A stretch of DNA of 64,000 bases from Actinomycetales bacterium (GCA_038330045.1 JBBQNO010000002.1:21635-85634), one strand, 5' to 3'; counted from the first letter of the stretch, positions 1-64,000 are shown. Notes: a model not told the origin generated them from the letters alone. Program-made: numbers and translations.

Positions 1-537
1 AACCTTCTGGTCACCGGGGCCGTATCAATTGCGACGGGGTTGGGTGTGAGTTCGCTAGTCATCGGTCTTACGGTGGTGGCCATCGGCACGTCGTTGCCCG
101 AGCTCGTGGCCTCGATCATTGCGGTACGCCAGAAAGAAGGCGACCTTGCTGTGGGCAACGCCATCGGAAGTTGCCTGGCCAACATCGGCCTTGTCCTTGG
201 GGTGCCCTCGGTGCTCAGCTCGGGCGGTTTGCCGGTGCCTAGCGCGGTGTTGTCGATCGACTTGCCGCTCATGGTGGCCACCAGCGCGGTGTTGCTGCCG
301 GTGATCTACACCGGCGCCCGCATCGCCCGCCGAGAAGGGGTGCTGTTCGTTACCCTCTACGTCGCCTACACCGCATACCTGGTGTTGAACGCCGGGGGTC
401 ACGACTCCACAAGCGGCTTCAGCCTCGTGATGCTCTTTATGGTCCTGCCGCTGGTCGCGATCACGTTGCTCAGTCTCTCCGCGCGGGAACGTCGTTCGCG
501 AGAACGTGCCAAGCAGAACGGGCGTACCCTTGGCTGA
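1..537 (+). CDS. Calcium/sodium antiporter (YrbG/Na_Ca_ex family), 5'-truncated by window edge
   Basis: Frame 1 is open from base 1. It carries the alpha-repeat motifs GTSLPEL and GNAIGS in a hydrophobic multi-TM protein. Confidence 0.9.
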   Translation, partial: NLLVTGAVSIATGLGVSSLVIGLTVVAIGTSLPELVASIIAVRQKEGDLAVGNAIGSCLANIGLVLGVPSVLSSGGLPVPSAVLSIDLPLMVATSAVLLPVIYTGARIARREGVLFVTLYVAYTAYLVLNAGGHDSTSGFSLVMLFMVLPLVAITLLSLSARERRSRERAKQNGRTLG

Positions 538-600
538 CGCTGGACTGGGCTGTCGGATTTCTGCTAGATCGAGAATAGGAATCGGGGCACACTGGGTCAG

Positions 601-2142
601 GTGATCCTCGATACGAACGCCCGCATGGCCGCTGTGCGTAGCCGCGATGCCCGCTTCGACGGGTTCTTCTACCTGGGCGTGACCAGCACCAAGATCTACT
701 GCCGTCCCAGTTGCCCGGCTCGCGTCCCCAAAGAGTCGAATATGCGGTTCTATCCCAGTGCCGCCGCCGCACAAGGAGCAGGGTTCCGGGCCTGCAAACG
801 GTGTCGACCTGACGCAACCCCCGGATCGCCTCTCTGGCACGAACGCAGCGATGTGGTAGCGCGGGTGATGCGGCTCATCTTCGACGGGGTCATCGACCGA
901 GAGGGCGTCGCCGGGGTAGCCCGACGCGTGGGGTACAGCGAGCGGCAGGTCGAACGCCTGGTCCTGGCCGAATTGGGGGCTGGACCGCTGGCGTTGGCTC
1001 GGGCTCAGCGGGCACACACCGCGCGCGTGCTCATCGAGACCACTACCTTGCCGATGTCGGAGATTGCCTACGCGGCGGGTTTCACCAGCATTCGATCTTT
1101 CAACGACACAATCCGCGAAGTTTTCGACGCCACCCCGACCCACTTACGGTCCACACCGCCGCGCAGGTCGCTCCCCGGCGGCCCCCAGCCCAAGGGAGTC
1201 TCGGCCCATCGGGTCACGCTGCGTCTACCGTTCCGCGGTCGGCTGCACGCCCCGAGTCTTTTTGGTCACCTCGCGGCGACCAGCGTGCCGGGGGTCGAGC
1301 AGTGGATCGACACAGTATTGGTGCGCTCCATTCGCCTCGCGCGCGGTCCCGCGCTGATCCACGTGAGCCCGCGCGCTGATCACGTTGCAGCGACCCTGTC
1401 GCTGGCCGATCTCCGAGACCTCACGACGGCCATGCAACGATGCCGACGCCTCCTCGATCTCGATGCCGACCCCGTCGCCATCGACGAACACCTCGCCCGC
1501 GATCCGCTGCTCGCTCCGTTGGTCGCCTCCGCCGCGGGCGTGCGTATCCCGGGGGCGATGGACCCAGCCGAGATGGCTATTCGGATCGTGCTGAGTCAAC
1601 ACATCTCCACCAAAGCTGCCGCGACCCTGACCGCCCGACTGGTCCGCACGCTCGGCGAGCCGTTCGTTGGTCATGGCAACGCTGTTGGGGGCACGAGCGC
1701 TGGCGAGGGCATTAACTGGCTTTTTCCCTCGCCCGCTGCCATCGCAGCGGCCGACCCAGGCCTCCTGCCTGGTATGCCGCCCACGCGCCTGCGCTCGTTG
1801 CGCTTGCTGGCGAGCGCGCTGGCTGACAGCTCCGTCGACGTCGGCCCTGCGGCCGACTGGGCGCAGGCGCGAAGCCGACTCCTCGCCATTCCCGGCATTG
1901 GGCCGTGGACGGTCGAGATGATCGCACTGCGCGCCATGGGAGACCCCAATGCCTTCCCTGCGACGGACCTTGGCGTTCGCAACACCGCGATAGCGCTGGG
2001 GTTGCCCGCCCCGCCCCGAGATCTGATTAGCCACGCCGCCGCGTGGCAACCTTGGCGTGGTTACGCCACCCAAAGCCTCTGGGCGGCCAGCGACCACGTC
2101 GCCGCCCGCATGCCCGAACCCACCACAGGAGCGACGACGTAA
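601..2142 (+). CDS. alkA: Ada-type Zn/AraC regulator fused to DNA-3-methyladenine glycosylase II (AdaA-AlkA)
   Basis: N-terminal Ada Zn motif (YCRPSCP...FRACKRC), AraC HTH (AGFTSIRSFN), HhH-GPD glycosylase (IPGIGPWT...FPATD). Confidence 0.95.
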   Translation: MILDTNARMAAVRSRDARFDGFFYLGVTSTKIYCRPSCPARVPKESNMRFYPSAAAAQGAGFRACKRCRPDATPGSPLWHERSDVVARVMRLIFDGVIDREGVAGVARRVGYSERQVERLVLAELGAGPLALARAQRAHTARVLIETTTLPMSEIAYAAGFTSIRSFNDTIREVFDATPTHLRSTPPRRSLPGGPQPKGVSAHRVTLRLPFRGRLHAPSLFGHLAATSVPGVEQWIDTVLVRSIRLARGPALIHVSPRADHVAATLSLADLRDLTTAMQRCRRLLDLDADPVAIDEHLARDPLLAPLVASAAGVRIPGAMDPAEMAIRIVLSQHISTKAAATLTARLVRTLGEPFVGHGNAVGGTSAGEGINWLFPSPAAIAAADPGLLPGMPPTRLRSLRLLASALADSSVDVGPAADWAQARSRLLAIPGIGPWTVEMIALRAMGDPNAFPATDLGVRNTAIALGLPAPPRDLISHAAAWQPWRGYATQSLWAASDHVAARMPEPTTGATT

Positions 2143-2687
2143 TGCTGCGATTGCCCGTACAGCGATTCGATCTGCAGCGATTCCACTACGACATGGACAG
2201 TCCCGTCGATGCTCTGACCCTGGTCAGCGACGGTCGAGCGCTGATCGGTCTGTACTTCGTGGAGCACCGGCACGCCCCGCCAGCGGACGACCGAGGCGCG
2301 CGGGTCGGCGACAACGATCTTGCTGACCACCCCATCTTTGTTACTGCGCGAGACCAACTGGATGAGTACTTTGCCGGGCAACGGCGTGACTTCGACGTGG
2401 CGTTGAATCCGCACGGCACGGCATTCCAACACCGCGTGTGGGCCGCGTTGCGCACCATCGATTTTGGTCAGACCGCTAGCTATGGCCAGATTGCGGCGGC
2501 CATCGACTCGCCGTCAGCCTCACGGGCCGTGGGAGCAGCCAACGGCCGCAATCCGATCTCCATCATCGTGCCGTGCCACCGCGTGATCGGCGGCAACGGT
2601 TCCTTGACCGGATACGGCGGCGGAGCCCCACGCAAGCAGGCGCTGTTGGATTTGGAACGCAGCGTCACCGGCGCGTCGTTGTTCTGA
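2142..2687 (+). CDS. ogt: Methylated-DNA--protein-cysteine methyltransferase
   Basis: IIVPCHRVI active-site motif. ATG at 2142 overlaps the alkA stop (TAATG); the ORF-track start at 2043 is probably too long. Confidence 0.95.
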   Translation: MLRLPVQRFDLQRFHYDMDSPVDALTLVSDGRALIGLYFVEHRHAPPADDRGARVGDNDLADHPIFVTARDQLDEYFAGQRRDFDVALNPHGTAFQHRVWAALRTIDFGQTASYGQIAAAIDSPSASRAVGAANGRNPISIIVPCHRVIGGNGSLTGYGGGAPRKQALLDLERSVTGASLF

Positions 2688-2708
2688 CTTCCCCTTCGTT
2701 ATCCTCAT

Positions 2709-4208
2709 GTGGTGAATCACCCACCGACATCGCCCGACGTCGACCTTCCTGAGCAGATCCAGATTCGCCAGGCCAAGCGTGCCCAGTTGATCGCCGATGG
2801 TGGTGAGGCCTACCCCGCTCACGTGCCGGTGACGCACAGCCTCCACGAGGTGCGCCAGGCGTGGAGCCACCTGGTCGCCGAAGAGGTCAGCGACACCGAA
2901 GTGGGCATCGGCGGGCGGGTGGTCTTCATCCGCAACACCGGGAAGTTGTGCTTCGCCAGCCTGCAATCCGGGATGGGCGACCGCTTGCAAGTGATGCTCA
3001 GCCTGGCGGTCGTGGGCGAAGAGGCATTGACGCGTTGGAAATCTCTGGTCGATCTAGGCGACCACGTCTTTGTTCACGGCGAAGTCATCAGCAGCCGCCG
3101 GGGGGAGCTGTCGGTGATGGCCGACGAGTGGCAGATGGCGAGCAAAGCCCTTCGCCCACTTCCGGTTCTGCACAGAGAACTGTCGGGGGAGCAGCGTGTT
3201 CGCCGCAGGTATGTCGACCTGATCGTCCGCGACGAAGCGCGAGCGATGGTGCGCCACCGTGCGGCCGTGACCCGCGCGATCCGCGAGGTCTTGCATGCCC
3301 AGACGTACCTGGAAGTGGAGACTCCTACCCTGCAAGCTATTCACGGTGGGGCGAATGCGCGGCCATTTCGCACGCACTTGAACGCGTTCGACATGCCGAT
3401 GACGCTGCGTATCGCCCTCGAGCTTTATCTCAAGCGCGCAGTGGTCGGGGGCGTGGATCGGGTCTACGAAATGGGACGCATTTTCCGTAACGAGGGCATC
3501 GATTCTTCGCACAGTCCTGAGTTCACGATGCTCGAGGCCTATGCCGCCTATGGGGATCAAGTCACCATGGCAGCATTGACGAAAGACATTGTGTTGGCAG
3601 CTGCCGACGCGGTCGGGTCACGTCAGATCACGAGTGGCACAGACACCATCGACCTTGACGGCGAGTGGACGTGGCTATCCTTTTACGATGGGCTCTCGAA
3701 GGCGGTGGGCCGCGTCGTCACGGTCAACACGGAGGTGCACGTGCTCTCGGCGTTGGCCGCTGAGCACGGAGTGAGTCTTCCCGAGAATGCCAGTGGGCAA
3801 AAGATCGCGATGGAAATTTTTGAGTCTGCAGTTGAACCTCTCCTTGTGCAGCCGACCTTCGTCTGTGACTATCCGCAGGCAGCTCAGCCTTTGGCGCGCC
3901 CGCACCGATCCGAACCCGGCCTCATTGAAGCCTGGGACCTCATTATCGGTGGGATGGAACGAGCTACGGCTTTCACCGAACTCATTGATCCAGAGATTCA
4001 ACGAGCTCGATTGGTCGAACAATCAATTCTTGCAGCCGGAGGGGACGCAGAAGCAATGTCTGTTGATGAAGACTTTCTCCAGGCGCTTGAACATGCGGCC
4101 CCGCCGATGGGTGGTTTAGGCCTTGGCGTTGATCGATTGCTGATGCTGCTGACTGGGGCCGGAATCAGAGAGACCATCCTGTTCCCCTTCGTGAGAGCAC
4201 AGGCCTGA
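2709..4208 (+). CDS. lysS: Lysine--tRNA ligase (class II)
   Basis: OB-fold (GRVVFIRNTGKLCF), motif 2 (FRNEGIDSSHSPEFTMLE), motif 3 (GLGLGVDRL). Start could be GTG 2712. Confidence 0.97.
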   Translation: MVNHPPTSPDVDLPEQIQIRQAKRAQLIADGGEAYPAHVPVTHSLHEVRQAWSHLVAEEVSDTEVGIGGRVVFIRNTGKLCFASLQSGMGDRLQVMLSLAVVGEEALTRWKSLVDLGDHVFVHGEVISSRRGELSVMADEWQMASKALRPLPVLHRELSGEQRVRRRYVDLIVRDEARAMVRHRAAVTRAIREVLHAQTYLEVETPTLQAIHGGANARPFRTHLNAFDMPMTLRIALELYLKRAVVGGVDRVYEMGRIFRNEGIDSSHSPEFTMLEAYAAYGDQVTMAALTKDIVLAAADAVGSRQITSGTDTIDLDGEWTWLSFYDGLSKAVGRVVTVNTEVHVLSALAAEHGVSLPENASGQKIAMEIFESAVEPLLVQPTFVCDYPQAAQPLARPHRSEPGLIEAWDLIIGGMERATAFTELIDPEIQRARLVEQSILAAGGDAEAMSVDEDFLQALEHAAPPMGGLGLGVDRLLMLLTGAGIRETILFPFVRAQA

Positions 4209-4209
4209 C

Positions 4210-4419
4210 GTGGGGGTATGGGAGGCGACGTGGCCGATCCTGGCCGCGTTGCTGCCGTCGATCGGTCTGCTCTACCTTTTTTGGGTGATCATGAAGCACA
4301 TCCTTGAAGGTGATCGGCGAGAACGTGCGGCGCAACGCCTTTGGGAAGCGGAACAGGATGCTGCGTTGATGCCTAATGAGTCCCCTCATGGTGACGATGA
4401 CAACAGGAATGACTCATAG
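4210..4419 (+). CDS. Small single-TM hypothetical protein between lysS and lsr2
   Basis: 69 aa, one hydrophobic helix followed by a charged tail (ILEGDRRERAAQ). Starts 1 nt after the lysS stop. Confidence 0.7.
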   Translation: MGVWEATWPILAALLPSIGLLYLFWVIMKHILEGDRRERAAQRLWEAEQDAALMPNESPHGDDDNRNDS

Positions 4420-4431
4420 TTCGTGTTTATG

Positions 4432-4461
4432 TTGTCGTTTCGCTTCTTTAGTGGCTAATAT
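4432..4461 (+). promoter_or_regulatory. Putative SigA-type promoter of lsr2
   Basis: TTGTCG-N18-TAATAT in an AT-rich intergenic stretch about 60 nt upstream of lsr2. Confidence 0.45.
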
Positions 4462-4521
4462 TGCATTGGTTGCTCGGTCCGTGTCCGAGCGCATACCTTC
4501 GACGAAGTAAGAGGTTTATCC

Positions 4522-4857
4522 ATGGCACAACGAGTGCAAGTGATTCTCGAGGACGACCTCGATGGCGGACAGGCTGCAGAGACAGTGGAGTTCGCGCTGG
4601 ATGGGGTCAGTTACGAGATTGACCTCAGCGACGGTAACGCCTCGGCGTTGCGCAATGATCTGGCCCGCTGGGTGGCTCACTCGCGTCGCTCTGGCGGTCG
4701 CCGCCAAACCCGCCGCCGCAACGGTGGCGCAAGCAGCGGGGCCTCCCGTGAGGAGCTCGCACGCATTCGCGAATGGGGTCGCAACAACGGTTACTCCGTG
4801 AGTGACCGCGGCCGTGTTTCGCAGGACGTGCAGGACGCCTACGCTGCAGCAAACTGA
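4522..4857 (+). CDS. lsr2: Nucleoid-associated protein Lsr2
   Basis: MAQRVQVILEDDLDG...YEIDLS dimerisation domain and IREWGRNNGYSVSDRGRV AT-hook-like domain. Confidence 0.97.
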   Translation: MAQRVQVILEDDLDGGQAAETVEFALDGVSYEIDLSDGNASALRNDLARWVAHSRRSGGRRQTRRRNGGASSGASREELARIREWGRNNGYSVSDRGRVSQDVQDAYAAAN

Positions 4858-4878
4858 TACACCTGCGTCGTGACGCAC

Positions 4879-4924
4879 TGATGGCCCCCATTCGAAACTC
4901 CGTGAGTTTCGATGGGGGCCATCA
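4879..4924. terminator. Bidirectional intrinsic terminator between convergent lsr2 and the LigD-Pol gene
   Basis: tgatggccccca(t)tcgaaactc / gagtttcgatgggggccatca: a 21-bp stem with one bulge. Confidence 0.8.
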
Positions 4925-4927
4925 GCG

Positions 4928-5881
4928 TTAGATTGGGGATTGCGGGTCATTGAGCGATGGCGGCGCTGGGGGAAAGTGGCGGGCTAAGCACGCGGGGACA
5001 TCACCAATAGGCACTTGAGCTAACTGGCCGTCGCGTTCTGCGCCGCGCTCAATCTCGGTCCACGTTCGGGGGGTGGCGACGGTCGGACGATCTCGACCTC
5101 GTAGCGACCAGGGGCAGATCGTCGTTTTCGCGGCCGTGTTCTGTGACCAGTCGAAGAACACCTTGTTGGCCCGGGCGGCCTTGTTCATCTGCCACACCAC
5201 GGCGTCGGGTTGCGCCCTTGCAAGGTGCTGCGCGAGCGATTTGGCCACGGCGGTGATCTCCGCCGCTTCACGATCACCCTCGAGGTCGGCATACAACTGC
5301 ATGCCTTTGCTGCCGCTGGTGACCGGCGTCAACGTTAACCCGGTGCCTTCGATCTGCTCGCGGAGCACCAGAGCGATCTGCGCGCACTCCATCAAGCCGG
5401 TTCCCGGGCCGGGGTCGAGGTCGATTACAAGGCGGTCGGGGAGCTTGGCCTCGCCTGCGGAGGTGACGCGCCACTGCGGCACATGGAATTCCAATGATCC
5501 GAGGTTGGCGAGGTAGACGAGGTCAGCAAGGTCGCCGATGACGGGATAGGTGACGTGAGAGTGGGAGCGCGACCCGGTGCCCGGCCCACGCATCGTGACC
5601 GACGGCAGCCAATCGGGCGCGCCGCTGGGCAGATTCTTCTCGAAGAAGTGATCACCGCCCACGCCATGAGGCCATCGCACCCGAGTAACGGGTCGATGCG
5701 CCAAGTGACCGAGTATGTGATCGGAGACCGTGATGTAGTGCTGCAAGACATTGAGTTTGGTGGTGCCGGTCGCTGGATACATCACCTTGTCGAGGTTGCT
5801 CACGCGCAGTCGGCGGCCAGCGATCGTGAGGTGCCCGATGTCATCGGTCGGCATAGGGCACTTGCTTTGGTCCGAGGTCAC
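4928..5881 (-). CDS. ligD: NHEJ primase-polymerase (stand-alone LigD Pol domain)
   Basis: VSNLDKVMYP, RWPHG...FFEKN, DRLVIDLDPG, TSGSKGMQ, FFDWSQN and PWSLRG motifs of the AEP/LigD Pol family. Start could be ATG 5854. Confidence 0.9.
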   Translation of the reverse strand: MTSDQSKCPMPTDDIGHLTIAGRRLRVSNLDKVMYPATGTTKLNVLQHYITVSDHILGHLAHRPVTRVRWPHGVGGDHFFEKNLPSGAPDWLPSVTMRGPGTGSRSHSHVTYPVIGDLADLVYLANLGSLEFHVPQWRVTSAGEAKLPDRLVIDLDPGPGTGLMECAQIALVLREQIEGTGLTLTPVTSGSKGMQLYADLEGDREAAEITAVAKSLAQHLARAQPDAVVWQMNKAARANKVFFDWSQNTAAKTTICPWSLRGRDRPTVATPRTWTEIERGAERDGQLAQVPIGDVPACLARHFPPAPPSLNDPQSPI

Positions 5882-6809
5882 TGCGCAGACGTTGGTATGA
5901 CGGCTGGCGCAGTCGAGCCGAAGCGTTCACGCCTAGCGATGCCACGTCGACCACCAAGACGGGCTTGACCCACGTGGTGCCCCGCGCGTCAACGTCAGGG
6001 ACGTCGCCGGTGAACGGGCTGTGCGGCTGGGCCAACGGTGCCAGGGCCTGGGCCAGTCGGGCCCCGGCGCGCCCCGCAAGCCCACTTCCGACGCGCCCCC
6101 GGAAGGCGAGGCCGCTGCCGTGGATGGACGTCGGCGAGCCGACCAGCAGCGCCCCGAGAGCGGTGGAGCCCACTTGCGGTCTCCACCCGCCGATGACGTA
6201 CGAATCGCAACCACGATGGGGAAACTTCAGCCAGTCCTTGCTGCGGGTACCCGGTAGGTAGGGGGAGTCCAGCCTCTTGGACACCACCCCCTCCAGTCCC
6301 TGCGCGGCGCTAGCCGTCCACAGAGCAGGCCCGTCGGCATACGTCGTGGACAGCGACCGCGTCGGGCCCGGTGACCAGATCGATTCCAGGGCCTGCCGTC
6401 GCTCCCTCAGTGGCAGGCTTGTGATGTCGAGTCCGTCCAGACGGAGTAAATCGAAGACCATGAAGGTGGCCGGGCGCTGCGCAGCGCGACGCGCGGCACT
6501 GGCCCGGCCCCGTTCGTCGTCGCCGATGTGCACTCGATCAACGACCCGGGAAAACACGGGCACGCCGTCGAGCCAGGCGATCGCCTCGCCATCAAACAAC
6601 GCGTCGGGGGCAACGTCGGCCAAGGCCGCAAACTCGGGAAAGCCTGCGCTGACGTCTCGCCCGGAGCGGGTCCGTAGCATGACTGTTCCGTCGCGGACAT
6701 CGGCGAGGAGGCGCACACCATCCCACTTGATTTCATGCTGCCAGGCCGGCCCGGTGGGCATGGAGACCCCGCCGCCGGGAGCACCCGGACTGGCGATCAT
6801 CGGTTTCAT
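5841..6809 (-). CDS. ATP-dependent DNA ligase (stand-alone LigD/LigC-type ligase domain)
   Basis: Motif I EIKWDG, FDGE, FDLL, EGVVSKR, WLK, and an OB domain with GRVGSG and LRQPSY. Confidence 0.9.
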   Translation of the reverse strand: MKPMIASPGAPGGGVSMPTGPAWQHEIKWDGVRLLADVRDGTVMLRTRSGRDVSAGFPEFAALADVAPDALFDGEAIAWLDGVPVFSRVVDRVHIGDDERGRASAARRAAQRPATFMVFDLLRLDGLDITSLPLRERRQALESIWSPGPTRSLSTTYADGPALWTASAAQGLEGVVSKRLDSPYLPGTRSKDWLKFPHRGCDSYVIGGWRPQVGSTALGALLVGSPTSIHGSGLAFRGRVGSGLAGRAGARLAQALAPLAQPHSPFTGDVPDVDARGTTWVKPVLVVDVASLGVNASARLRQPSYQRLRSDLGPKQVPYADR

Positions 6810-6826
6810 AGGTCCATATTGGGCCC
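6810..6826. promoter_or_regulatory. Overlapping back-to-back -10 elements for leaderless ligase and ku
   Basis: Only 17 nt separate the two ATGs. CATATT lies 6 nt before the ku ATG (+); CAATAT lies 6 nt before the ligase ATG (-). Confidence 0.5.
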
Positions 6827-7663
6827 ATGCGAGCCATCTGGAAGGGAGCCGTGTCGTTCGGGTTGGTCAATGTGCCCGTCCGGCTCTACTCGGCCACCGA
6901 AAACCATGACCTGAGTTTCCACCAGGTCCGCGCCAGCGACGGATCGCGCGTGCGCTACAAACGCGTCGCCCAAGCCGACGGTGAGGAGGTGGCTTACCGC
7001 GAGATCGCCAAAGGCTATGAAGCGGACGACGGAACCACCGTGATGTTGACTGACGCCGACCTGGCGACGCTGCCCAATCGGAGTAGCAAAGAGATCGCGG
7101 TCGAGAGTTTTGTGCCTATCGCGCAGATCGACCCGATTCTCTACGACAAGGCCTACTACATCGAGCCGGATGAGATGGGCGCCAAGGCCTACGGATTGCT
7201 GCGTGAGGCGCTGCGCGAAACGGAGCGCGTCGCGGTGGTCACCGTCAGCGTGCGCACACGGATGACCATGGCCGTCTTACGGGTGCTCGGTGACGTGATC
7301 GTGTTGCAGACCTTGCTGTGGCCCGACGAGGTGCGTGACGCCGCCGACCTCAAGCACCTCGACAAGGTCAGCGAGCCGAAAGACTCCGAAGTCAAGATGG
7401 CCCAGATGCTGGTGGAGTCGATGGCGGGCGATTTCATACCCGAAGAGCACGTCGATGACTACAAAGAGGCGGTCGAAGCCTTGGTGGCGGCGAAGATCGA
7501 AGGCGGGGAGACCACCACCGCACCCGCCGACGACGATGAATCTGACTCCGGGGAAGTTGTCGACCTCCTTGCGGCCTTGCAGCGCAGCGTGGATCGGGCC
7601 AAGAAGAGTCAGAACAGCAAGGCGAGCGACGAGAAGGACGCTTCGCGCGGGAAGGCTGGTTGA
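6827..7663 (+). CDS. ku: Non-homologous end joining protein Ku
   Basis: MRAIWKGAVSFGLVNVPVRLYSAT, KGYE, IDPILYDKAYY, LLWPDEVR and VVDLLAALQRSV are prokaryotic Ku signatures. Confidence 0.97.
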   Translation: MRAIWKGAVSFGLVNVPVRLYSATENHDLSFHQVRASDGSRVRYKRVAQADGEEVAYREIAKGYEADDGTTVMLTDADLATLPNRSSKEIAVESFVPIAQIDPILYDKAYYIEPDEMGAKAYGLLREALRETERVAVVTVSVRTRMTMAVLRVLGDVIVLQTLLWPDEVRDAADLKHLDKVSEPKDSEVKMAQMLVESMAGDFIPEEHVDDYKEAVEALVAAKIEGGETTTAPADDDESDSGEVVDLLAALQRSVDRAKKSQNSKASDEKDASRGKAG

Positions 7664-8256
7664 ACGCCGCACCTCCCGACCCGCCGCCGCTTCTCATCCC
7701 GGTCGGTATGTTCCGGGAAGAATCGGTGCGTCGTGCTGGGCTCATCGACGTTTCAGCGGCCGTGGAGGGCCAACGCGTGGGCGACGACCCCACCTCGACC
7801 TGGCGACTGAGTCTGTGGCGGTGGCATCGAGCGGGGTATGGCGACGTGCCCGCGAGTGTGGCCGTCACCTTTGTTGCCCAGTGGGTGCTGCAGTCGGTGG
7901 CGTGTGCCGTCGTCGCCGCCGACCGATCTGGGGGACACCTGGGGTCGCCCTTAGGCCTGCACATCGCCACGGACGCCATCGCGTTCTACCCCAAGGAAGT
8001 GCTGATCGAGCCCGCTGAGCTGCTGTCGGGGCGCGCTGGCGACCCGCATGCGGCATACCGAAGCGCGGCGCTTGCCTTCATCGACACCTACCGCCCCGAT
8101 ATGCCGATGAGTTCGCGGCAGCGTTACGGGTTGGTGCATGACGTGTGGCAGGCGGCCACCGTCAACGGCCGGGCACGTCGTCAATCGTGCTGCTTCTTGT
8201 ATGCGCTGCCCGGCATGCGCGTCTGTGCGAGTTGTCCCCGCATTCCTCTTGCTTAG
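7660..8256 (+). CDS. FhuF-like (2Fe-2S)-binding / ferric-siderophore reductase family protein
   Basis: C-terminal RQSCC-x10-C-x2-CP motif. TTG start overlaps the ku stop by 4 nt. Confidence 0.75.
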   Translation: MNAAPPDPPPLLIPVGMFREESVRRAGLIDVSAAVEGQRVGDDPTSTWRLSLWRWHRAGYGDVPASVAVTFVAQWVLQSVACAVVAADRSGGHLGSPLGLHIATDAIAFYPKEVLIEPAELLSGRAGDPHAAYRSAALAFIDTYRPDMPMSSRQRYGLVHDVWQAATVNGRARRQSCCFLYALPGMRVCASCPRIPLA

Positions 8257-8269
8257 GGCACTGCACTTG

Positions 8270-8283
8270 CGCCCAGGGCGAAC
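8270..8283 (-). promoter_or_regulatory. ClgR-binding box upstream of clpC
   Basis: The minus strand reads GTTCGC-CCTGG-GCG, matching the established actinobacterial ClgR consensus GTTCGC-N5-GCG, about 100 nt before clpC. Confidence 0.7.
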
Positions 8284-8386
8284 AGGGGCGCCTGAGTCAG
8301 GTGATTGTGGAACAGTCCTAGATGCGCCCACGTTGAGACAAGCAACGACACGTACCATCGAGGTCCTCGCGACATCAGGAGAATCC

Positions 8387-10894
8387 ATGTTCGAACGGTT
8401 TACTGACCGAGCCCGCCGCGTGGTTGTGCTTGCGCAAGAAGAAGCGCGCATGCTCAACCACAACTACATCGGCACTGAGCACATCCTTCTCGGCCTCATC
8501 CACGAAGGCGAAGGCGTAGCAGCCAAGGCCCTGGAGTCTTTGGGCATCTCTCTGGACGCAGTCCGGGATCAGGTGCAGGAGATCATCGGCCAAGGGCAGC
8601 AGTCCCCGACGGGGCACATTCCTTTCACTCCCCGCGCCAAGAAGGTGTTGGAGCTCTCGCTGCGCGAGGGCCTGCAGCTTGGCCACAACTACATCGGGAC
8701 CGAGCACATCCTGCTCGGCCTCATTCGTGAAGGCGAGGGGGTCGCCGCCCAGGTGCTGGTCAAGCTCGGTGCTGACCTCAACAAGGTCCGCCAGCAGGTC
8801 ATCCAATTGCTCTCGGGCTACCAGGGCAAAGAAACGGCAGCCGCCGGGGTCGGTTCAGGCGGCCAAGAGGGCCAGCAGGCCGGCTCGCTGGTGCTCGACC
8901 AGTTCGGCCGCAACCTGACCCAAGCTGCACGCGAAGGCAAGCTCGACCCCGTCATCGGTCGATCTAAAGAGATCGAGCGCGTCATGCAGGTGCTGTCGCG
9001 TCGGACCAAGAACAACCCGGTCCTGATTGGCGAGCCCGGTGTCGGTAAGACGGCGGTGGTCGAGGGCCTAGCCAGTGACATCATTCGCGGGGAGGTGCCG
9101 GAGACGCTGAAGGACAAGCAGCTCTACACCCTGGACCTCGGTGCGCTCGTCGCAGGTAGCCGCTACCGCGGTGACTTCGAAGAGCGCCTGAAGAAGGTCC
9201 TCAAAGAGATCCGTACGCGCGGCGACATCATCTTGTTTATCGACGAGATCCACACCCTCGTCGGGGCAGGTGCTGCCGAAGGCGCGATCGACGCGGCCAG
9301 CATCCTTAAGCCGATGTTGGCTCGTGGTGAGCTGCAGACCATCGGCGCCACCACGCTGGATGAGTACCGCAAGCACATCGAGAAAGACGCGGCGCTGGAA
9401 CGGCGTTTCCAGCCGATCCAGGTGGCTGAGCCGACCCTTGCTCATTCCATCGAGATCCTCAAAGGCCTGCGCGACCGTTATGAAGCGCACCACCGAGTTT
9501 CGATTACGGACGGGGCACTGGTCGCTGCGGCCACCATGGCCGACCGCTATATCAACGATCGTTTCCTGCCCGATAAGGCCATCGACTTGATCGACGAGGC
9601 CGGGGCCCGACTACGCATCCGCCGGATGACCGCACCGCCAGACTTGCGCGATTTCGACGAGAAGATTAGTCACGCCAAGCGGGAAAAGGAGTCGGCCATC
9701 GACGGCCAAGACTTCGAGCTCGCGGCCCGGCTGCGCGACGAGGAGCACAAGCTCACTCAGGCCCGCGCATCTCGTGAGAAGGAATGGAAGGCCGGCGACA
9801 TGGACGTTGTGGCCGAGGTTGACGAGGAGCTCATCGCTGAGGTTCTTGCGGCGTCCACCGGCATTCCGGTGATGCGTTTGACCGAGGAAGAGTCCTCGCG
9901 TCTGTTGCACATGGAAGACGAGCTGCACAAGCGGATCGTCGGCATGGAAGAGGCGATTAAGTCCATATCGCAGGCCATCCGTCGCACCCGCGCCGGGTTG
10001 AAAGACCCGAAGCGCCCCGGCGGCTCGTTTATCTTTGCCGGCCCCACCGGTGTCGGTAAGACCGAGTTGGCTAAGGCCCTAGCCGAGTTCTTGTTCGGTG
10101 ACGAAGACTCGCTGATCACCCTCGACATGTCCGAGTACTCCGAGAAGCACACGGTCTCGCGGATGTTCGGCTCCCCTCCCGGCTACGTCGGCGACGAAGA
10201 GGGTGGCCAACTCACCGAGAAGGTGCGGCGCAAGCCGTTCTCCGTGGTGCTCTTCGATGAGATCGAAAAGGCTCACCCCGACATTTTCAACTCCCTGTTG
10301 CAGATTTTGGAAGACGGCCGATTGACCGACTCGCAAGGACGTGCGGTGGACTTCAAAAACACCGTCATCATCATGACCACCAACCTCGGCACCCGCGATA
10401 TCTCCAAGGGTGTCTCGCTCGGCTTCGCGGCCGGCAACGACAACAGCAGCGGCTACGAGCGGATGAAGAACAAGGTCACGGACGAGTTGAAGCAGCACTT
10501 CCGCCCCGAGTTCCTCAACCGAGTTGACGACACCATCGTCTTCCCGCAGTTGACGGAGCCCGAGATCGTTCAGATCGTCGACATGATGGTCGTGAAGTTG
10601 GACGAGCGCCTCAAGGACAAGGACATGGGCATCGAGCTCACGCCGAAGGCCAAGGCGCTGTTGGCCAAGAAGGGCTACGACCCCGTCTTGGGTGCTCGCC
10701 CGCTGCGGCGCGCCATCCAGCGTGAGATCGAAGACGCACTGTCGGAGAAGATCCTGTTCAAGGAGCTAGAGGCGGGTCAGATCGTCCTGGTCGACACCGA
10801 GGGCGAAGGCAAGAGCGAAGCCTTCACCTTCACCGGAACGACGAACTCGCAGATGCCGGACACCGTGCCGGTGGAGGCCACGTCGTCCGAATGA
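8387..10894 (+). CDS. clpC: ATP-dependent Clp protease ATP-binding subunit ClpC1
   Basis: [22 protein letters not shown]-terminus, two Walker A motifs ([16 protein letters not shown]), GARPLRR. True start is ATG 8387 after a GGAGA RBS. Confidence 0.98.
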
Positions 10895-10912
10895 TCGAAC
10901 CGGTGAGGTGAC

Positions 10913-11848
10913 TCACCCCGATCCAAATCCGTACCAGAGCGCGCCTTCGAGTCTCTGACTCGGGGGCGCGCTCTGTGCGCTCGGGGGGTCTTGATCCGCT
11001 TCGATCAGGCATTCGCTGACCAGCGCGGCCAGGCATCGTTCTCGTTGCTGGGTGTCAGTGGGCCAGACCTCGGCGAACTCGTGATGGCCCAGCCAGTGAT
11101 CGTGATCACGCAGGGCCTGCAAGATCTTCCCGCGGCACTGCCGGTCGGTGCCGTGCCACGCCTGACGTTTGTGTGCCGGGCCGGAGTATGCCGGGGATCC
11201 AGCTAGCAGCCATGCGCAGCGGTCGTTGATCGGGCATTGATCGCACTGCGGAGAGCGGGCGGTGCACAGCAGAGCACCGAGTTCCATCACCGCGACGTTC
11301 CACTGCACGCTTGCGTCGACGTCGTCGGGCACACACGCATCAGCCAGGGTGGTCTCTGCCCGGGTGAGCGAAGGGGCACCCAGCCCCACCCCTGTGCGGG
11401 CGCGAGCGAGGACGCGGCGCACGTTGGTATCCACGACGGTGGTGCGAGCCCCGAAGGCGAAGGCCGCCACCGCGGCGGCCGTGTACGTGCCGACGCCGGG
11501 CAAGGCCAACAAATCTGCCTCGGCGTGGGGCACCCGCCCCTGGTGGCGATCCACGATGGCTACGGCGCACGCATGCAGCCGCACCGCTCGTCGGGGGTAG
11601 CCCAGTCGGCTCCACGCCCGCACGGCCTCGCCCGCGGGCTCGGCAGCTAGCGCCTCAGGAGTGGGCCACCGAATCATCCATCGCTGCCACACCGGCTCGA
11701 CGCGGCGGACCGGGGTCTGCTGCAGCATGACTTCGGAGACAAGCACGCTCCACGCGCTCGCGTCGTCGGCGCGCCACGGCAGATCTCGCTTGTGCTCGTC
11801 ATACCAAGCCAGCACAGGTGCATGCAGGTCGAAGGCTAGATCGGTCAC
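10913..11848 (-). CDS. mutY: A/G-specific adenine glycosylase MutY
   Basis: LVSEVMLQQT, WSRLGYPRRA, HhH LPGVGTYTA, VVDTNVRR, and 4Fe-4S motif CTARSPQCDQCPINDRC. GTG at 11848 overlaps the disA stop. Confidence 0.95.
   Translation of the reverse strand: MTDLAFDLHAPVLAWYDEHKRDLPWRADDASAWSVLVSEVMLQQTPVRRVEPVWQRWMIRWPTPEALAAEPAGEAVRAWSRLGYPRRAVRLHACAVAIVDRHQGRVPHAEADLLALPGVGTYTAAAVAAFAFGARTTVVDTNVRRVLARARTGVGLGAPSLTRAETTLADACVPDDVDASVQWNVAVMELGALLCTARSPQCDQCPINDRCAWLLAGSPAYSGPAHKRQAWHGTDRQCRGKILQALRDHDHWLGHHEFAEVWPTDTQQRERCLAALVSECLIEADQDPPSAQSAPPSQRLEGALWYGFGSG
10935..10975. terminator. Hairpin terminator between convergent clpC and mutY (overlaps the mutY 3' end)
   Basis: cagagcgcgcc-ttcgagtc / gactcggg-ggcgcgctctg stem with G-U pairs. 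Confidence 0.65.
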
Positions 11849-12921
11849 ACGTGGCGGTCCATGATGCTGCTCTCGGCCAGGCGCGAGAGGCTCTCGCGGA
11901 CTGCTTTTGCGCGCCACTCACCGACACCGTCCACATCGGTCAGGTCATCGACCCCGGCGGATAAAAGCGACTGCAGGCTGCCGAAGTGTTCGATGAGACG
12001 CTCGGCGATGCTCGGGGGCAAGCGGGGAATACGGGCCATCAGACGCGCTCCGAGGGGGTAGATCGGCGTGTCGAGATTCTCGGTGGACCCCGGGAAACCG
12101 AGACAACGTGCGACGGCACCGAGGTTGACCAGGTCGGTCGCGCTCAGGGCATCGATACCGCGCAGCACCTCGGCTTCGCTGCGCACAATCGGTGCCTGAT
12201 GCACGTAGTCGCGCACCAACAACTCACGGCTCAGACCGATCCCGCCGACGAGCTCACTCAGCTGAAGGCCGATGAGTCGGCCGTCGACACCCAATTCGAC
12301 GCGGTACTGAGAAATCTCGTGGCTGATCCGGTGCACCATCTCCAAGCGCTGCAGCATCGAGGCTGCGTCGCGCACCGTCACTGTGTTTTCGATCTCCAGG
12401 GCAGAGAGGGTGCCCGCGATCTCGTCGAGGCGTGAGCGATAGCGCGTCAGCGTCTGCAGCGCCTGGTCGGCGCGCGAGAGGATCTGGGTCGAGGAATCGA
12501 GGACGTGACGCAGATTGCCGATGTAGACCGCGACCAACGACATCGAGGCGCTGACCGAAACGACAGGGCAGCCGGTTTGTTTGGCCGTGCGCTCAGCCGT
12601 TCGGTGGCGGGTGCCGCTCTCCTTGGTCTGCACGTTGGGGTCGGGCACCAACTGGACGGCAGCACGGACGATGCGGGTGCCGGCACGGTCGAGGATGATC
12701 CCTCCGTCCATCTTCGCCAGCTCACGCAGCCGGGTCGCCGAGAACTCGACGTCTAACTCGAAGCCGCCGGTGCACAACTCAAGAACGGGCTCACTGTCGT
12801 CGAGCACGATGAGGGCTCCCGTGCGCCCCCGAAGGATGCGCTCGAGCCCGTCGCGCAGGTCTGTGCCGGGCGCCACTGCGGCCAGCGTCTCTCGCAGAAC
12901 TTCTTCGTCTGCCTGTCCCAC
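11845..12921 (-). CDS. disA: DNA integrity scanning diadenylate cyclase DisA
   Basis: APGTDLRDGLERI, DAC motifs DGG and GTRHR, C-terminal HhH (VDGVGEWRA). Start is approximate (GTG 12921). Confidence 0.95.
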   Translation of the reverse strand: MGQADEEVLRETLAAVAPGTDLRDGLERILRGRTGALIVLDDSEPVLELCTGGFELDVEFSATRLRELAKMDGGIILDRAGTRIVRAAVQLVPDPNVQTKESGTRHRTAERTAKQTGCPVVSVSASMSLVAVYIGNLRHVLDSSTQILSRADQALQTLTRYRSRLDEIAGTLSALEIENTVTVRDAASMLQRLEMVHRISHEISQYRVELGVDGRLIGLQLSELVGGIGLSRELLVRDYVHQAPIVRSEAEVLRGIDALSATDLVNLGAVARCLGFPGSTENLDTPIYPLGARLMARIPRLPPSIAERLIEHFGSLQSLLSAGVDDLTDVDGVGEWRAKAVRESLSRLAESSIMDRHV

Positions 12922-13010
12922 GTGTGCTTGCCCCTGACGTTGCCCGTAGATCTGATGAGTCCGCCGACCGCAGCCGTCCACGCAGCGCCTTGGCTGGGGC
13001 GTCCCCGCGG

Positions 13011-14450
13011 TCAGGCGTCAATCTTCCCACGAAAATCGTTGATATCCGTGGGTGGCTTGTGATCGGCGCTGACCATGTCGAACGCCATCACCGCCGCCTG
13101 GGCCAGCGTCCCTGCCTGGGCCACGTGCATACCTGCTGGTGGAGCGCCTTCAGTCAACGAACCAAAGGGCACCACGGCTCGGCGAAAGCCGATGCGATGA
13201 GCCTCGGCCAGTCGGCGCGGAACGCCGGTGACCGACCGCAATTCTCCGGCCAAGCCGACCTCGCCAAACGCGACGGTGCCCAGCGGCAAAGCCCGGTCCA
13301 CGCTCGCTCCGGCTAGAGCCAAAGCGATCGCCAGGTCGGCTGCTGGCTCTGCTAGGCGCACGCCGCCGACGGTGGACGCGTAGCAATCGCTTGCAGCAAA
13401 ATCTAGCCCGACCCGGCGGCTCAGCACGGCCAGCACCATCGCCAGCCGGGATGAGTCGAGCCCGCTGGTCGTCCGCCTCGGACTACCACCAGCACTCGGG
13501 GATATCAACGCCTGCACCTCGGTGACCAAAGGACGACGACCCTCCAGCGTCACCGTGACACAGGTGCCCGCCACCGCCACGTCTCGACTGGTCAGGAACA
13601 GCGCACTGGGGTCCGGGAGGCCGACGATGCCCGCGTCCCCGAGATCAAAGCAACCGACCTCGTCGGTCGGCCCGAAACGGTTCTTGACCGCGCGCACCAG
13701 CCGCAAGCGAGAGTGACGCTCGCCCTCGAACTGGACCACCACGTCCACAAGGTGCTCCAACACTCGGGGTCCGGCGATCGACCCGTCCTTAGTGACGTGC
13801 CCGATCAGCATGGCCGACATGTGCTGGGCCTTCGCGGTCTGGATCAGCGCTGAGGCGACTTCCTTGACCTGACCCACGTTGCCCGGTGCGCCCTCGAGGT
13901 CGGCGCTAGCAACCGTTTGCACCGAGTCGACGATGAGCAAAGCGGGCTCCACTCGCTCAACGTGGCCCAAGATCGAGGCTAAGTCGGTCTCGGCCGCGAG
14001 ATACAGCGTAGGAGCCAGCGCCTGGATGCGCTCGGCCCGCAATCGGACCTGGGCCGCGGACTCTTCCCCGGAGACGTAGAGCACTCTGCGGCCTTCACGT
14101 GCCGCGCGCGCCGCCACGTCTAAGGCCAGGGTGGACTTGCCGATGCCGGGCTCCCCCGCGAGCAGGACCACCGCCCCAGGCACCAATCCCCCGCCGAGCA
14201 CCCGGTCGAATTCGCTGACCCCGGTGGAACTGGCGCGGGCGAGGTCAAGGCTGACATCTTCAATGGGCACCGCGGGGCGTGCTGGTGTGACGGCTGCCGT
14301 GCGCGCACCGCTTGCCCCGGCTTCGGCGACGCTTCCCCACTCTTGGCACTCCCCGCATCGGCCCACCCACTTGATGCTGGTCCACCCGCATTCGGAGCAC
14401 CTATAGGCCGGGCCTTGTTTCCTGGATGTGGTGTTGCGGGATGTGGCCAT
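13011..14450 (-). CDS. radA: DNA repair protein RadA/Sms
   Basis: Zn finger CSECG...CGEC, Walker A GEPGIGKST, KNRFG motif, Lon-like C-terminus. ATG 14450 is supported by the upstream promoter. Confidence 0.97.
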   Translation of the reverse strand: MATSRNTTSRKQGPAYRCSECGWTSIKWVGRCGECQEWGSVAEAGASGARTAAVTPARPAVPIEDVSLDLARASSTGVSEFDRVLGGGLVPGAVVLLAGEPGIGKSTLALDVAARAAREGRRVLYVSGEESAAQVRLRAERIQALAPTLYLAAETDLASILGHVERVEPALLIVDSVQTVASADLEGAPGNVGQVKEVASALIQTAKAQHMSAMLIGHVTKDGSIAGPRVLEHLVDVVVQFEGERHSRLRLVRAVKNRFGPTDEVGCFDLGDAGIVGLPDPSALFLTSRDVAVAGTCVTVTLEGRRPLVTEVQALISPSAGGSPRRTTSGLDSSRLAMVLAVLSRRVGLDFAASDCYASTVGGVRLAEPAADLAIALALAGASVDRALPLGTVAFGEVGLAGELRSVTGVPRRLAEAHRIGFRRAVVPFGSLTEGAPPAGMHVAQAGTLAQAAVMAFDMVSADHKPPTDINDFRGKIDA

Positions 14451-14457
14451 GACGCTC

Positions 14458-14479
14458 AGGCTAGGTGTTGCCACCGACA
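14458..14479 (-). promoter_or_regulatory. PafBC-type (RecA-NDp) DNA-damage promoter of radA
   Basis: TGTCGG-tggcaacacc(N10)-TAGCCT, 7 nt before the ATG. Matches the established TGTCGG-N10-TA-N3-T consensus. Confidence 0.8.
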
Positions 14480-14519
14480 GTGCGGGACACATCAGTGGCG
14501 CAAGGGGCCTCTAGTGCAG

Positions 14520-15124
14520 TCACTGGGTCGTGTCGGGGTTGGTGATATGCCACAGGTTGACGGCATAGTCCCTTTCAACAGGCACGCAATCCCAGCCATG
14601 CCGCCGCCAGAATCGCTCGACGGCCAGCGGGTCGTGGTCGGGCCAAGCCGCCCTGAACCACGTGCCGAACGTGGATCGGGTGGCGTCGTTGTCGATCACG
14701 AACGCGGTGCCACCCGGGGCTAAGACCCGGGTCAGCTCGGCGAGCCCGGGCTCGCAGCCGGGCCAGAAAAGTAGGCCCACCGAGCGTGGACCACGTCGAT
14801 CGATGCGTCAGCGACGGGGAGGTTTTGCGCGGTCCCCTTCCGGACCTCGACGTGCGGCGCGTCTACGGAGGCCAGGCGCTCGCGGGCCCGCTGCACCAAA
14901 GGCGGGTGTGGCTCGACGCCGATCACCGACGCGGCACGGGCCCCCAGGATCGGCAGCTGGTAGCCGCTGCCACACCCCACGTCCAAGACCCGGGCACCCG
15001 TGTGGTCAGCAATCATCTGCATGGCTGACCACATCGCGCCGTCGGGGTCGACCCCACGGTTCTCGAGTTCGTAGATGTCGACGTCATTCCAGATGTTGGG
15101 ACTGACGATGACGGGATCGTTCAC
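14520..15124 (-). pseudogene. Class I SAM-dependent methyltransferase, frameshifted
   Basis: Motif I VLDVGCGSG and VVHARWAYF lie in ORF 14732..15124. The continuation PGCEPGLAELTRVLAPGG lies in another frame (14520..14780). The shift is at about 14760-14771. Confidence 0.75.
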
Positions 15125-15126
15125 CG

Positions 15127-15966
15127 CTAGCTGGCCGTGGCCGCCGCAGCGACAGTGGCTGGGTGCACGAAGAGCGGCAGCATCGCGCGCCCCTCTGGCG
15201 TCGTGCGCGCTGGAGCGGGGCGATCAGTGATCACTTGGTCGCACAACTCGACCAGCACGTCGTATGCCGGCGCTCCCATGAGTTCCACCAATTCGGCTTC
15301 GGCGGTGCGATACAACGCGTCGGCTGCCGAGTGGGCTAATGGTGAAGCGGTGCAGTACCAGTCGAAGTCATGACCGCCGGCCCCCCAGCCGCTGCGGTCG
15401 TATTCGCCGATGGTGATCTCGACGTATTCCGTTTCGTCGGCGAGCACGACCTCGCGGTAGCTGCGTTGCAGCGGCAACTGCCAACACACGTCGGGCTTAG
15501 TCGTGTGCGGCGGAACTTCTGTGGCCAAAGCGTGCTGGTGCAAGGCGCAGCCAGGCCCCGTGGGAAAGCCGGGGCGGTTCAAGAAGATGCACGCGCCGTC
15601 CACCGTTGTAGTGGTCGTCTCGGGAGGGTCACTGGGTCGGTCGCCCGGCACAGTCATCACCCAGGCGTCGTCTTGGCCGAGATCGTGCATCTGCCACTCG
15701 TCGGGGCCCAAGGTCGTTGCGACCGCGCGCACCCGCGCGACATCGTCGGCATCACTGAAGTGAGCACCCAAGGTGCAGCAACCGTCGTCGGGCCTCTCGG
15801 CGTACACCCCTGGGCAGCCCTGCCCGAAGATGCACTGGTAGGCCGATGTCAGCCACGTCAGGTCGACGCGCAGGCGTTGCGCGGGTTCAGCTGGGTCGGT
15901 AAACTCCGCCCACATGCGCGCAGCGTCGGTGTCCACCTCGTCAGTGGTGGCGGTGTCGTTCACCAC
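15127..15966 (-). CDS. Conserved Cys-rich hypothetical protein (putative metal/Fe-S binding)
   Basis: CIFGQGCPG..DGCC, CIFL..GCALH, KPDVCWQLP and WYC clusters. Start estimated at GTG ~15963-15966; the track start 16173 would overlap the divergent gene. Confidence 0.75.
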   Translation of the reverse strand: MVNDTATTDEVDTDAARMWAEFTDPAEPAQRLRVDLTWLTSAYQCIFGQGCPGVYAERPDDGCCTLGAHFSDADDVARVRAVATTLGPDEWQMHDLGQDDAWVMTVPGDRPSDPPETTTTTVDGACIFLNRPGFPTGPGCALHQHALATEVPPHTTKPDVCWQLPLQRSYREVVLADETEYVEITIGEYDRSGWGAGGHDFDWYCTASPLAHSAADALYRTAEAELVELMGAPAYDVLVELCDQVITDRPAPARTTPEGRAMLPLFVHPATVAAAATAS

Positions 15967-16075
15967 GACAGCGTAGATGGCCTGGGCATGAAGGTGACCC
16001 GTCCATCTGCTCAAGAGAGGACTACGCTGTTCGCCATGAGGCAGAGCGCGTATGGCAACGCCTAAAGTGCCATCC

Positions 16076-16861
16076 GTGAAAGTGCATCTGTCGACATCGT
16101 CGGTGTATCCGAAAGGGCCCGGATACTGCTTCGATCTCGCACAGCGTCTGGGGTACGACGGGGTCGAGATCATGGTCTGGACCGACGAGGTGAGTCAGCA
16201 GGCTGCACCGCTTCGGGCTTTGGCGGCCGAGCACGATCTGGTCATCGGAGCCATCCACGCGCCGACTCTGCTCCTTGCTCAGCGACTGTGGGGCTGGGAC
16301 CCCTGGGGCAAGATCGATCGATCAATCGAGTTGGCGCAGGACGTGGGAGCACCGGTCGTGGTCATACACCCGCCCTTTCGGTGGCAGGGGAAGTATGCCG
16401 AGGGCTTCGTTGACGGCATTGCGCAACGGGCCAAGGGCACCGACGTGATCCTTGCCGTAGAGAACATGTTTCCGTGGCGGGTGGGCTCAACCGACCTGAA
16501 GGCCTACCTACCGGCGCACGACCCCACCGATGTCGACTACGAGCACGTCACGTTCGACATCTCCCACGCTGGGACGTCGGGCAGCGACGCTTTGGAGATG
16601 TTTCACGGATTGGGCTCCCGGGTGGCCCACGTGCATCTCGGCGACAGCATGGGGACGTTCAAGGACGAGCACCTGGTTCCGGGTCGTGGAGTGCAGCGGT
16701 GCGCCGAAGTGTTGCAGCATCTGGCGGGCACCGAGTTCAGCGGAGTGGTCAGCCTCGAAGTGAGCACCCGCAAGGTCGACGAAGCGCAACGCGAAGTCGA
16801 TCTCTCCGAGTCTTTGGCCTTCGCTCGGACGCATTTGAGCGCCCCCGCGGTAGCGAGTTAG
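16076..16861 (+). CDS. Sugar phosphate isomerase/epimerase (xylose-isomerase-like TIM barrel)
   Basis: GYDGVE, AIHAP, HPP, AVENMF, TFDISH, HVHLGD and DEHLVPG metal-binding pattern. Confidence 0.85.
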   Translation: MKVHLSTSSVYPKGPGYCFDLAQRLGYDGVEIMVWTDEVSQQAAPLRALAAEHDLVIGAIHAPTLLLAQRLWGWDPWGKIDRSIELAQDVGAPVVVIHPPFRWQGKYAEGFVDGIAQRAKGTDVILAVENMFPWRVGSTDLKAYLPAHDPTDVDYEHVTFDISHAGTSGSDALEMFHGLGSRVAHVHLGDSMGTFKDEHLVPGRGVQRCAEVLQHLAGTEFSGVVSLEVSTRKVDEAQREVDLSESLAFARTHLSAPAVAS

Positions 16862-16939
16862 CGGACCGCCCCGCCCGGCAGCGGGACCCAAATGGGGATG
16901 CTGCACCAGCCTTGCGGGCGAGAGCGTAGCCTGACCCCC

Positions 16940-17905
16940 ATGAATCTCGGGATCCTTGACCCTGCGCCGCTGTTACGACGGGGACTGCTGGAGGTGAGCC
17001 GCCACAATTCACTACGCAATGTGATCGAGAAGGCACCGGTCAGCCGCAACGTCGTCAACCGATTCGTGGCCGGAGCAGACACCGAGTCGGTGGTCTCAGT
17101 GGCCGGTAAACTCACTGCCACGCAGCGATCGGTCACCATCGACTATCTCGGTGAAGACACCCTCGATATCGAGATGGCCACCGCAACCAAAAACGCTTAC
17201 CTGGGGCTGCTTCAGCAGTTGTCTGACGCTGGCCTCACGGCGGGCGGATCGGTGGAGGTCAGCTTGAAGTTGAGCGCCCTTGGCCAGGCGCTCGGTGCCG
17301 ACGGATACGAGCGGGCGTTGGATAACGCACGCGAGATCTGCCGCATGGCCGCCAACGCAGGCACCACAGTGACCTTGGACATGGAGGACCACACCAGGAC
17401 CGACGCGACGCTCTCGGCCCTTCGTGAGTTGCGCCAAGACTTCCCGTGGGTTGGCGCGGTGCTGCAGTCCTACCTGCACCGCACCGAAGCGGATTGTCGC
17501 GATCTGGCCTACGAGGGCAGCCGTGTGCGGTTGTGTAAGGGCGCCTACAACGAGCCCGAGACCGTGGCCTACCAGGACAAAATCGACGTCGACAAGTCCT
17601 ACGTCCGCTGCTTGAAGGTGCTGATGGCCGGTAGGGGTTACCCGATGGTAGCCAGTCACGACCCTCGCATGATCGAGATCGCCGGGACGCTGGCTGATCG
17701 GGCCGGACGGGCCAGCGAAACCTTCGAATATCAACTGCTGCTCGGCATCCGACCCGATGAGCAACTGCGCTTGGCGGAGGCTGGCTCAACCGTGCGCGTC
17801 TACGTGCCGTACGGCGACGAGTGGTACGGCTACTTGGTGCGGCGCATGGCTGAGCGTCCGGCCAACTTGGTCTTCTTCGTGCGGTCCGTGCTGACCAAGA
17901 GCTGA
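16940..17905 (+). CDS. Monofunctional proline dehydrogenase
   Basis: RFVAG, SLKLSALG, LDMED, VLQSYL, VRLCKGAY, ASHD, YQLLLGIR, YVPYGDEWYGYLVRRMAERP. Confidence 0.93.
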   Translation: MNLGILDPAPLLRRGLLEVSRHNSLRNVIEKAPVSRNVVNRFVAGADTESVVSVAGKLTATQRSVTIDYLGEDTLDIEMATATKNAYLGLLQQLSDAGLTAGGSVEVSLKLSALGQALGADGYERALDNAREICRMAANAGTTVTLDMEDHTRTDATLSALRELRQDFPWVGAVLQSYLHRTEADCRDLAYEGSRVRLCKGAYNEPETVAYQDKIDVDKSYVRCLKVLMAGRGYPMVASHDPRMIEIAGTLADRAGRASETFEYQLLLGIRPDEQLRLAEAGSTVRVYVPYGDEWYGYLVRRMAERPANLVFFVRSVLTKS

Positions 17906-17909
17906 CCTG

Positions 17910-18710
17910 ATGGGCATCGCCATCCTCGGCGCGGGCGTGATGGGAAGCACGTTGCTGTCGGCCTTCATCCGTGCGGGGCACAACGTCAGCGATATCACCG
18001 TCAGCGACAAGGTCGAAGCCCGACGCAACGAGGTTGCCCTCGAGCATGGGGTGTATGCCGCCGACCCGGCTAACGCGTGCCGCGGCAGCTCGGTGGTGGT
18101 AGTCGCGGTCAAACCCCAAGACATGTCAGCTCTGTTGCAGGAAATCAGTGGCAGCGTGGAGCCCGGTGCCCTGGTGATCTCGATTGCCGCTGGGATCAGC
18201 ACGGAATTCCTCGAGAAGCACCTGCCGACCGGGACGTCTGTGGTGCGGGCGATGCCCAACACGCCGGCGTTGGTCGATGAGGCGATGTCTGCATTGGCGC
18301 TGGGGCGTCATTGCACGCCCGAGCACGGGGTCGAGGCCGAGGCGCTGTTGGGCACCATCGGCAAGGTCATCACCCTCGACGAACATCACCTTGACGCGGT
18401 GACGGCCCTGTCCGGCAGCGGTCCGGCATACATCTTCTATGTGGTCGAAGCCATGATCGAGGCGGGCGTGCTCTTGGGGTTGCCTCGGGTCACGGCCACC
18501 GAGCTCGTTGTACAGACGCTCTACGGCGCAGCCACGATGATGCGTGAGACCGGGCAACACCCCACCGTGCTGCGTGAGCAAGTGTCGAGTCCCGGTGGGA
18601 CCAGCGTGGCCGCGTTGCGAGAGCTGGAAGACCACAAGGTGCGGGCGGCGTTCATGACGGCCATCGAATCGGCTGCCCGTCGTTCCAAAGAGTTGTCCGC
18701 CCAAGACTGA
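17910..18710 (+). CDS. proC: Pyrroline-5-carboxylate reductase
   Basis: GAGVMG, VAVKPQ, VRAMPNTP, TALSGSGPAY, VSSPGGTS. Confidence 0.96.
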   Translation: MGIAILGAGVMGSTLLSAFIRAGHNVSDITVSDKVEARRNEVALEHGVYAADPANACRGSSVVVVAVKPQDMSALLQEISGSVEPGALVISIAAGISTEFLEKHLPTGTSVVRAMPNTPALVDEAMSALALGRHCTPEHGVEAEALLGTIGKVITLDEHHLDAVTALSGSGPAYIFYVVEAMIEAGVLLGLPRVTATELVVQTLYGAATMMRETGQHPTVLREQVSSPGGTSVAALRELEDHKVRAAFMTAIESAARRSKELSAQD

Positions 18711-18808
18711 GAAAATCTGCCAGAGAACGTTTCCCGGCGCACCAATCGTGGGCTTTACCTCTTGTTTACCTAGATTCGGGGGGCAAGGAGCCCGACCTGT
18801 GCCACCAT

Positions 18809-19351
18809 ATGCGCATGACAGAGATCAGTGTGCGCCGTCTCGGTGAAGCGGATTGGGAAGAGTATCGCCAGACGAGGCTGCGCGCCCTGACAGAGTCGCC
18901 AGAGGCTTTCGTGGCCTCGGTGGACGAAGAAACCGAGTATCCCGAGGAGCGTTGGCGGGATCGCATGCGGCGCTCCCAGCGTTTGTTGGCTGAGCGTGAC
19001 GGTCAAGCGATGGGTGTGGCCAGCGTTGGTTCGGAAAATACCCCCGACGAGACCGTAGGCGAACTGTTCGGTCTGTGGGTCTCTCCCGATGCCCGCGGCA
19101 GTGGCGTAGCTCGCCGACTGCTCGAAGCGGCAGCGCGCGCCGCACGTGAGACCGAGATGAAGCACTTGGTCTACTGGGTAGGCAGTGACAACGGTCGTGC
19201 CGTGGCTTTCGCAAGTAGTTTTGGCTTTCGCCCGACCGACAATCGCCGCCCGATGACGCTACGGGGCGACGTCGAGGACGAAGACGCCACCGAACTGGCG
19301 ATGGTGCTCCCGTTGGGCACATCGACGGGCGATATCCCCACCAGCCTTTAA
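18809..19351 (+). CDS. GNAT family N-acetyltransferase
   Basis: RLRALTESPEAF N-terminus and LWVSPDARGSGVARRLL acetyl-CoA binding motif A. Confidence 0.88.
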   Translation: MRMTEISVRRLGEADWEEYRQTRLRALTESPEAFVASVDEETEYPEERWRDRMRRSQRLLAERDGQAMGVASVGSENTPDETVGELFGLWVSPDARGSGVARRLLEAAARAARETEMKHLVYWVGSDNGRAVAFASSFGFRPTDNRRPMTLRGDVEDEDATELAMVLPLGTSTGDIPTSL

Positions 19352-19404
19352 ATTTCTTCGGTTCACGCGAAGGGCTAGGCGGAGGCCACCACGCCATTCG
19401 TGGC

Positions 19405-20073
19405 CTAGGGTCGAGCGGCTAGTTGCTCGATGTACTTGCTAGGACCGGAGACGATCATCATGTGGTGCTGGCCGACCTTGGTTTCGGGCAGTGCGTGCAT
19501 GAAGTCCTCACCTGGGGCTTTCACGCCAACCACCGTGACGCCATACCGCTTGCGGATGTCGGTCTCGCCCAGGGTGAAGCCAATCATTTCTTGAGCGGGC
19601 CGCATCTTGACGATCGCGTAGCCGTCTTCGAATTCGATGTAGCCCTCCATCTTGCCGTTGACCAAGTGGGCCACCCGACCACCGGACTCGGCCTCCGGGA
19701 AGATCACGTGGTGCACGCCGATCCGCTCCAGCAGTCGAGCGTGTTCGGCGCTGACGGCCTTGGCCCAGATCGACGGAATCCCGAGATCGACGAGGTTGCC
19801 GACCGTGAGCAGCGAGCCCTCGATTGAGGTGCCGATGCCAACCACGGCGACTCGGAAATCCCGCGGCTTGGCGGTCCGCAACTCCTCCGGGTTGGTCGCA
19901 TCAATGGTCTGCACCCGCATCAATTTGCGGGCGTACCGCTCGGCGACGTTCCCATCAATCTCGATGGCATGGACGCGATAGCCGAGTCGATCCATCTCGA
20001 GCGCGGCCGCTGCGCCGAATCGGCCCAACCCGATAACCAGCACGTTTTCGTCGAACAATTGATGCTTGGCCAT
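19405..20073 (-). CDS. trkA: TrkA/KtrA family potassium uptake regulatory subunit
   Basis: VIGLGRFG Rossmann RCK-N, IWAKA, and RCK-C domain (IRKRYGVTVVGVK). Likely start is ATG 20073. Confidence 0.9.
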   Translation of the reverse strand: MAKHQLFDENVLVIGLGRFGAAAALEMDRLGYRVHAIEIDGNVAERYARKLMRVQTIDATNPEELRTAKPRDFRVAVVGIGTSIEGSLLTVGNLVDLGIPSIWAKAVSAEHARLLERIGVHHVIFPEAESGGRVAHLVNGKMEGYIEFEDGYAIVKMRPAQEMIGFTLGETDIRKRYGVTVVGVKAPGEDFMHALPETKVGQHHMMIVSGPSKYIEQLAARP

Positions 20074-20136
20074 CTGGTGCATCCCTTTCGTTGTGGTGCG
20101 GTGCGGTGAGGTGTGGTTCTCGGCTAGCGTGCCACC

Positions 20137-21324
20137 ATGATCGCGGCACATGTTGTCAAGGACCAACGTTTCATGGCGTACGACTTTGGACCCGGGCACC
20201 CCATGCACCCCATTCGGTTAGATCTGACCTACCGTCTGAGCGCCGAGTTGGGGTTGCTCGACCACCAGAATGTGGCTCTTCACGAAGCCCACGTGGCCGA
20301 GCGGGCGATGCTGTCGACGGTGCATACGGATGAGCTGATCGACACGGTCCAGGCGTTGTCGGCGGACCCGAGCCTGGCTACCGGTCACTGCGGCATCGGT
20401 ACTGCAGACACTCCGGCCTTCGCAGGTATGCACGAGGCGAGCGCGTTGGCGGTCGGAGCAACGGTCGAAGCCTGCCGGGCCGTGTGGCAGGGGCGCGCTG
20501 AACACGCCGTCAACATCGCTGGCGGCTTACATCACGCCATGGCCGGCAAGGTCTCCGGGTTTTGTGTCTACAACGACGTGGCGGTCGGCATAAACGATCT
20601 GCTGGCGGCCGGTGCCGAGCGGGTGGCCTACATCGACCTTGACGTCCATCACGGTGACGGTGTCGAGGCGGCATTCTGGAATGACCCTCGGGTGCTGACC
20701 GTGTCGTTGCACCAAAGCGGCACGTCGCTGTTCCCGGGCACAGGCTTCCCTCGGGACACCGGTGGCCCGAAGGCTCTCGAGAGCGCTGTCAACGTGGCTT
20801 TGCCGCCGGGGACGGACGACTGTGGTTGGCTGCGGGCCTATCAGGCCGTCGTCCCGGCGGTGGTTGAGGCATTCGCCCCGCAGATCATCGTGAGCCAGCA
20901 CGGGTGTGATTCCCACCAATCCGACCCGCTGGCTCACTTGAATCTCAGCATCGACGGGATGCACGCGGTGTACCAGTGGGTGCACGAACTGGCGCACCGA
21001 GTCAGCGACGGACGATGGGTAGCCCTCGGCGGAGGCGGCTACGAGGTGATCAACGTGGTGCCGCGCGCCTGGTCGCATCTCATCGCCATCGCAAGCCACC
21101 GTCCGGTGTCGCTGACCGAGCCCACCCCGCAGGCATGGCGTGAACAGGTGACGCAGCTTTGCTCGACCCAGGCACCTAAGTCTATGGGCGATCGCGGGGG
21201 AGCGAGTATCAGTTACGGCTCCTGGGCGGACGGCTATCACCCGGAAGACCCGCTCGATGCGGCCGTCATGGCTACGCGGATAGCTGTCTTTCCCGGTTTG
21301 GGCTTAGATCCCTACTTTGACTGA
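20137..21324 (+). CDS. acuC: Acetoin utilization protein AcuC (Zn-dependent deacetylase, HDAC family)
   Basis: GPGHPMHPIRL, GGLHHA, GFCVYND, DLDVHHGDG, FPGTG, QHGCDSH, LGGGGY. Confidence 0.93.
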   Translation: MIAAHVVKDQRFMAYDFGPGHPMHPIRLDLTYRLSAELGLLDHQNVALHEAHVAERAMLSTVHTDELIDTVQALSADPSLATGHCGIGTADTPAFAGMHEASALAVGATVEACRAVWQGRAEHAVNIAGGLHHAMAGKVSGFCVYNDVAVGINDLLAAGAERVAYIDLDVHHGDGVEAAFWNDPRVLTVSLHQSGTSLFPGTGFPRDTGGPKALESAVNVALPPGTDDCGWLRAYQAVVPAVVEAFAPQIIVSQHGCDSHQSDPLAHLNLSIDGMHAVYQWVHELAHRVSDGRWVALGGGGYEVINVVPRAWSHLIAIASHRPVSLTEPTPQAWREQVTQLCSTQAPKSMGDRGGASISYGSWADGYHPEDPLDAAVMATRIAVFPGLGLDPYFD

Positions 21325-21441
21325 GTCACTGACAGGCGTCCTGACCCTCGGTGCGGTTGGGCCTGACGTAGGAGCCAGGTAGGCTGACGCCCTCCGCATC
21401 GAAAGTCCGGTGCGTCCCCACACGAAAGACTCGGTTAATTC

Positions 21442-21540
21442 ATGGGCTCAGTGATCAAGAAGCGCCGCAAGCGGATGGCAAAGAAGAAGCACCGCAAACT
21501 GCTGCGCAAAACGCGTCACCAGCGTCGCAACAAGAAGTAG
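21442..21540 (+). CDS. 30S ribosomal protein bS22 (AURKAIP1/COX24-like), absent from the ORF track
   Basis: Manual translation gives [32 protein letters not shown], 32 aa. Confidence 0.95.
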
Positions 21541-21567
21541 CGACCGAGCCCGACGCGGATCATTCCC

Positions 21568-21894
21568 ATGCCTACTCCGTTTCATGAGGCTGGTGCGGAA
21601 GTGGCGCACGCCCTGCCAGTGGTTGACGAACGTGGATGGGCCGTTCGTATCAGCGTATTGACCCGCGTCGGGTGTCACCTTTGCGAACGCGCTTTGGCGC
21701 TGATCGCCGACGTCGCGCTTCCGGCACATGTGGGCTACGCGGCCATCGACGTGGACGCTCAAGAAGCGTCGTTGAGCGCGAACCTCATTGCGAGGTATGG
21801 CGACCACCTGCCCGTGACGTTTGTCGACGGCCAAGCCCACGACTACTGGTCTGTGGACCGCGTACGTCTTGAGCACGCCCTAGGCCTCGACTGA
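21568..21894 (+). CDS. Glutaredoxin-like protein (DUF836 type)
   Basis: TRVGCHLCE CxxC motif and YGDHLPVTFVDG..HDYW. Real start may lie further downstream. Confidence 0.8.
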   Translation: MPTPFHEAGAEVAHALPVVDERGWAVRISVLTRVGCHLCERALALIADVALPAHVGYAAIDVDAQEASLSANLIARYGDHLPVTFVDGQAHDYWSVDRVRLEHALGLD

Positions 21895-21936
21895 ACCGCA
21901 CCTGCGCCGTCGGCTGCGCAAAGTCCTTCGATGACT

Positions 21937-21954
21937 TTGTGCATTCGTTCACAA
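21937..21954. promoter_or_regulatory. Rex operator (ROP)
   Basis: TTGTGCA-TTCG-TTCACAA, extended by gact/agtc arms. Matches the TTGTGAA-N4-TTCACAA consensus and lies upstream of rex-hemA. Confidence 0.88.
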
Positions 21955-22032
21955 AGTCCTATCCTTGGAGTCAATGGTCCCCCACGCTAACCGCTGTGGG
22001 TCTGGACGGACGCGAGAGGAGTTGGTGCTGCG

Positions 22033-22710
22033 ATGAGTGCAGAACCGACACGTCGCGAAGTGCCCGGCGCAAGCGTGGCCCGCCTGCCTGCATACCGCAG
22101 AGCTCTGATGGCGATGTCCGAAGAGGGCGCTGTGCGCGTTTCGTCCGCCGAACTGGCTGCAGCATCAGGGGTGCAGCCAGCACAACTGCGCAAAGACTTG
22201 TCGCACCTAGGTTCTTATGGCGTGCGGGGGGTCGGGTACGACGTGGCGGACCTCACGGCGCAGATCACCGCCGAGCTCGGCCTGTTGACCGACTGGCCGG
22301 TCGTCATCGTGGGAATGGGCCATCTGGGCCGTGCCTTGGTCGCCTTCCGCGGCTTCTCTCGACGCGGATTCCACATCGTGGCGCTCGTCGACGACAACCC
22401 TGACATCGTGGGCGAAGTCATTGACGGCGTGCGGGTGCAGTCCCTTGACGATTTTGTCGCCTCGGGGACCAACGTCGACTTCGGTGTCATCACCACGCCC
22501 GCCCCTAGCGCCAATCATGTTGCTACCGTCCTGGTCGACCTTGGAGTGCACTCAATCTTGAACTTCGCCGCCATCAAACTGAACGTCCCGAGCAACGTGG
22601 TGGTGCGACGCGTCGACCTCTCGAGCGACCTCGAGATCCTGGCTTTCCACGCCCAGCGCCGATGCGCTGATGAGCAGGCGGCGCTCGCTCACCGGGAAGC
22701 AACGTCATGA
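22033..22710 (+). CDS. rex: Redox-sensing transcriptional repressor Rex
   Basis: VARLPAY, SSAELA, QLRKDLSHLGSYGVRGVGY, VGMGHLG, ILNFA. Confidence 0.96.
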   Translation: MSAEPTRREVPGASVARLPAYRRALMAMSEEGAVRVSSAELAAASGVQPAQLRKDLSHLGSYGVRGVGYDVADLTAQITAELGLLTDWPVVIVGMGHLGRALVAFRGFSRRGFHIVALVDDNPDIVGEVIDGVRVQSLDDFVASGTNVDFGVITTPAPSANHVATVLVDLGVHSILNFAAIKLNVPSNVVVRRVDLSSDLEILAFHAQRRCADEQAALAHREATS

Positions 22711-24035
22711 GTTTGGTCGTGGTCGGCCTGTCGCACACCAGTGCCTCAATGGAGCTCCTAGAACAGATCGCTCTGCGACCTGACAGCGTCGATGAATTGC
22801 GCGCCGCGGTCATCGCCAGCGAAGAGATCGCCGAGTCGATGGTGCTGTCGACCTGCAACCGGGTCGAGATAGTTGTCGAGGCCGAGCGCTTCCACGGCGC
22901 TGTGAGCGACATCGGGGCGGCCTTAGCCCACGCTGGCGGCGTCCCGACCGAAGAGCTCACCGAGCACCTCTACGTGTACTACGACGAGCGAGCCGTGCAC
23001 CACGTCTTCGCCACCGTCTGCGGATTGAACTCCATGGCCCAAGGTGAGCCGCAGATCGTGGGGCAAATGCGGGGGGCTCTCGCCCAGGCTCAGGCTGACG
23101 GATCGGTCGGAGCGCGCCTGAATCCCTTGTTGCAGCACGCTTTGAGGGTCGGCAAGCGTGCTCACACCGAAACCGACTTGGACTCGGTCGCGCGTTCTTT
23201 GGTGGAGCGAGGACTGGACCGGGTGGCTGTTGATCTCCCACCGCTGAACCAAGCCCGGGTGGTCATCATCGGGGCCGGTGCCATGGCGGCGGTCTCCGTG
23301 GTGGCGGTGCGCAACGCTGGTGCCGACGACGTGATCATTTTCAGCCGCGACATCATCAAGGGGCAGGCCCTGGCGCAGCGACACGACGTGCAGTACGCGC
23401 CCTTGGCCGACCTCGAATCGGTCATGGGCCGCGCTGACCTCGTCATTTCCTGCACGGGGGCCACCACGCCTGTGGTCACCAGGGCGACGCTCGCCTCGAG
23501 CCGCTCGGATGTGAACGATGCCTCGCCTCTGGCCTTCATCGATCTTTCGCTGCCCGCGGACGTCGAGCCTTCCGTTACCACCATGGCGGGCGTCAGCCGA
23601 TTGGGTCTTGCGGACCTTCAGGCTGCCGACAGCGACAGTGGCCTGAGTCCGCACGCCGCCCAGGTGTTGAGCGAGGTGAGCGACCTAGTCACCAGCGAGG
23701 TCGCGGCATACGCGGTGGGTCGGCGAGGAGCAGCAGTTGCGCCGACGGTGGTTGCCGTGCGCACCCGAGCTGGTGCCGTGGTCAGTGCAGAAATGGACCG
23801 CTTGGCGCGCCGCCTCCCACACCTTGACGAAGACTCCCGCGAGGAAGTCGAAAAGGCCATGTCACGCGTCGTCGACAAGTTGCTGCACACCCCGACCGTG
23901 CGCGCCAAAGAACTGCATCGTCTCGATACCCCCCACGACTACGCGGCTGTGCTGCACGAACTATTCGACCTCGATCCGCGGGACACACTGAACGTCGGGG
24001 CCCCACCGTCAATCCCAACCGGTGATTCCCGATGA
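22707..24035 (+). CDS. hemA: Glutamyl-tRNA reductase
   Basis: VGLSHTSA, LSTCNRVE, GEPQIVGQ, IGAGAM, KLLHTPT. Confidence 0.95.
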   Translation: MSLVVVGLSHTSASMELLEQIALRPDSVDELRAAVIASEEIAESMVLSTCNRVEIVVEAERFHGAVSDIGAALAHAGGVPTEELTEHLYVYYDERAVHHVFATVCGLNSMAQGEPQIVGQMRGALAQAQADGSVGARLNPLLQHALRVGKRAHTETDLDSVARSLVERGLDRVAVDLPPLNQARVVIIGAGAMAAVSVVAVRNAGADDVIIFSRDIIKGQALAQRHDVQYAPLADLESVMGRADLVISCTGATTPVVTRATLASSRSDVNDASPLAFIDLSLPADVEPSVTTMAGVSRLGLADLQAADSDSGLSPHAAQVLSEVSDLVTSEVAAYAVGRRGAAVAPTVVAVRTRAGAVVSAEMDRLARRLPHLDEDSREEVEKAMSRVVDKLLHTPTVRAKELHRLDTPHDYAAVLHELFDLDPRDTLNVGAPPSIPTGDSR

Positions 24036-25009
24036 AGCTCGGCACCCGAGCCAGCGCGCTGGCGAGCACTCAAGCCCGGTGGGTAGCAGACGAGTTGCGG
24101 GCCCGCGGCGTTGACGTCGAGATCGTCCATGTCCAGACCGAAGGGGATCGCAGCAGCGCGCCGCTGACTCAGATCGGCGGCAACGGAGTGTTCGCCTCCG
24201 CACTGCGGACAGCGTTGCGCTCAGGAGATATCGATTGCGCGGTCCACTGTCTCAAGGACCTCCCGGTAGCCGCCGAGGATGGTCTGGCAATTGCGGCAAT
24301 CCCCACCCGCGAGGATCCCCGAGACGTGCTCATCAGCTCTGGTCACCGCCGACTCGAAGACTTGCCGCAGGGATCCACCATCGGCACAGGCTCGCCGCGT
24401 CGCGCTGAGCAGTTGGCAACCCTCGCGCCACACGTGAAGGTCGTAGACATTCGCGGCAACGTCGGAACCCGCATCGACAAGGTCACCCGTGGTGACGTCA
24501 GCGCTATCGTGCTGGCCGCTGCGGGGCTGGCTCGGCTGGGGAGGATGGATGAAGTCACTCAGGTATTCGAGGTGGACGCGATGCTCCCGGCTGCGGGCCA
24601 GGCCGCGTTGGCCATTGAGTGCCGCGACGTCGAGGGTCGCGACGTGCAGGGCCTGGATGTGTCGAGCCCGGATGTGCAGGGGCACGTAGCAGGCGTCGGA
24701 CCCATCGGCGACGAAGATGTTTATGCGGCGTGCGCTGTGCTCGACGACTCGGTCACTAGGGCCTGCGTCACTGCCGAGCGGGCCATGCTCGCCACGCTAG
24801 AAGCCGGGTGCACCGCGCCGGTCGGTGCCTACGCCCGCGCGCTGGGGCAGGGGTATCACCTAACCGGCTGGGCCGCCGGTAGTCATGCGCGTGCCACCGC
24901 CAGCGCGGCCGGGGACGACCCGATCTCGCTGGGGCAGCACGTCGCCGAATTGTTGTTGAACGAGATTTCCCCGCCGTCATCGATCCTGAAAATGGAGCGT
25001 GAATCGTGA
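24032..25009 (+). CDS. hemC: Hydroxymethylbilane synthase (porphobilinogen deaminase)
   Basis: LGTRASALASTQ, TEGD, AVHCLKDLP, GTGSPRR, IRGNVGTR, LEAGCTAPVG. Confidence 0.95.
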   Translation: MKLGTRASALASTQARWVADELRARGVDVEIVHVQTEGDRSSAPLTQIGGNGVFASALRTALRSGDIDCAVHCLKDLPVAAEDGLAIAAIPTREDPRDVLISSGHRRLEDLPQGSTIGTGSPRRAEQLATLAPHVKVVDIRGNVGTRIDKVTRGDVSAIVLAAAGLARLGRMDEVTQVFEVDAMLPAAGQAALAIECRDVEGRDVQGLDVSSPDVQGHVAGVGPIGDEDVYAACAVLDDSVTRACVTAERAMLATLEAGCTAPVGAYARALGQGYHLTGWAAGSHARATASAAGDDPISLGQHVAELLLNEISPPSSILKMERES

Positions 25010-26661
25010 GCACACACGCATATGTTGTTGCCCCATCCACCGGCAAAGCGCGAACCGCCCGAGTGGCTTTTGTTGGCGCTGGCCCAGGAGACCCCGGTCT
25101 TCTGACGGTCCGCGCTCGAGACTACGTAGCGGCCGCCGACGTGATCGTGCTCGACGCTCCGCACATGGCTGAGCAAGTGCGCTCCTACGCTCGCCCCGAC
25201 GTGGAGTTTGTTGACGGGTCGCGAGCAACCTCTGGCCGAGGAATCACCGTGGCCTCACGCGCCAAGCTCGTGGTCAAGACGGCGACCAAACGGGCCGACC
25301 CTTCGGTGCTGGTGGTGCGCCTTATGGACGGCGACCCGAGCGCCTTCAGCGGTTTGACAGCCGAAGCCACGGCCTGCAGCAAGGCGGGCGTGCCGTTTGA
25401 GATCGTGCCCGGTGTGAGCACCGCCTGGTCTGTCCCGATGTATGCCGGGGTTCCGTTGTCGGGCAACTCCTCGAGTCACGAACTGCACATGATCGACGGA
25501 GCGGACCGCAAGGTCGACTACAGTCTGTCGATCTCCGACGCAGTCACGGTCGTGGTGATCGGCGAAAGCGTCAACTTGCGCCGTGCGCTGGCTGGCTTGC
25601 TCGACGCCGGACGGGACCCGGAGACGTCGGTTGCGCTGACTGAGCACGGTACCTTGGTCACGCAGCACACCGAGGTGAGTTCCTTGGCGGAAGCCCTCGT
25701 CGCTCTTGATGATGGCCACGCCGCAGAAGCCAGCGTCGCCGTTGTCGGTGCCCAGGTGGACCTGCGTGATGACCTGTCCTGGTACGAAACCAAGCCGTTG
25801 TTCGGCTGGAACATTCTTGTTCCGCGCACCAAGGATCAGGCCGATTCGATGGTGGATCGTTTGTCCTCGCACGGAGCCACCGCAAGCGTGGTGCCGACGA
25901 TCAGTGTCGAGCCGCCGCGGACGCCGCTGCAGATGGATAAAGCCATCAAGGGTTTGGTGACCGGGCGCTACGAGTGGGTTGGGTTCACCTCGGTCAACGC
26001 GGTCCGGGCCGTTCGCGAGAAGTTCGCGGCGGTGGGGTTGGACGCTCGGGCCTTTTCCGGGCTGAAGATCGCGGCAGTCGGTGGGGTGACCGCCGAAGCA
26101 TTGCGGGAATGGGGACTCATCCCCGACCTGATCCCCGAGTCGGATGAGTCTGCTCGCGGGTTGGCCGAGGTGTGGCCGCCCTACGACGAGTTGCTGGATC
26201 CCATCAACCGCGTGTTCCTGCCGCGTGCCGACATTGCGACCGATACGTTGGTGGCCGGTTTGCAGGAGATGGGCTGGGAGGTTGACGACGTGACGGCATA
26301 CCGCACGGTGCGCGCCAGCCCGCCGCCGATTGAGACCCGCGAAGCGATCAAGGGCGGCTACTACGACGCTGTGTGCTTCACGTCTTCCTCGACCGTCCGC
26401 AACCTCATCGGGATCGCCGGGAAACCGCACCCGAACACCGTCGTTGCCTGCATCGGTCCGGCGACGGCCAAGACGGCAGAGGAGCACGGGCTGGTCGTCG
26501 ACGTCATTTCGCCGAGCGCTTCGGCTGAGGTGCTCATCGATGCCCTGGCCGAGTATGCGGCGGAGTCGGCGGCGGTCGCAGCCGAGGCTGGGCAGGCGAC
26601 CGTGCGTCCCAGCCAGCGGCGTGCTGCAACGGGTCGTGGAGCCGCAAGGGTTCGTGCGTGA
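25006..26661 (+). CDS. hemD: Uroporphyrinogen-III methyltransferase-like domain fused to uroporphyrinogen-III synthase
   Basis: FVGAGPGDPGLLT and IVPGVS (SUMT-like), then PLFGWNILVPR, FTSVNAV, FTSSSTV and ACIGPAT (HemD). Confidence 0.92.
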   Translation: MSTHAYVVAPSTGKARTARVAFVGAGPGDPGLLTVRARDYVAAADVIVLDAPHMAEQVRSYARPDVEFVDGSRATSGRGITVASRAKLVVKTATKRADPSVLVVRLMDGDPSAFSGLTAEATACSKAGVPFEIVPGVSTAWSVPMYAGVPLSGNSSSHELHMIDGADRKVDYSLSISDAVTVVVIGESVNLRRALAGLLDAGRDPETSVALTEHGTLVTQHTEVSSLAEALVALDDGHAAEASVAVVGAQVDLRDDLSWYETKPLFGWNILVPRTKDQADSMVDRLSSHGATASVVPTISVEPPRTPLQMDKAIKGLVTGRYEWVGFTSVNAVRAVREKFAAVGLDARAFSGLKIAAVGGVTAEALREWGLIPDLIPESDESARGLAEVWPPYDELLDPINRVFLPRADIATDTLVAGLQEMGWEVDDVTAYRTVRASPPPIETREAIKGGYYDAVCFTSSSTVRNLIGIAGKPHPNTVVACIGPATAKTAEEHGLVVDVISPSASAEVLIDALAEYAAESAAVAAEAGQATVRPSQRRAATGRGAARVRA

Positions 26662-27647
26662 CCGAAGGTTTTCCCCAGGTCAGGCCCCGCAGGCTTCGCT
26701 CGGGCGTAGCGATGCGGTCGCTCGTGCGTCAGATCCGGACACATCCCAGCAACCTGGTGTTGCCGATGTTTGTCGCCGAGGCCAACAGGGAGCCGGTAGA
26801 GATCAGTTCTATGCCGGGCGTCTACCAGCACAGCATGGACTCCCTGCGCTCTGCTGCTGAGTCGGCGATCGCGCGCGGCGTCGGAGGGCTGATGCTGTTT
26901 GGGGTTCCGGCGGTGCGCGACGCCCAAGGCAGTGGTGGAGATGACCCGCGCGGGGTGCTCAACCGGGCCCTGGCCCTGTTGCGCAGCGACCTCGGCGACG
27001 ACGTCGTGCTGATGTCGGACGTGTGCCTCGACGAATTTACCGACCACGGACACTGTGGGGTGGTCGACGAGCAGGGACGGGTGGACAACGACGCCACGCT
27101 CTTGCGCTACGCCCAGATGGCGGGTGCTCAAGCCGAGGCTGGGGCCAGCGTGGTCGCGCCGTCGGGAATGATGGATGGCCAGGTGGGCGTGATCCGCCAG
27201 GCACTCGACACACAGGGGCGCAGCGACGTGGCCATCTTGGCGTACACGGCCAAATATGCCTCCGCCCACTACGGCCCGTTCCGTGAAGCGGTGAATTCGA
27301 CGCTGGTCGGTGACCGCAAGACGTACCAGCAAGACGGCGCTAACCGCAGGGAGGCCGTGCGCGAGTTGGCGCTCGACATCGCCGAGGGGGCGGACATGGT
27401 GATGGTGAAGCCCGCGTTGCCCTATTTGGACATTCTTAGCGACGTCTCCAGACAGAGCGATGTGCCGGTTGCGGCCTACCAAGTCTCCGGTGAGTACGCG
27501 CAGATCGAAGCAGCAGTGCGACAAGGATGGCTAGACCGTGAGAGCGTAGTGGCGGAGACATTGCAGTCAATCCGCCGCGCCGGGGCCGACTTTGTCCTCA
27601 CGTATTACGCGGAATACGCTGCCGGATTACTCGAGAGTGCGGAGTGA
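26658..27647 (+). CDS. hemB: Delta-aminolevulinic acid dehydratase
   Basis: DVCLDEFTDHGHCG, APSGMMDG, YGPFREA, MVMVKPALPYLD, YQVSGEY. Confidence 0.97.
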   Translation: MTEGFPQVRPRRLRSGVAMRSLVRQIRTHPSNLVLPMFVAEANREPVEISSMPGVYQHSMDSLRSAAESAIARGVGGLMLFGVPAVRDAQGSGGDDPRGVLNRALALLRSDLGDDVVLMSDVCLDEFTDHGHCGVVDEQGRVDNDATLLRYAQMAGAQAEAGASVVAPSGMMDGQVGVIRQALDTQGRSDVAILAYTAKYASAHYGPFREAVNSTLVGDRKTYQQDGANRREAVRELALDIAEGADMVMVKPALPYLDILSDVSRQSDVPVAAYQVSGEYAQIEAAVRQGWLDRESVVAETLQSIRRAGADFVLTYYAEYAAGLLESAE

Positions 27648-27651
27648 GTTA

Positions 27652-28203
27652 ATGATTACGCAGGAACGTGGAGACCTAGGTGTCGCCGTTGCGCAGGCGG
27701 GTGCCGCACCCACGGCTTCCCCAGAGGCCGAAGCGCGGTGGCTAGACGAGCCTGAGCAACGGGCCTGGCGCGCGTGGCTCCGCGGGTACCGCCTACTGAT
27801 GGTCGCCCTGGAGGAAGGCCTATCGGGCACGGGGGTCCGGATGGGCGAGTACGAGGTGCTGTCGATGCTCAGCGAAGCAACCGACGGGCGTATGCGTATG
27901 TCAGCGCTGGCCGACATGGTCGTGCAATCGCGAAGTCGCCTGACCCATACCGCCAAGCGACTTGAAGCATTGGGCATGGTGCGTCGCGAGCGGATCAGCG
28001 GCGACGGTCGCGGGGTCGAGGTCTCAGTAACTCCCGAAGGGTTTTCCCTCGTCGAACGGGTCGCCCCCGTGCACTTGCTGACGGTGCGTGAGCAGTTCCT
28101 GGATCAAATGTCACGCACCGAGTTGCTCCGGATGGGTGAAGTGATGCGGCGCGTCATCATTGCTTCACGCGAGCGGCCCGAGCAGGGGTCGGACGCGTTC
28201 TGA
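27652..28203 (+). CDS. MarR family transcriptional regulator
   Basis: WLDEPEQRAWRAW, EYEVLSMLSE, SRSRLTH, DGRG and APVH winged helix. Start estimated at ATG 27652. Confidence 0.88.
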   Translation: MITQERGDLGVAVAQAGAAPTASPEAEARWLDEPEQRAWRAWLRGYRLLMVALEEGLSGTGVRMGEYEVLSMLSEATDGRMRMSALADMVVQSRSRLTHTAKRLEALGMVRRERISGDGRGVEVSVTPEGFSLVERVAPVHLLTVREQFLDQMSRTELLRMGEVMRRVIIASRERPEQGSDAF

Positions 28204-28247
28204 GGCCGGATCACGACGACGTGTAGTGCAGTGTGAGACTTGTGCAT

Positions 28248-29579
28248 ATGGCCCCTTACAGCACGCAGCGATCAGATCACCTCATGCAGACCGCGCGAAC
28301 GGTCATCCCGGCCGGGGTCAATTCGCCCGTTCGCGCGTTTAACTCGGTCGGCGGAAGCCCGCGCTTCATGGCTTCGGCCAACGGCGCGTGGCTGGTCGAC
28401 GCGGACGGCAATCGCTACGTAGACCTGATCTGCTCGTGGGGTCCGATGATTCTCGGCCACGCGCACCCGGATGTGCTTGTGGCGGTCACCGAGGCCGCCT
28501 CGCAAGGCTTCAGTTTCGGCACCCCCACCGAGCGCGAGGTTCTGCTCGCCCAAGAGATTGTCGATCGGGTGCCGCCGGTGGAGCAGGTGCGGCTAGTCAA
28601 CTCGGGCACCGAGGCCACCATGAGCGCGGTGCGGGTAGCGCGTGGCTACACCGGCAGAAGTGTCATCGTGAAATTTGCCGGGTGCTACCACGGGCACGTC
28701 GATGCCCTGCTGGCCGCGGCGGGATCGGGTGCTGCCACGTTCGCCCTGCCCGACTCGGCGGGTGTACCGGCTTCGGCCGCCGGTGAAACCATCGTCCTTG
28801 ACTACAACGACATTGGCGCGGTCGAAGAGGCATTCGCGCGGCGGGGGTCGGAGATCGCGGCCATCATCACTGAGGCCGCCGCTGGCAACATGGGAGTGGT
28901 CCCACCAGCACCAGGATTTACCGATGCGTTGCTTCGTATTGCGCACGCGCACGGTGCCTTGGTCATCTCAGACGAGGTTATGACCGGCTTCCGCTGCAGC
29001 GCGTCGGGTTGGTACGGGGTAGAGGGGCCCTACGAGCATGGGGCACCGGATCTCTTCACCTTCGGCAAGGTAATGGGCGGCGGATTCCCGACTGCGGCCT
29101 TCGGCGGTCGGGCCGACGTCATGTCGGTGCTCGCGCCGCTGGGGCCGGTGTACCAAGCGGGCACGTTGTCGGGTAATCCCGTGGCTTCAGCAGCGGGTTT
29201 GGCGACCCTGCAGGCGTGTACTCCGCAGGTGTACCAGCGGATCGCCGAGGTCGCGGCCGCGTTGGCGAGCGCCGTGGACGAAGCCTTCACTGAGCACGGT
29301 ATACCGCACCAGATTCAGTGGGCGGGGTCGATGTTCAGCGTGTTCTTCAAGGACGGCCCGGTTCGTAACTTCGCTGACGCGCAAGCGCAGGACGCCGCTA
29401 TGTATGCCGCGTTCTTCCACGAGATGCTTGATCGCGGGGTCCATCTGCCGCCGAGTTGCTTCGAATCATGGTTTGTCAGCGCCAGTCACGACGACGACGT
29501 GGTGGCCCACGTCGTCGAGGCGATCCACGCCAGCGCCGCAGTGATCGCTCAGCCTCGCATGGGAGAATTTGGCCCATGA
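28248..29579 (+). CDS. hemL: Glutamate-1-semialdehyde 2,1-aminomutase
   Basis: [57 protein letters not shown]. Confidence 0.97.
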
Positions 29580-30223
29580 CGCAACATGCCGCCACGACCA
29601 CGGTCCACGTCGTCCGGCACGGTGAGGTCCACAATCCGAAGGGCGTTCTCTACGGCCGGATTGCCGACTTCCACCTCTCCGACCTGGGACGGGAGATGGC
29701 GCAGGTCACTGCCGACTACCTGGCCACGATGGACGTAGTCCACGTCGCCGCCTCTCCCCTGGAGCGCGCCCAAGAGACGGCTCAGCCGATCGCGGCCGCA
29801 CACGACCTGGTTCTGCAGACGGACCCTCGGTTGATCGAAGCGGCCAACTACTTCGAAGGCACAACCATCGCGCAGGGTGGCGTGCTCAAACACCCCAAAC
29901 ACTGGCAGCACCTGATTAACCCGCTTACCCCCAGTTGGGGCGAGCCCTACCGCAAGATCGCAACTCGGATGTATGCCGCGCTGACCACGGCCCGCAACGC
30001 GGCACGAGGCCGCGAAGCGGTGTTGGTCTCGCACCAACTGCCCGTATGGACGATGCGCCAGCGGCTCGAAGGGCACCGACTCTGGCACGACCCCCGTCAG
30101 CGTGAATGCACGTTGGCTTCGGTGACCTCGGTGCGTTACGTGGAGGACGAGGCGGTCGAAGTGACCTATGCCGAGCCTGCCGCCCACTTGCTGGCCGGCG
30201 CAGCGCCCGGCGCGGGGGCATGA
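29576..30223 (+). CDS. Histidine phosphatase family protein
   Basis: [25 protein letters not shown]. Start overlaps the hemL stop (ATGA). Confidence 0.9.
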
Positions 30224-30837
30224 GCACCCGCTCGTCGCGTCGGACGTCACGCGCGGCTACCTTGAGGGCTCCGGTTGCGGCGCTCGCCGTCGTGATGGTC
30301 GCCGCTGGTTGCTCCGGAGGTGGCAATAGCATTGCCGATCAGGCGCGGGCCGGAAACAACAAGAACTACATTGCCGGTGATGGCAGCGTCACGACTGTGG
30401 GGCCGGAGCAGCGTGAGACGACGCTCGATCTGAGTGGGACGACTCTAGACGGCGATGCCTGGAGCTCTAGCGAAGCCGTCGGGGATGTGTTGGTAGTCAA
30501 CGTGTGGGGGTCGTGGTGCCCCCCGTGCCGCGACGAAATGGATGATTTGGTCACCGTTCACGGCGAATTCACCGACGCGGGGGAGCCGGTGCAGTTCATG
30601 GGGGTCAACGATCGCGACAGTGTGCCGACAGCGCAAGCGTTCGAGAAGGCCCACGACGTGGAGTACCCGTCGTTGGAAGACAACGGCGGTGCGACCCGAG
30701 CCGATCTGGTGGGTCTTGCCAACGCGACGCCTAGCACGTTAGTGGTCGACCCCGAAGGCAAGGTTGCCGCCCGGGTGAACGGCCCGGTGTCTGCGAGCAC
30801 GCTGCGTGCGCTGGTCCAAGACGTGCTCGATGAATAG
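30220..30837 (+). CDS. resA: TlpA/ResA-like thiol-disulfide oxidoreductase lipoprotein
   Basis: Lipobox AAGC and NVWGSWCPPC; lies in the cytochrome c biogenesis cluster. Confidence 0.88.
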   Translation: MSTRSSRRTSRAATLRAPVAALAVVMVAAGCSGGGNSIADQARAGNNKNYIAGDGSVTTVGPEQRETTLDLSGTTLDGDAWSSSEAVGDVLVVNVWGSWCPPCRDEMDDLVTVHGEFTDAGEPVQFMGVNDRDSVPTAQAFEKAHDVEYPSLEDNGGATRADLVGLANATPSTLVVDPEGKVAARVNGPVSASTLRALVQDVLDE

Positions 30838-30852
30838 CGGGAGGGCGCCCCA

Positions 30853-31593
30853 ATGAGCGAAATGGTGTTGAGCGGGCCGCTGGCGGCTGCGCTGTTCGTG
30901 GCTTTGGCGGCCGGAGTGGTCTCCTTTGCCTCGCCCTGCGTCCTGCCACTGGTGCCCGGATTCTTGGGATACATCACCGGTATGACGCCCGACTCCACGC
31001 AGACTAGTGTGCGCTGGAAGATGCTGACCGGCGCGGCCTTGTTCGTGATGGGGTTTAGCGCCGTCTTCATCGTGATGAGTGTGGTCGTCTCGTCGCTGGG
31101 TTTGTTGCTGCGTGAGCACCAAGGTTTGTTGCTGCAGGTTGGGGGCGTCATCGTGCTGGCGCTAGGGGTCTTCATGCTCGGGTCGGCTGGTCGTGGCTGG
31201 CAGCCGCGGTGGCGTCCTACTGCAGGGCTGCTCGGAGCCCCTGCCTTGGGAGTGGTCTTCGGTTTGGGCTTCACCGCCTGCTCCGGGCCGTCGCTGGCCG
31301 CCATTCAAACGCTGGGGGCTTCGCTAGCGCCGAGCGACGGGGCCTCGACGCGAGCTATCGCCTTGGCCATTGCCTACTGCGTGGGCCTGGGGGCACCTTT
31401 CATCGCCATCGCGGGCGGTGCTGGCTGGGCCACCACTGCGTCGGCGCGGCTGCGTCGTCATCACGCTCTCATCCAGCGTGTATCTGGAGGGATATTGATC
31501 GTGCTCGGAGGGCTGCTCATCAGCGGTCTGTGGAACAGCCTGACGGTCTGGGCACAGACTCGCTTGATCTCCTCCTTTGAAACGGTCCTATGA
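30853..31593 (+). CDS. ccdA: Cytochrome c biogenesis protein CcdA
   Basis: SFASPCVLPLVPG and FTACSGP (DsbD-type Cys pair); multi-TM. Confidence 0.92.
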   Translation: MSEMVLSGPLAAALFVALAAGVVSFASPCVLPLVPGFLGYITGMTPDSTQTSVRWKMLTGAALFVMGFSAVFIVMSVVVSSLGLLLREHQGLLLQVGGVIVLALGVFMLGSAGRGWQPRWRPTAGLLGAPALGVVFGLGFTACSGPSLAAIQTLGASLAPSDGASTRAIALAIAYCVGLGAPFIAIAGGAGWATTASARLRRHHALIQRVSGGILIVLGGLLISGLWNSLTVWAQTRLISSFETVL

Positions 31594-33284
31594 GCAGCGC
31601 CACAGTGGTCAAGAGCAACACGCTGGAGCCGGAAGGCGTCAAGCAACCGAGCCTGGGGCCCCTCGGGTGGGCTCGTTGGGTGTGGCGTCAGCTAACCAGT
31701 ATGCGCACCGCGCTGATGCTTCTGCTGCTGCTGGCCATCGCGGCGGTGCCTGGGTCGATTTGGCCGCAGCGTGCCGTGGACCCGGCGTTGGTCTCCGCCT
31801 ATCTGCGTAACAACCCTGAGCTCGGAAAATGGCTCGACCGGTTCCAGATGTTCGACGTGTTCTCCTCGCCCTGGTTTGCCTCGATCTACCTGCTGTTGAT
31901 GGTCTCGTTGGTCGGCTGTCTGGTGCCGCGGAGCCGATCACACTGGCGGGGCATGCGCGCCCAACCTCCTGCTGCACCGACCCGCCTGACTAGGCTGCCG
32001 GCATACACCCGCGTGGAGTTACGTGGTACAGATCAGGGGGGCGCGACCTCGCAGGAGCTCATTGACGCTACCCGGGCAGTGTTGAAGCGGCGCCGCTTTC
32101 GGATGCGCCGGCCCAGCGAGAACGCGACCCGCATCGAGGTCGCCGCGGAGGCTGGATACGCCAAGGAGTCAGGCAACCTGATCTTTCACATTGCCTTGCT
32201 CGGCGTCATTATCTCGGTGGCAGTCGGCCACCTGTGGGGATGGCGTGGCGAGGTGATCTTGCCCGAGGACGCATCGTTCACCTCGTTGGCGGTGCAGTAC
32301 GACACGTTTGCCCCCGGCCCCCTGGTCGACGAAGACGAGTTGCCGCCGTTCTCGATGCAACTGAACTCGATGACCGTGTCGTTCGAGACCCAGGCGCAAG
32401 GGGCGCAGTTCGGAGCGCCGCGTGAGTTCTCGGCCAGGGTGAGCACCTCCGACGGCCCGGGCGAGCCAGTGGAAGAAAAGCGGCTCGCCGTCAACGATCC
32501 GCTGCACGTCAACGGCGCATCGGTCTTCCTCCTCGGCAATGGGTACGCGCCGGTCGTCACCGTGCGCGACGCGGACGACAATGTGCTCTTCTCCGACGCG
32601 GTGCCGTTCTTGCCGCAAGATGGCAACTACACCTCCACGGGGGCTATCAAAGTGGCCGGCGCGGACCCCGAGCTGGGGTTCTACGGTGCTTTCTTGCCCA
32701 CCGCGCGCTTTGACGACGTGCTCGGTCCGACCTCAGACTTCCCTGACTTGGTGGACCCTCAGTTGGCTATCGGGGTCTACGAGGGAGACCTGTTCCCGGG
32801 TGGAGCGCCGCAGTCGGTGTACGTCCTGGACACTGCGGCGATGGAGCAGTTGCCCGATGCCTCGGGGGAGCCGACCACGCTGTTGCTCAAGCCGGGCCAA
32901 ACGTTGGCGTTGCCGGATGGTCGAGGAACCGTGACGCTCGATACGGTTGTGCGGTGGGGTGGCCTTGTGGTCCGGCACGATCCGGGCCGACTACCGGTCC
33001 TGATCAGTGCCATCAGTGTTTTGGTGGGCCTCGTGCTGATGTTGGCCGTGCGTCGCCGTCGCGTGTTCGTCCGAGTGGTGAACGCCCCGGGGGGCAACGG
33101 AGACGTCGAAGCCGGGGATAGGCATACTGGATTAGAGGTCGCAGGACTGGTCAAGGGTAGTGACCCAGGTCTGCAGGCGTTCGTGGAACGGCTTTCTGCG
33201 GAAATCGTGGAACGCTGCAGCAGCGTGAGCGGCACGACACAAGATCAGCGCACAGCACCAGAGACATCGAAGGGCAACGGATGA
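31590..33284 (+). CDS. resB: Cytochrome c biogenesis protein ResB/Ccs1
   Basis: LTSMRTAL..GSIWPQR, DVFSSPWF, GNLIFH, VNDPL, GNGYAP. Confidence 0.93.
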   Translation: MSSATVVKSNTLEPEGVKQPSLGPLGWARWVWRQLTSMRTALMLLLLLAIAAVPGSIWPQRAVDPALVSAYLRNNPELGKWLDRFQMFDVFSSPWFASIYLLLMVSLVGCLVPRSRSHWRGMRAQPPAAPTRLTRLPAYTRVELRGTDQGGATSQELIDATRAVLKRRRFRMRRPSENATRIEVAAEAGYAKESGNLIFHIALLGVIISVAVGHLWGWRGEVILPEDASFTSLAVQYDTFAPGPLVDEDELPPFSMQLNSMTVSFETQAQGAQFGAPREFSARVSTSDGPGEPVEEKRLAVNDPLHVNGASVFLLGNGYAPVVTVRDADDNVLFSDAVPFLPQDGNYTSTGAIKVAGADPELGFYGAFLPTARFDDVLGPTSDFPDLVDPQLAIGVYEGDLFPGGAPQSVYVLDTAAMEQLPDASGEPTTLLLKPGQTLALPDGRGTVTLDTVVRWGGLVVRHDPGRLPVLISAISVLVGLVLMLAVRRRRVFVRVVNAPGGNGDVEAGDRHTGLEVAGLVKGSDPGLQAFVERLSAEIVERCSSVSGTTQDQRTAPETSKGNG

Positions 33285-34297
33285 GAAACGACACACTGGC
33301 GGCAGCCTCAGACATCGGCGTGTGGGCGACGATGGTGGTGCTGGTCTTGGCCATGGTCGCGTTTGCCGCGCACCTGGCCGTGCAGGCATCGTCGGCGCGA
33401 GCGCACGCCGAAGCGCAAGTGCTGGTGGGCAGTAGCGCCATCAACGCGGGAGGATCCGCTGCGGGGGCTGATCCTGAAAACAGTGCCGGTGATGCTTTCG
33501 CGGAAAAGCCGCGGCCGCGCCGGTGGGGTGTGCTGGGGTTGCAGTTCACGCTGGTGGCGACCGGGCTGCTGGTGGTCTCGACCGCCCTTCGCGGGTTGTC
33601 GGTGCAGCGTGCGCCGCTGGGCAACATGTACGAATTTGCGTTGTCGGCCTCATGTTTTGCGCTCCTCATCTACTCGGGCTGGAGTCTGCGCCGCGATCTG
33701 CTCTGGCTCGGCCTCTTTGTGGCGGCTCCTGTGCTCCTCATCTTGGGGTTCGCACGCGGCGCTTGGTACACCGAGGCGTCGCAGTTGCTGCCCTCGCTGC
33801 GCAGCATCTGGCTGATCATTCACGTCACCGTCGCGACGCTCACCGTGGGGCTCTTCATCATCGGCTTCGCCACCGCCGTGCTGTATTTGCTGCAGGATCG
33901 GCGTGAGCAGCGACTCGTTGAGACGTCTGTGCCGCAGGGAGAGCCCGTCCAGAAGCAGCGTCGCACGTGGCTTGCCGCTCTGCCGAAGGCTGAGGCCTTG
34001 GAGCGAATTACCTACGGCATACACGTGGTGGCCTTCCCGCTGTGGACGTTCACGCTTATCGCGGGTGCGATTTGGGCTGAGCAGGCGTGGGGCCGCTACT
34101 GGGGGTGGGACGCCAAGGAGGTCTGGACCTTCGTCATCTTCGTTGTCTACGCGGCATACCTGCACGCGCGTGCCACGACCGGCTGGACCACTCGCAAGGC
34201 GACCTGGCTGGCGATCGTCGGATTCGGTTGCATTGTGATGAACTACGCCGTGGTCAACATCTTCTTCGTGGGTCTGCACTCCTACAGCGGGGTGTGA
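33281..34297 (+). CDS. ccsB: Cytochrome c biogenesis protein CcsB/ResC (system II heme lyase)
   Basis: PLGNMYEF, WLIIHV, and the WWD domain GAIWAEQAWGRYWGWDAKEVW, then GLHSY. Confidence 0.95.
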   Translation: MRNDTLAAASDIGVWATMVVLVLAMVAFAAHLAVQASSARAHAEAQVLVGSSAINAGGSAAGADPENSAGDAFAEKPRPRRWGVLGLQFTLVATGLLVVSTALRGLSVQRAPLGNMYEFALSASCFALLIYSGWSLRRDLLWLGLFVAAPVLLILGFARGAWYTEASQLLPSLRSIWLIIHVTVATLTVGLFIIGFATAVLYLLQDRREQRLVETSVPQGEPVQKQRRTWLAALPKAEALERITYGIHVVAFPLWTFTLIAGAIWAEQAWGRYWGWDAKEVWTFVIFVVYAAYLHARATTGWTTRKATWLAIVGFGCIVMNYAVVNIFFVGLHSYSGV

Positions 34298-34302
34298 TTG
34301 CC

Positions 34303-34569
34303 ATGTTGCGTTACACCGTGCTGCGTCTGCTGATCTTCGCCGTCTTCTTGCTAGCTTTCATCTGGATGAACGTCCCCGATATCTGGGCGCTGTTGTTTGC
34401 CGCGCTCTTCTCGATGGTGACGTCGCTGTTCTTGCTCCGCCGCCAGCGTCAGCAGATGGCGGAGGAGTTGGTCGCGCAGGTCGAGAAGCAACGCACGAAG
34501 CGGGCCAGCAAGATCGCGTCAGAGCGCACGGACGAAGACGAAGAAGACTCCGAAATGGACAGCCGCTAA
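34303..34569 (+). CDS. DUF4229-type small membrane protein
   Basis: MLRYTVLRL two-TM pattern with acidic tail; typical position after ccsB. Confidence 0.75.
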   Translation: MLRYTVLRLLIFAVFLLAFIWMNVPDIWALLFAALFSMVTSLFLLRRQRQQMAEELVAQVEKQRTKRASKIASERTDEDEEDSEMDSR

Positions 34570-34661
34570 CGACGTTTGTTCACCCGACCGAAGCGAGCGC
34601 GTGCTGAGGGCATACGGAACTGGCGCTCTAACGCCACAAGTGTATGCCGCTGATTCGTGAA

Positions 34662-35564
34662 TTAGCCAGCGGTCGAGCCGGCCGAGGGCCAGCTCGAGAT
34701 CATCAGACCAGCTGTGAGCAACACCGCGTAGCCAAGTTGCGTCAGGCTGGTGCTGCCGAGCACAGGCACGAGGCCGCTACCGAGCGCGCCACTTCGGACG
34801 GTACGCACCGGCACCCAGGCCAGTGGTAAGGCCCCCAGCGCCAAGAGCGCCCACGGATGACCAACGGCGGCCACGGGCAGAAGCGCAAAGGGCACGAGCA
34901 CCAAAGCCGTAAAGAAGAGCCGGGTGCGCTGGTCGCCCATCTTGACGGCGAGCGTCAGTTTGCCGACGTGCTCGTCTCCGGGGATGTCGCGCAAGTTGTT
35001 GACGACCAGGATCGCGCACGCAAGGGCACCCACGCCGACGGCGCCGATGAGCGCGCTGAGGGTCAACGACTGGGACTGCGTCCACTGCGTCCCCAGCGTC
35101 GCCACCAAGCCGAAGAAGACGAAGACCGCTAATTCGCCCAGGCCGCGATACCCATACGGTCGAGCTCCGCCGGTGTATCGCCAGGCGGCCACAATCGCCA
35201 CTGCTCCGACGATCAACAGGATCCAGGCGTTCGACAAAGCCACCAGTGCCAAACCCACCACGGCAGCGATGCCGAAGCAACCGAAGGCTGCGAACTTCAC
35301 CATTGCCGGGTCGGCAAGTCCTTGACCGACGAGGCGTATTGGCCCCACCCGCGTGGCGTCGGTGCCCCGGACCCCGTCGGAGTAGTCATTCGCGTAGTTG
35401 ACGCCGACCTGCAATGACACGGCCACCACGAGCGCCAGCAGGGCCATGCCGAAATTGGCTTCGCCTTCGGTGAAGGCGGCCCCGGTGCCGACGGCAACGG
35501 GCGCGAAGGCAGCGGGGAGTGTGCGGGGGCGCGCTCCGGCGACCCACTGAGCGACGTCAGCCAT
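34662..35564 (-). CDS. menA: 1,4-dihydroxy-2-naphthoate polyprenyltransferase
   Basis: GARPRTLP, NYANDYSDG, YTGG..YGY.GLGE, NNLRDI..D..GK.TLAV. Confidence 0.95.
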   Translation of the reverse strand: MADVAQWVAGARPRTLPAAFAPVAVGTGAAFTEGEANFGMALLALVVAVSLQVGVNYANDYSDGVRGTDATRVGPIRLVGQGLADPAMVKFAAFGCFGIAAVVGLALVALSNAWILLIVGAVAIVAAWRYTGGARPYGYRGLGELAVFVFFGLVATLGTQWTQSQSLTLSALIGAVGVGALACAILVVNNLRDIPGDEHVGKLTLAVKMGDQRTRLFFTALVLVPFALLPVAAVGHPWALLALGALPLAWVPVRTVRSGALGSGLVPVLGSTSLTQLGYAVLLTAGLMISSWPSAGSTAG

Positions 35565-35568
35565 CGAG

Positions 35569-35865
35569 TTATATGCCGCGCAAGAAGTCGGGGTCGTCAT
35601 CGGGGCCAAGTGGCCCGCGAGTCTGCCCGCCACGACCAGGCTGTCCCTTGGGCCTGCCCGCCATGAGCCAGGCAACACCACCGACGACCGGGAACACCAA
35701 CGTCACGACGACCCAAGCCAACTTGGGCAAGTTGCGCACTTCGTTTCGATCGGTACGTGAGACATCGACAAAGCAGTAGGCGACAAAAGCCACGATGGCG
35801 ATAGTCAAGATAGCGCGTGCCACTAAGGTCCTTCGATTGATAGGGGAAGGCCTATATTCTGTCAT
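35569..35865 (-). CDS. PLD nuclease N-terminal domain (PLDc_N) small membrane protein
   Basis: YCFVDV..LPKLAW..FPVVGGVAWL..GPDDDPDFL. Start estimated at ATG 35865. Confidence 0.8.
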   Translation of the reverse strand: MTEYRPSPINRRTLVARAILTIAIVAFVAYCFVDVSRTDRNEVRNLPKLAWVVVTLVFPVVGGVAWLMAGRPKGQPGRGGQTRGPLGPDDDPDFLRGI

Positions 35866-36991
35866 CTTCCTGAACGAACGCTGCCCGGACCCTCGCCGTA
35901 TCGACCTTGCCGCCGGGCAGCCGAGGCAGCGCCGCCACCAGCGAGATCTGAGCCGGCAACGCGTAAGCGTTGAGCGAAGGCCGCAACTGGGAACGGAACC
36001 AACCGGTGGAATCGGCACGGGAACGTGGTGTGTCCATCGAATCGATATGTGTGACGACCATGGCGGCCACCCTCATGCCCCACTCGGCGTCCGGGATCCC
36101 TACGACGGCGGCCTCGGAGACTTCGTCGAGGGCGGTCAGGGCATCAACGACTGACTGCGGGTGCACTTTGTTCGCGCCGGTGTTGATCACGTCGTCGCTG
36201 CGACCCAAGATGCGCCAGCGCCCGGAGGCCATGCCGGGCTCGGGCCCATCCTCTATGCCGATATCACCCGTCTTGAACCACCTCTGCCCCTCGAGCGTCA
36301 CGAAGGCGGAGGCGGTGAGGTCGGGGCGGTCGGCATACTCCTGCGCCAGGGTTGGCCCGGCGATCAGTATGCGACCCGGCTCGCCGAGGGGACCGTCAGT
36401 GCGCAATCGCACACCCCGCAGCGGTATGCCGTCGTACACGCAGCCGCCTGACGTTTCGGTCATGCCGTAGGTGTGGGTCCAGGCCACCCTCGCCTCGGTG
36501 AGCCTGCTGGCGGTGGACGGCACCAGGGCCGCGCCGCCTATAAGGACCCGGTCAAACGAGGCTAACGCCTGCGACCCAGCAGAGGTGGAAAGCAGCCGAT
36601 GAATCTGGGTGGGCACCAACGAGACGTATCGGCGCTCCCCAGCGCTCATCCGCCCTACTGCCTGCACGAACGCCGCGCTGGTGAACGGAGCATCCGGGGT
36701 CATCTGCACGGGGTCGAGGCCGGAGATAAAGGAGCGGACCCAGACCTGCAAGCCGCCGATGTGTGTGGGGGACAGGGCAGATAACCATTGGCCGGCGCCG
36801 CCGAGTGCTGCGTGAGCGGCGTGCGCCGACGCGAGTAGCGCGCCGCTGGTCAGCACCACTGCGGTGGGATAGCCCGTCGACCCGGACGTGCTTACGACGA
36901 CTGACCCTTCGCGGGTGAGTTGGTGGCTCAGCGCAGCAAAGAAATGTGCGGGCACAGCACCACTGAAATCAAGGTGCTCGATGTCTGTCAC
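35852..36991 (-). CDS. menE: o-succinylbenzoate--CoA ligase
   Basis: STSGSTG, TYGMTET, FKTGDIG, GRSDDVINTG and LPGGK ANL motifs within the men cluster. Confidence 0.88.
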   Translation of the reverse strand: MTDIEHLDFSGAVPAHFFAALSHQLTREGSVVVSTSGSTGYPTAVVLTSGALLASAHAAHAALGGAGQWLSALSPTHIGGLQVWVRSFISGLDPVQMTPDAPFTSAAFVQAVGRMSAGERRYVSLVPTQIHRLLSTSAGSQALASFDRVLIGGAALVPSTASRLTEARVAWTHTYGMTETSGGCVYDGIPLRGVRLRTDGPLGEPGRILIAGPTLAQEYADRPDLTASAFVTLEGQRWFKTGDIGIEDGPEPGMASGRWRILGRSDDVINTGANKVHPQSVVDALTALDEVSEAAVVGIPDAEWGMRVAAMVVTHIDSMDTPRSRADSTGWFRSQLRPSLNAYALPAQISLVAALPRLPGGKVDTARVRAAFVQEDDRI

Positions 36992-37020
36992 GACCTACCG
37001 GTAACCGAGCGTGTGTGCGG

Positions 37021-37677
37021 TCATCCCTCGGGGGGAGGTGACAACTGGCTGAGGCCCAAGTCGACGAACCACTCGTCGTCGTACTTCTTCAGGACAAAAG
37101 TCTGCTCGCCAAAGCCTGCCGCAAATAAGTCGGAGAAATTATCCTTGTCGACCTTTGCGGTGTCCCCCTGCACGTCTGCACCGCTGATCTCCATGACCCC
37201 CAGGATTGCGGCCTCTTCCTTGGTGATCTCACCCTCGGTCTGAGCCGGGATGGTCTTTTTGCAAATCTCCAGGAGCTCTTCGTCGTCCTTCAACGGCCCC
37301 GTTCCCGCACCCTGGAGGTCGGCCATAAAGTTGCACATGTCGGGGTCGGCCTTGGTCAGCGCCGTGATGAACTCTTTGGTGACGTCGGCAGCCGCTTGAC
37401 CGTCGGCTCCGCCTTCGACATCTTCATCCGGCCCGCCGGTCGCCTTGGCGGTGTCGCCGGTGGCATCGGAGCTATCGCCGGTCGTTTCAGCCATGTCGTC
37501 GCCGGGGGCCGAGGTCGCCGTCGTCATCGCGGTGTCGCTCGTCATGGCGACGTCGTCGGGAGCCTGCCTAGCGCTGGTTGACCCGGCACCGTCGGCCGGG
37601 GTGTTCTCCTCGTCCGAACTGCACGCCGACAACGCAAGGGCGGGGACCGCAACAGCAATCACGAGTGCACGACGCAT
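37021..37677 (-). CDS. Hypothetical lipoprotein with Thr/Asp-rich linker
   Basis: Signal peptide ending LSAC, low-complexity linker, NTF2-like C-terminal region. Confidence 0.75.
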   Translation of the reverse strand: MRRALVIAVAVPALALSACSSDEENTPADGAGSTSARQAPDDVAMTSDTAMTTATSAPGDDMAETTGDSSDATGDTAKATGGPDEDVEGGADGQAAADVTKEFITALTKADPDMCNFMADLQGAGTGPLKDDEELLEICKKTIPAQTEGEITKEEAAILGVMEISGADVQGDTAKVDKDNFSDLFAAGFGEQTFVLKKYDDEWFVDLGLSQLSPPPEG

Positions 37678-37802
37678 GGTGGAGCCTTTCGAGCGTGAAG
37701 GAAATGAACGCCTTATGAGGCTACAGGCGGCAGCCCCTCGCGTCGAAGCCGTCGAGCAGACGTTCGAGCGGGTCAGGCGGGATCAGACGGGTGGGGGGCT
37801 AT

Positions 37803-38735
37803 TCAGAAGTACCAGGGGTATGCCGACCAGTCCGGTGCTCGCTTGTCCAAAAAGGCGTCTCGACCCTCCACCGCCTCGTCGGTCATGTAAGCCAATCGGG
37901 TGGCCTCACCGGCAAAGACCTGTTGCCCCATCAAGCCGTCGTCAGCCAGGTTGAACGCGAACTTCAGCATCCGTTGTGCGGTAGGCGACTTGCCGACGAT
38001 TTCGGCGGCCATCCTCAACGCCTCGCTCTCAAGATCGGCGTGGTTGACCACCAGGTTGACTGCGCCCATCCGCTGCATCGTTTCTGCGTCATACGTGCGG
38101 CCGAGGAAGAAGATTTCGCGCGCGTTCTTCTGTCCGACCATCCGGGCCAGGTATGCCGACCCGTAGCCGGCGTCGAAGCTGCCCACGTCGGCGTCGGTCT
38201 GCTTAAACCGGGCGTGCTCGCGGGAGGCAATCGTCAGATCGCAGACCACGTGTAGGGAGTGCCCACCGCCAGCAGCCCACCCGTTGACCACCGCCACCAC
38301 CACCTTGGGCATGGTGCGGATGAGGCGTTGGACCTCCAGGATGTGCAACCGGCCCCCGGCAGCCTTGACCCTCGCCTCGTCGACGGATTCGGCGCCTTCC
38401 CCGTCGGCATACTGATATCCGGAGCGACCCCGGATGCGCTGATCGCCACCAGAGCAGAAAGCCCGTCCGCCGTCTTTGTCACTGGGGCCGTTGCCGGTCA
38501 GCACGATGACGCCGACGTCGGGCGTCATCCGGGCGTGATCGAGTGCTCGATAGAGCTCGTCGACGGTGTGGGGGCGGAAGGCGTTGCGCACGTGGGGGCG
38601 GTCGAAGGCGATACGCACACACCCCGTGGACCGAGCCCGGTGGTAGGTGATGTCGCTGAAATCGAATCCGGACACCACGTCCCACGCCCCCGGATCGAAG
38701 GTTTCGGAAACGGCCACACTGGTGTCATCACTCAC
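37803..38735 (-). CDS. menB: 1,4-dihydroxy-2-naphthoyl-CoA synthase
   Basis: DITYHR, FDRPHVRNAFRP, FCSGGDQR, GGGHSLH, DVGSFDAGYG, EGRDAF. Start is GTG 38735 or ATG 38756. Confidence 0.96.
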   Translation of the reverse strand: MSDDTSVAVSETFDPGAWDVVSGFDFSDITYHRARSTGCVRIAFDRPHVRNAFRPHTVDELYRALDHARMTPDVGVIVLTGNGPSDKDGGRAFCSGGDQRIRGRSGYQYADGEGAESVDEARVKAAGGRLHILEVQRLIRTMPKVVVAVVNGWAAGGGHSLHVVCDLTIASREHARFKQTDADVGSFDAGYGSAYLARMVGQKNAREIFFLGRTYDAETMQRMGAVNLVVNHADLESEALRMAAEIVGKSPTAQRMLKFAFNLADDGLMGQQVFAGEATRLAYMTDEAVEGRDAFLDKRAPDWSAYPWYF

Positions 38736-38754
38736 AGCGCCCCAGACTAGGTGC

Positions 38755-39774
38755 ATGACGCAGCGCCGACCACAGGAGAGCCTGCCGACGGTCGAGGAAC
38801 TGCTCGAGGCGGCCCATGTGGTCGATCTTCCGCTGCGCGTGCCGTTTCGCAACATCGCCAGCCGTCAAACGATGCTCCTTCGTGGTCCGCGGGGGTGGGC
38901 CGAGTTCGGGCCTTTCGGTGAGTATGCCGACGCCGAAGCCGCCACCTGGCTGCGGTCGGCGATCGAGTCCGGGTGGGGTGACCCTGTGCCGACCATGCGG
39001 GATACCATCGAGGTCAATGCCACGGTGCCAGCGGTGCTGACGGGCGAGGTGCCGCGCATACTGGATGCCTTTCCTGGCTGCACGACGGCCAAGGTCAAGG
39101 TGGCTCAGTGGGGGCAGGGGCTCGAAGACGACCTCGCCCGGGTCAGCGCAGTCCGGGACCGACTCGGCCCTGGCGCGAAGGTGCGGGTGGACGCGAACGG
39201 GGCCTGGGATCTGCAGCAGGCGAGGCGCGCGCTGGCCGCCCTGTCGGCATACGACCTGGAGTATGCCGAGCAGCCCGTCGCCGATGTCGCGGACTTGGCG
39301 CGGCTCCGGGTAGCGCTCGCTGCCAGCGGCATCGACGTGCCGATCGCAGCCGACGAGTCGATTCGCCGAGCCGCCGACCCCATGCTCGTCGCGACGATGG
39401 AGGCGGCAGACCTCATCGTGGTCAAAGTGGCGCCACTGGGGGGAGTGAGCGCAGCGCTACAGATCGTGGCCGACTGTGGGTTGCCCGCGGTCGTCTCCTC
39501 AGCCCTCGACAGCTCGGTGGGTATCGCCGCCGGGGTGGCGCTGGCCTGCGCTTTGCCGGAGCTGCGTCACGCGTGCGGCCTGGGCACCGTGGCCCTGTTC
39601 GACGGCGACGTGTGCGCCGATCCGTTGCTGGTCACCGACGGGGTGCTGCGACGCAGTGATGCCGCGCGGGCTGTGCAGGCGGTTGATCCCAATCTTCTGC
39701 TGCGCTACCGCGCCCAACCAGAGATCACGTCGTGGTGGCACGATCGTGTTCGCCGCTGCCGCGAGTTGCTCTGA
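38755..39774 (+). CDS. menC: o-succinylbenzoate synthase
   Basis: GWAEFGPF, KVKVA, RVDANG, EQP, AADES, KVAPLGG, SSALD (enolase superfamily). Confidence 0.92.
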   Translation: MTQRRPQESLPTVEELLEAAHVVDLPLRVPFRNIASRQTMLLRGPRGWAEFGPFGEYADAEAATWLRSAIESGWGDPVPTMRDTIEVNATVPAVLTGEVPRILDAFPGCTTAKVKVAQWGQGLEDDLARVSAVRDRLGPGAKVRVDANGAWDLQQARRALAALSAYDLEYAEQPVADVADLARLRVALAASGIDVPIAADESIRRAADPMLVATMEAADLIVVKVAPLGGVSAALQIVADCGLPAVVSSALDSSVGIAAGVALACALPELRHACGLGTVALFDGDVCADPLLVTDGVLRRSDAARAVQAVDPNLLLRYRAQPEITSWWHDRVRRCRELL

Positions 39775-39804
39775 CGAACCCCGCCTGAATAGACGCTGTC
39801 GCTG

Positions 39805-39870
39805 ATTGCGCCGTCGATCGTGCGTTGCGTATTGCTGCAGCGATACGCAATGCACGAAACGCAGCGCAAT
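39805..39870. terminator. Long hairpin downstream of menC (terminator or structured RNA)
   Basis: cgtgcgttgcgtattgc-tgca-gcgatacgcaatgcacg core with two G-U pairs, plus outer attgcgc/gcgcaat arms. Confidence 0.55.
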
Positions 39871-39898
39871 TCCGCGAGGGCGGCGAATGAGCGGTGAA

Positions 39899-39957
39899 TT
39901 TACGTCACGGAAACACGGGGAACGTGCCGGAAACATCGTGGGTCACTTCGCCGTAAC
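39899..39957 (+). promoter_or_regulatory. GlnR-box-like sites upstream of amt
   Basis: Three pairs: tttac-n6-gaaac, ggaac-n6-gaaac, gtcac-n6-gtaac. They resemble the gTnAc-n6-GaAAc GlnR consensus. Confidence 0.6.
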
Positions 39958-40028
39958 ACCGTCGTCGGACACTTCCTTCATTGGTGCGCACCATCGGGCC
40001 GCACCCCGAAAATTTCAGGAGACACTTC

Positions 40029-41294
40029 ATGGAACTCACGTCTGGCGACGTTTGGGTGATGGTGTCAGCGGCTCTGGTGCTGTTGATGACCCCCGGTCTT
40101 GCGTTCTTCTACGGCGGGCTGACCCGCGCCAAAGCATCCCTGAACATGATGATGATGAGCTTCGTCTCGATCGGTATGGTCGGGGTCATCTGGGTGCTGT
40201 GGGGGTACTCGATGAGCGGGGGTGACTCCGAACTGTGGGGAGTCTTCGGTAGCCCGTTCACCTCGTTCGGTATGTCGGACCTCATCGGCACCAGCGACCT
40301 CATCGGCGCTGGCTTCGGTGCGACCTTCGCGATTATCACGGTGGCCCTCATCAGCGGTGCGGTCGCGGACCGTACCAAGTTCGGCGCCTGGATGGTCTTC
40401 GTGCCGATCTGGGTCACGCTCGTCTACTGCCCGCTGGCCTATATGGTCTGGGGTGGCGGCCTGCTCAGCGCTGACGGGTGGATCGGTCAGACCTTCGGAG
40501 AGGCCATCGACTACGCCGGTGGCACCGTGGTTCACATCAACGCCGGTGTGGCTGCGCTCGTGCTCGTCTACATCATTGGCCAGCGCGCCGGCTTCGGAAA
40601 GATGGGCTTCCACAAGCCGCATAACGTTCCGCTCGTCATGCTCGGTGCTGCACTGCTGTGGTTCGGTTGGTTCGGATTCAACGGTGGCGCCTCGAGTACC
40701 AGCGAAGAAGCCGGTCTGATCTGGGTCAACACGCTCGTCGCTCCGGCTGCCGCCATGCTGGGATGGTTGCTGGTCGAGCGCATCCGCGACAGTCGCCCGA
40801 CCTCGGTCGGTGCAGCCTCTGGTGTCGTTGCCGGGCTAGTCGCGATCACGCCAGCGTGCGCCAACCTCAGCCCCGTCGGATCAATTGCTCTCGGCGTCGT
40901 GGCCGGTGCGGTGTCCGCACTGGCGATCGGTCTGAAGTACAAGTTCGGGTATGACGACGCGCTGGATGTCGTCGGTGTGCACCTTGTTGCCGGGCTGATT
41001 GGCACCGTCGGAATCGGCTTCTTGATGCTGCCCACGGATGGTGTCGGCGGGGGCCTGTTCTATGGCGGAGGCTTCGACCAGCTTGTCGCCCAGGTCGTGG
41101 CCGCAGGGTTCACGATCGTCTTCACCGGCTTCTTGACCCTGGTCATCGGTTTGGCTATTGCCAAGACCATCGGCTTCCGTATCTCGGTCGAAGACGAAGA
41201 GCGCGGGGTTGACCTTGCCGTGCACGGTGAAACGGCCTACGAGTTCGAGTCGACCAGCGCCGTCGCCTCGGACAAGAGCACCGTTTCGGTCTGA
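40029..41294 (+). CDS. amt: Ammonium transporter
   Basis: [56 protein letters not shown]. Confidence 0.96.
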
Positions 41295-41484
41295 TCGACT
41301 GCCTGTACGTCGTACCTTTAAGCCACAGCGGGCGTTGCAGCACGAGTTGCGACGCCCGCTACGGCGTATCACCCCGGCCGCTGAAGCGATATCCTTAATG
41401 CGTTCCTGTGTCCACACGATCGGTCTTCCGGTGACGCGCTTGTCGCGCGTGGGCGCTTCCGTTGATGAGGTAGAGGTGTTTCGA

Positions 41485-41886
41485 GTGCCCACGGGCAAGG
41501 TCAGGTTCTTTAACGAAGACAAGGGCTTCGGTTTCCTCTCCAGCGACGAAGGCGAGGATGTCTACGTCCACGCCAGCGCCCTGCCTAAGGGAACTGAGGC
41601 GTTGCAGCGAGGCGCGCGCGTTGAGTTCGACATCGCGCAAGGTCGCCGTGGGGACCAAGCTCTGAGCGTGCGACTGCTCGAGCCGGCACCGTCCGTGGCC
41701 AAGACCATGGCGATCCGAGACCGCAAACCGGCTGATGAGATGGCCGTCGTGGTCGAAGACCTTATTGCGGTGCTCGATCACGCTGGCATATCGTTGCGCC
41801 GCGGGAAGTACCCCGATGCCAAGGTGTCGGCGGCATTGTCCAAAACCCTGCGCGCCGTGGCCGATCAGTTCGACGCCGGGGCCTAA
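41485..41886 (+). CDS. Cold-shock domain protein with C-terminal extension
   Basis: [14 protein letters not shown] and DVYVHAS RNP motifs, then RKPADEM..IAVL helical tail. Confidence 0.9.
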
Positions 41887-41889
41887 GAC

Positions 41890-42633
41890 ATGCCCACGCT
41901 GAAAGCGGACGCCACGTTGTCTGGTGCCATCGAGGTTGCTCGGCTGGCAGCCGTAGAGATTGCCGAGCCGGGAGCCGTCGGTGACCATCTCGGCGTCGAG
42001 ATGGATGCGGAACGCTTGGCCACGCACTTCTTCGCGTGCGTCGCGCCCGGCTATCCCGGGTGGACGTGGGCGATCACGTTGGCTCGGCCGCCCCGCGGCC
42101 GTAAGCCCACCGTCTGCGAGACGCATTTGGTGCCCGGGATGAAGTCGATGGTTTCCCCGGTCTGGTTGCCGTATGCCGAGCGGCTGGCACCCGGGGACAT
42201 CGGCACCGGCGACCGGACGCCATACGTGGACGAAGACCCGCTCCTGGTGGCTGGCTTCGAGGCCACTGGTGACGACGACGTCGACGAGGTCGGTTTCTTC
42301 GAGTTGGGCCTAGGACGGCCACGGGTGCTCTCTGCCCACGGGCGTGAGCAAGCCGCGCGGCGCTGGTATGAAGGCGACCGGGGCCCCACCGCCGAAGGCG
42401 CCCGCAGCGCTCCCGCACCGTGCAACACATGCGGATTCTTCGTACCTATCGCGGGCATGCTGCGCTCGCTGTTCGGGGTCTGCGCAAATGCCTGGTCACC
42501 CAGCGACGCGTCCGTGGTGAGCATCGACCACGGCTGCGGCGCGCACAGCGAAGTCGACCTAGAAGCGCGGCCGGCACCGGTCGTCGAGGCGCCAGTGCTC
42601 GACGATTTGGCGGTCGACTTGGTGGAGCGCTAA
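41890..42633 (+). CDS. DUF3027 family protein
   Basis: GYPGWTWAITL, WLPYAERLAPGD, CNTCGF, FGVCAN and DHGCGAHSE metal-binding tail. Confidence 0.85.
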   Translation: MPTLKADATLSGAIEVARLAAVEIAEPGAVGDHLGVEMDAERLATHFFACVAPGYPGWTWAITLARPPRGRKPTVCETHLVPGMKSMVSPVWLPYAERLAPGDIGTGDRTPYVDEDPLLVAGFEATGDDDVDEVGFFELGLGRPRVLSAHGREQAARRWYEGDRGPTAEGARSAPAPCNTCGFFVPIAGMLRSLFGVCANAWSPSDASVVSIDHGCGAHSEVDLEARPAPVVEAPVLDDLAVDLVER

Positions 42634-42881
42634 GCCTCTGCCGCGTTGCCGCGCCCCCGCACCACGTATATGTGACCCAAGAGTCCCACCGCCAATGCCG
42701 CTACCGGGACCCAGCGCCACCACCATTGATCGCCAGTCGATAGGGCCGGAACGGTCCACACGACGATCAGCGCGATCACCCATACCGCCAAGCCGATGCG
42801 CACCACAACCAACGACGCGATGGGCACGGTCATCGGCACGATCTGCGGCTCCGAACCCTGCGGCAATTCGCCTGTACCCAT
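42630..42881 (-). CDS. DUF2530-type small membrane protein
   Basis: Two TM helices with GLAVWVIAL...WWRW..ALAVGLLG; typical position after DUF3027. Confidence 0.7.
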   Translation of the reverse strand: MGTGELPQGSEPQIVPMTVPIASLVVVRIGLAVWVIALIVVWTVPALSTGDQWWWRWVPVAALAVGLLGHIYVVRGRGNAAEA

Positions 42882-42978
42882 ACGGCAACTCTAGACACAC
42901 CGATTGACTCGATCGCTTCGCGCACGCTTGATCCGATTCTGCCCACCAAATGGAGGTGCCAGCGGACCTGAAGGAATA

Positions 42979-42993
42979 GTTAGCCAGGCTAAC
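42979..42993. promoter_or_regulatory. Perfect palindrome, probable MarR autoregulatory operator
   Basis: GTTAGCC-A-GGCTAAC, 14 nt upstream of the MarR start. Confidence 0.6.
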
Positions 42994-43007
42994 GAGTTTG
43001 CCTATCA

Positions 43008-43460
43008 GTGACGCCTTCTCCCTCGACCACATCATGGCCCGGTTCCGGGTACTCAGCCACCCTGGCGCACGATCTTCGACTAGCGTGCATGCGCGTGGCC
43101 CGCCGGGTGCGTTTCGAGTCGGCCGCAGAGATTGCTCCGCATCAGTTCAGCGTGCTCGCCCGGTTGGACACGGCCCCCACCTCCGTCGGCGATCTCGCTG
43201 CTCAAGAGCAAATCAGTGCCCCCAGCATGAGCCGCACCGTGACTGGCCTGGACAAGCTCGGGTGCGTCGAGCGCAGCGCCGATCCCAGCGACGGCCGGGT
43301 GGTGCTCGTCGCGTTGACCGAGCGGGGCTCGCAGGTCCTCGCGGTCGAACGCGCCCATCGCGACGCGTGGATGTCGGCGCGGCTGGAAGACATGAGCCTG
43401 CAGGAGCAAGAGATCTTGCGACAGGCGACGGAGCTGCTGGAGCGCGTGGTGGCTCGATGA
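43008..43460 (+). CDS. MarR family transcriptional regulator
   Basis: QFSVLARL, ISAPSMSRTV and DPSDGRVVLV winged helix. Confidence 0.9.
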   Translation: MTPSPSTTSWPGSGYSATLAHDLRLACMRVARRVRFESAAEIAPHQFSVLARLDTAPTSVGDLAAQEQISAPSMSRTVTGLDKLGCVERSADPSDGRVVLVALTERGSQVLAVERAHRDAWMSARLEDMSLQEQEILRQATELLERVVAR

Positions 43461-44743
43461 GCGCGATGTTTGCTGCGCTGTCGGTGCGCAACTACCGGGT
43501 GTATGCCGCCGGAGCGCTCATCTCCAACACCGGCACCTGGATGGGGCGCGTGGCCCAAGACTGGGTCGTGCTGACCGAGTTGACGAACAACTCAGCTCAG
43601 GCGCTCGGCATCGTCACCGGCCTACAGTTCTTGCCTATGCTGCTCTTGGCACCGCTCGGGGGCGCGCTGTCGGATCGGTTCCCCAAACGCAGGCTGATGT
43701 TTATCACTCAGGGCGTCATGGTCCTCACGGCCGTGGCCATGGGGGTGTTGGTGCTCTCCGGGGCGATGGAGCTGTGGCATATGTACGTGCTGGCCTTCCT
43801 GCAAGGCGCGGCGGCAGCGCTCGACGCCCCCGCGCGGCAGTCCATTGTCTCTGAGTTGGTGCCACCGGAGAGATTGACCAACGCGGTGGGTCTCAACAGT
43901 GCTTCCTTCAACAGCGGCCGCCTGATCGGGCCCGCGGTGGCCGGGTTGCTGATCGCGTGGGTCGGGACAGGGCCGACGTTGCTGGTCAACGCTGCGACCT
44001 TCGTGGCGGTGATGATCGCGCTGTTCATGCTCGACCCGTCCCAGTTGCGGCTTACACCGCGCAGCAAAGGTGGTCGCGGCCAGATCCGCGAGGGCGTGCG
44101 CTACGTGCGTGGCCGCCCCGACATCATGCTGATCATGGCGTTGGTCTTCGTGCACGGCACCTTCGGGTTGAACTTCCAACTGACCAACGCCCTGATGGCC
44201 ACTGAGGTCTTTGATCGTGGCGTCAAAGAGTTTGGTCTGCTCGGCTCGGTGATGGCGATCGGGTCACTGTCCGGAGCGCTGCTCGCGGCGCGGCGTGAGC
44301 GCCCCCGCTGGCGGATGTTGCTGGGGGCTATGGCCGCGTTCACCGTGTTCACTGCCGTGCTGGCTTTCGCTCCGACATTTCAGATGTATGCGGTGCTGCT
44401 CGTGCCTACCGGCCTTGCGGCGCTGACCGTGATGGTCACCGCCAACTCCATGGTCCAGTTGAGCGTGGACTCGCACGTCCGGGGCCGGGTGATGTCGCTC
44501 TATATGGCGGTGTTCTTTGGAGGTACGCCGCTAGGCGCACCGCTGATCGGGTGGATCGGCGACACATTTGGTGCGCGCTGGACGATCGGCATCGGCACGT
44601 TGATGTGCGGGCTGGCGGTCACTGCTGCCACTGTGTACCTCATGCGCACCGACCGCCTTCATCTGCGCCGCGGGCCCTCTTGGTCTGAGCCGGTTGTTGT
44701 CGAACGCGACAACCTTCAGGCCATGCCGGAACAGGCGCGCTGA
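43457..44743 (+). CDS. MFS transporter (DHA3/transmembrane secretion effector type)
   Basis: RNYRVY..SNTGTWM..VAQDW, GGALSDRFPKRRL, RGRVMSLY. Start overlaps the MarR stop (ATGA). Confidence 0.92.
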   Translation: MSAMFAALSVRNYRVYAAGALISNTGTWMGRVAQDWVVLTELTNNSAQALGIVTGLQFLPMLLLAPLGGALSDRFPKRRLMFITQGVMVLTAVAMGVLVLSGAMELWHMYVLAFLQGAAAALDAPARQSIVSELVPPERLTNAVGLNSASFNSGRLIGPAVAGLLIAWVGTGPTLLVNAATFVAVMIALFMLDPSQLRLTPRSKGGRGQIREGVRYVRGRPDIMLIMALVFVHGTFGLNFQLTNALMATEVFDRGVKEFGLLGSVMAIGSLSGALLAARRERPRWRMLLGAMAAFTVFTAVLAFAPTFQMYAVLLVPTGLAALTVMVTANSMVQLSVDSHVRGRVMSLYMAVFFGGTPLGAPLIGWIGDTFGARWTIGIGTLMCGLAVTAATVYLMRTDRLHLRRGPSWSEPVVVERDNLQAMPEQAR

Positions 44744-44842
44744 TGGGCCCCCGGAGCCGGCGGCTCGTCGTCATCGTGGCCCTGATCGCTATGCTCGCCA
44801 CCGTGATTATCACCAGCCTCGCCCAATGATGTCTTGCCGCGC

Positions 44843-46675
44843 ATGACCTTCACCACGCGACCGACCTTGCAAGGCACCTTCGGGATGGTCTCGAGCACCC
44901 ACTGGATAGCCTCCACTGCGGCCATGGGCATCCTCGAGCGCGGCGGCAATGCCTTCGACGCGGCGGTCTGTGCCGGGTTTGTCCTGCACGTCGTCGAGCC
45001 TCACCTCAACGGACCTGGTGGCGATCTGCCGGCGATCGTCAGCAACCCCGGCGGTGTCGGCGCCCAGGTCTTGTGCGGCCAAGGCCCGGCTCCCATCGGT
45101 GCCACGGCCACACACTTCGGCGAAGCCGGGATGAATGTCGTGCCGGGCTCGGGCCTGCTGGCAGCGGCGGTGCCGGGTGCCTTCGACGCGTGGATGGTGC
45201 TGCTGCGCGATCGGGGCAGCATGCGCGTGGCCGAGGTGCTGGCTCCCGCCGAGCACTACGCCCGCCACGGTCATCCGGTGTTGCCAGCGGCCAGCCGCAC
45301 TATCGACGCTGTTCGCGACGTGTTCGCCACGCACTGGCCCACCTCGGCGCAGGCCTGGCTGACTCAGGGTCGGGCCCCAGAGGCAGGGTCGCTGCACCGC
45401 AACGTGGCGTGGGCCGACACCGTGGCTGCCTTGATCGCCGAAGGATCTTCACCGGGGGCGACCCGAGAGCAGCAGATCGAGGCGACTCGGCGCGCGTGGA
45501 GTTCTGGCTTTGTGGCTGAGGCCATCCATGAGTTTGTGCAGGCCCCGTACTGGCACTCTGGCGGCCACGTGCTTCCGGGGGTGCTCACCGGGGCTGACCT
45601 GTCGGCATACGAGGCGACGTGGGAAGCCCCTGTGCTGCTGGACTGGCACGGCTATCAGGTGGCCAAGACGGGGTTGTGGGGCCAAGGGCCCGCCCTGCTG
45701 CAGATGCTCGCGATGGGGGCAGCGGGCAGCCCTACGGGATCGATGGACAGCGTCGAGGGCGTGCACAGCGTTGCTGAACGCTGGAAGTTGGCGATGGCCG
45801 ACCGGGAGGCTTGGTATGGCGACAGTCCGGTCCCCGGCACGTCGCGGGCGCAGTGGTCGGCTGAGCGCGACCACCTCCTGACTGATCTGCTCTCCGGTGA
45901 CTACGCCCGCATGCGGGCGACCCAGGTCACCGACACCGCTAGCCATACGGTGCGTCCGGGTCATCCCGGCGAACGCACGCCCGCGATGGCGGCGCTGGCC
46001 TTGCGCGCAGCCGACGATATGGGGGCCGCACGAAGTGCCTCCGTGGGCGAGCCGACGGTAGCCCGGACCGCTGCGATCAACCCACCCGGCGGAGACACCT
46101 GTCACGTCGATGTCGTTGATCGCTGGGGCAACATGATCGCGGCGACACCGTCGGGAGGGTGGCTGCAGTCCTCGCCGACCATCCCCAGCCTCGGCTTCGC
46201 GTTGGGCACGCGACTCCAAATGATGTGGCTCGAGCAAGGGCTGCCGTCGTCGTTGGTGCCCGGTGCACGTCCGCGCACCACGTTGGCCCCCACCATGGTG
46301 CTGCGCGAAGCCCGCCCCGTGTTGGCCTGTGGCAGCCCCGGCGGGGACCAGCAAGATCAGTGGCAGTCGGTGTTCTTGATCCGGCACCTCATGGAAGGTG
46401 CCACGCTCCAAGAAGCCATCGACGCCCCGATGTTCCACACCCTGAGTTTTCCTTCGTCTTTCGACCCACGGGTTGTTGAGCCGGGGGTGTTGGTTGCCGA
46501 AGACCGCCTGGGTGAGACGGTGCTAGGCGGTCTCGAGGCGCGTGGGCATGTCGTGCAGCGAGCTGGCGATTGGGCGTTGTCGCGGATGTGCGCGGTGGCG
46601 CGCGATCCGCATACGGGATTGCTCAGTGCAGGCGCCAATCCGCGCGGCATGCAGGGGTATGCCGTAGGGCGCTAG
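44843..46675 (+). CDS. ggt: Gamma-glutamyltransferase family (Ntn hydrolase)
   Basis: GGNAFDAA, HLNGPGGD, nucleophile Thr in GGDTCH, PRTTLAP, GSPGGDQQ. Confidence 0.9.
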   Translation: MTFTTRPTLQGTFGMVSSTHWIASTAAMGILERGGNAFDAAVCAGFVLHVVEPHLNGPGGDLPAIVSNPGGVGAQVLCGQGPAPIGATATHFGEAGMNVVPGSGLLAAAVPGAFDAWMVLLRDRGSMRVAEVLAPAEHYARHGHPVLPAASRTIDAVRDVFATHWPTSAQAWLTQGRAPEAGSLHRNVAWADTVAALIAEGSSPGATREQQIEATRRAWSSGFVAEAIHEFVQAPYWHSGGHVLPGVLTGADLSAYEATWEAPVLLDWHGYQVAKTGLWGQGPALLQMLAMGAAGSPTGSMDSVEGVHSVAERWKLAMADREAWYGDSPVPGTSRAQWSAERDHLLTDLLSGDYARMRATQVTDTASHTVRPGHPGERTPAMAALALRAADDMGAARSASVGEPTVARTAAINPPGGDTCHVDVVDRWGNMIAATPSGGWLQSSPTIPSLGFALGTRLQMMWLEQGLPSSLVPGARPRTTLAPTMVLREARPVLACGSPGGDQQDQWQSVFLIRHLMEGATLQEAIDAPMFHTLSFPSSFDPRVVEPGVLVAEDRLGETVLGGLEARGHVVQRAGDWALSRMCAVARDPHTGLLSAGANPRGMQGYAVGR

Positions 46676-47172
46676 TCCTGTTGGGGGTCGGGACCGTCGG
46701 GGGAAGTGGGCTCGGTCCGGGACAGTTTGATGTCGGCCTGAGCGTGTCGCTGCGGCCCTTTGCGCCGGGGTGTGGAGCGACGCTTGGCGGCCCCGCGGAT
46801 GCGCTGCACGGGTGTGGGCTCGTCCATGGGCTTGACTCGCTTGCCCAAGTCCGCGTTCTTCAGGAGCAGGCTAAAGGGTGCCGACGTGCGCGGGTGCACC
46901 GCGATGGGTTCGTTGCCAGAGAAGACCACCCAGTGCGAAGCGTTGAGGTGGAAAACCTGGAGCGTCGAGCCGTCGATCACGGTGTCGGCGTGCTGCACGG
47001 CCTTCTTGTGCTGATTGCCCTTGTCGACCTTGGCCTGCACATACCGCTCGGCGGGCTCACGTTGCGATTTAACCTGATCCCACACCTTCGGCCCGTATCG
47101 ACGCGAGGCTTCGTAGACCAACGGCCCATACTTCAGCGCCGCACCAACCGCCTTGCCTTTGCCAGCCACCAC
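46672..47172 (-). CDS. Hypothetical protein
   Basis: 166-aa ORF filling the gap between ggt and pdxH with an AGGAGAGG RBS; no recognised motif. Confidence 0.7.
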   Translation of the reverse strand: MVAGKGKAVGAALKYGPLVYEASRRYGPKVWDQVKSQREPAERYVQAKVDKGNQHKKAVQHADTVIDGSTLQVFHLNASHWVVFSGNEPIAVHPRTSAPFSLLLKNADLGKRVKPMDEPTPVQRIRGAAKRRSTPRRKGPQRHAQADIKLSRTEPTSPDGPDPQQD

Positions 47173-47210
47173 GTTGTCCTCTCCTGAACTTCAATGAACC
47201 TCCACCCTAA

Positions 47211-47966
47211 GTGCCCGCCCTCTCCTTCGGGGGAGCGGTGGCCGATGATGGACATATGGCACTCGATGATGGGCAGATGGCGCTTGCTGGCCGCACGGAC
47301 TACGACGGGCACGGGTTGGTTGAAGACGAACTTGCCGCGACGCCCCTGGAACAGATCAGCACGTGGGTGCAGGAGGCCAGCGCTCGGCACGCAGAGCACG
47401 GCGATGTTCCGGAGCCCATGGCCTTGTCCGTGGCCACGGTCGACGCCGGGGGCCAACCCGACGTACGCACCGTGCTGATGCGGTTTTTAGAGTCGCGAGG
47501 CATCGGCTTCTTGACCAACACCGGCTCGGCCAAGGGGCTGCAGATCGCCGACAACGAGCGGATCGCTGCTTCGTTGACCTGGCCGTCGATGTTTCGGTCG
47601 ATCCGGTTCCGCGGGGTGGCTGTCGCGGTCTCGGCAGACGACGTGTTGGGCTACTTCGCAGCGCGGCCGTGGGCCTCACGCATCAGCGCGTGGGCCTCAG
47701 CCCAATCCCAGCCGTGCGAGTCCAGGGAGTCGCTGGAGACGGCATACCAGATGTATGTCGATCGCTTCCCTGACCATGGAGCCGTCGACGACGTGCCGGT
47801 CCCGCCGCTGTGGGGCGGGTACTGGCTGGAGCCGCACCGAGTCGAGTTCTGGGCCGGGCGTCCCAACCGGCTTCACGATCGGCTTATCTTCAACCTCAAA
47901 GACTTCGCCGGGCCCGGGAATCTTGGCGAGACCGACGCATGGACCGTGCAGCGCCTGCAGCCCTAG
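47211..47966 (+). CDS. pdxH: Pyridoxamine 5'-phosphate oxidase
   Basis: RTVLMR, TNTGSAKG, YFAARPWASRISAWASAQS, WGGY, EFWAGRPNRLHDR. Start is uncertain, probably 47238-47277. Confidence 0.93.
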   Translation: MPALSFGGAVADDGHMALDDGQMALAGRTDYDGHGLVEDELAATPLEQISTWVQEASARHAEHGDVPEPMALSVATVDAGGQPDVRTVLMRFLESRGIGFLTNTGSAKGLQIADNERIAASLTWPSMFRSIRFRGVAVAVSADDVLGYFAARPWASRISAWASAQSQPCESRESLETAYQMYVDRFPDHGAVDDVPVPPLWGGYWLEPHRVEFWAGRPNRLHDRLIFNLKDFAGPGNLGETDAWTVQRLQP

Positions 47967-48056
47967 GTCTGCGGCACGCAGCGGAGCCCTCGCCGATGGG
48001 CCAACAGCGGGTGGGCAATCTAGACTCGCCTGACGCCGACCTCGGAAGGGAACTGC

Positions 48057-48761
48057 ATGAGCGATCTGATCGACACCACCGAGATGTACCTCAAAGCGAT
48101 CTATGAGTTGATCGAGGATGGGGTGGTCCCGATGCGTGCCCGGATCGCTGAGCGCTTGGATCATTCCGGCCCGACCGTCAGCCAGACAGTCGCCCGGATG
48201 GAGCGCGACGACCTCCTGCACCTCGAGGAAGACCGGCATCTCACGTTCACGGCGTTGGGTGAAGAGCGAGCCATGCGGGTCATGCGCAAACACCGCCTTG
48301 CCGAGCGCCTCCTCGTGGACGTCATCGGCCTCGAGGAGGCCTACGTGCACGAGGAGGCGTGCCGATGGGAGCACGTGATGAGCGAACGGGTCGAGGCGCG
48401 GATCTTGACCCTCATCGGAGACCCTGAGTTTTCGCCCTACGGCAACCCCATCCCGGGACTGGCTGAGCTCGGGTGGGACTCGGGTGACGAAGCGGGCGCT
48501 GCCGCCGGAGTCCCGGTCACTCAGGTGGTGGAAGCTGGCGCTAGCCGGGCTCAGATCGAACGCATCGGTGAGCCAGCACAGGTTGATCCCGAGTCCTTAG
48601 ACGTGTTGCTGCGCAGCGGCGTCGTCCCTGGAGCCGCGGTGACAGTCTCTGCCGAAGGTGATCGCATCCGCCTCTGCGCCGTAGGTCATCACGCCATCAC
48701 CGTGCCGACTGATGTCGCCGCCCACCTGTTTGCCACGGCCACCCTGGGCGACTCGTTGTAA
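48057..48761 (+). CDS. ideR: DtxR/IdeR family metal-dependent repressor
   Basis: LIDTTEMYLKAIY, RARIAERL..SGPTVSQTVARM, RKHRLAERLL, HEEACRWEHVMS, SPYGNPIPG. Confidence 0.93.
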   Translation: MSDLIDTTEMYLKAIYELIEDGVVPMRARIAERLDHSGPTVSQTVARMERDDLLHLEEDRHLTFTALGEERAMRVMRKHRLAERLLVDVIGLEEAYVHEEACRWEHVMSERVEARILTLIGDPEFSPYGNPIPGLAELGWDSGDEAGAAAGVPVTQVVEAGASRAQIERIGEPAQVDPESLDVLLRSGVVPGAAVTVSAEGDRIRLCAVGHHAITVPTDVAAHLFATATLGDSL

Positions 48762-48785
48762 GAGGCGTGTCCCACAACGCAACTG

Positions 48786-49841
48786 CTAGACGGACGTCTC
48801 GGCAGTGTCGGTTTCGTCGTCGAACTCGCCTAGAATCTGCTCCAAGATGTCCTCCAAGGATGCAAGCCCGACCAGCGTGCCCGAGCCGTCGCGGACGAGG
48901 GCCAACTGTGCCCGTTCCCGTCGCATCTCGCTGACGGCATCGATCAGGGGCAGGTCGTGGCTCAACCAGGTCGGCTCCTGCATAAAGTCCAGGACCGGCG
49001 TCGTTTCGTGGCCACGAGACGTCGACCGCATGGCGTCTCGCACGTGCACCAGCCCGATCACTTGCTTGTCCTGGTCGCGCACAAACAGTCGCGAATGCCC
49101 GCTGCGCTGGCAGGCGACCTCCACGTCGCGAGCATCTTCGCTATCGGAGACCGTGACGGCATTATCGAGCCCGAACATCACCGAGGAGACGGTCTCGGTC
49201 TCGAGCCGCAACGCTCCGGTCAGCATCTGGTGGTCGGCATCGGGCAAGACCCCGTGCTCGTGAGACTGGGACAGTAAAAGTTGGAGGTCGGCGGGCCCGT
49301 GGGTAGCGGACTCGACCGTGTCGATGGGGTTGACCTTGACGAGTCGCAGCAAGGCGTTGGCCATGCCGTTGAGGACGAACAGCACCGGCCGCACCACCCA
49401 GGTGAACGCGCGGAACGGAAGCGCCAGCAGCAGTGCCGAGGTCTCTGGGTGTGAGATGGCCCAGGACTTGGGGGCCATTTCGCCGACCACCATATGCAGG
49501 AACACCACGATCGAGACGGCGATGATGATTGCGACGATGTGGGTCAACCCATCGGGTATGCCGATGCTGTGGAAGATGGGCTCGAGAAAGTGGGCGATGG
49601 CGGGCTCGGATAAGGCGCCCAGGCCCAGCGTGCATAGGGTAATGCCCAACTGGGCTCCCGCCAGCATGAGCGACATTTCGCGGTGAGCATTGACCGCGGC
49701 ACGGGCGGCACGACCACCGTTTTTCGCCGCTTCGTCGAGCCGGTGCCGCTTGGAGGCAACGACGGCGAACTCGGTTGCGACGAAGAAGCCGTTGAGGATC
49801 AGCAACAGCACGGAGATGCCGAGGGCAGCGGTGGCGCTCAT
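48786..49841 (-). CDS. CNNM/CorC 'hemolysin family' CBS-domain protein
   Basis: NGFFVATEFA, AQLGIT, HMVVGEMAPK, SGHSRL, LEDILE. Confidence 0.9.
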   Translation of the reverse strand: MSATAALGISVLLLILNGFFVATEFAVVASKRHRLDEAAKNGGRAARAAVNAHREMSLMLAGAQLGITLCTLGLGALSEPAIAHFLEPIFHSIGIPDGLTHIVAIIIAVSIVVFLHMVVGEMAPKSWAISHPETSALLLALPFRAFTWVVRPVLFVLNGMANALLRLVKVNPIDTVESATHGPADLQLLLSQSHEHGVLPDADHQMLTGALRLETETVSSVMFGLDNAVTVSDSEDARDVEVACQRSGHSRLFVRDQDKQVIGLVHVRDAMRSTSRGHETTPVLDFMQEPTWLSHDLPLIDAVSEMRRERAQLALVRDGSGTLVGLASLEDILEQILGEFDDETDTAETSV

Positions 49842-51268
49842 GAGGAGTGCCCATCGTGAGAGGTGTGGATGCGTAGGTCGCGCGGCTCCGCGGTCGGGTC
49901 GCTCTCGTCGCGAGATCCCTCGGGGTCGAGGTCGGTGATCTGCGGTGGATACAAGGCGACGGTGTCGGGAACGAAACGGCTCATGCCGAGTACCTCGATG
50001 TCAACGCTCGTCTTTTGAGGGTCGCCTTCGGAGCTTCGAGTCGGCCACGTCACACTGACGCGGTCGCCTTGCTCGGCCATGCGACCCAGTCGATACATGA
50101 CCAGACCGGACAGCGTGTCGTAGTCCTCGTTTTCGGGCAGCGCAATATCGGTGATGGTCTCCACCTCATCGATGCGCATGCGGGCGGCTAGGTGCCAGGT
50201 GCCGTCCGCCCCAGCGGAGGGTTCGTCCTCCTCCTCGTCGTCCTCGTCCCAGATCTCTCCGACGACTTCTTCGGCGACGTCTTCGAACGTGATGACGCCA
50301 GCAAATCCGCCGTACTCGTCGACCACCACAGCAATCTGCCGATGCTGCTTGCGCAACTCCTCCAGCACGCGTGGCAGGGGCAGCGATTCGGGCATGATGA
50401 GTGCCTCGTCGGCGAGGTCTCTCACCGGGATACGACCGCGCTGCTCGGCGGGCACGCTCAGCAGTTCGTGAAGGCCGATGACCCCGACGATGTCGTCGAT
50501 GTCGCGGCCGATCACGGGGAATCGCGAGTGGCCGGTGTCGAGCAGTTCGAGTACCCGGCTGGCTGGATCGTCGGCGTGGACCGTTTCGACGTCGATCCGT
50601 GGGGTCATGACCTCCTCGGCCGCGTGCCCGCGGAAGGCGAGCCCTCTTCCCAACAGTTTGGTCAAGTCATCGTCGAGCAATCCGCCGCTCGCCGAGTCGG
50701 AGATGATCCGTTGCAAGTCTTCAGGGGTGGCACCTTGCGGCAGCTCTTCGACGGGCTCAATGCCCACCGAACGCAGCAACGCGTTGGAGGCTCTGTCGAA
50801 GAGCGAAATGACGGGGCCCGCCACCATGAGATACAGCAACGTGGATCGCGACAGGGCGCGCGCGAGCGGCACAGGCTTGGCAATGGCGAGGTTCTTGGGG
50901 CCGAGTTCACCGAGCACCATCTGCAAGGCGGTGCTGAAGCCCAGGGTCAACGCGAGAGACAAGGTCAGCGTGGCGGCGTCGGACAGGCCGGTAAAGCCCA
51001 ACACGTCGGCTAGACCACGACCCACCAGTGGCTCACCGGCGAAGCCCACGAGTAGTGCCGTGACCGTGATGCCGAACTGGGCACCCGACAGGGTGAAGGA
51101 CAGGCGGGAGGTCACCTTCAGTGCCCTCTCCGCCGCAGCATCCCCCTCTTTGGCGAGCGCGGTGAGTTTGCCCCGGTCCACCGAAACGTAGGCGAACTCC
51201 TGAGCCACGAAATACCCGGTCGCCACCGTCAGCACGAAGATGACGAGCAGACCAGCAAGGATCAGCAC
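49838..51268 (-). CDS. CNNM/CorC 'hemolysin family' CBS-domain protein with CorC_HlyC domain
   Basis: GYFVAQEFA, GAQFGITVT, GELGPKNLA, MTPR, GHSRFPV, VVDEYGG, YDTLSG. Confidence 0.92.
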   Translation of the reverse strand: MLILAGLLVIFVLTVATGYFVAQEFAYVSVDRGKLTALAKEGDAAAERALKVTSRLSFTLSGAQFGITVTALLVGFAGEPLVGRGLADVLGFTGLSDAATLTLSLALTLGFSTALQMVLGELGPKNLAIAKPVPLARALSRSTLLYLMVAGPVISLFDRASNALLRSVGIEPVEELPQGATPEDLQRIISDSASGGLLDDDLTKLLGRGLAFRGHAAEEVMTPRIDVETVHADDPASRVLELLDTGHSRFPVIGRDIDDIVGVIGLHELLSVPAEQRGRIPVRDLADEALIMPESLPLPRVLEELRKQHRQIAVVVDEYGGFAGVITFEDVAEEVVGEIWDEDDEEEDEPSAGADGTWHLAARMRIDEVETITDIALPENEDYDTLSGLVMYRLGRMAEQGDRVSVTWPTRSSEGDPQKTSVDIEVLGMSRFVPDTVALYPPQITDLDPEGSRDESDPTAEPRDLRIHTSHDGHSS

Positions 51269-51382
51269 GTAGGACGTCCACTGATAGGCCGGGCCGAACC
51301 CGGCCCGGGTTGGTCGCTGTGGGGGGACCCGCTGGAAGACATGCGCACAAGGCTAGCCGACATCGCCCTTAGGCTCGGAGCG

Positions 51383-51805
51383 ATGACCCCGGGGCAACGA
51401 GTGCTGTGTGCGGTGGCCGCCGGTGGTGCCGCCGGGGCGGTGCTGCGCGCTGCCATCGAGACGAATCTTGGTTCGGGGGGTTCCCTCGGCGTCTTCCCGT
51501 GGTCCACGCTCGCTATTAATGTCGTCGGGAGTTTCCTTCTTGGCGCGCTCGCAACCTTGGCCGTCTCGACCGCGTGGTGGGTGAGGCCGTTTCTGGGCAC
51601 TGGGGCCTTGGGTGGTTTCACCACCTTCTCCGCGTATGCCGTGGTCAGCAACGTGCTCATGCTCGATGGCGCGGTGGGCGCTGGAGTCGGGTATGTCGTG
51701 GCGACGCCGGTGGTGTGTGTTGCTGCCGCCGCACTCGGAGCGCACCTACCGGCAGCGCTAGGTCTGTCGCAGAGCGCACCGCCGAGCGCAGCAGGTCAAG
51801 AATGA
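51383..51805 (+). CDS. crcB: Fluoride efflux transporter CrcB/FluC
   Basis: FPWSTLAINVVGSF and GTGALGGFTTFS. TAGGCT -10 lies 7 nt before ATG 51383. Confidence 0.92.
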   Translation: MTPGQRVLCAVAAGGAAGAVLRAAIETNLGSGGSLGVFPWSTLAINVVGSFLLGALATLAVSTAWWVRPFLGTGALGGFTTFSAYAVVSNVLMLDGAVGAGVGYVVATPVVCVAAAALGAHLPAALGLSQSAPPSAAGQE

Positions 51806-52158
51806 ACCCGTCCTGGCAGGTGTGGCTGGCCATCGCCCTCGGTGGTGCAGCGGGGGCGGCGCTGAGGCACGTTGCGGCAACCACGAGGTGGGGTGCGCTA
51901 CCGGGAGTATTCGCGGCCAACACGCTTGCCGCCGGGGCCCTCGGGGTGCTGGTTGCTCAGTCTTCCTCGCTGTCTCCGTTCTGGTTCGCGTTCCTGGCCA
52001 CCGGGCTGTGCGGGGCGTTAAGCACCTACAGCACGTTCGCCGTCCAGGTGTGGGAGTTGCTGCAAGACAATGTTCTTGCCGGTATCGGCTACGTCGCGGC
52101 GACCACGGTGGCTGGGGCTTTGGCTGCGCTCGTTCCGTTGCTTATGTGGGAATACTGA
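51802..52158 (+). CDS. crcB: Second fluoride efflux transporter CrcB/FluC
   Basis: GGAAGAALR and ATGLCGALSTYSTF. Start overlaps the first crcB stop. Confidence 0.88.
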   Translation: MNPSWQVWLAIALGGAAGAALRHVAATTRWGALPGVFAANTLAAGALGVLVAQSSSLSPFWFAFLATGLCGALSTYSTFAVQVWELLQDNVLAGIGYVAATTVAGALAALVPLLMWEY

Positions 52159-52218
52159 ATGCCGACGTGGGGATACTTGACAGCCGACGCGGGGACACTG
52201 AGGCGATAAGCCGGGGTT

Positions 52219-52240
52219 TGTCGGTGGCGGCTTCTAACGT
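52219..52240 (+). promoter_or_regulatory. PafBC-type (RecA-NDp) DNA-damage promoter of the sbcD-like gene
   Basis: TGTCGG-tggcggcttc(N10)-TAACGT, 6 nt before the ATG. Confidence 0.8.
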
Positions 52241-52246
52241 GTCCAC

Positions 52247-53443
52247 ATGGTTACCTTCCTGCACACCGCCGATTGGCAGATTGGGATGACCCGTCGCTGG
52301 TTGCAACCGGAGGCCCAAGCTCGATTCGACAGTGACCGCTTGGATGCGATCCGACGGGCGGGGGAGATTGCGCGCGCTCAGGGATGTGCCTTTGTCGTGG
52401 TGGCCGGTGACGTCTTCGAGAGCAGCCAATTGCGCCAAGGCACCGTCCTGCGAGCCCTGGAGGTCATGCGCGAGATCGAGTTGCCGGTCTACCTGCTTCC
52501 GGGCAATCACGACCCTCTGGACGCGATCAGCATCTATCGCCAACCGACGTTCTCCAATGCCTGTCCCAGCAACGTCACGGTGCTCGACTCGACGCAGTCC
52601 GTCGCGGTGGCGCCGGGAGTGGAGGTCATCGGGGCACCGTGGGCTGGCAAACTCCCTGGGCGCGACCTCGTCGGTGACGTAGTGACGTCGCTGCCGCCGG
52701 CCGATGGGACCGTCCGCATCGTGGTGGGTCACGGCATCGTGGATATTCTCGATCCCAGCGGGTCCAACCCGGCCGCCATTGACACGGCGTCCCTCGTGGC
52801 GGCTTTGGATCAGGGCCAGATCCACTACGTGGCGTTGGGCGACCGTCATTCGCGCACCGATGTCGGTGGGCACGGCACTATTTGGTATTCGGGAGCTGTC
52901 GAAGTCACCGACCCTCGAGAGGAAGCGCCCGGGGACGTTCTTGTCGTCACCGTCGACTCTGACGGGCCACCATCAGTCGCACACCACCACACGGGACGAT
53001 GGAACTTCGTGACCCTGCGCCGCGAGGTGGCCAGTGCCTACGATGTCGATGCGCTGGTCGCCGAATTGGCGGCGATGACCCACAAGGACACCGTGGTCTT
53101 GAAGCTGGCCCTTCAGGGCACCTTGGATCTTTTCGACTACACGAGACTGCACGAGCACCTTGACTCGCTGCGAACGATCTTCGGCGGTATGCACGATTGG
53201 GAACGGCACACCGATCTATCGGTGCGTGCTAGCGAGGCTCAGTGGTCAGCTCTCGGCCTGTCGGGGTATGTGTGCGACGCGGCTGACGAGATCAAAGTGC
53301 AACTTGCCCAACACGCGAGCGTCGATGCCCCACCGACGCCCGAGCCCGACTGGTTCTTCGATCCGCACCGTGGAGACGACAGCGATAGCGCCCGCGATGC
53401 GCTGGCTCTGCTCTATCGACTCAGTTCGGCGGCACAACGATGA
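52247..53443 (+). CDS. sbcD: SbcD/Mre11-like metallophosphoesterase nuclease
   Basis: HTADWQIG, VAGDVFE, LPGNHD, VGHG and YVALGDRH phosphoesterase motifs. Confidence 0.9.
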   Translation: MVTFLHTADWQIGMTRRWLQPEAQARFDSDRLDAIRRAGEIARAQGCAFVVVAGDVFESSQLRQGTVLRALEVMREIELPVYLLPGNHDPLDAISIYRQPTFSNACPSNVTVLDSTQSVAVAPGVEVIGAPWAGKLPGRDLVGDVVTSLPPADGTVRIVVGHGIVDILDPSGSNPAAIDTASLVAALDQGQIHYVALGDRHSRTDVGGHGTIWYSGAVEVTDPREEAPGDVLVVTVDSDGPPSVAHHHTGRWNFVTLRREVASAYDVDALVAELAAMTHKDTVVLKLALQGTLDLFDYTRLHEHLDSLRTIFGGMHDWERHTDLSVRASEAQWSALGLSGYVCDAADEIKVQLAQHASVDAPPTPEPDWFFDPHRGDDSDSARDALALLYRLSSAAQR

Positions 53444-56115
53444 GAATTCACCGTCTCTGCGTGCGCAACGTGAAGGGGATCACCGAGCGCACTTTGACGT
53501 TCCCCGATACCGGTGTGGTGGTGATCGAGGGGCCGAACGAGGTTGGCAAGTCAACGTTCTTAGAGGCCCTCGATCGACTCTTGGAGCCCAAGGCAAAGGC
53601 GTCATCAAAGGCAGCATCGATCGTCGGCCTTCAGCCAGTCGGTCAAGATGTGGGCCCCTTCGTTGAGGTTGAGATGAGCGTGGGGCCACACCGCCTGATC
53701 TTCGCCAAGCGGTGGTTACGCCAACCCACTACGACCCTCCTTGTCTTGAGCCCCGTGCCTGAGCAGTTGGCCGGGGAGGCCGCTCAGCAGCGGATGGACG
53801 CGATCATGGACGCCAGCGTCGACCGTCCGCTGCTGGACGCGCTTCGATTCGCGCAATCCGGCTCGTCGAGTCCTATCCGCCTCGGGGATAGTGCCGTCTT
53901 GCAAGCTGCCCTCGATGGTGCGGCTGGCGCGGATCTGTACTCGGCGGGCAGCGGCGATCTGCTGGATGCCGTCGAGACCGAGTACCGCCGGTATTACACC
54001 GTAGCGACCGGCCGACCGGCTGGCGACCTTCGCGCTGCCATCACGACGGCCAACGAGAGCCAGGATGCCGTCGTTGATGCCCATGGCGGCGTCTGTGAAG
54101 CGGAGGCCATCCTTGCCAAGCGTGACGAGGCCGCCGCGATGCATCAGGCGGCTCAGGGCACCGTCCCGGGTCACCGTAGAGCCTTGCTCGCCGCCGAGGG
54201 TGACTCAGAGCGGGTGGCTTCGCTGCGTGCCCAGGAGCAGCACGCGGCGCAACAACTGGCGGCAGCGACGTTGAACGCCCGTGCCGCTGAGTCTTTGGTG
54301 GTCGCGCGGCAAAGCCTCATCGATGATGCGGCACGGCGTTCGATGGCCGCTGCGGTGGTGACGACCCAGGCTGCGGAAGCGATGTCACGGGAGCAGGAGT
54401 TGGCGGCTGCACTGGCCGAAGCGACGGTCGCGTTGGATCACGCCCGCCGTGAGTGCGCCAGTGCGCAAGACGACGCGGATGAGGCCGCAGTATCTGTCCA
54501 GCGGCTGCAACTGCACACCGAGGTTGCCGCTCTCGAGGACCGGATAGAGGTTGCCGAGAGCGCTCACGCTGCGTTGGAGCATCACCGCGCTCAGTTAGCC
54601 CAATCGCTCGTGAGTCCTGATGTGTGGCGAGAGATTGAATGGTGCCAACAGCAGCTCGCTATCGCTGATGCGGCTTTGGAGGCCGGGTCCACCTCCGTCA
54701 GCATTAGCTCCCTTGTGGACGAGCAGCACCTTGAACACGACGGTCGCGCGCGCACTCTGAGCCCCGGCGAGCCCTCTGTGCAGGTCGTGGTGGAACGAGA
54801 ATCTGAGTTGATCATCAACGGCTGCGTGCGCGTCGGCCTGCGCCCACACGGAGATGTCGTGAAGCGGGCGGGCCACCGTGATCAGATGCGGGCTCAGCTG
54901 CATCGAGCCCTCAGCGACGTAGATGCCTGCGGTATCGAGCAGGCATCGCTGATGCATGAAGCGCACCAGCGGGCACGCGACGACGTGGCGCGCTCCGATA
55001 ACGCTCTCGCCGTGGCTCTGTCCGGAAGTACCCCGTCGGACCTACGCGGGCTCCTGATGCAGCGCCGCCGTGCCCTAAGCGACGTTGCCCGCGACGCCAG
55101 GACACTAGCGCCCGAAGAGGTTGCGACGCCGAGGGTAGGGCGCGACGAGGTGGATCAGGCGGTGCACGCAGCCAGGGCCCTTCAGGCTACGTTGCGGCCG
55201 CTGCGCAAGGTAAAGGATGCGGCCGAGGACGAAATTCGGCGCGTGCGTGACCTCCATGCGGCGGCCAAACAGGCCAGCGATATCGCACATAGTCAGCATG
55301 ACTCGGCAGCGGAGGAGTCCAGGCGCGCCGCGGAACGACTTGATGCGCAGCGTGAGGCGGCCTCAGACGGGGCGCTGGCCTCTGCGGCGGCGCATGCGGT
55401 CGAAGCAGAAGGTATAGAAGCAGCCACACGAGAGCACTTCCAGGACGCCTTGCGAGCCGCGAACTCAGCCGAGACCGACGAGCAACTCCGGCTGGCGACG
55501 TCGCAGTTGGCTCAGGCCCAGGCCGAGCAGGAACGTCTCGGTCACGCAGTGCAGCACCTCAACGGCCAACTGGAGATCACTGCGGGGGAGGGACGTCAGG
55601 AGATCTACGAGCGCGCAGTCCAAGCGTTCGAAGAGGCCAATCGGGCTCTGGCCTCTGTGGACCGTCGAGCGCGCGCGGCGCGTCAACTGCACCAGACCTT
55701 GCAACGCCACCGTGACCGCGCCCACGCCAGCTACGTCGCTCCCTACGCCCAAGAGATCGAACGGCTCGGTCGATCGCTGTACGGAGATTCGTTTGGGATC
55801 GAGATCAGCCCCAGCCTCGTCATCACCCACCGGCACCTGTACGGCGCCACCGTCGCCTTCGACCAGCTGTCGGGGGGCGCGAAGGAGCAACTCGGAATTG
55901 TCGCCCGCCTTGCCGTGGCGATGCTGGTCGAATCTGATCAATCAGTGCCTGTCGTGATCGACGATGCGCTGGGCTACACCGATCCCCAGAGGCTGAAACT
56001 GCTGGGATCGGTGTTGGGTGGCAGTGATCATCGAGGGCAGATCATCCTCTTGACGTGCACTCCTGACCGGTATCGCGCCATCCCGGGTGCCGAAACGGTG
56101 CGTCTGACTGCCTGA
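53440..56115 (+). CDS. sbcC: SbcC/Rad50-like SMC ATPase
   Basis: Walker A GPNEVGKST, long coiled coil, signature LSGG, Walker B/D-loop VIDDALGYTD. Start overlaps the sbcD stop. Confidence 0.88.
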   Translation: MRIHRLCVRNVKGITERTLTFPDTGVVVIEGPNEVGKSTFLEALDRLLEPKAKASSKAASIVGLQPVGQDVGPFVEVEMSVGPHRLIFAKRWLRQPTTTLLVLSPVPEQLAGEAAQQRMDAIMDASVDRPLLDALRFAQSGSSSPIRLGDSAVLQAALDGAAGADLYSAGSGDLLDAVETEYRRYYTVATGRPAGDLRAAITTANESQDAVVDAHGGVCEAEAILAKRDEAAAMHQAAQGTVPGHRRALLAAEGDSERVASLRAQEQHAAQQLAAATLNARAAESLVVARQSLIDDAARRSMAAAVVTTQAAEAMSREQELAAALAEATVALDHARRECASAQDDADEAAVSVQRLQLHTEVAALEDRIEVAESAHAALEHHRAQLAQSLVSPDVWREIEWCQQQLAIADAALEAGSTSVSISSLVDEQHLEHDGRARTLSPGEPSVQVVVERESELIINGCVRVGLRPHGDVVKRAGHRDQMRAQLHRALSDVDACGIEQASLMHEAHQRARDDVARSDNALAVALSGSTPSDLRGLLMQRRRALSDVARDARTLAPEEVATPRVGRDEVDQAVHAARALQATLRPLRKVKDAAEDEIRRVRDLHAAAKQASDIAHSQHDSAAEESRRAAERLDAQREAASDGALASAAAHAVEAEGIEAATREHFQDALRAANSAETDEQLRLATSQLAQAQAEQERLGHAVQHLNGQLEITAGEGRQEIYERAVQAFEEANRALASVDRRARAARQLHQTLQRHRDRAHASYVAPYAQEIERLGRSLYGDSFGIEISPSLVITHRHLYGATVAFDQLSGGAKEQLGIVARLAVAMLVESDQSVPVVIDDALGYTDPQRLKLLGSVLGGSDHRGQIILLTCTPDRYRAIPGAETVRLTA

Positions 56116-56394
56116 GTCCGGTCAGTCCCTGGTCGAAGCCTGGTCCAGTGGTCACGTTCTGAGATATTTCTTTGCGATGCACTTACCGTGACGAAAGTCA
56201 CGGGGAGCGCGAGCGAGCATCCCGCCAAGTGCTGGATGAGGACAGCGTTCACTAGGCGCAAAACCTTTGTCTTGCAGGCGATGTAAGCAATATGGTCGCA
56301 AAAATCTGAAAACGCTTACAACGTAAGTAGTTCGTCAATGTGGAGGCCTTGGGCGTGACGAGGCGCTGGGATCCACACGTTATTCACAGGTCGT

Positions 56395-56435
56395 CGTTAC
56401 CCAAACGTGACATCGTTTACATTCTTGGGTAACGT
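56395..56435 (+). promoter_or_regulatory. SigA-like promoter of the riboswitch/NlpC transcript, overlapped by an inverted repeat
   Basis: GTGACA-N17-TAACGT (56407-56435), with perfect 10-bp arms cgttacccaa / ttgggtaacg. Confidence 0.6.
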
Positions 56436-56472
56436 CGGCATCGCTCCTCCCCCTGGGGGGCCCCAGATGGGT

Positions 56473-56645
56473 AGCCGAATCCTGTCACCTTGTCTGGGCA
56501 CAACCGCACAATCCGTCTGACAGGAGCGGGGGACCCACGTTATTTGGCACGTCGTGAGACGCGCCTTGGGGTTAAGTCTTCGTGTTTACGTCGCGATGGC
56601 CGGGTAAATTCCTCCACCCGAACCCGACAGCTCACCCCGTAGGCG
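56473..56645 (+). ncRNA. c-di-AMP (ydaO/yuaA) riboswitch
   Basis: Conserved blocks in the expected order: GCCGAATCC, GGAGCGGGGGACCCA, TTGGGGTTAA, CCGGGTA, CCCGAACCCGACAGCTCACCCCGTAGGCG. It lies upstream of a cell-wall hydrolase. Confidence 0.92.
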
Positions 56646-56663
56646 CATGGAGAGAGTTCATAC

Positions 56664-57488
56664 ATGTCTTCCACCGTTCCCGGGCGCCACCGTGCCCCGA
56701 AGCACTCCGCTGTTAAGCCCGTCTCGAAGGTCGCGCTGACGCTAGCGACCAGTGCGGGCCTTGCCTTCTCAACCGCAGGTGCGGGCAATGCCGCCCCGGC
56801 AGTCGCAGCGCCTACCGCGACGGCCGTGCCCGCCGCAGTGACGCAGAGCGCAGCCGCCGGCTTGGCCTCGACGTCCGTCGCCACCCGCATTCTGCCCACG
56901 CGTTCGTACATCACATACCGCCAGGGCTCGCGTGGCGGTTCGACCAAGACGATCCAGCGCAAGGTCGGCGCCTATGCCGATGGCGTGTTCGGCCCGAGGA
57001 CCGCATCAAAGGTGCGCTCCTGGCAGCGTCGCCACGGTCTGTACGCGGACGGCATCGTCGGCCCCAAGACCTCCCGTGCCATGGGCATCAGGCTCAGCTC
57101 AAAGAAGTCTTCTTCGCGCGGTTCGTCCTCAGCCTCGCGCAGCAGCGGTCGCTCAACGTCCGGCGTGATCAACACTGCCAGGCGGTACACCGGTGTTCGT
57201 TATGTCTGGGCCGGCAGCACGCCCTCGAGCGGTTTTGACTGCTCCGGCTACGTGACGTACGTCTTCAAGAAGGCTGGCGTCAACCTTCCCAGAACCGCAT
57301 CCCAGATCCAGCGTGCTACGAAGCGCACGTACAGCCCACGTCCAGGCGACCTGGTATTCCACGGCTACCCGGCGACCCACGTCGGTATCTACGCCGGCAA
57401 CGGCAACATGTACGACTCGGGCCGCTCGACCCGGGGTACCTCGTTTCGAAAGATCTTCCCCGGCCAAGTGAGTTACGGACGCGTCTAG
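56664..57488 (+). CDS. Secreted NlpC/P60 (C40) peptidoglycan endopeptidase with a PG-binding domain
   Basis: GRHRAP signal peptide, ADGVFGPRT/ADGIVGPKT PGBD, FDCSG and HVGIY catalytic motifs. Confidence 0.95.
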   Translation: MSSTVPGRHRAPKHSAVKPVSKVALTLATSAGLAFSTAGAGNAAPAVAAPTATAVPAAVTQSAAAGLASTSVATRILPTRSYITYRQGSRGGSTKTIQRKVGAYADGVFGPRTASKVRSWQRRHGLYADGIVGPKTSRAMGIRLSSKKSSSRGSSSASRSSGRSTSGVINTARRYTGVRYVWAGSTPSSGFDCSGYVTYVFKKAGVNLPRTASQIQRATKRTYSPRPGDLVFHGYPATHVGIYAGNGNMYDSGRSTRGTSFRKIFPGQVSYGRV

Positions 57489-57489
57489 T

Positions 57490-57535
57490 TGACGCGCTAG
57501 CCGTCATGATTCAACTGACGCGCTAGCCGTCATGA
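57490..57535 (+). repeat. Tandem 20-bp direct repeat (26-bp period)
   Basis: tgacgcgctagccgtcatga at 57490-57509 and 57516-57535, separated by ttcaac. Confidence 0.85.
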
Positions 57536-57570
57536 AGGAGCCGAGGTGGCGCTTGCCACCTCGGCTCCTT
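57535..57570 (+). terminator. Intrinsic terminator after NlpC/P60
   Basis: Perfect 16-bp stem aaggagccgaggtggc-gctt-gccacctcggctcctt. Confidence 0.85.
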
Positions 57571-57656
57571 TGCGTATCGGTCCAGGTCCGAAGCGTCCTG
57601 AGGTTGCTCCCCCGGCCTTACGCGTCTAGATTTCCGACTAACAGGAAAGAGATCTG

Positions 57657-58472
57657 ATGAAGACATCCCGCCCCCTTTGGTGCTGCCTGGCGGCGCTGAC
57701 TTTGACGTTATCGGCGTGTGACGCGGCCAGTGATGACGCTGGACCAACGACCATCGACGCAGATGTACTAGGAACGTCTGGGCCTGTAGATAGCGACGGT
57801 TCCACCGCTACCGGCTCGGGAAGCGACATGGATGCTTCGACGGCCACCGGCAGGCAAGATGACCTCGACCTCTCCACCGCGACGGGGCCCGGGGATTCAG
57901 ATCTGGCCACGAGCACTGGTCCCCGTGCGGGAGACCGGGCCTCCACAACCGCCTCAGGTGACGGCGCGGCTGCCACGGGATCGGCTTCTGCGGCTGCTGC
58001 TCCCACCGAGGCTCCCGACGACGCGGGCTTGGACGACCCCTCGCTCGACCCGGTCGAGGCTAAGGCTGACTCGCAGGACGGTCTGCTTGCCACCACCGTG
58101 AGCGTCGGTGTGTATCCCGACTACGACCGCGTCACCTTTAACCTCGAAGGCGTGGGCGCACCCGGATACAGCGTCCGCTACGCCGAGGAGGCCGTCGAGG
58201 ACGGCAGCGGCGCCCGTTTAGAAGTCGACGGTGACGCGGTGCTGCAGGTGACCATCACGGGCACGCGCTATCCCGACGAAGGCGAAACCTACGAAGGCGG
58301 TCCTGGCACGTTCTCGCCAGATGGCACCGAAGAGGTGGAGCAAGTGCGACTGTTGAGTACTTTCGAGGGTCAGACGCAGGCTTTCATCGGCATCGACGAC
58401 GCTGACACGCCCTTCCGGGTCTTCACCTTGAGTGAGCCCGCCCGGCTCGTGGTCGACGTGGTCCACAAGTAG
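57657..58472 (+). CDS. Lipoprotein with Ser/Thr-rich repeat linker and actinobacterial AMIN-like C-terminal domain
   Basis: Lipobox LSAC, STATG repeats, and DYDRVTFNL..PGYSVRY..FEGQTQAFIG..FRVFTLSEPARLVVDV. Confidence 0.8.
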   Translation: MKTSRPLWCCLAALTLTLSACDAASDDAGPTTIDADVLGTSGPVDSDGSTATGSGSDMDASTATGRQDDLDLSTATGPGDSDLATSTGPRAGDRASTTASGDGAAATGSASAAAAPTEAPDDAGLDDPSLDPVEAKADSQDGLLATTVSVGVYPDYDRVTFNLEGVGAPGYSVRYAEEAVEDGSGARLEVDGDAVLQVTITGTRYPDEGETYEGGPGTFSPDGTEEVEQVRLLSTFEGQTQAFIGIDDADTPFRVFTLSEPARLVVDVVHK

Positions 58473-58489
58473 CAACTCTCGCCCATACA

Positions 58490-58530
58490 CAAGGTCGCCC
58501 ACTCGGAACGTCTTCGAGTGGGCGACCTTG
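58490..58530. terminator. Bidirectional terminator ending the acuI operon and the lipoprotein gene
   Basis: caaggtcgcccactcg / cgagtgggcgaccttg perfect 16-bp stem. Confidence 0.85.
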
Positions 58531-58542
58531 TGCGTTGATCGG

Positions 58543-59535
58543 TTAAGCGTTGGGATTGACCACGATACGGCCCCTCGTCTTGCCAGCTATGATCTCGGCA
58601 CCGTGGCCTAGCACCTCGCTCATTGGGACGACCGTGGTCAGGTCTTCCAGCAACGCCGTGGGCAGATCGGTGGCCAACCTGGCCCAGGCACGCTCGCGCA
58701 GATCGGTGGGAGCTTGCACCGAATCGATGCCCTGCAAGCGCACACCGCGCAAAATGAACGGCATGACGGTGGCGGGCAGGTCCACGCCGCCCGCGAGTCC
58801 ACAGGCGGTCACGACGCCGCTGTACTTCGTTTGGGCGATGACCTTGGCGAGCATCGTGGAGCCGACCGTGTCGACCGCACCGGCCCACGTCTCGGCTTCC
58901 AACGGCTTCGGTGGGCTGGTCATCTCGTCTCGGGCTAGGAAGGCCGAGGCCCCAAGGCTGGCCAGGTAGGCGTGCTGTTCGGGGCGACCGGTGACGGCGG
59001 TGACGGCATACCCCAGATTTGCGAGGATCGCGGTGGCGACGCTGCCGACCCCGCCTGCTGCGCCGGTGACCGCGATGGGGCCCCGCTCGGGGGTGACACC
59101 GCCGTCTTCGAGCCCCATCACGCACAGCATCGCGGTTAAGCCGGCGGTGCCGATCCCCATGGCCTGCACGGCGCTCATCGCGTCGGGCCGCTTCACGAGC
59201 CAGTCGGCGCGGACCCGCTGGCGCTGGGTGTAGCCGCCCCAATAGCGCTCACCGACCGACCAGCCGGTCAAGATCACTGCGTCACCGGGAGCAAAACGAT
59301 CAGTCTCGCTGGACACGACGGTGCCGGTGAGGTCAATGCCGGGGACCATCGGGAAGGAGCGGATGATGCGAGTTTCCCCGGTCAGGGCCATACCGTCCTT
59401 GTAGTTCAACGACGAGTAGTCCACGTCGACGACCACGTCGCCCTCGGGTAGTTCTGAGTCGGTGAGTTGCTCGATGGCGGTACTCTGCCCGTCGTCGGTC
59501 GAACGGATGACGAGGGCGTTGAAGGTGTCGCTCAT
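58543..59535 (-). CDS. acuI: Acryloyl-CoA reductase AcuI (YhdH/YhfP family MDR oxidoreductase)
   Basis: YSSLNYKDG, PMVPGIDLTGTV, TGWSVGERYWGGY, GTAGLTAML, VTGAAGGVGS, PFILRGV.LQGIDSV. Confidence 0.9.
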   Translation of the reverse strand: MSDTFNALVIRSTDDGQSTAIEQLTDSELPEGDVVVDVDYSSLNYKDGMALTGETRIIRSFPMVPGIDLTGTVVSSETDRFAPGDAVILTGWSVGERYWGGYTQRQRVRADWLVKRPDAMSAVQAMGIGTAGLTAMLCVMGLEDGGVTPERGPIAVTGAAGGVGSVATAILANLGYAVTAVTGRPEQHAYLASLGASAFLARDEMTSPPKPLEAETWAGAVDTVGSTMLAKVIAQTKYSGVVTACGLAGGVDLPATVMPFILRGVRLQGIDSVQAPTDLRERAWARLATDLPTALLEDLTTVVPMSEVLGHGAEIIAGKTRGRIVVNPNA

Positions 59536-61664
59536 GATGTGCTCCTGAGGGCGTGGGGGATGACGAGGGCGTCGAGGGCCATGCAGCCGTCGGCCGTGAC
59601 CGACAACGGGTTGACGTCGAGCTCGGCGATCAGATCACCGAGGTCTGCGGCTAGGTCTGAGAGCGCAACCAAAGCGGCCACGACGGAGGCAATATCGACC
59701 CCTTGGCGGCCCCTGACACCGTCGAGGATGGGCTTGATAGCGAGTTTGCTGATCATGGTTGAGGCGATCGGGGCATCGATGGGCACCAAGCCCAACTGTC
59801 GATCCCCGAGAACTTCGATGAAGATGCCGCCGCCGGCGACCAGCACCATGGACCCGAACTGGGGATCAGAGACGACACCGAGAGCCATCTCGACCGCCGG
59901 CAGCATCATGGACGCGACCAGCACCTCCGGGCCTAAGCGGGCGGCCAGATCGGAATAGGCCTCGCTGACCTCCTCGGCATTGGCGAGGTTCAGGATCACT
60001 CCACCGGACTCTGACTTATGCAAAATGCCGGGGGCGGCGGTTTTGAGGACAACAGGAAAGCCCAGGTCTTCTGCGGAGGCTAGGGCTTCGGGCTCGCTGA
60101 CCACCACCGCGTGCGGCATGACGGGCACGCCATAGTCGCTTAGCAGGGTTAAACCCTCGCTCTCGGTGAGCGCCTCTGGCTTGCTTAGGCGTGCACGCCA
60201 CCGTGCGGTCACCTCTGGCGGGGGCGCGATGGGCGCTGCGATCGTGTTGCGCCGGGTGAAGTCGCGGTAGGCGAGCGCGTGCTTGACCGCCAGCAGTCCC
60301 GCCACGGTGCCATCGAGCACAGGCACACCCATGTTGGTCATCCGCTTGGCCAGATCTTGAGATTCAGTGCCGATGTGGTTGGTCAGCATGGCCACGGGTT
60401 TGCCGGTGCGCCGGTGCACGCGACGGCAAATCCGAGCGAAGGACTCGTGAAGGTAGAAACCGGAACTGAGATCGGCAACGAAGACACCCATGGCGGTGTC
60501 CGGGTCGTCCATCAGCGCCTGCCAGCAACGTTCAAAGATGGTTTGGTAGTCGCGGCCGGTGCCCCACGCATCGAGTGGGTTGATGGGCTCGAGGCCGTGG
60601 TCGAGGTGGTCGGCCAACACTTGCGTGGTCTCGTCGTTGACCTGGGCAAACGGCACACCTACGTCGTCCGCGATGTCGAGCATCAGTTCTCGCTCGCCGC
60701 CGGAGTCGAAGATTGCGGCGAGTCCACCGCGGGCGGGGCGTCGCGGGTTGGACAGCAACTGCGTGGTCGAGGCTAGCTCGTCGAGGGACTTCACGGACAA
60801 CACGCCATACCGCTCAAACAGCGTTTGGTATGCCGCGTCGTCGCCGGCAATGGCGCCCGAGTGACTGAGCGCGAGGTGGGCTGCTTCGGGGGTGCGGCCG
60901 GCCTTGAGCGCAATCACGGGGATGTCACGCTCCGCGGCTTTGCGCAGCGCCGCGACGAAGCCGGCCGGGTTGCGAACGGTCTCGATGAACAGCGCGATGG
61001 CGGTCGTGCTCTTCTGATCTAAGGCGTAATCCATGTAGTCGGACGTGGTGGTCACGAGCTCTTGGCCAGGGGAAATCGCCAAGTTGAAGCGCAACTTCTG
61101 GTCGTTCCACAGCAGTGCCGTCAGCACCGAACCAGACTGCGCGATGAAGGTGACGCCGCCTTCGGTCAGCTCGTAGGGGCGGTGGAAGGGCAGGGTGCGA
61201 AACCATCGCTCGACGTTGTAGAAGCCCATGCAGTTGCCGCCGACGATCGGCAGATTGGCGGCACGAGCCAGGTCACGGACCCGCTCGCGCAAGGGGTATG
61301 CCGGGTCGTCGCCGGTCACCGACAGGCTGCCGGGGATGACGAGGCCGCCGACCCCCAACTCGATGGCGGTCCTGACCTGCTCTTCGATCCCGCCGTTGGC
61401 GACTCCTAAAACGGCAAGGTCAGGCACGCTCGGGAGGTCACGCAGGGTGGGGTAGCACGGCAACCCCTCGACCTCGGCATATTTCGGGTTGACGGGGTAG
61501 ATCGCGCCCGGAAATCGCGCCACCTGCAACTCTAAGATGACGTCGTTGCCCGGCACGTTGGGCATCGTCGAGGCCCCTAACAAGGCTACGGATCGGGGCG
61601 CAAGCATGCGCTCAAGCCGGTGAGCGCTGCGCGGTGCTGCAGCTGGCTGTGCTTCACCGTCCAT
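59532..61664 (-). CDS. ADP-forming acyl-CoA synthetase (ACD superfamily); candidate DddX-like DMSP lyase
   Basis: CoA-binding (PRSVALLGAS, YPVNP, GGNCMG), SQSG-like AQSG, phospho-His motif SHSGAIAG (H268), NPLD, ATP-grasp (FPVVLK, HKSESGGV, DPQFG, ELDVNPL). Family is certain; substrate is inferred. Confidence 0.9.
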   Translation of the reverse strand: MDGEAQPAAAPRSAHRLERMLAPRSVALLGASTMPNVPGNDVILELQVARFPGAIYPVNPKYAEVEGLPCYPTLRDLPSVPDLAVLGVANGGIEEQVRTAIELGVGGLVIPGSLSVTGDDPAYPLRERVRDLARAANLPIVGGNCMGFYNVERWFRTLPFHRPYELTEGGVTFIAQSGSVLTALLWNDQKLRFNLAISPGQELVTTTSDYMDYALDQKSTTAIALFIETVRNPAGFVAALRKAAERDIPVIALKAGRTPEAAHLALSHSGAIAGDDAAYQTLFERYGVLSVKSLDELASTTQLLSNPRRPARGGLAAIFDSGGERELMLDIADDVGVPFAQVNDETTQVLADHLDHGLEPINPLDAWGTGRDYQTIFERCWQALMDDPDTAMGVFVADLSSGFYLHESFARICRRVHRRTGKPVAMLTNHIGTESQDLAKRMTNMGVPVLDGTVAGLLAVKHALAYRDFTRRNTIAAPIAPPPEVTARWRARLSKPEALTESEGLTLLSDYGVPVMPHAVVVSEPEALASAEDLGFPVVLKTAAPGILHKSESGGVILNLANAEEVSEAYSDLAARLGPEVLVASMMLPAVEMALGVVSDPQFGSMVLVAGGGIFIEVLGDRQLGLVPIDAPIASTMISKLAIKPILDGVRGRQGVDIASVVAALVALSDLAADLGDLIAELDVNPLSVTADGCMALDALVIPHALRSTS

Positions 61665-62418
61665 ACGTCTCCTTCACGAGTGATGTGGTGCGCGCGGCCA
61701 GCGCCTTCTGAGCCTGGTCGCAGATGACGCTGAGGTGATCCACCTGCGCTTGTACGGTGCTCCTCGCTGCACCGGCGTCCTGATCGAAAATCGCCTTCAG
61801 GAGCTGACGCTGGAGGGCGAGCACATCAACTCGGCGGCGGAGCCGGTTGATGATGAGGTTGGTGCTTGGGTGCAGGGCTTCGAGGGCGAAGACCATGACG
61901 TAGTCCAAGACGGGGTTGTGCGCGGCTCGCACGATGGCGCGGTGGAAGGCCACGTCGGCCTCGCAGAACTGCTCGTCGCTCAACTCTTCCCTCTCCTGGG
62001 TCGCGATGATCTCGCCCAAGTCAACGAGGTCGTCATGGGTGCGACGGGCCGCGGCCAGGGTTGCGCACTCGGCCTCCAACAATCGACGGCTTTCGGCGAC
62101 ATCGGTAAGGGTGAAGATCTGATGGCTGACCAGCAGGGTGGCCGTCGTGCGAAGGTCGGTCCGGACTTGCTCGTCGGTAGGCACGCTCACGAAGTTGCCT
62201 CCGCTGACGCCGCGCTTGGAACGGATGAGGTTTTTAGCGGCAAGGCGTTTCAGGGCTTCGCGGATGGTGGGTCGCGAGACGCCGAACGAGTCGGCCAAGT
62301 CGGACTCGGTCGGTAGGCGCTGATCGAGGGTGAGTTCGCCGCTCAAAATTTGCGCGCGAATGGCCTCGGCGATCTGATCAGGGAGGCTGCTCGCATCGCT
62401 GGCGAACTGGGCTGACAC
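61654..62418 (-). CDS. FadR/GntR family regulator, DmdR-like
   Basis: RLPTESDLADSFGVSRPTIREALKRLAA HTH and an FCD domain (DVAFHRAIVRAAHNP). It heads an overlapping operon with the ACD ligase and acuI. Confidence 0.9.
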   Translation of the reverse strand: MSAQFASDASSLPDQIAEAIRAQILSGELTLDQRLPTESDLADSFGVSRPTIREALKRLAAKNLIRSKRGVSGGNFVSVPTDEQVRTDLRTTATLLVSHQIFTLTDVAESRRLLEAECATLAAARRTHDDLVDLGEIIATQEREELSDEQFCEADVAFHRAIVRAAHNPVLDYVMVFALEALHPSTNLIINRLRRRVDVLALQRQLLKAIFDQDAGAARSTVQAQVDHLSVICDQAQKALAARTTSLVKETYGR

Positions 62419-62453
62419 AAGCGTGAGCCTGCCACTGGTACAGCGTTTCCGTC

Positions 62454-62470
62454 AATAGGTCAGATCTATT
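62454..62470. promoter_or_regulatory. FadR-type operator upstream of the GntR gene
   Basis: AATAG-GTC-A-GAT-CTATT near-palindrome resembling GGTCNGACC. It abuts a minus-strand TTGACG -35. Confidence 0.65.
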
Positions 62471-62533
62471 CACCTTGAGGCTTCGAGGGTTGACGGAGAA
62501 ATGAAGCAAAGATGATGCAGGCGTGATGCAGCA

Positions 62534-62764
62534 ATGCGCACCACGGTTGTTCTGCCCCCATCGGTGCACAGACGTGCGCTGGACATGGCTCAGCGCCAAC
62601 ACCGTTCACCATCTGCAGTCGTTGCTGATTTGACGCTCAAAGGCCTCGCGCAGGTGGACGACCCTGTCATTTTCTCGGTCGATCAACACTCAGGTTTGCC
62701 CGTCTTGTCGCTTGGCCGGACGCTTGGCTCTCACGAGGTGGCAGACCTGCTGGACGAGGAGTGA
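62534..62764 (+). CDS. vapB: VapB antitoxin (RHH/CopG-like)
   Basis: MRTTVVLP..SPSAVVADL..GLPVLSLGRTL.S.EVADLLDEE; overlaps the PIN gene by 4 nt. Confidence 0.85.
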   Translation: MRTTVVLPPSVHRRALDMAQRQHRSPSAVVADLTLKGLAQVDDPVIFSVDQHSGLPVLSLGRTLGSHEVADLLDEE

Positions 62765-63165
62765 CGCGATATCTGCTGGATGCGAACGTGCTGATCGCTC
62801 TGGTCGTTGCTGAGCACGAGCATCATCAGGCGGCGAGCATATGGTTCGCCGACGTTGACGAGTTTTTAGTGTGTCCCATCGTCGAAGGGGCGCTTGTACG
62901 CACGTTACTGCGCCTTGGTGAGTCTGGTCACACGGCGCAACGATTGCTTTGTGATGTGCGCGCAGACGCGAGGTGCACCTTCGTGCCGGACTCGATTTCA
63001 TATGGCGAATTTGATCTTGCTGGGCTTCGGGACCATCGCCAGGCCACCGATGCCTACCTTGTCGGCTTGGCGGCGGGCAACGACTCGCTTCTGGTCACTT
63101 TTGACCGTGCTTTGGCAGATCGGAATCAGTCGTCGTCGCTTTTGCTTTGGGTGAAGTCGGCTTAG
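62761..63165 (+). CDS. vapC: VapC PIN-domain ribonuclease toxin
   Basis: YLLDANVLIAL, VEGA, TDAYLVGLA and LVTFD acidic PIN residues. Confidence 0.9.
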   Translation: MTRYLLDANVLIALVVAEHEHHQAASIWFADVDEFLVCPIVEGALVRTLLRLGESGHTAQRLLCDVRADARCTFVPDSISYGEFDLAGLRDHRQATDAYLVGLAAGNDSLLVTFDRALADRNQSSSLLLWVKSA

Positions 63166-63215
63166 CCTGAAGGGTCGCTGGAAACAATGACGAGAGGCTT
63201 TGCTAGTTTTCGCTA

Positions 63216-64000
63216 ATGCAGGCAGGTGACGTAAACGTGGAGCACGCAGACGTTCTGGTTGTCGGGGGAGGCAACGCTGGCATTGCGCTCGCGGCTCGGC
63301 TGCGCAACGCCGGAGTCGAGGACATCGCGATCATCGAGCCCAAGGTCACGCACCACTTCCGGCCGCTGCTGTCCTACGTAGGTGCGGGGCTCTCAAGCAC
63401 TAAAGAACTGAGTCGCCGTCAGGAGTCGGTGATGCCCGCTGGTGTCCGATGGATTCAAGATGCGACGGCCACCGTCGACACAGAACGCCGTTTCGTAACG
63501 TTGGCGAGCGGTACAGGCGTGACCTACCGCGACGTGGTGCTGACCCCAGGGTCGGAGCCTGACTGGGATGCAGTGCCGGGGTCCGCCCAGGCGATGCTCA
63601 GTCCATCCGCATCGACCAACTACGTGGTCGACCTCGCACCTAAGACGTGGGAGTTGATCAAGGCTCTGCGCAAGGGCCGGGCAGTCTTCAGCCTTCCCGA
63701 TGGCCCTGCGCCCTGCCCCGGTGCTGGGCAGAAGATCCTCTATATGGCGTGTGATTACTGGCGCTCGCAGGGAGTGCTCGACGACATCGATGTCACCCTG
63801 GTCACCCCGGATGCCGACATTTCCGAGAACAGCCACATCGCCTCCCGGCTGCATGTGTGGGCCCGGCGATACGGCATACGGGTGCTTGCCTCCAGTCGCG
63901 TCGAACAGGTCGACGCCACTGCGCAGACCCTGAAGGTCACCGGCCCCGATGGGACCACCACGGTGCAGTACGACTTCTGGCATCTGACCCCCACACACAA
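63216..64000 (+). CDS. sqr: Sulfide:quinone oxidoreductase-family FAD oxidoreductase, 3'-truncated by window edge (not in ORF track)
   Basis: Manual translation: MQAGDVNVEHADVLVVGGGNAGIALAARL..IIEP..HHFRPLLSYVGAG..WIQD..STNY..KTWELI..PAPCPGAGQKILYMACDYWR. The frame stays open to the end of the window. Confidence 0.82.
   Translation, partial: MQAGDVNVEHADVLVVGGGNAGIALAARLRNAGVEDIAIIEPKVTHHFRPLLSYVGAGLSSTKELSRRQESVMPAGVRWIQDATATVDTERRFVTLASGTGVTYRDVVLTPGSEPDWDAVPGSAQAMLSPSASTNYVVDLAPKTWELIKALRKGRAVFSLPDGPAPCPGAGQKILYMACDYWRSQGVLDDIDVTLVTPDADISENSHIASRLHVWARRYGIRVLASSRVEQVDATAQTLKVTGPDGTTTVQYDFWHLTPTH

What the first reader, a model, noticed from the sequence alone, without database searches (positions are those of the whole stretch)
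58543..62418. Candidate actinobacterial DMSP/acrylate catabolic operon: DmdR-like regulator, DddX-like ACD enzyme, AcuI
Seen in sequence: three minus-strand genes overlap (11 nt and 4 nt), share one operator-bearing promoter and end at one strong terminator, so they form a tight operon. The middle gene is a 710-aa single-chain ADP-forming acyl-CoA synthetase, and the last is a textbook AcuI. Established knowledge: AcuI reduces toxic acryloyl-CoA to propionyl-CoA and is commonly linked to DMSP genes. DddX (Psychrobacter sp. D2) is an ACD-superfamily enzyme converting DMSP + CoA + ATP to DMS + acryloyl-CoA. As far as I know it was reported from Proteobacteria and Firmicutes, while DMSP-cleaving Actinobacteria often lack known ddd genes. 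Inference: this operon makes acryloyl-CoA (from DMSP, or by activating acrylate) and removes it at once, which would be a missing Gram-positive DMSP route. Caveat: no BCCT (dddT) transporter is adjacent in this window.
Basis: partly seen in the sequence, partly recalled or inferred. Interest (0 to 1): 0.92.

Follow-up and report, generated by a model that had tools for sequence, protein, structure and literature searches.

The report
Actinobacterial DddX-family plus AcuI operon

Summary
Three minus-strand genes encode a GntR/FCD regulator, a 710-aa single-chain ADP-forming acyl-CoA synthetase (ACD) and AcuI. They overlap by 11 and 4 nt. A conserved operator/promoter lies upstream and a strong hairpin lies downstream.

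The ACD meets the published sequence criteria for a DddX homologue. It is 31% identical to Psychrobacter DddX over 91% coverage, and His292, Trp391 and Glu432 are conserved. It is 60% identical to a Marinobacterium jannaschii protein; Li et al. 2021 showed a homologue from that species to cleave DMSP.

Its family forms one clade (bootstrap 84). All 135 sequences at least 50% identical carry the His/Trp/His-Glu signature; none of 77 at 35-45% identity do. Family genes are often next to acryloyl-CoA consumers (AcuI or an enoyl-CoA hydratase). About 30 protein clusters are natural ACD-AcuI fusions. The product is therefore very probably acryloyl-CoA.

The physiological substrate is unproven. No transporter is linked, and the sequence occurs in soil and freshwater-sediment metagenomes. 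Acrylate, 3-hydroxypropionate or other beta-substituted propionates remain possible.

DmdR orthology could not be tested. Actinobacterial dddX homologues were already noted in 2026 metagenomic work.

Verdict: a new member of a known kind, of moderate interest.

The parts
62454..62470 (-). Operator: 17-bp near-palindrome AATAGATCTGACCTATT (core ATC-T-GAC, FadR-family type). It overlaps the -35 element.
   Evidence: Unique in the window, 0 expected by chance. Conserved in 13 of 13 GntR-linked orthologous loci across two actinobacterial classes. Absent elsewhere in 1.44 Mb of loci.
62426..62455 (-). Inferred promoter: -35 TTGACG (62455-62450), 18-nt spacer, -10 CAGGCT (62431-62426). The GTG start lies 7 nt downstream, so the mRNA is probably leaderless.
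   Evidence: Read directly from the sequence. A TTGAC -35 follows the operator in the Ornithinimicrobium-type and some Ilumatobacter-type orthologous loci. The E. coli consensus scan did not find it. This is an inference.
61654..62418 (-). Autoregulated FadR-subfamily GntR regulator (GntR HTH + FCD domain), 254 aa, first gene of the operon.
   Evidence: Pfam GntR 1e-20 and FCD 1.1e-17. Below every NCBIfam equivalog cut-off. Orthologues sit upstream of the ACD only in AcuI-linked versions of the locus.
59532..61664 (-). DddX-family single-chain ADP-forming acyl-CoA synthetase/lyase, 710 aa. Key residues: H268 (phosphohistidine), W367, H406-E407.
   Evidence: Pfam architecture. Best PDB hit by sequence is 7cm9 DddX, and it is also the best by structure at TM 0.81-0.83. 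hhalign against the DddX clade gives E 2e-107. 60% identical to the M. jannaschii homologue. Signature and clade analysis.
58543..59535 (-). AcuI/YhdH-type NADPH acryloyl-CoA reductase, 330 aa.
   Evidence: NCBIfam NF051456 scores 449.8 bits, above the cut-off of 440. PDB hits: 5gxe R. pomeroyi AcuI 4.6e-112 and 1o89 E. coli YhdH 1.5e-111. Fused to the ACD in about 30 homologous protein clusters.
58487..58533 (-). Terminator-like hairpin (19-bp stem, 9-nt loop) lying 10 nt after the acuI stop codon. It is shared with the convergent gene 57657-58472.
   Evidence: RNA fold of -42.3 kcal/mol, z = -5.72, and 0 of 200 shuffles fold as well. Sequence read.

Best explanation
This is a compact, self-repressed detoxifying catabolic module.

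1. Without inducer, the FadR-type GntR repressor binds the palindromic operator that overlaps the -35 element, shutting off its own three-gene transcript. This step is inferred.
2. When induced, the DddX-family ACD uses ATP and CoA, through a phosphohistidine at H268. It thioesterifies a 3-substituted propionate, most probably DMSP by homology, or a close analogue.
3. The ACD then eliminates the beta-leaving group, with E407 as the base and W367 holding the onium group. This releases DMS and acryloyl-CoA.
4. The translationally coupled AcuI immediately reduces the toxic acryloyl-CoA to propionyl-CoA with NADPH.

Shown here: gene order, domain families, conserved residues, the conserved operator, the recurrent adjacency or fusion with AcuI, and family membership alongside the M. 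jannaschii protein.

Inferred: the substrate, the effector, and that the M. jannaschii protein found here is the one assayed by Li et al.
For: 1. Published DddX criteria are met. Identity is 31.2%, coverage 91%, and E = 9e-83 at a RefSeq-like database size. H292, W391 and E432 align with H268, W367 and E407 in phmmer, hhalign and L-INS-i alignments.
2. The protein is 60% identical over residues 15-709 to the M. jannaschii DSM 6295 protein. Li et al. purified a M. jannaschii DddX homologue and showed DMSP conversion to acryloyl-CoA (PMC8163506).
3. The core family, which includes the M. jannaschii-like protein P0090, is monophyletic in a neighbour-joining tree with bootstrap 84/100.
4. The H/W/H-E signature is present in 135 of 135 sequences at least 50% identical to the window protein, and in 0 of 77 at 35-45%. 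Below 35% it reappears in 18 of 143 sequences, 16 of them in the verified DddX clade.
5. Product logic. About 30 clusters are ACD-AcuI fusions with variable linkers, and some still keep the AcuI start Met. Of 80 species-level loci, 22 have AcuI fused or adjacent and 14 have an adjacent enoyl-CoA hydratase.
6. Verified dddX clusters carry the same accessory genes. Sporosarcina P33 has dddX-BCCT-ECH plus an AcuI homologue 43% identical to the window AcuI. Psychrobacter P11G5 has dddB/C-like genes, dddX, BCCT and ECH.
7. A 59%-identical Neptunomonas relative sits in an ACD-ECH-LysR-dehydrogenase-BCCT-aldehyde dehydrogenase cluster, which is like a ddd cluster.
8. AcuI passes its equivalog cut-off.
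9. The operator is footprinted phylogenetically.
Against: - No transporter or other ddd gene is linked, either in the window or in its 92%-identical synteny partner.
- The operon is held by soil, freshwater-sediment, terrestrial and outdoor metagenomes, where DMSP is not an obvious major substrate.
- The family is not sister to the Psychrobacter DddX clade in the neighbour-joining tree. Overall identity to that clade is only about 30%, a level that generic ACDs without Trp391 also reach.
- DddX Tyr181 and Asp208 are Leu and Thr here, and the Phe435 equivalence is ambiguous.
- A DddX-like enzyme that lacks Trp391 and Glu432 still cleaves DMSP (PMC13543886). The signature is therefore not strictly required, and in-vitro DMSP cleavage may be a common side activity of ACDs.
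- Half of the family loci (40 of 80) have no acryloyl-CoA-consuming neighbour.
- The paper gives no accession for the M. jannaschii protein it tested.
Confidence: 0.55

Rival explanations
1. The ACD is a plain ADP-forming acrylate-CoA ligase. The operon then imports no onium compound. It activates free acrylate to acryloyl-CoA, and AcuI reduces that to propionyl-CoA for assimilation or detoxification.
For: No BCCT or ABC transporter is linked, and the host is non-marine. The tight AcuI coupling and the fusions fit any enzyme that makes acryloyl-CoA. Li et al. did not test acrylate as a DddX substrate, only acetate and propionate.
Against: A simple ligase needs no general base, yet H406-E407 and W367 are invariant in the family and shared with verified DddX enzymes. 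The M. jannaschii family member was reported to act on DMSP. The Neptunomonas relative is linked to a BCCT transporter.
Confidence: 0.2
2. The ACD is a 3-hydroxypropionate-CoA ligase in a reductive 3-HP assimilation route: 3-HP to 3-HP-CoA, then acryloyl-CoA, then propionyl-CoA. The dehydratase (an enoyl-CoA hydratase) would be encoded elsewhere in this genome.
For: ACD-ECH-AcuI trios occur in Tabrizicola, Pseudogemmobacter, a Burkholderiales MAG and Paraburkholderia. From my own knowledge, these three activities mirror those of propionyl-CoA synthase, and AcuI is needed for 3-HP assimilation in Rhodobacter. ADP-forming 3-HP-CoA ligases do exist (9y43).
Against: The operon has no ECH, and the only ECH in the window is next to MenE/MenA-like genes and is probably MenB. 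Direct ACD-AcuI fusions without an ECH domain argue that the ACD product is itself the AcuI substrate. The NCBIfam 3-HP-CoA ligase equivalog scores 290 bits against a cut-off of 1300, and the domain order differs from 9y43.
Confidence: 0.1
3. The enzyme does DddX-type chemistry on a different beta-substituted propionate that is commoner on land, such as DMSOP or a nitrogen analogue like beta-alanine betaine. It would still give acryloyl-CoA, with a different leaving group.
For: The host is non-marine. The Paraburkholderia nemoris relative sits beside a dimethylglycine-dehydrogenase-like gene, ETF genes and an ABC transporter. DddX also cleaves DMSOP (PMC10686828). The conserved Trp and Glu fit an onium substrate.
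Against: No member has been tested on such substrates. This rests purely on chemical analogy.
Confidence: 0.1
4. The ACD is an ordinary acetate or short-chain acyl-CoA ligase that merely happens to sit beside an MDR oxidoreductase.
For: Sources annotate the family as 'acetate--CoA ligase family protein'. The fold is nearly as close to PatZ and to 4-hydroxybutyrate-CoA synthetase as it is to DddX.
Against: All NCBIfam acetate, 3-HP and 4-HB ligase equivalog cut-offs are missed by a factor of 4-5. Recurrent fusion to AcuI is hard to explain. Psychrobacter DddX has no activity on acetate or propionate.
Confidence: 0.05

Closest known systems
DddX, the ATP-dependent DMSP lyase of Psychrobacter sp. 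D2 (PDB 7CM9; Li et al. 2021, PMC8163506)
   Same: Same single-chain ACD architecture. It is the best PDB match by both sequence and fold. His292, Trp391 and His431-Glu432 are conserved. Verified clusters also carry ECH and, in Sporosarcina, an AcuI homologue.
   Different: Only about 30-31% identical, and not a sister clade in the neighbour-joining tree. Tyr181 and Asp208 are replaced. There is no adjacent BCCT, dddB or dddC. The phylum and the regulator differ.
Marinobacterium jannaschii DddX homologue (activity reported in Li et al. 2021)
   Same: 60% identical over nearly the full length, in the same monophyletic core family, with the same NPLDAWGTG and LHESFA motifs.
   Different: Its partner gene is an enoyl-CoA hydratase rather than AcuI. 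It has a LysR-type regulator and an amino-acid-type ABC transporter upstream. Whether this locus encodes the exact protein that was assayed is inferred, not documented.
DddX-like enzyme of Neptunicoccus cionae H-12 (PMC13543886)
   Same: An ACD-superfamily enzyme that makes DMS and acryloyl-CoA from DMSP with ATP, CoA and Mg2+.
   Different: That enzyme has Thr and Trp where DddX has Trp391 and Glu432. The window protein keeps the DddX residues.
AcuI / YhdH acryloyl-CoA reductase (R. pomeroyi 5GXE, E. coli 1O89)
   Same: E about 1e-112 to both, and above the NCBIfam equivalog cut-off.
   Different: Here it is translationally coupled to a CoA ligase/lyase, and physically fused to it in relatives. 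In Roseobacters it is coupled to dmdA.
DmdR, the acryloyl-CoA-sensing FadR-type repressor of dmdA-acuI in Ruegeria pomeroyi (PMC12992908)
   Same: A FadR-subfamily GntR regulator that controls an acuI-containing operon and itself. Its palindromic operator has a GTC-N-GAC-type core and overlaps promoter elements.
   Different: The window regulator is co-transcribed as the first gene rather than divergent. It has one operator rather than two boxes. Sequence orthology and the effector were not tested. The operator core is generic to the FadR family.
acuR-acuI-dddL operon of Rhodobacter sphaeroides, and propionyl-CoA synthase of Chloroflexus (from my own knowledge, not checked here)
   Same: The first is a regulator + acuI + DMSP-lyase operon. 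The second is a natural fusion of a CoA ligase with an acryloyl-CoA reductase.
   Different: The protein families differ for the regulator (TetR) and the lyase (cupin). Pcs uses an AMP-forming ligase and includes a dehydratase domain.

Membership tests
DddX (operational definition of Li et al. 2021) | ACD-superfamily single chain: CoA-binding + succinyl-CoA-ligase-like flavodoxin + ATP-grasp domains | tested here: met
   Pfam CoA_binding_2 1.6e-20, Succ_CoA_lig 2.7e-40, ATP-grasp_5 2.1e-56. AF2 model has pLDDT 86, and the best fold match is 7cm9 at TM 0.81-0.83.
DddX (operational definition of Li et al. 2021) | BLASTP to Psychrobacter DddX with E < 1e-75, coverage > 70%, identity > 30% | tested here: met
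   31.2% identity, 91% coverage, E = 9e-83 with the database size set to 1e11 residues. The identity margin is narrow, and a Trp391-less Nonomuraea ACD also passes these thresholds.
DddX (operational definition of Li et al. 2021) | His292 (phosphohistidine), Trp391 (cation-pi) and Glu432 (catalytic base) present | tested here: met
   These correspond to H268, W367 and E407 (preceded by H406) in phmmer, hhalign and L-INS-i alignments. They are invariant in the family. A large automatic MAFFT alignment misplaced the Glu region, so the call rests on the three focused alignments.
DddX (operational definition of Li et al. 2021) | Secondary pocket residues Tyr181, Asp208 and Phe435 | tested here: not met
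   Tyr181 is Leu and Asp208 is Thr. Phe435 aligns with F409 in phmmer but falls in a DddX-specific insertion in hhalign. In DddX the Y181A and D208A mutants kept about 40% activity, so these residues are not strictly defining.
DddX (operational definition of Li et al. 2021) | Clusters phylogenetically with experimentally verified DddX enzymes | tested here: inconclusive
   The protein is in one clade (bootstrap 84) with a protein 93% identical to the M. jannaschii homologue. That clade is not sister to the Psychrobacter/Sporosarcina clade in the neighbour-joining tree. The identity of the assayed M. jannaschii protein is not documented.
DddX (operational definition of Li et al. 2021) | ATP-, CoA- and Mg-dependent conversion of DMSP to DMS + acryloyl-CoA | not testable with these tools
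   Needs an enzyme assay.
DddX gene cluster | Linked BCCT/ABC betaine-type transporter and ddd/acu catabolic genes | tested here: inconclusive
   acuI is linked, but there is no BCCT or other transporter in the operon, and phmmer with a BCCT query found none in the 64-kb window. BCCT linkage is seen only in the Neptunomonas relative.
AcuI / YhdH acryloyl-CoA reductase | Score above the NCBIfam equivalog cut-off, and close similarity to characterised AcuI | tested here: met
   NF051456 scores 449.8 bits against a cut-off of 440. Hits to 5gxe at 4.6e-112 and 1o89 at 1.5e-111.
DmdR (PMC12992908) | At least 30% identity and 70% coverage to R. pomeroyi DmdR (SPO1912) | not tested
   The DmdR sequence could not be obtained with the tools, and no supplement is held. 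Only the GntR + FCD family level is shown.
DmdR (PMC12992908) | Divergently transcribed from an acuI-containing operon, with palindromic dmd boxes in the intergenic promoter | tested here: not met
   The regulator is co-directional and is the first gene of the operon. It has one palindrome, not two boxes. The GTC-N-GAC-like core is generic to the FadR family.
DmdR (PMC12992908) | Acryloyl-CoA as the de-repressing effector | not testable with these tools
   Needs EMSA or MST with the purified protein.
Characterised ADP-forming acetate-, 3-hydroxypropionate- and 4-hydroxybutyrate-CoA ligases | NCBIfam equivalog cut-offs | tested here: not met
   303 bits against 1200, 290 against 1300, and 259 against 1300.

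The most novel reading that the evidence does not exclude
The DddX-family/AcuI pair is a dedicated two-step machine that turns DMSP, or a related onium propionate, straight into propionyl-CoA plus DMS without releasing free acryloyl-CoA. The pair is separate but translationally coupled here, and is fused into one polypeptide of about 1050 aa in Ilumatobacter, Woeseiaceae, Halieaceae and some Ornithinimicrobium. If so, widespread Actinomycetota and sediment Gammaproteobacteria, including non-marine ones, would be unrecognised DMS producers. The GntR regulator would be an independent, non-DmdR solution to sensing this pathway.
Probability: 0.3. Interest if true: 0.7.

Novelty: new member of a known kind. 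Interest (0 to 1): 0.55.

Why it matters
- DddX is the only DMSP lyase that yields acryloyl-CoA directly. The fate of that toxic product was left as 'dotted lines' in the original paper.
- The operon here and the natural DddX-family/AcuI fusions in relatives are genomic evidence that AcuI is the cognate downstream enzyme. The module appears to be selected for immediate removal of the product.
- The finding places a DddX-family enzyme with intact catalytic residues in cultivable-type Actinomycetota (Micrococcales). It also supplies a conserved operator and repressor that could be tested directly.
- It raises the question of what the family does in soils and freshwater sediments, where DMSP is not the expected substrate.
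- It does not by itself explain the DMSP-cleaving actinobacteria of Liu et al. 2018, which were reported to lack dddX.

Tried and rejected
- **Large alignment.** An automatic MAFFT alignment of 344 ACDs placed DddX Glu432 and Phe435 opposite Gly and Leu. I rejected this in favour of three concordant focused alignments.
- **Sister-clade test.** I tested whether the family and the Psychrobacter DddX clade are sisters. They were not recovered as sisters (0/100 bootstraps). My first definition of the family was not monophyletic until two divergent 48%-identical sequences were excluded.
- **Consensus scans.** The sigma-70 and intrinsic-terminator scans found neither the promoter nor the hairpin, which fall outside the tool's criteria.
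- **Gene look-ups.** The window's own gene call (P0001) and the Nocardioides protein P0068 were not on record.
- **M. jannaschii accession.** I looked for the accession of the assayed protein in the eLife text and supplements and found nothing.
- **DmdR sequence.** No supplement is held for the DmdR paper, so orthology was not tested.
- **Plasmid collection.** A tblastn search gave only distant (35-42%) ACDs and no useful context.
- **Other genes in the window.** phmmer searches for BCCT, AcuH-like ECH, DddC-like and DddB-like genes found only a weak ECH match, to an ORF that carries ECH domains and sits beside MenE/MenA-like genes, so probably MenB.
- **Literature.** There are no papers linking Ornithinimicrobium to DMSP, and none other than the eLife paper that mention AcuI, ADP-forming and acryloyl-CoA together.
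- **Fold search.** It confirms the superfamily but does not separate DddX from PatZ or 4-HB-CoA synthetase.

Full report
**1. Observation**

- 61654-62418: 254 aa, GTG start.
- 59532-61664: 710 aa.
- 58543-59535: 330 aa.

They overlap by 11 nt and 4 nt.

Pfam and NCBIfam give the following:
- The first protein has GntR + FCD domains.
- The second has CoA_binding_2 + Succ_CoA_lig + ATP-grasp_5, the single-chain ADP-forming acyl-CoA synthetase (ACD) architecture.
- The third is an MDR protein scoring 449.8 bits on the NCBIfam equivalog 'acrylyl-CoA reductase (NADPH) AcuI' (cut-off 440).

The AcuI protein matches R. pomeroyi AcuI (5gxe) and E. coli YhdH (1o89) at E about 1e-112.

Some database gene calls start the ACD at Met34. 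However, family-invariant residues P23, S25, A27, G30 and S32 lie upstream of Met34, so the 710-aa form is right.

**2. Promoter, operator and terminator**

Upstream of the regulator's GTG lies AATAGATCTGACCTATT (62454-62470). Seven of its eight arm pairs are complementary. It is unique in the window, with none expected by chance.

I aligned the upstream regions of the orthologous regulator in 13 loci, from Ornithinimicrobium-like Micrococcales to Ilumatobacter (Acidimicrobiia). The block CAATWGRTCTGACCTATTG is conserved in all 13, while the flanks are unrelated. In 1.44 Mb of related loci it occurs only at this position. This is a phylogenetic footprint of a real operator.

- Its core (ATC-T-GAC here, GTC-T-GAC in L040) fits the FadR-family motif GTM-N-KAC quoted in PMC12992908.
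- In the window the operator runs into a TTGACG -35 element. An 18-nt spacer and a CAGGCT -10 follow.
- The GTG start is 7 nt beyond the -10, so a leaderless, self-repressed transcript is likely. This is inferred.

Ten nt after the acuI stop codon, a 19-bp hairpin (58487-58533) folds at -42.3 kcal/mol with z = -5.7. It has no U-tract and also ends the convergent AMIN-like gene. The E. coli-style scans missed both features; their stated criteria exclude them.

**3. Surroundings**

The flanks are unrelated to the operon.
- Upstream and divergent: a PIN-domain toxin (62761-63165) with a 76-aa upstream partner (62534-62764).
- Downstream: an AMIN-like protein, an NlpC/P60 hydrolase and an SbcCD-like pair.
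- Further away: a class-III aminotransferase (HemL-like), ResB/CcsB, MenA/MenE/MenB-like genes, Amt, an MFS transporter, GGT and CNNM.
- phmmer found no BCCT transporter and no DddB/C-like gene in the 64 kb.

A contig carrying a 92%-identical ACD shows the same synteny. The closest named relatives are Ornithinimicrobium, Dermatophilaceae and 'Actinomycetales' MAGs. Runs holding the operon are soil, freshwater-sediment, terrestrial and outdoor metagenomes.

**4. What the ACD is**

*Similarity to DddX.*
- The best solved-structure match by sequence is 7cm9, the DMSP lyase DddX (E 4e-87). It ranks ahead of the archaeal 3-hydroxypropionate- and 4-hydroxybutyrate-CoA ligases and PatZ.
- An AF2 model (pLDDT 86) also matches 7cm9 best, at TM 0.81-0.83. 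PatZ and the 4-HB enzyme are close behind.
- All NCBIfam equivalogs for known ADP-forming ligases are missed by a factor of 4-5.

*Published criteria.* Li et al. 2021 defined DddX homologues by BLASTP E < 1e-75, coverage > 70%, identity > 30%, and the presence of His292, Trp391 and Glu432. The window protein gives 31.2% identity, 91% coverage and E = 9e-83 at a RefSeq-like database size.

*Key residues.* Three independent alignments align H268, W367 and H406-E407 with His292, Trp391 and His431-Glu432:
- pairwise phmmer;
- profile-profile hhalign (E 2e-107 over 675 columns);
- L-INS-i of both clades.

Tyr181 and Asp208 are Leu and Thr. The Phe435 equivalence is ambiguous. A large automatic MAFFT alignment shifted the Glu region, and I set it aside.

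**5. A closer, experimentally relevant relative**

The Psychrobacter DddX clade proper (at least 55% identity) holds only Psychrobacter and Bacillota. The M. jannaschii and Pelagicola enzymes that Li et al. also purified and found active must therefore lie among the roughly 30% hits.

The genome scan found a M. jannaschii DSM 6295 protein that is 60% identical to the window ACD over residues 15-709. It passes the same DddX criteria (31.3% identity, E 1.7e-90).

The paper gives no accession, so it is an inference that this is the assayed protein. The inference is supported by the rarity of the signature outside these two clades, shown next.

I aligned about 370 ACDs to a seed HMM. The His/Trp/His-Glu signature is distributed as follows:

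| Identity to the window protein | Sequences with the signature |
|---|---|
| 50% or more | 135 of 135 |
| 45-50% | 8 of 16 |
| 35-45% | 0 of 77 |
| below 35% | 18 of 143 (16 of them in the verified DddX clade) |

In a neighbour-joining tree, the core family is monophyletic with bootstrap 84/100. It includes the window protein, the fused forms, a protein 93% identical to the M. jannaschii one, Neptunomonas and Burkholderia. The DddX clade is monophyletic (100/100) but is not sister to the core family.

**6. What the product is**

Among the 120 best homologues, about 30 protein clusters of 1033-1083 aa are ACD-AcuI fusions.
- They occur in Ilumatobacter and Ilumatobacteraceae, Woeseiaceae, Halieaceae, Aldehydirespiratoraceae and one Ornithinimicrobium MAG.
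- Their linkers vary from 10 to 50 residues. In some, the linker still ends with the Met that begins AcuI.

In 80 species-level genome loci:

| Neighbour of the ACD | Loci |
|---|---|
| AcuI fused | 11 |
| AcuI adjacent | 8 |
| AcuI and an enoyl-CoA hydratase (ECH) | 3 |
| ECH only | 11 |
| Neither | 40 |
| Contig truncated | 7 |

The GntR regulator accompanies only the AcuI-linked versions.

Verified dddX clusters have the same accessory genes:
- Sporosarcina P33 has dddX-BCCT-ECH plus an AcuI homologue 43% identical to the window's.
- Psychrobacter P11G5 has Fe-ADH, aldehyde dehydrogenase, dddX, BCCT and ECH.
- A 59%-identical Neptunomonas relative lies in ACD-ECH / LysR / 3-hydroxyacid dehydrogenase / BCCT / aldehyde dehydrogenase, a layout like a ddd cluster.

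Both recurrent partners, AcuI and an AcuH-like hydratase, act on acryloyl-CoA. I therefore rate 'the ACD makes acryloyl-CoA' at about 0.8.

**7. What the substrate is**

This is the weak point.

*For DMSP:*
- the shared catalytic signature;
- the reported activity of the M. jannaschii homologue;
- the BCCT linkage in Neptunomonas.

*Against DMSP as the physiological substrate here:*
- no transporter is linked;
- the host is non-marine;
- family members occur in Paraburkholderia, Burkholderia cenocepacia, Mesorhizobium and many soil MAGs.

*Other cautions:*
- A DddX-like enzyme without Trp391 and Glu432 also cleaves DMSP (PMC13543886). DMSP cleavage may therefore be an easy activity for ACDs, and the signature is not strictly required.
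- Acrylate was not tested on DddX.
- The ACD-ECH-AcuI trios in some Proteobacteria would equally fit 3-hydroxypropionate assimilation.
- The ECH-less operon here, and the ECH-less fusions, argue against 3-HP as the direct substrate.
- The Paraburkholderia neighbourhood (dimethylglycine-dehydrogenase-like gene, ETF genes, ABC transporter) hints at betaine-type substrates.

**8. The regulator**

DmdR (PMC12992908) is a FadR-type GntR repressor of dmdA-acuI. Its effector is acryloyl-CoA, and its 13-bp boxes have a GTC-A-GAC core.

- The window regulator shares the family, the link to acuI and the operator type.
- It is co-directional rather than divergent, and it has a single palindrome.
- Its best NCBIfam similarities are NanR, LldR, GlcC and PdhR, all far below their cut-offs.
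- I could not obtain a DmdR sequence.

'DmdR-like' is therefore an analogy, not a demonstrated membership.

**9. Novelty**

- DddX and its Gram-positive (Bacillota) members are known (2021).
- dddX homologues in Acidimicrobiia were reported from Southern Ocean metagenomes in 2026.
- I found no description of the GntR-dddX-acuI operon, its operator or the DddX-AcuI fusions. The searched library does not cover all journals.

The window feature is best filed as a new member of a known kind. The fusions in relatives are a noteworthy variant.

**10. Verdict**

- Best explanation (confidence 0.55): a self-repressed module in which a DddX-family enzyme makes acryloyl-CoA from DMSP or a close analogue, and AcuI removes it.
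- Rivals: acrylate-CoA ligase 0.2; 3-HP route 0.1; other beta-substituted propionate 0.1; generic ligase 0.05.
- Interest: 0.55.

Noticed in passing
Relatives: P0013, P0021-P0028, P0030, P0069-P0083; loci L001, L015, L018, L031-L035, L038-L040, L051: Natural single-polypeptide fusions of the DddX-family ACD with AcuI (1033-1083 aa), joined by variable Pro/Ala/Ser/Thr-rich linkers. They occur in Ilumatobacter, Woeseiaceae, Halieaceae, Aldehydirespiratoraceae and one Ornithinimicrobium MAG. I found no description of them in the searched literature.
   Followed up: partly
window 62534-63165 (+): A VapBC-like toxin-antitoxin pair lies divergent from the operon: a 76-aa ORF with no Pfam hit overlaps by 4 nt a PIN-domain protein (134 aa). 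The pair is conserved at the same place in the 92%-identical contigs L002 and L003.
   Followed up: partly
window 58487-58533: The strong hairpin sits between two convergent genes (acuI and the AMIN-like gene ending at 58472), so it may act as a bidirectional terminator. It has no U-tract on the acuI strand.
   Followed up: partly
L006/L007 (Paraburkholderia nemoris), 1-13009: An AcuI-like gene, the ACD and an ECH lie directly downstream of a dimethylglycine-dehydrogenase-like gene, ETF alpha and beta genes and an ABC transporter. This suggests a betaine-type substrate for the family in soil bacteria.
   Followed up: no
L042 (Marinobacterium jannaschii), 2084-12926: The ACD-ECH pair follows a LysR gene, an amino-acid-type ABC transporter, and DUF1611, MR_MLE-epimerase and Ala_racemase_N genes. 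It is unclear whether these belong to the same pathway. An AcuI homologue lies about 9 kb upstream.
   Followed up: no
L012-L014, L017, L020-L030, L036, L041, L046, L052, L088: A large group of actinobacterial family members (70-73% identical; Nocardioides, Marmoricola, soil MAGs) keeps the full His/Trp/His-Glu signature. They stand alone, with no AcuI, ECH, GntR or transporter neighbour.
   Followed up: partly
L056, L057, L054: LysR | ACD-ECH-AcuI trios occur in Tabrizicola, Pseudogemmobacter and a Burkholderiales MAG. The three activities mirror those of propionyl-CoA synthase, so these loci could serve 3-hydroxypropionate assimilation as well as DMSP.
   Followed up: no
window 31590-38855: A housekeeping block with ResB/CcsB cytochrome c biogenesis genes next to MenA-, MenE- and MenB-like menaquinone genes. 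The MenB-like ECH is the only crotonase-family gene detected in the window.
   Followed up: partly
window 52247-56115 (+): An SbcD-like metallophosphoesterase (398 aa) overlaps an 891-aa SbcC-like ATPase with a long Ala/Glu/Arg/Gln-rich middle region.
   Followed up: no
L010, L011: Two Ornithinimicrobium-type loci (79-80% identical ACD, with AcuI adjacent) showed no GntR homologue or operator upstream, unlike their closest relatives. The regulator may have been replaced.
   Followed up: no
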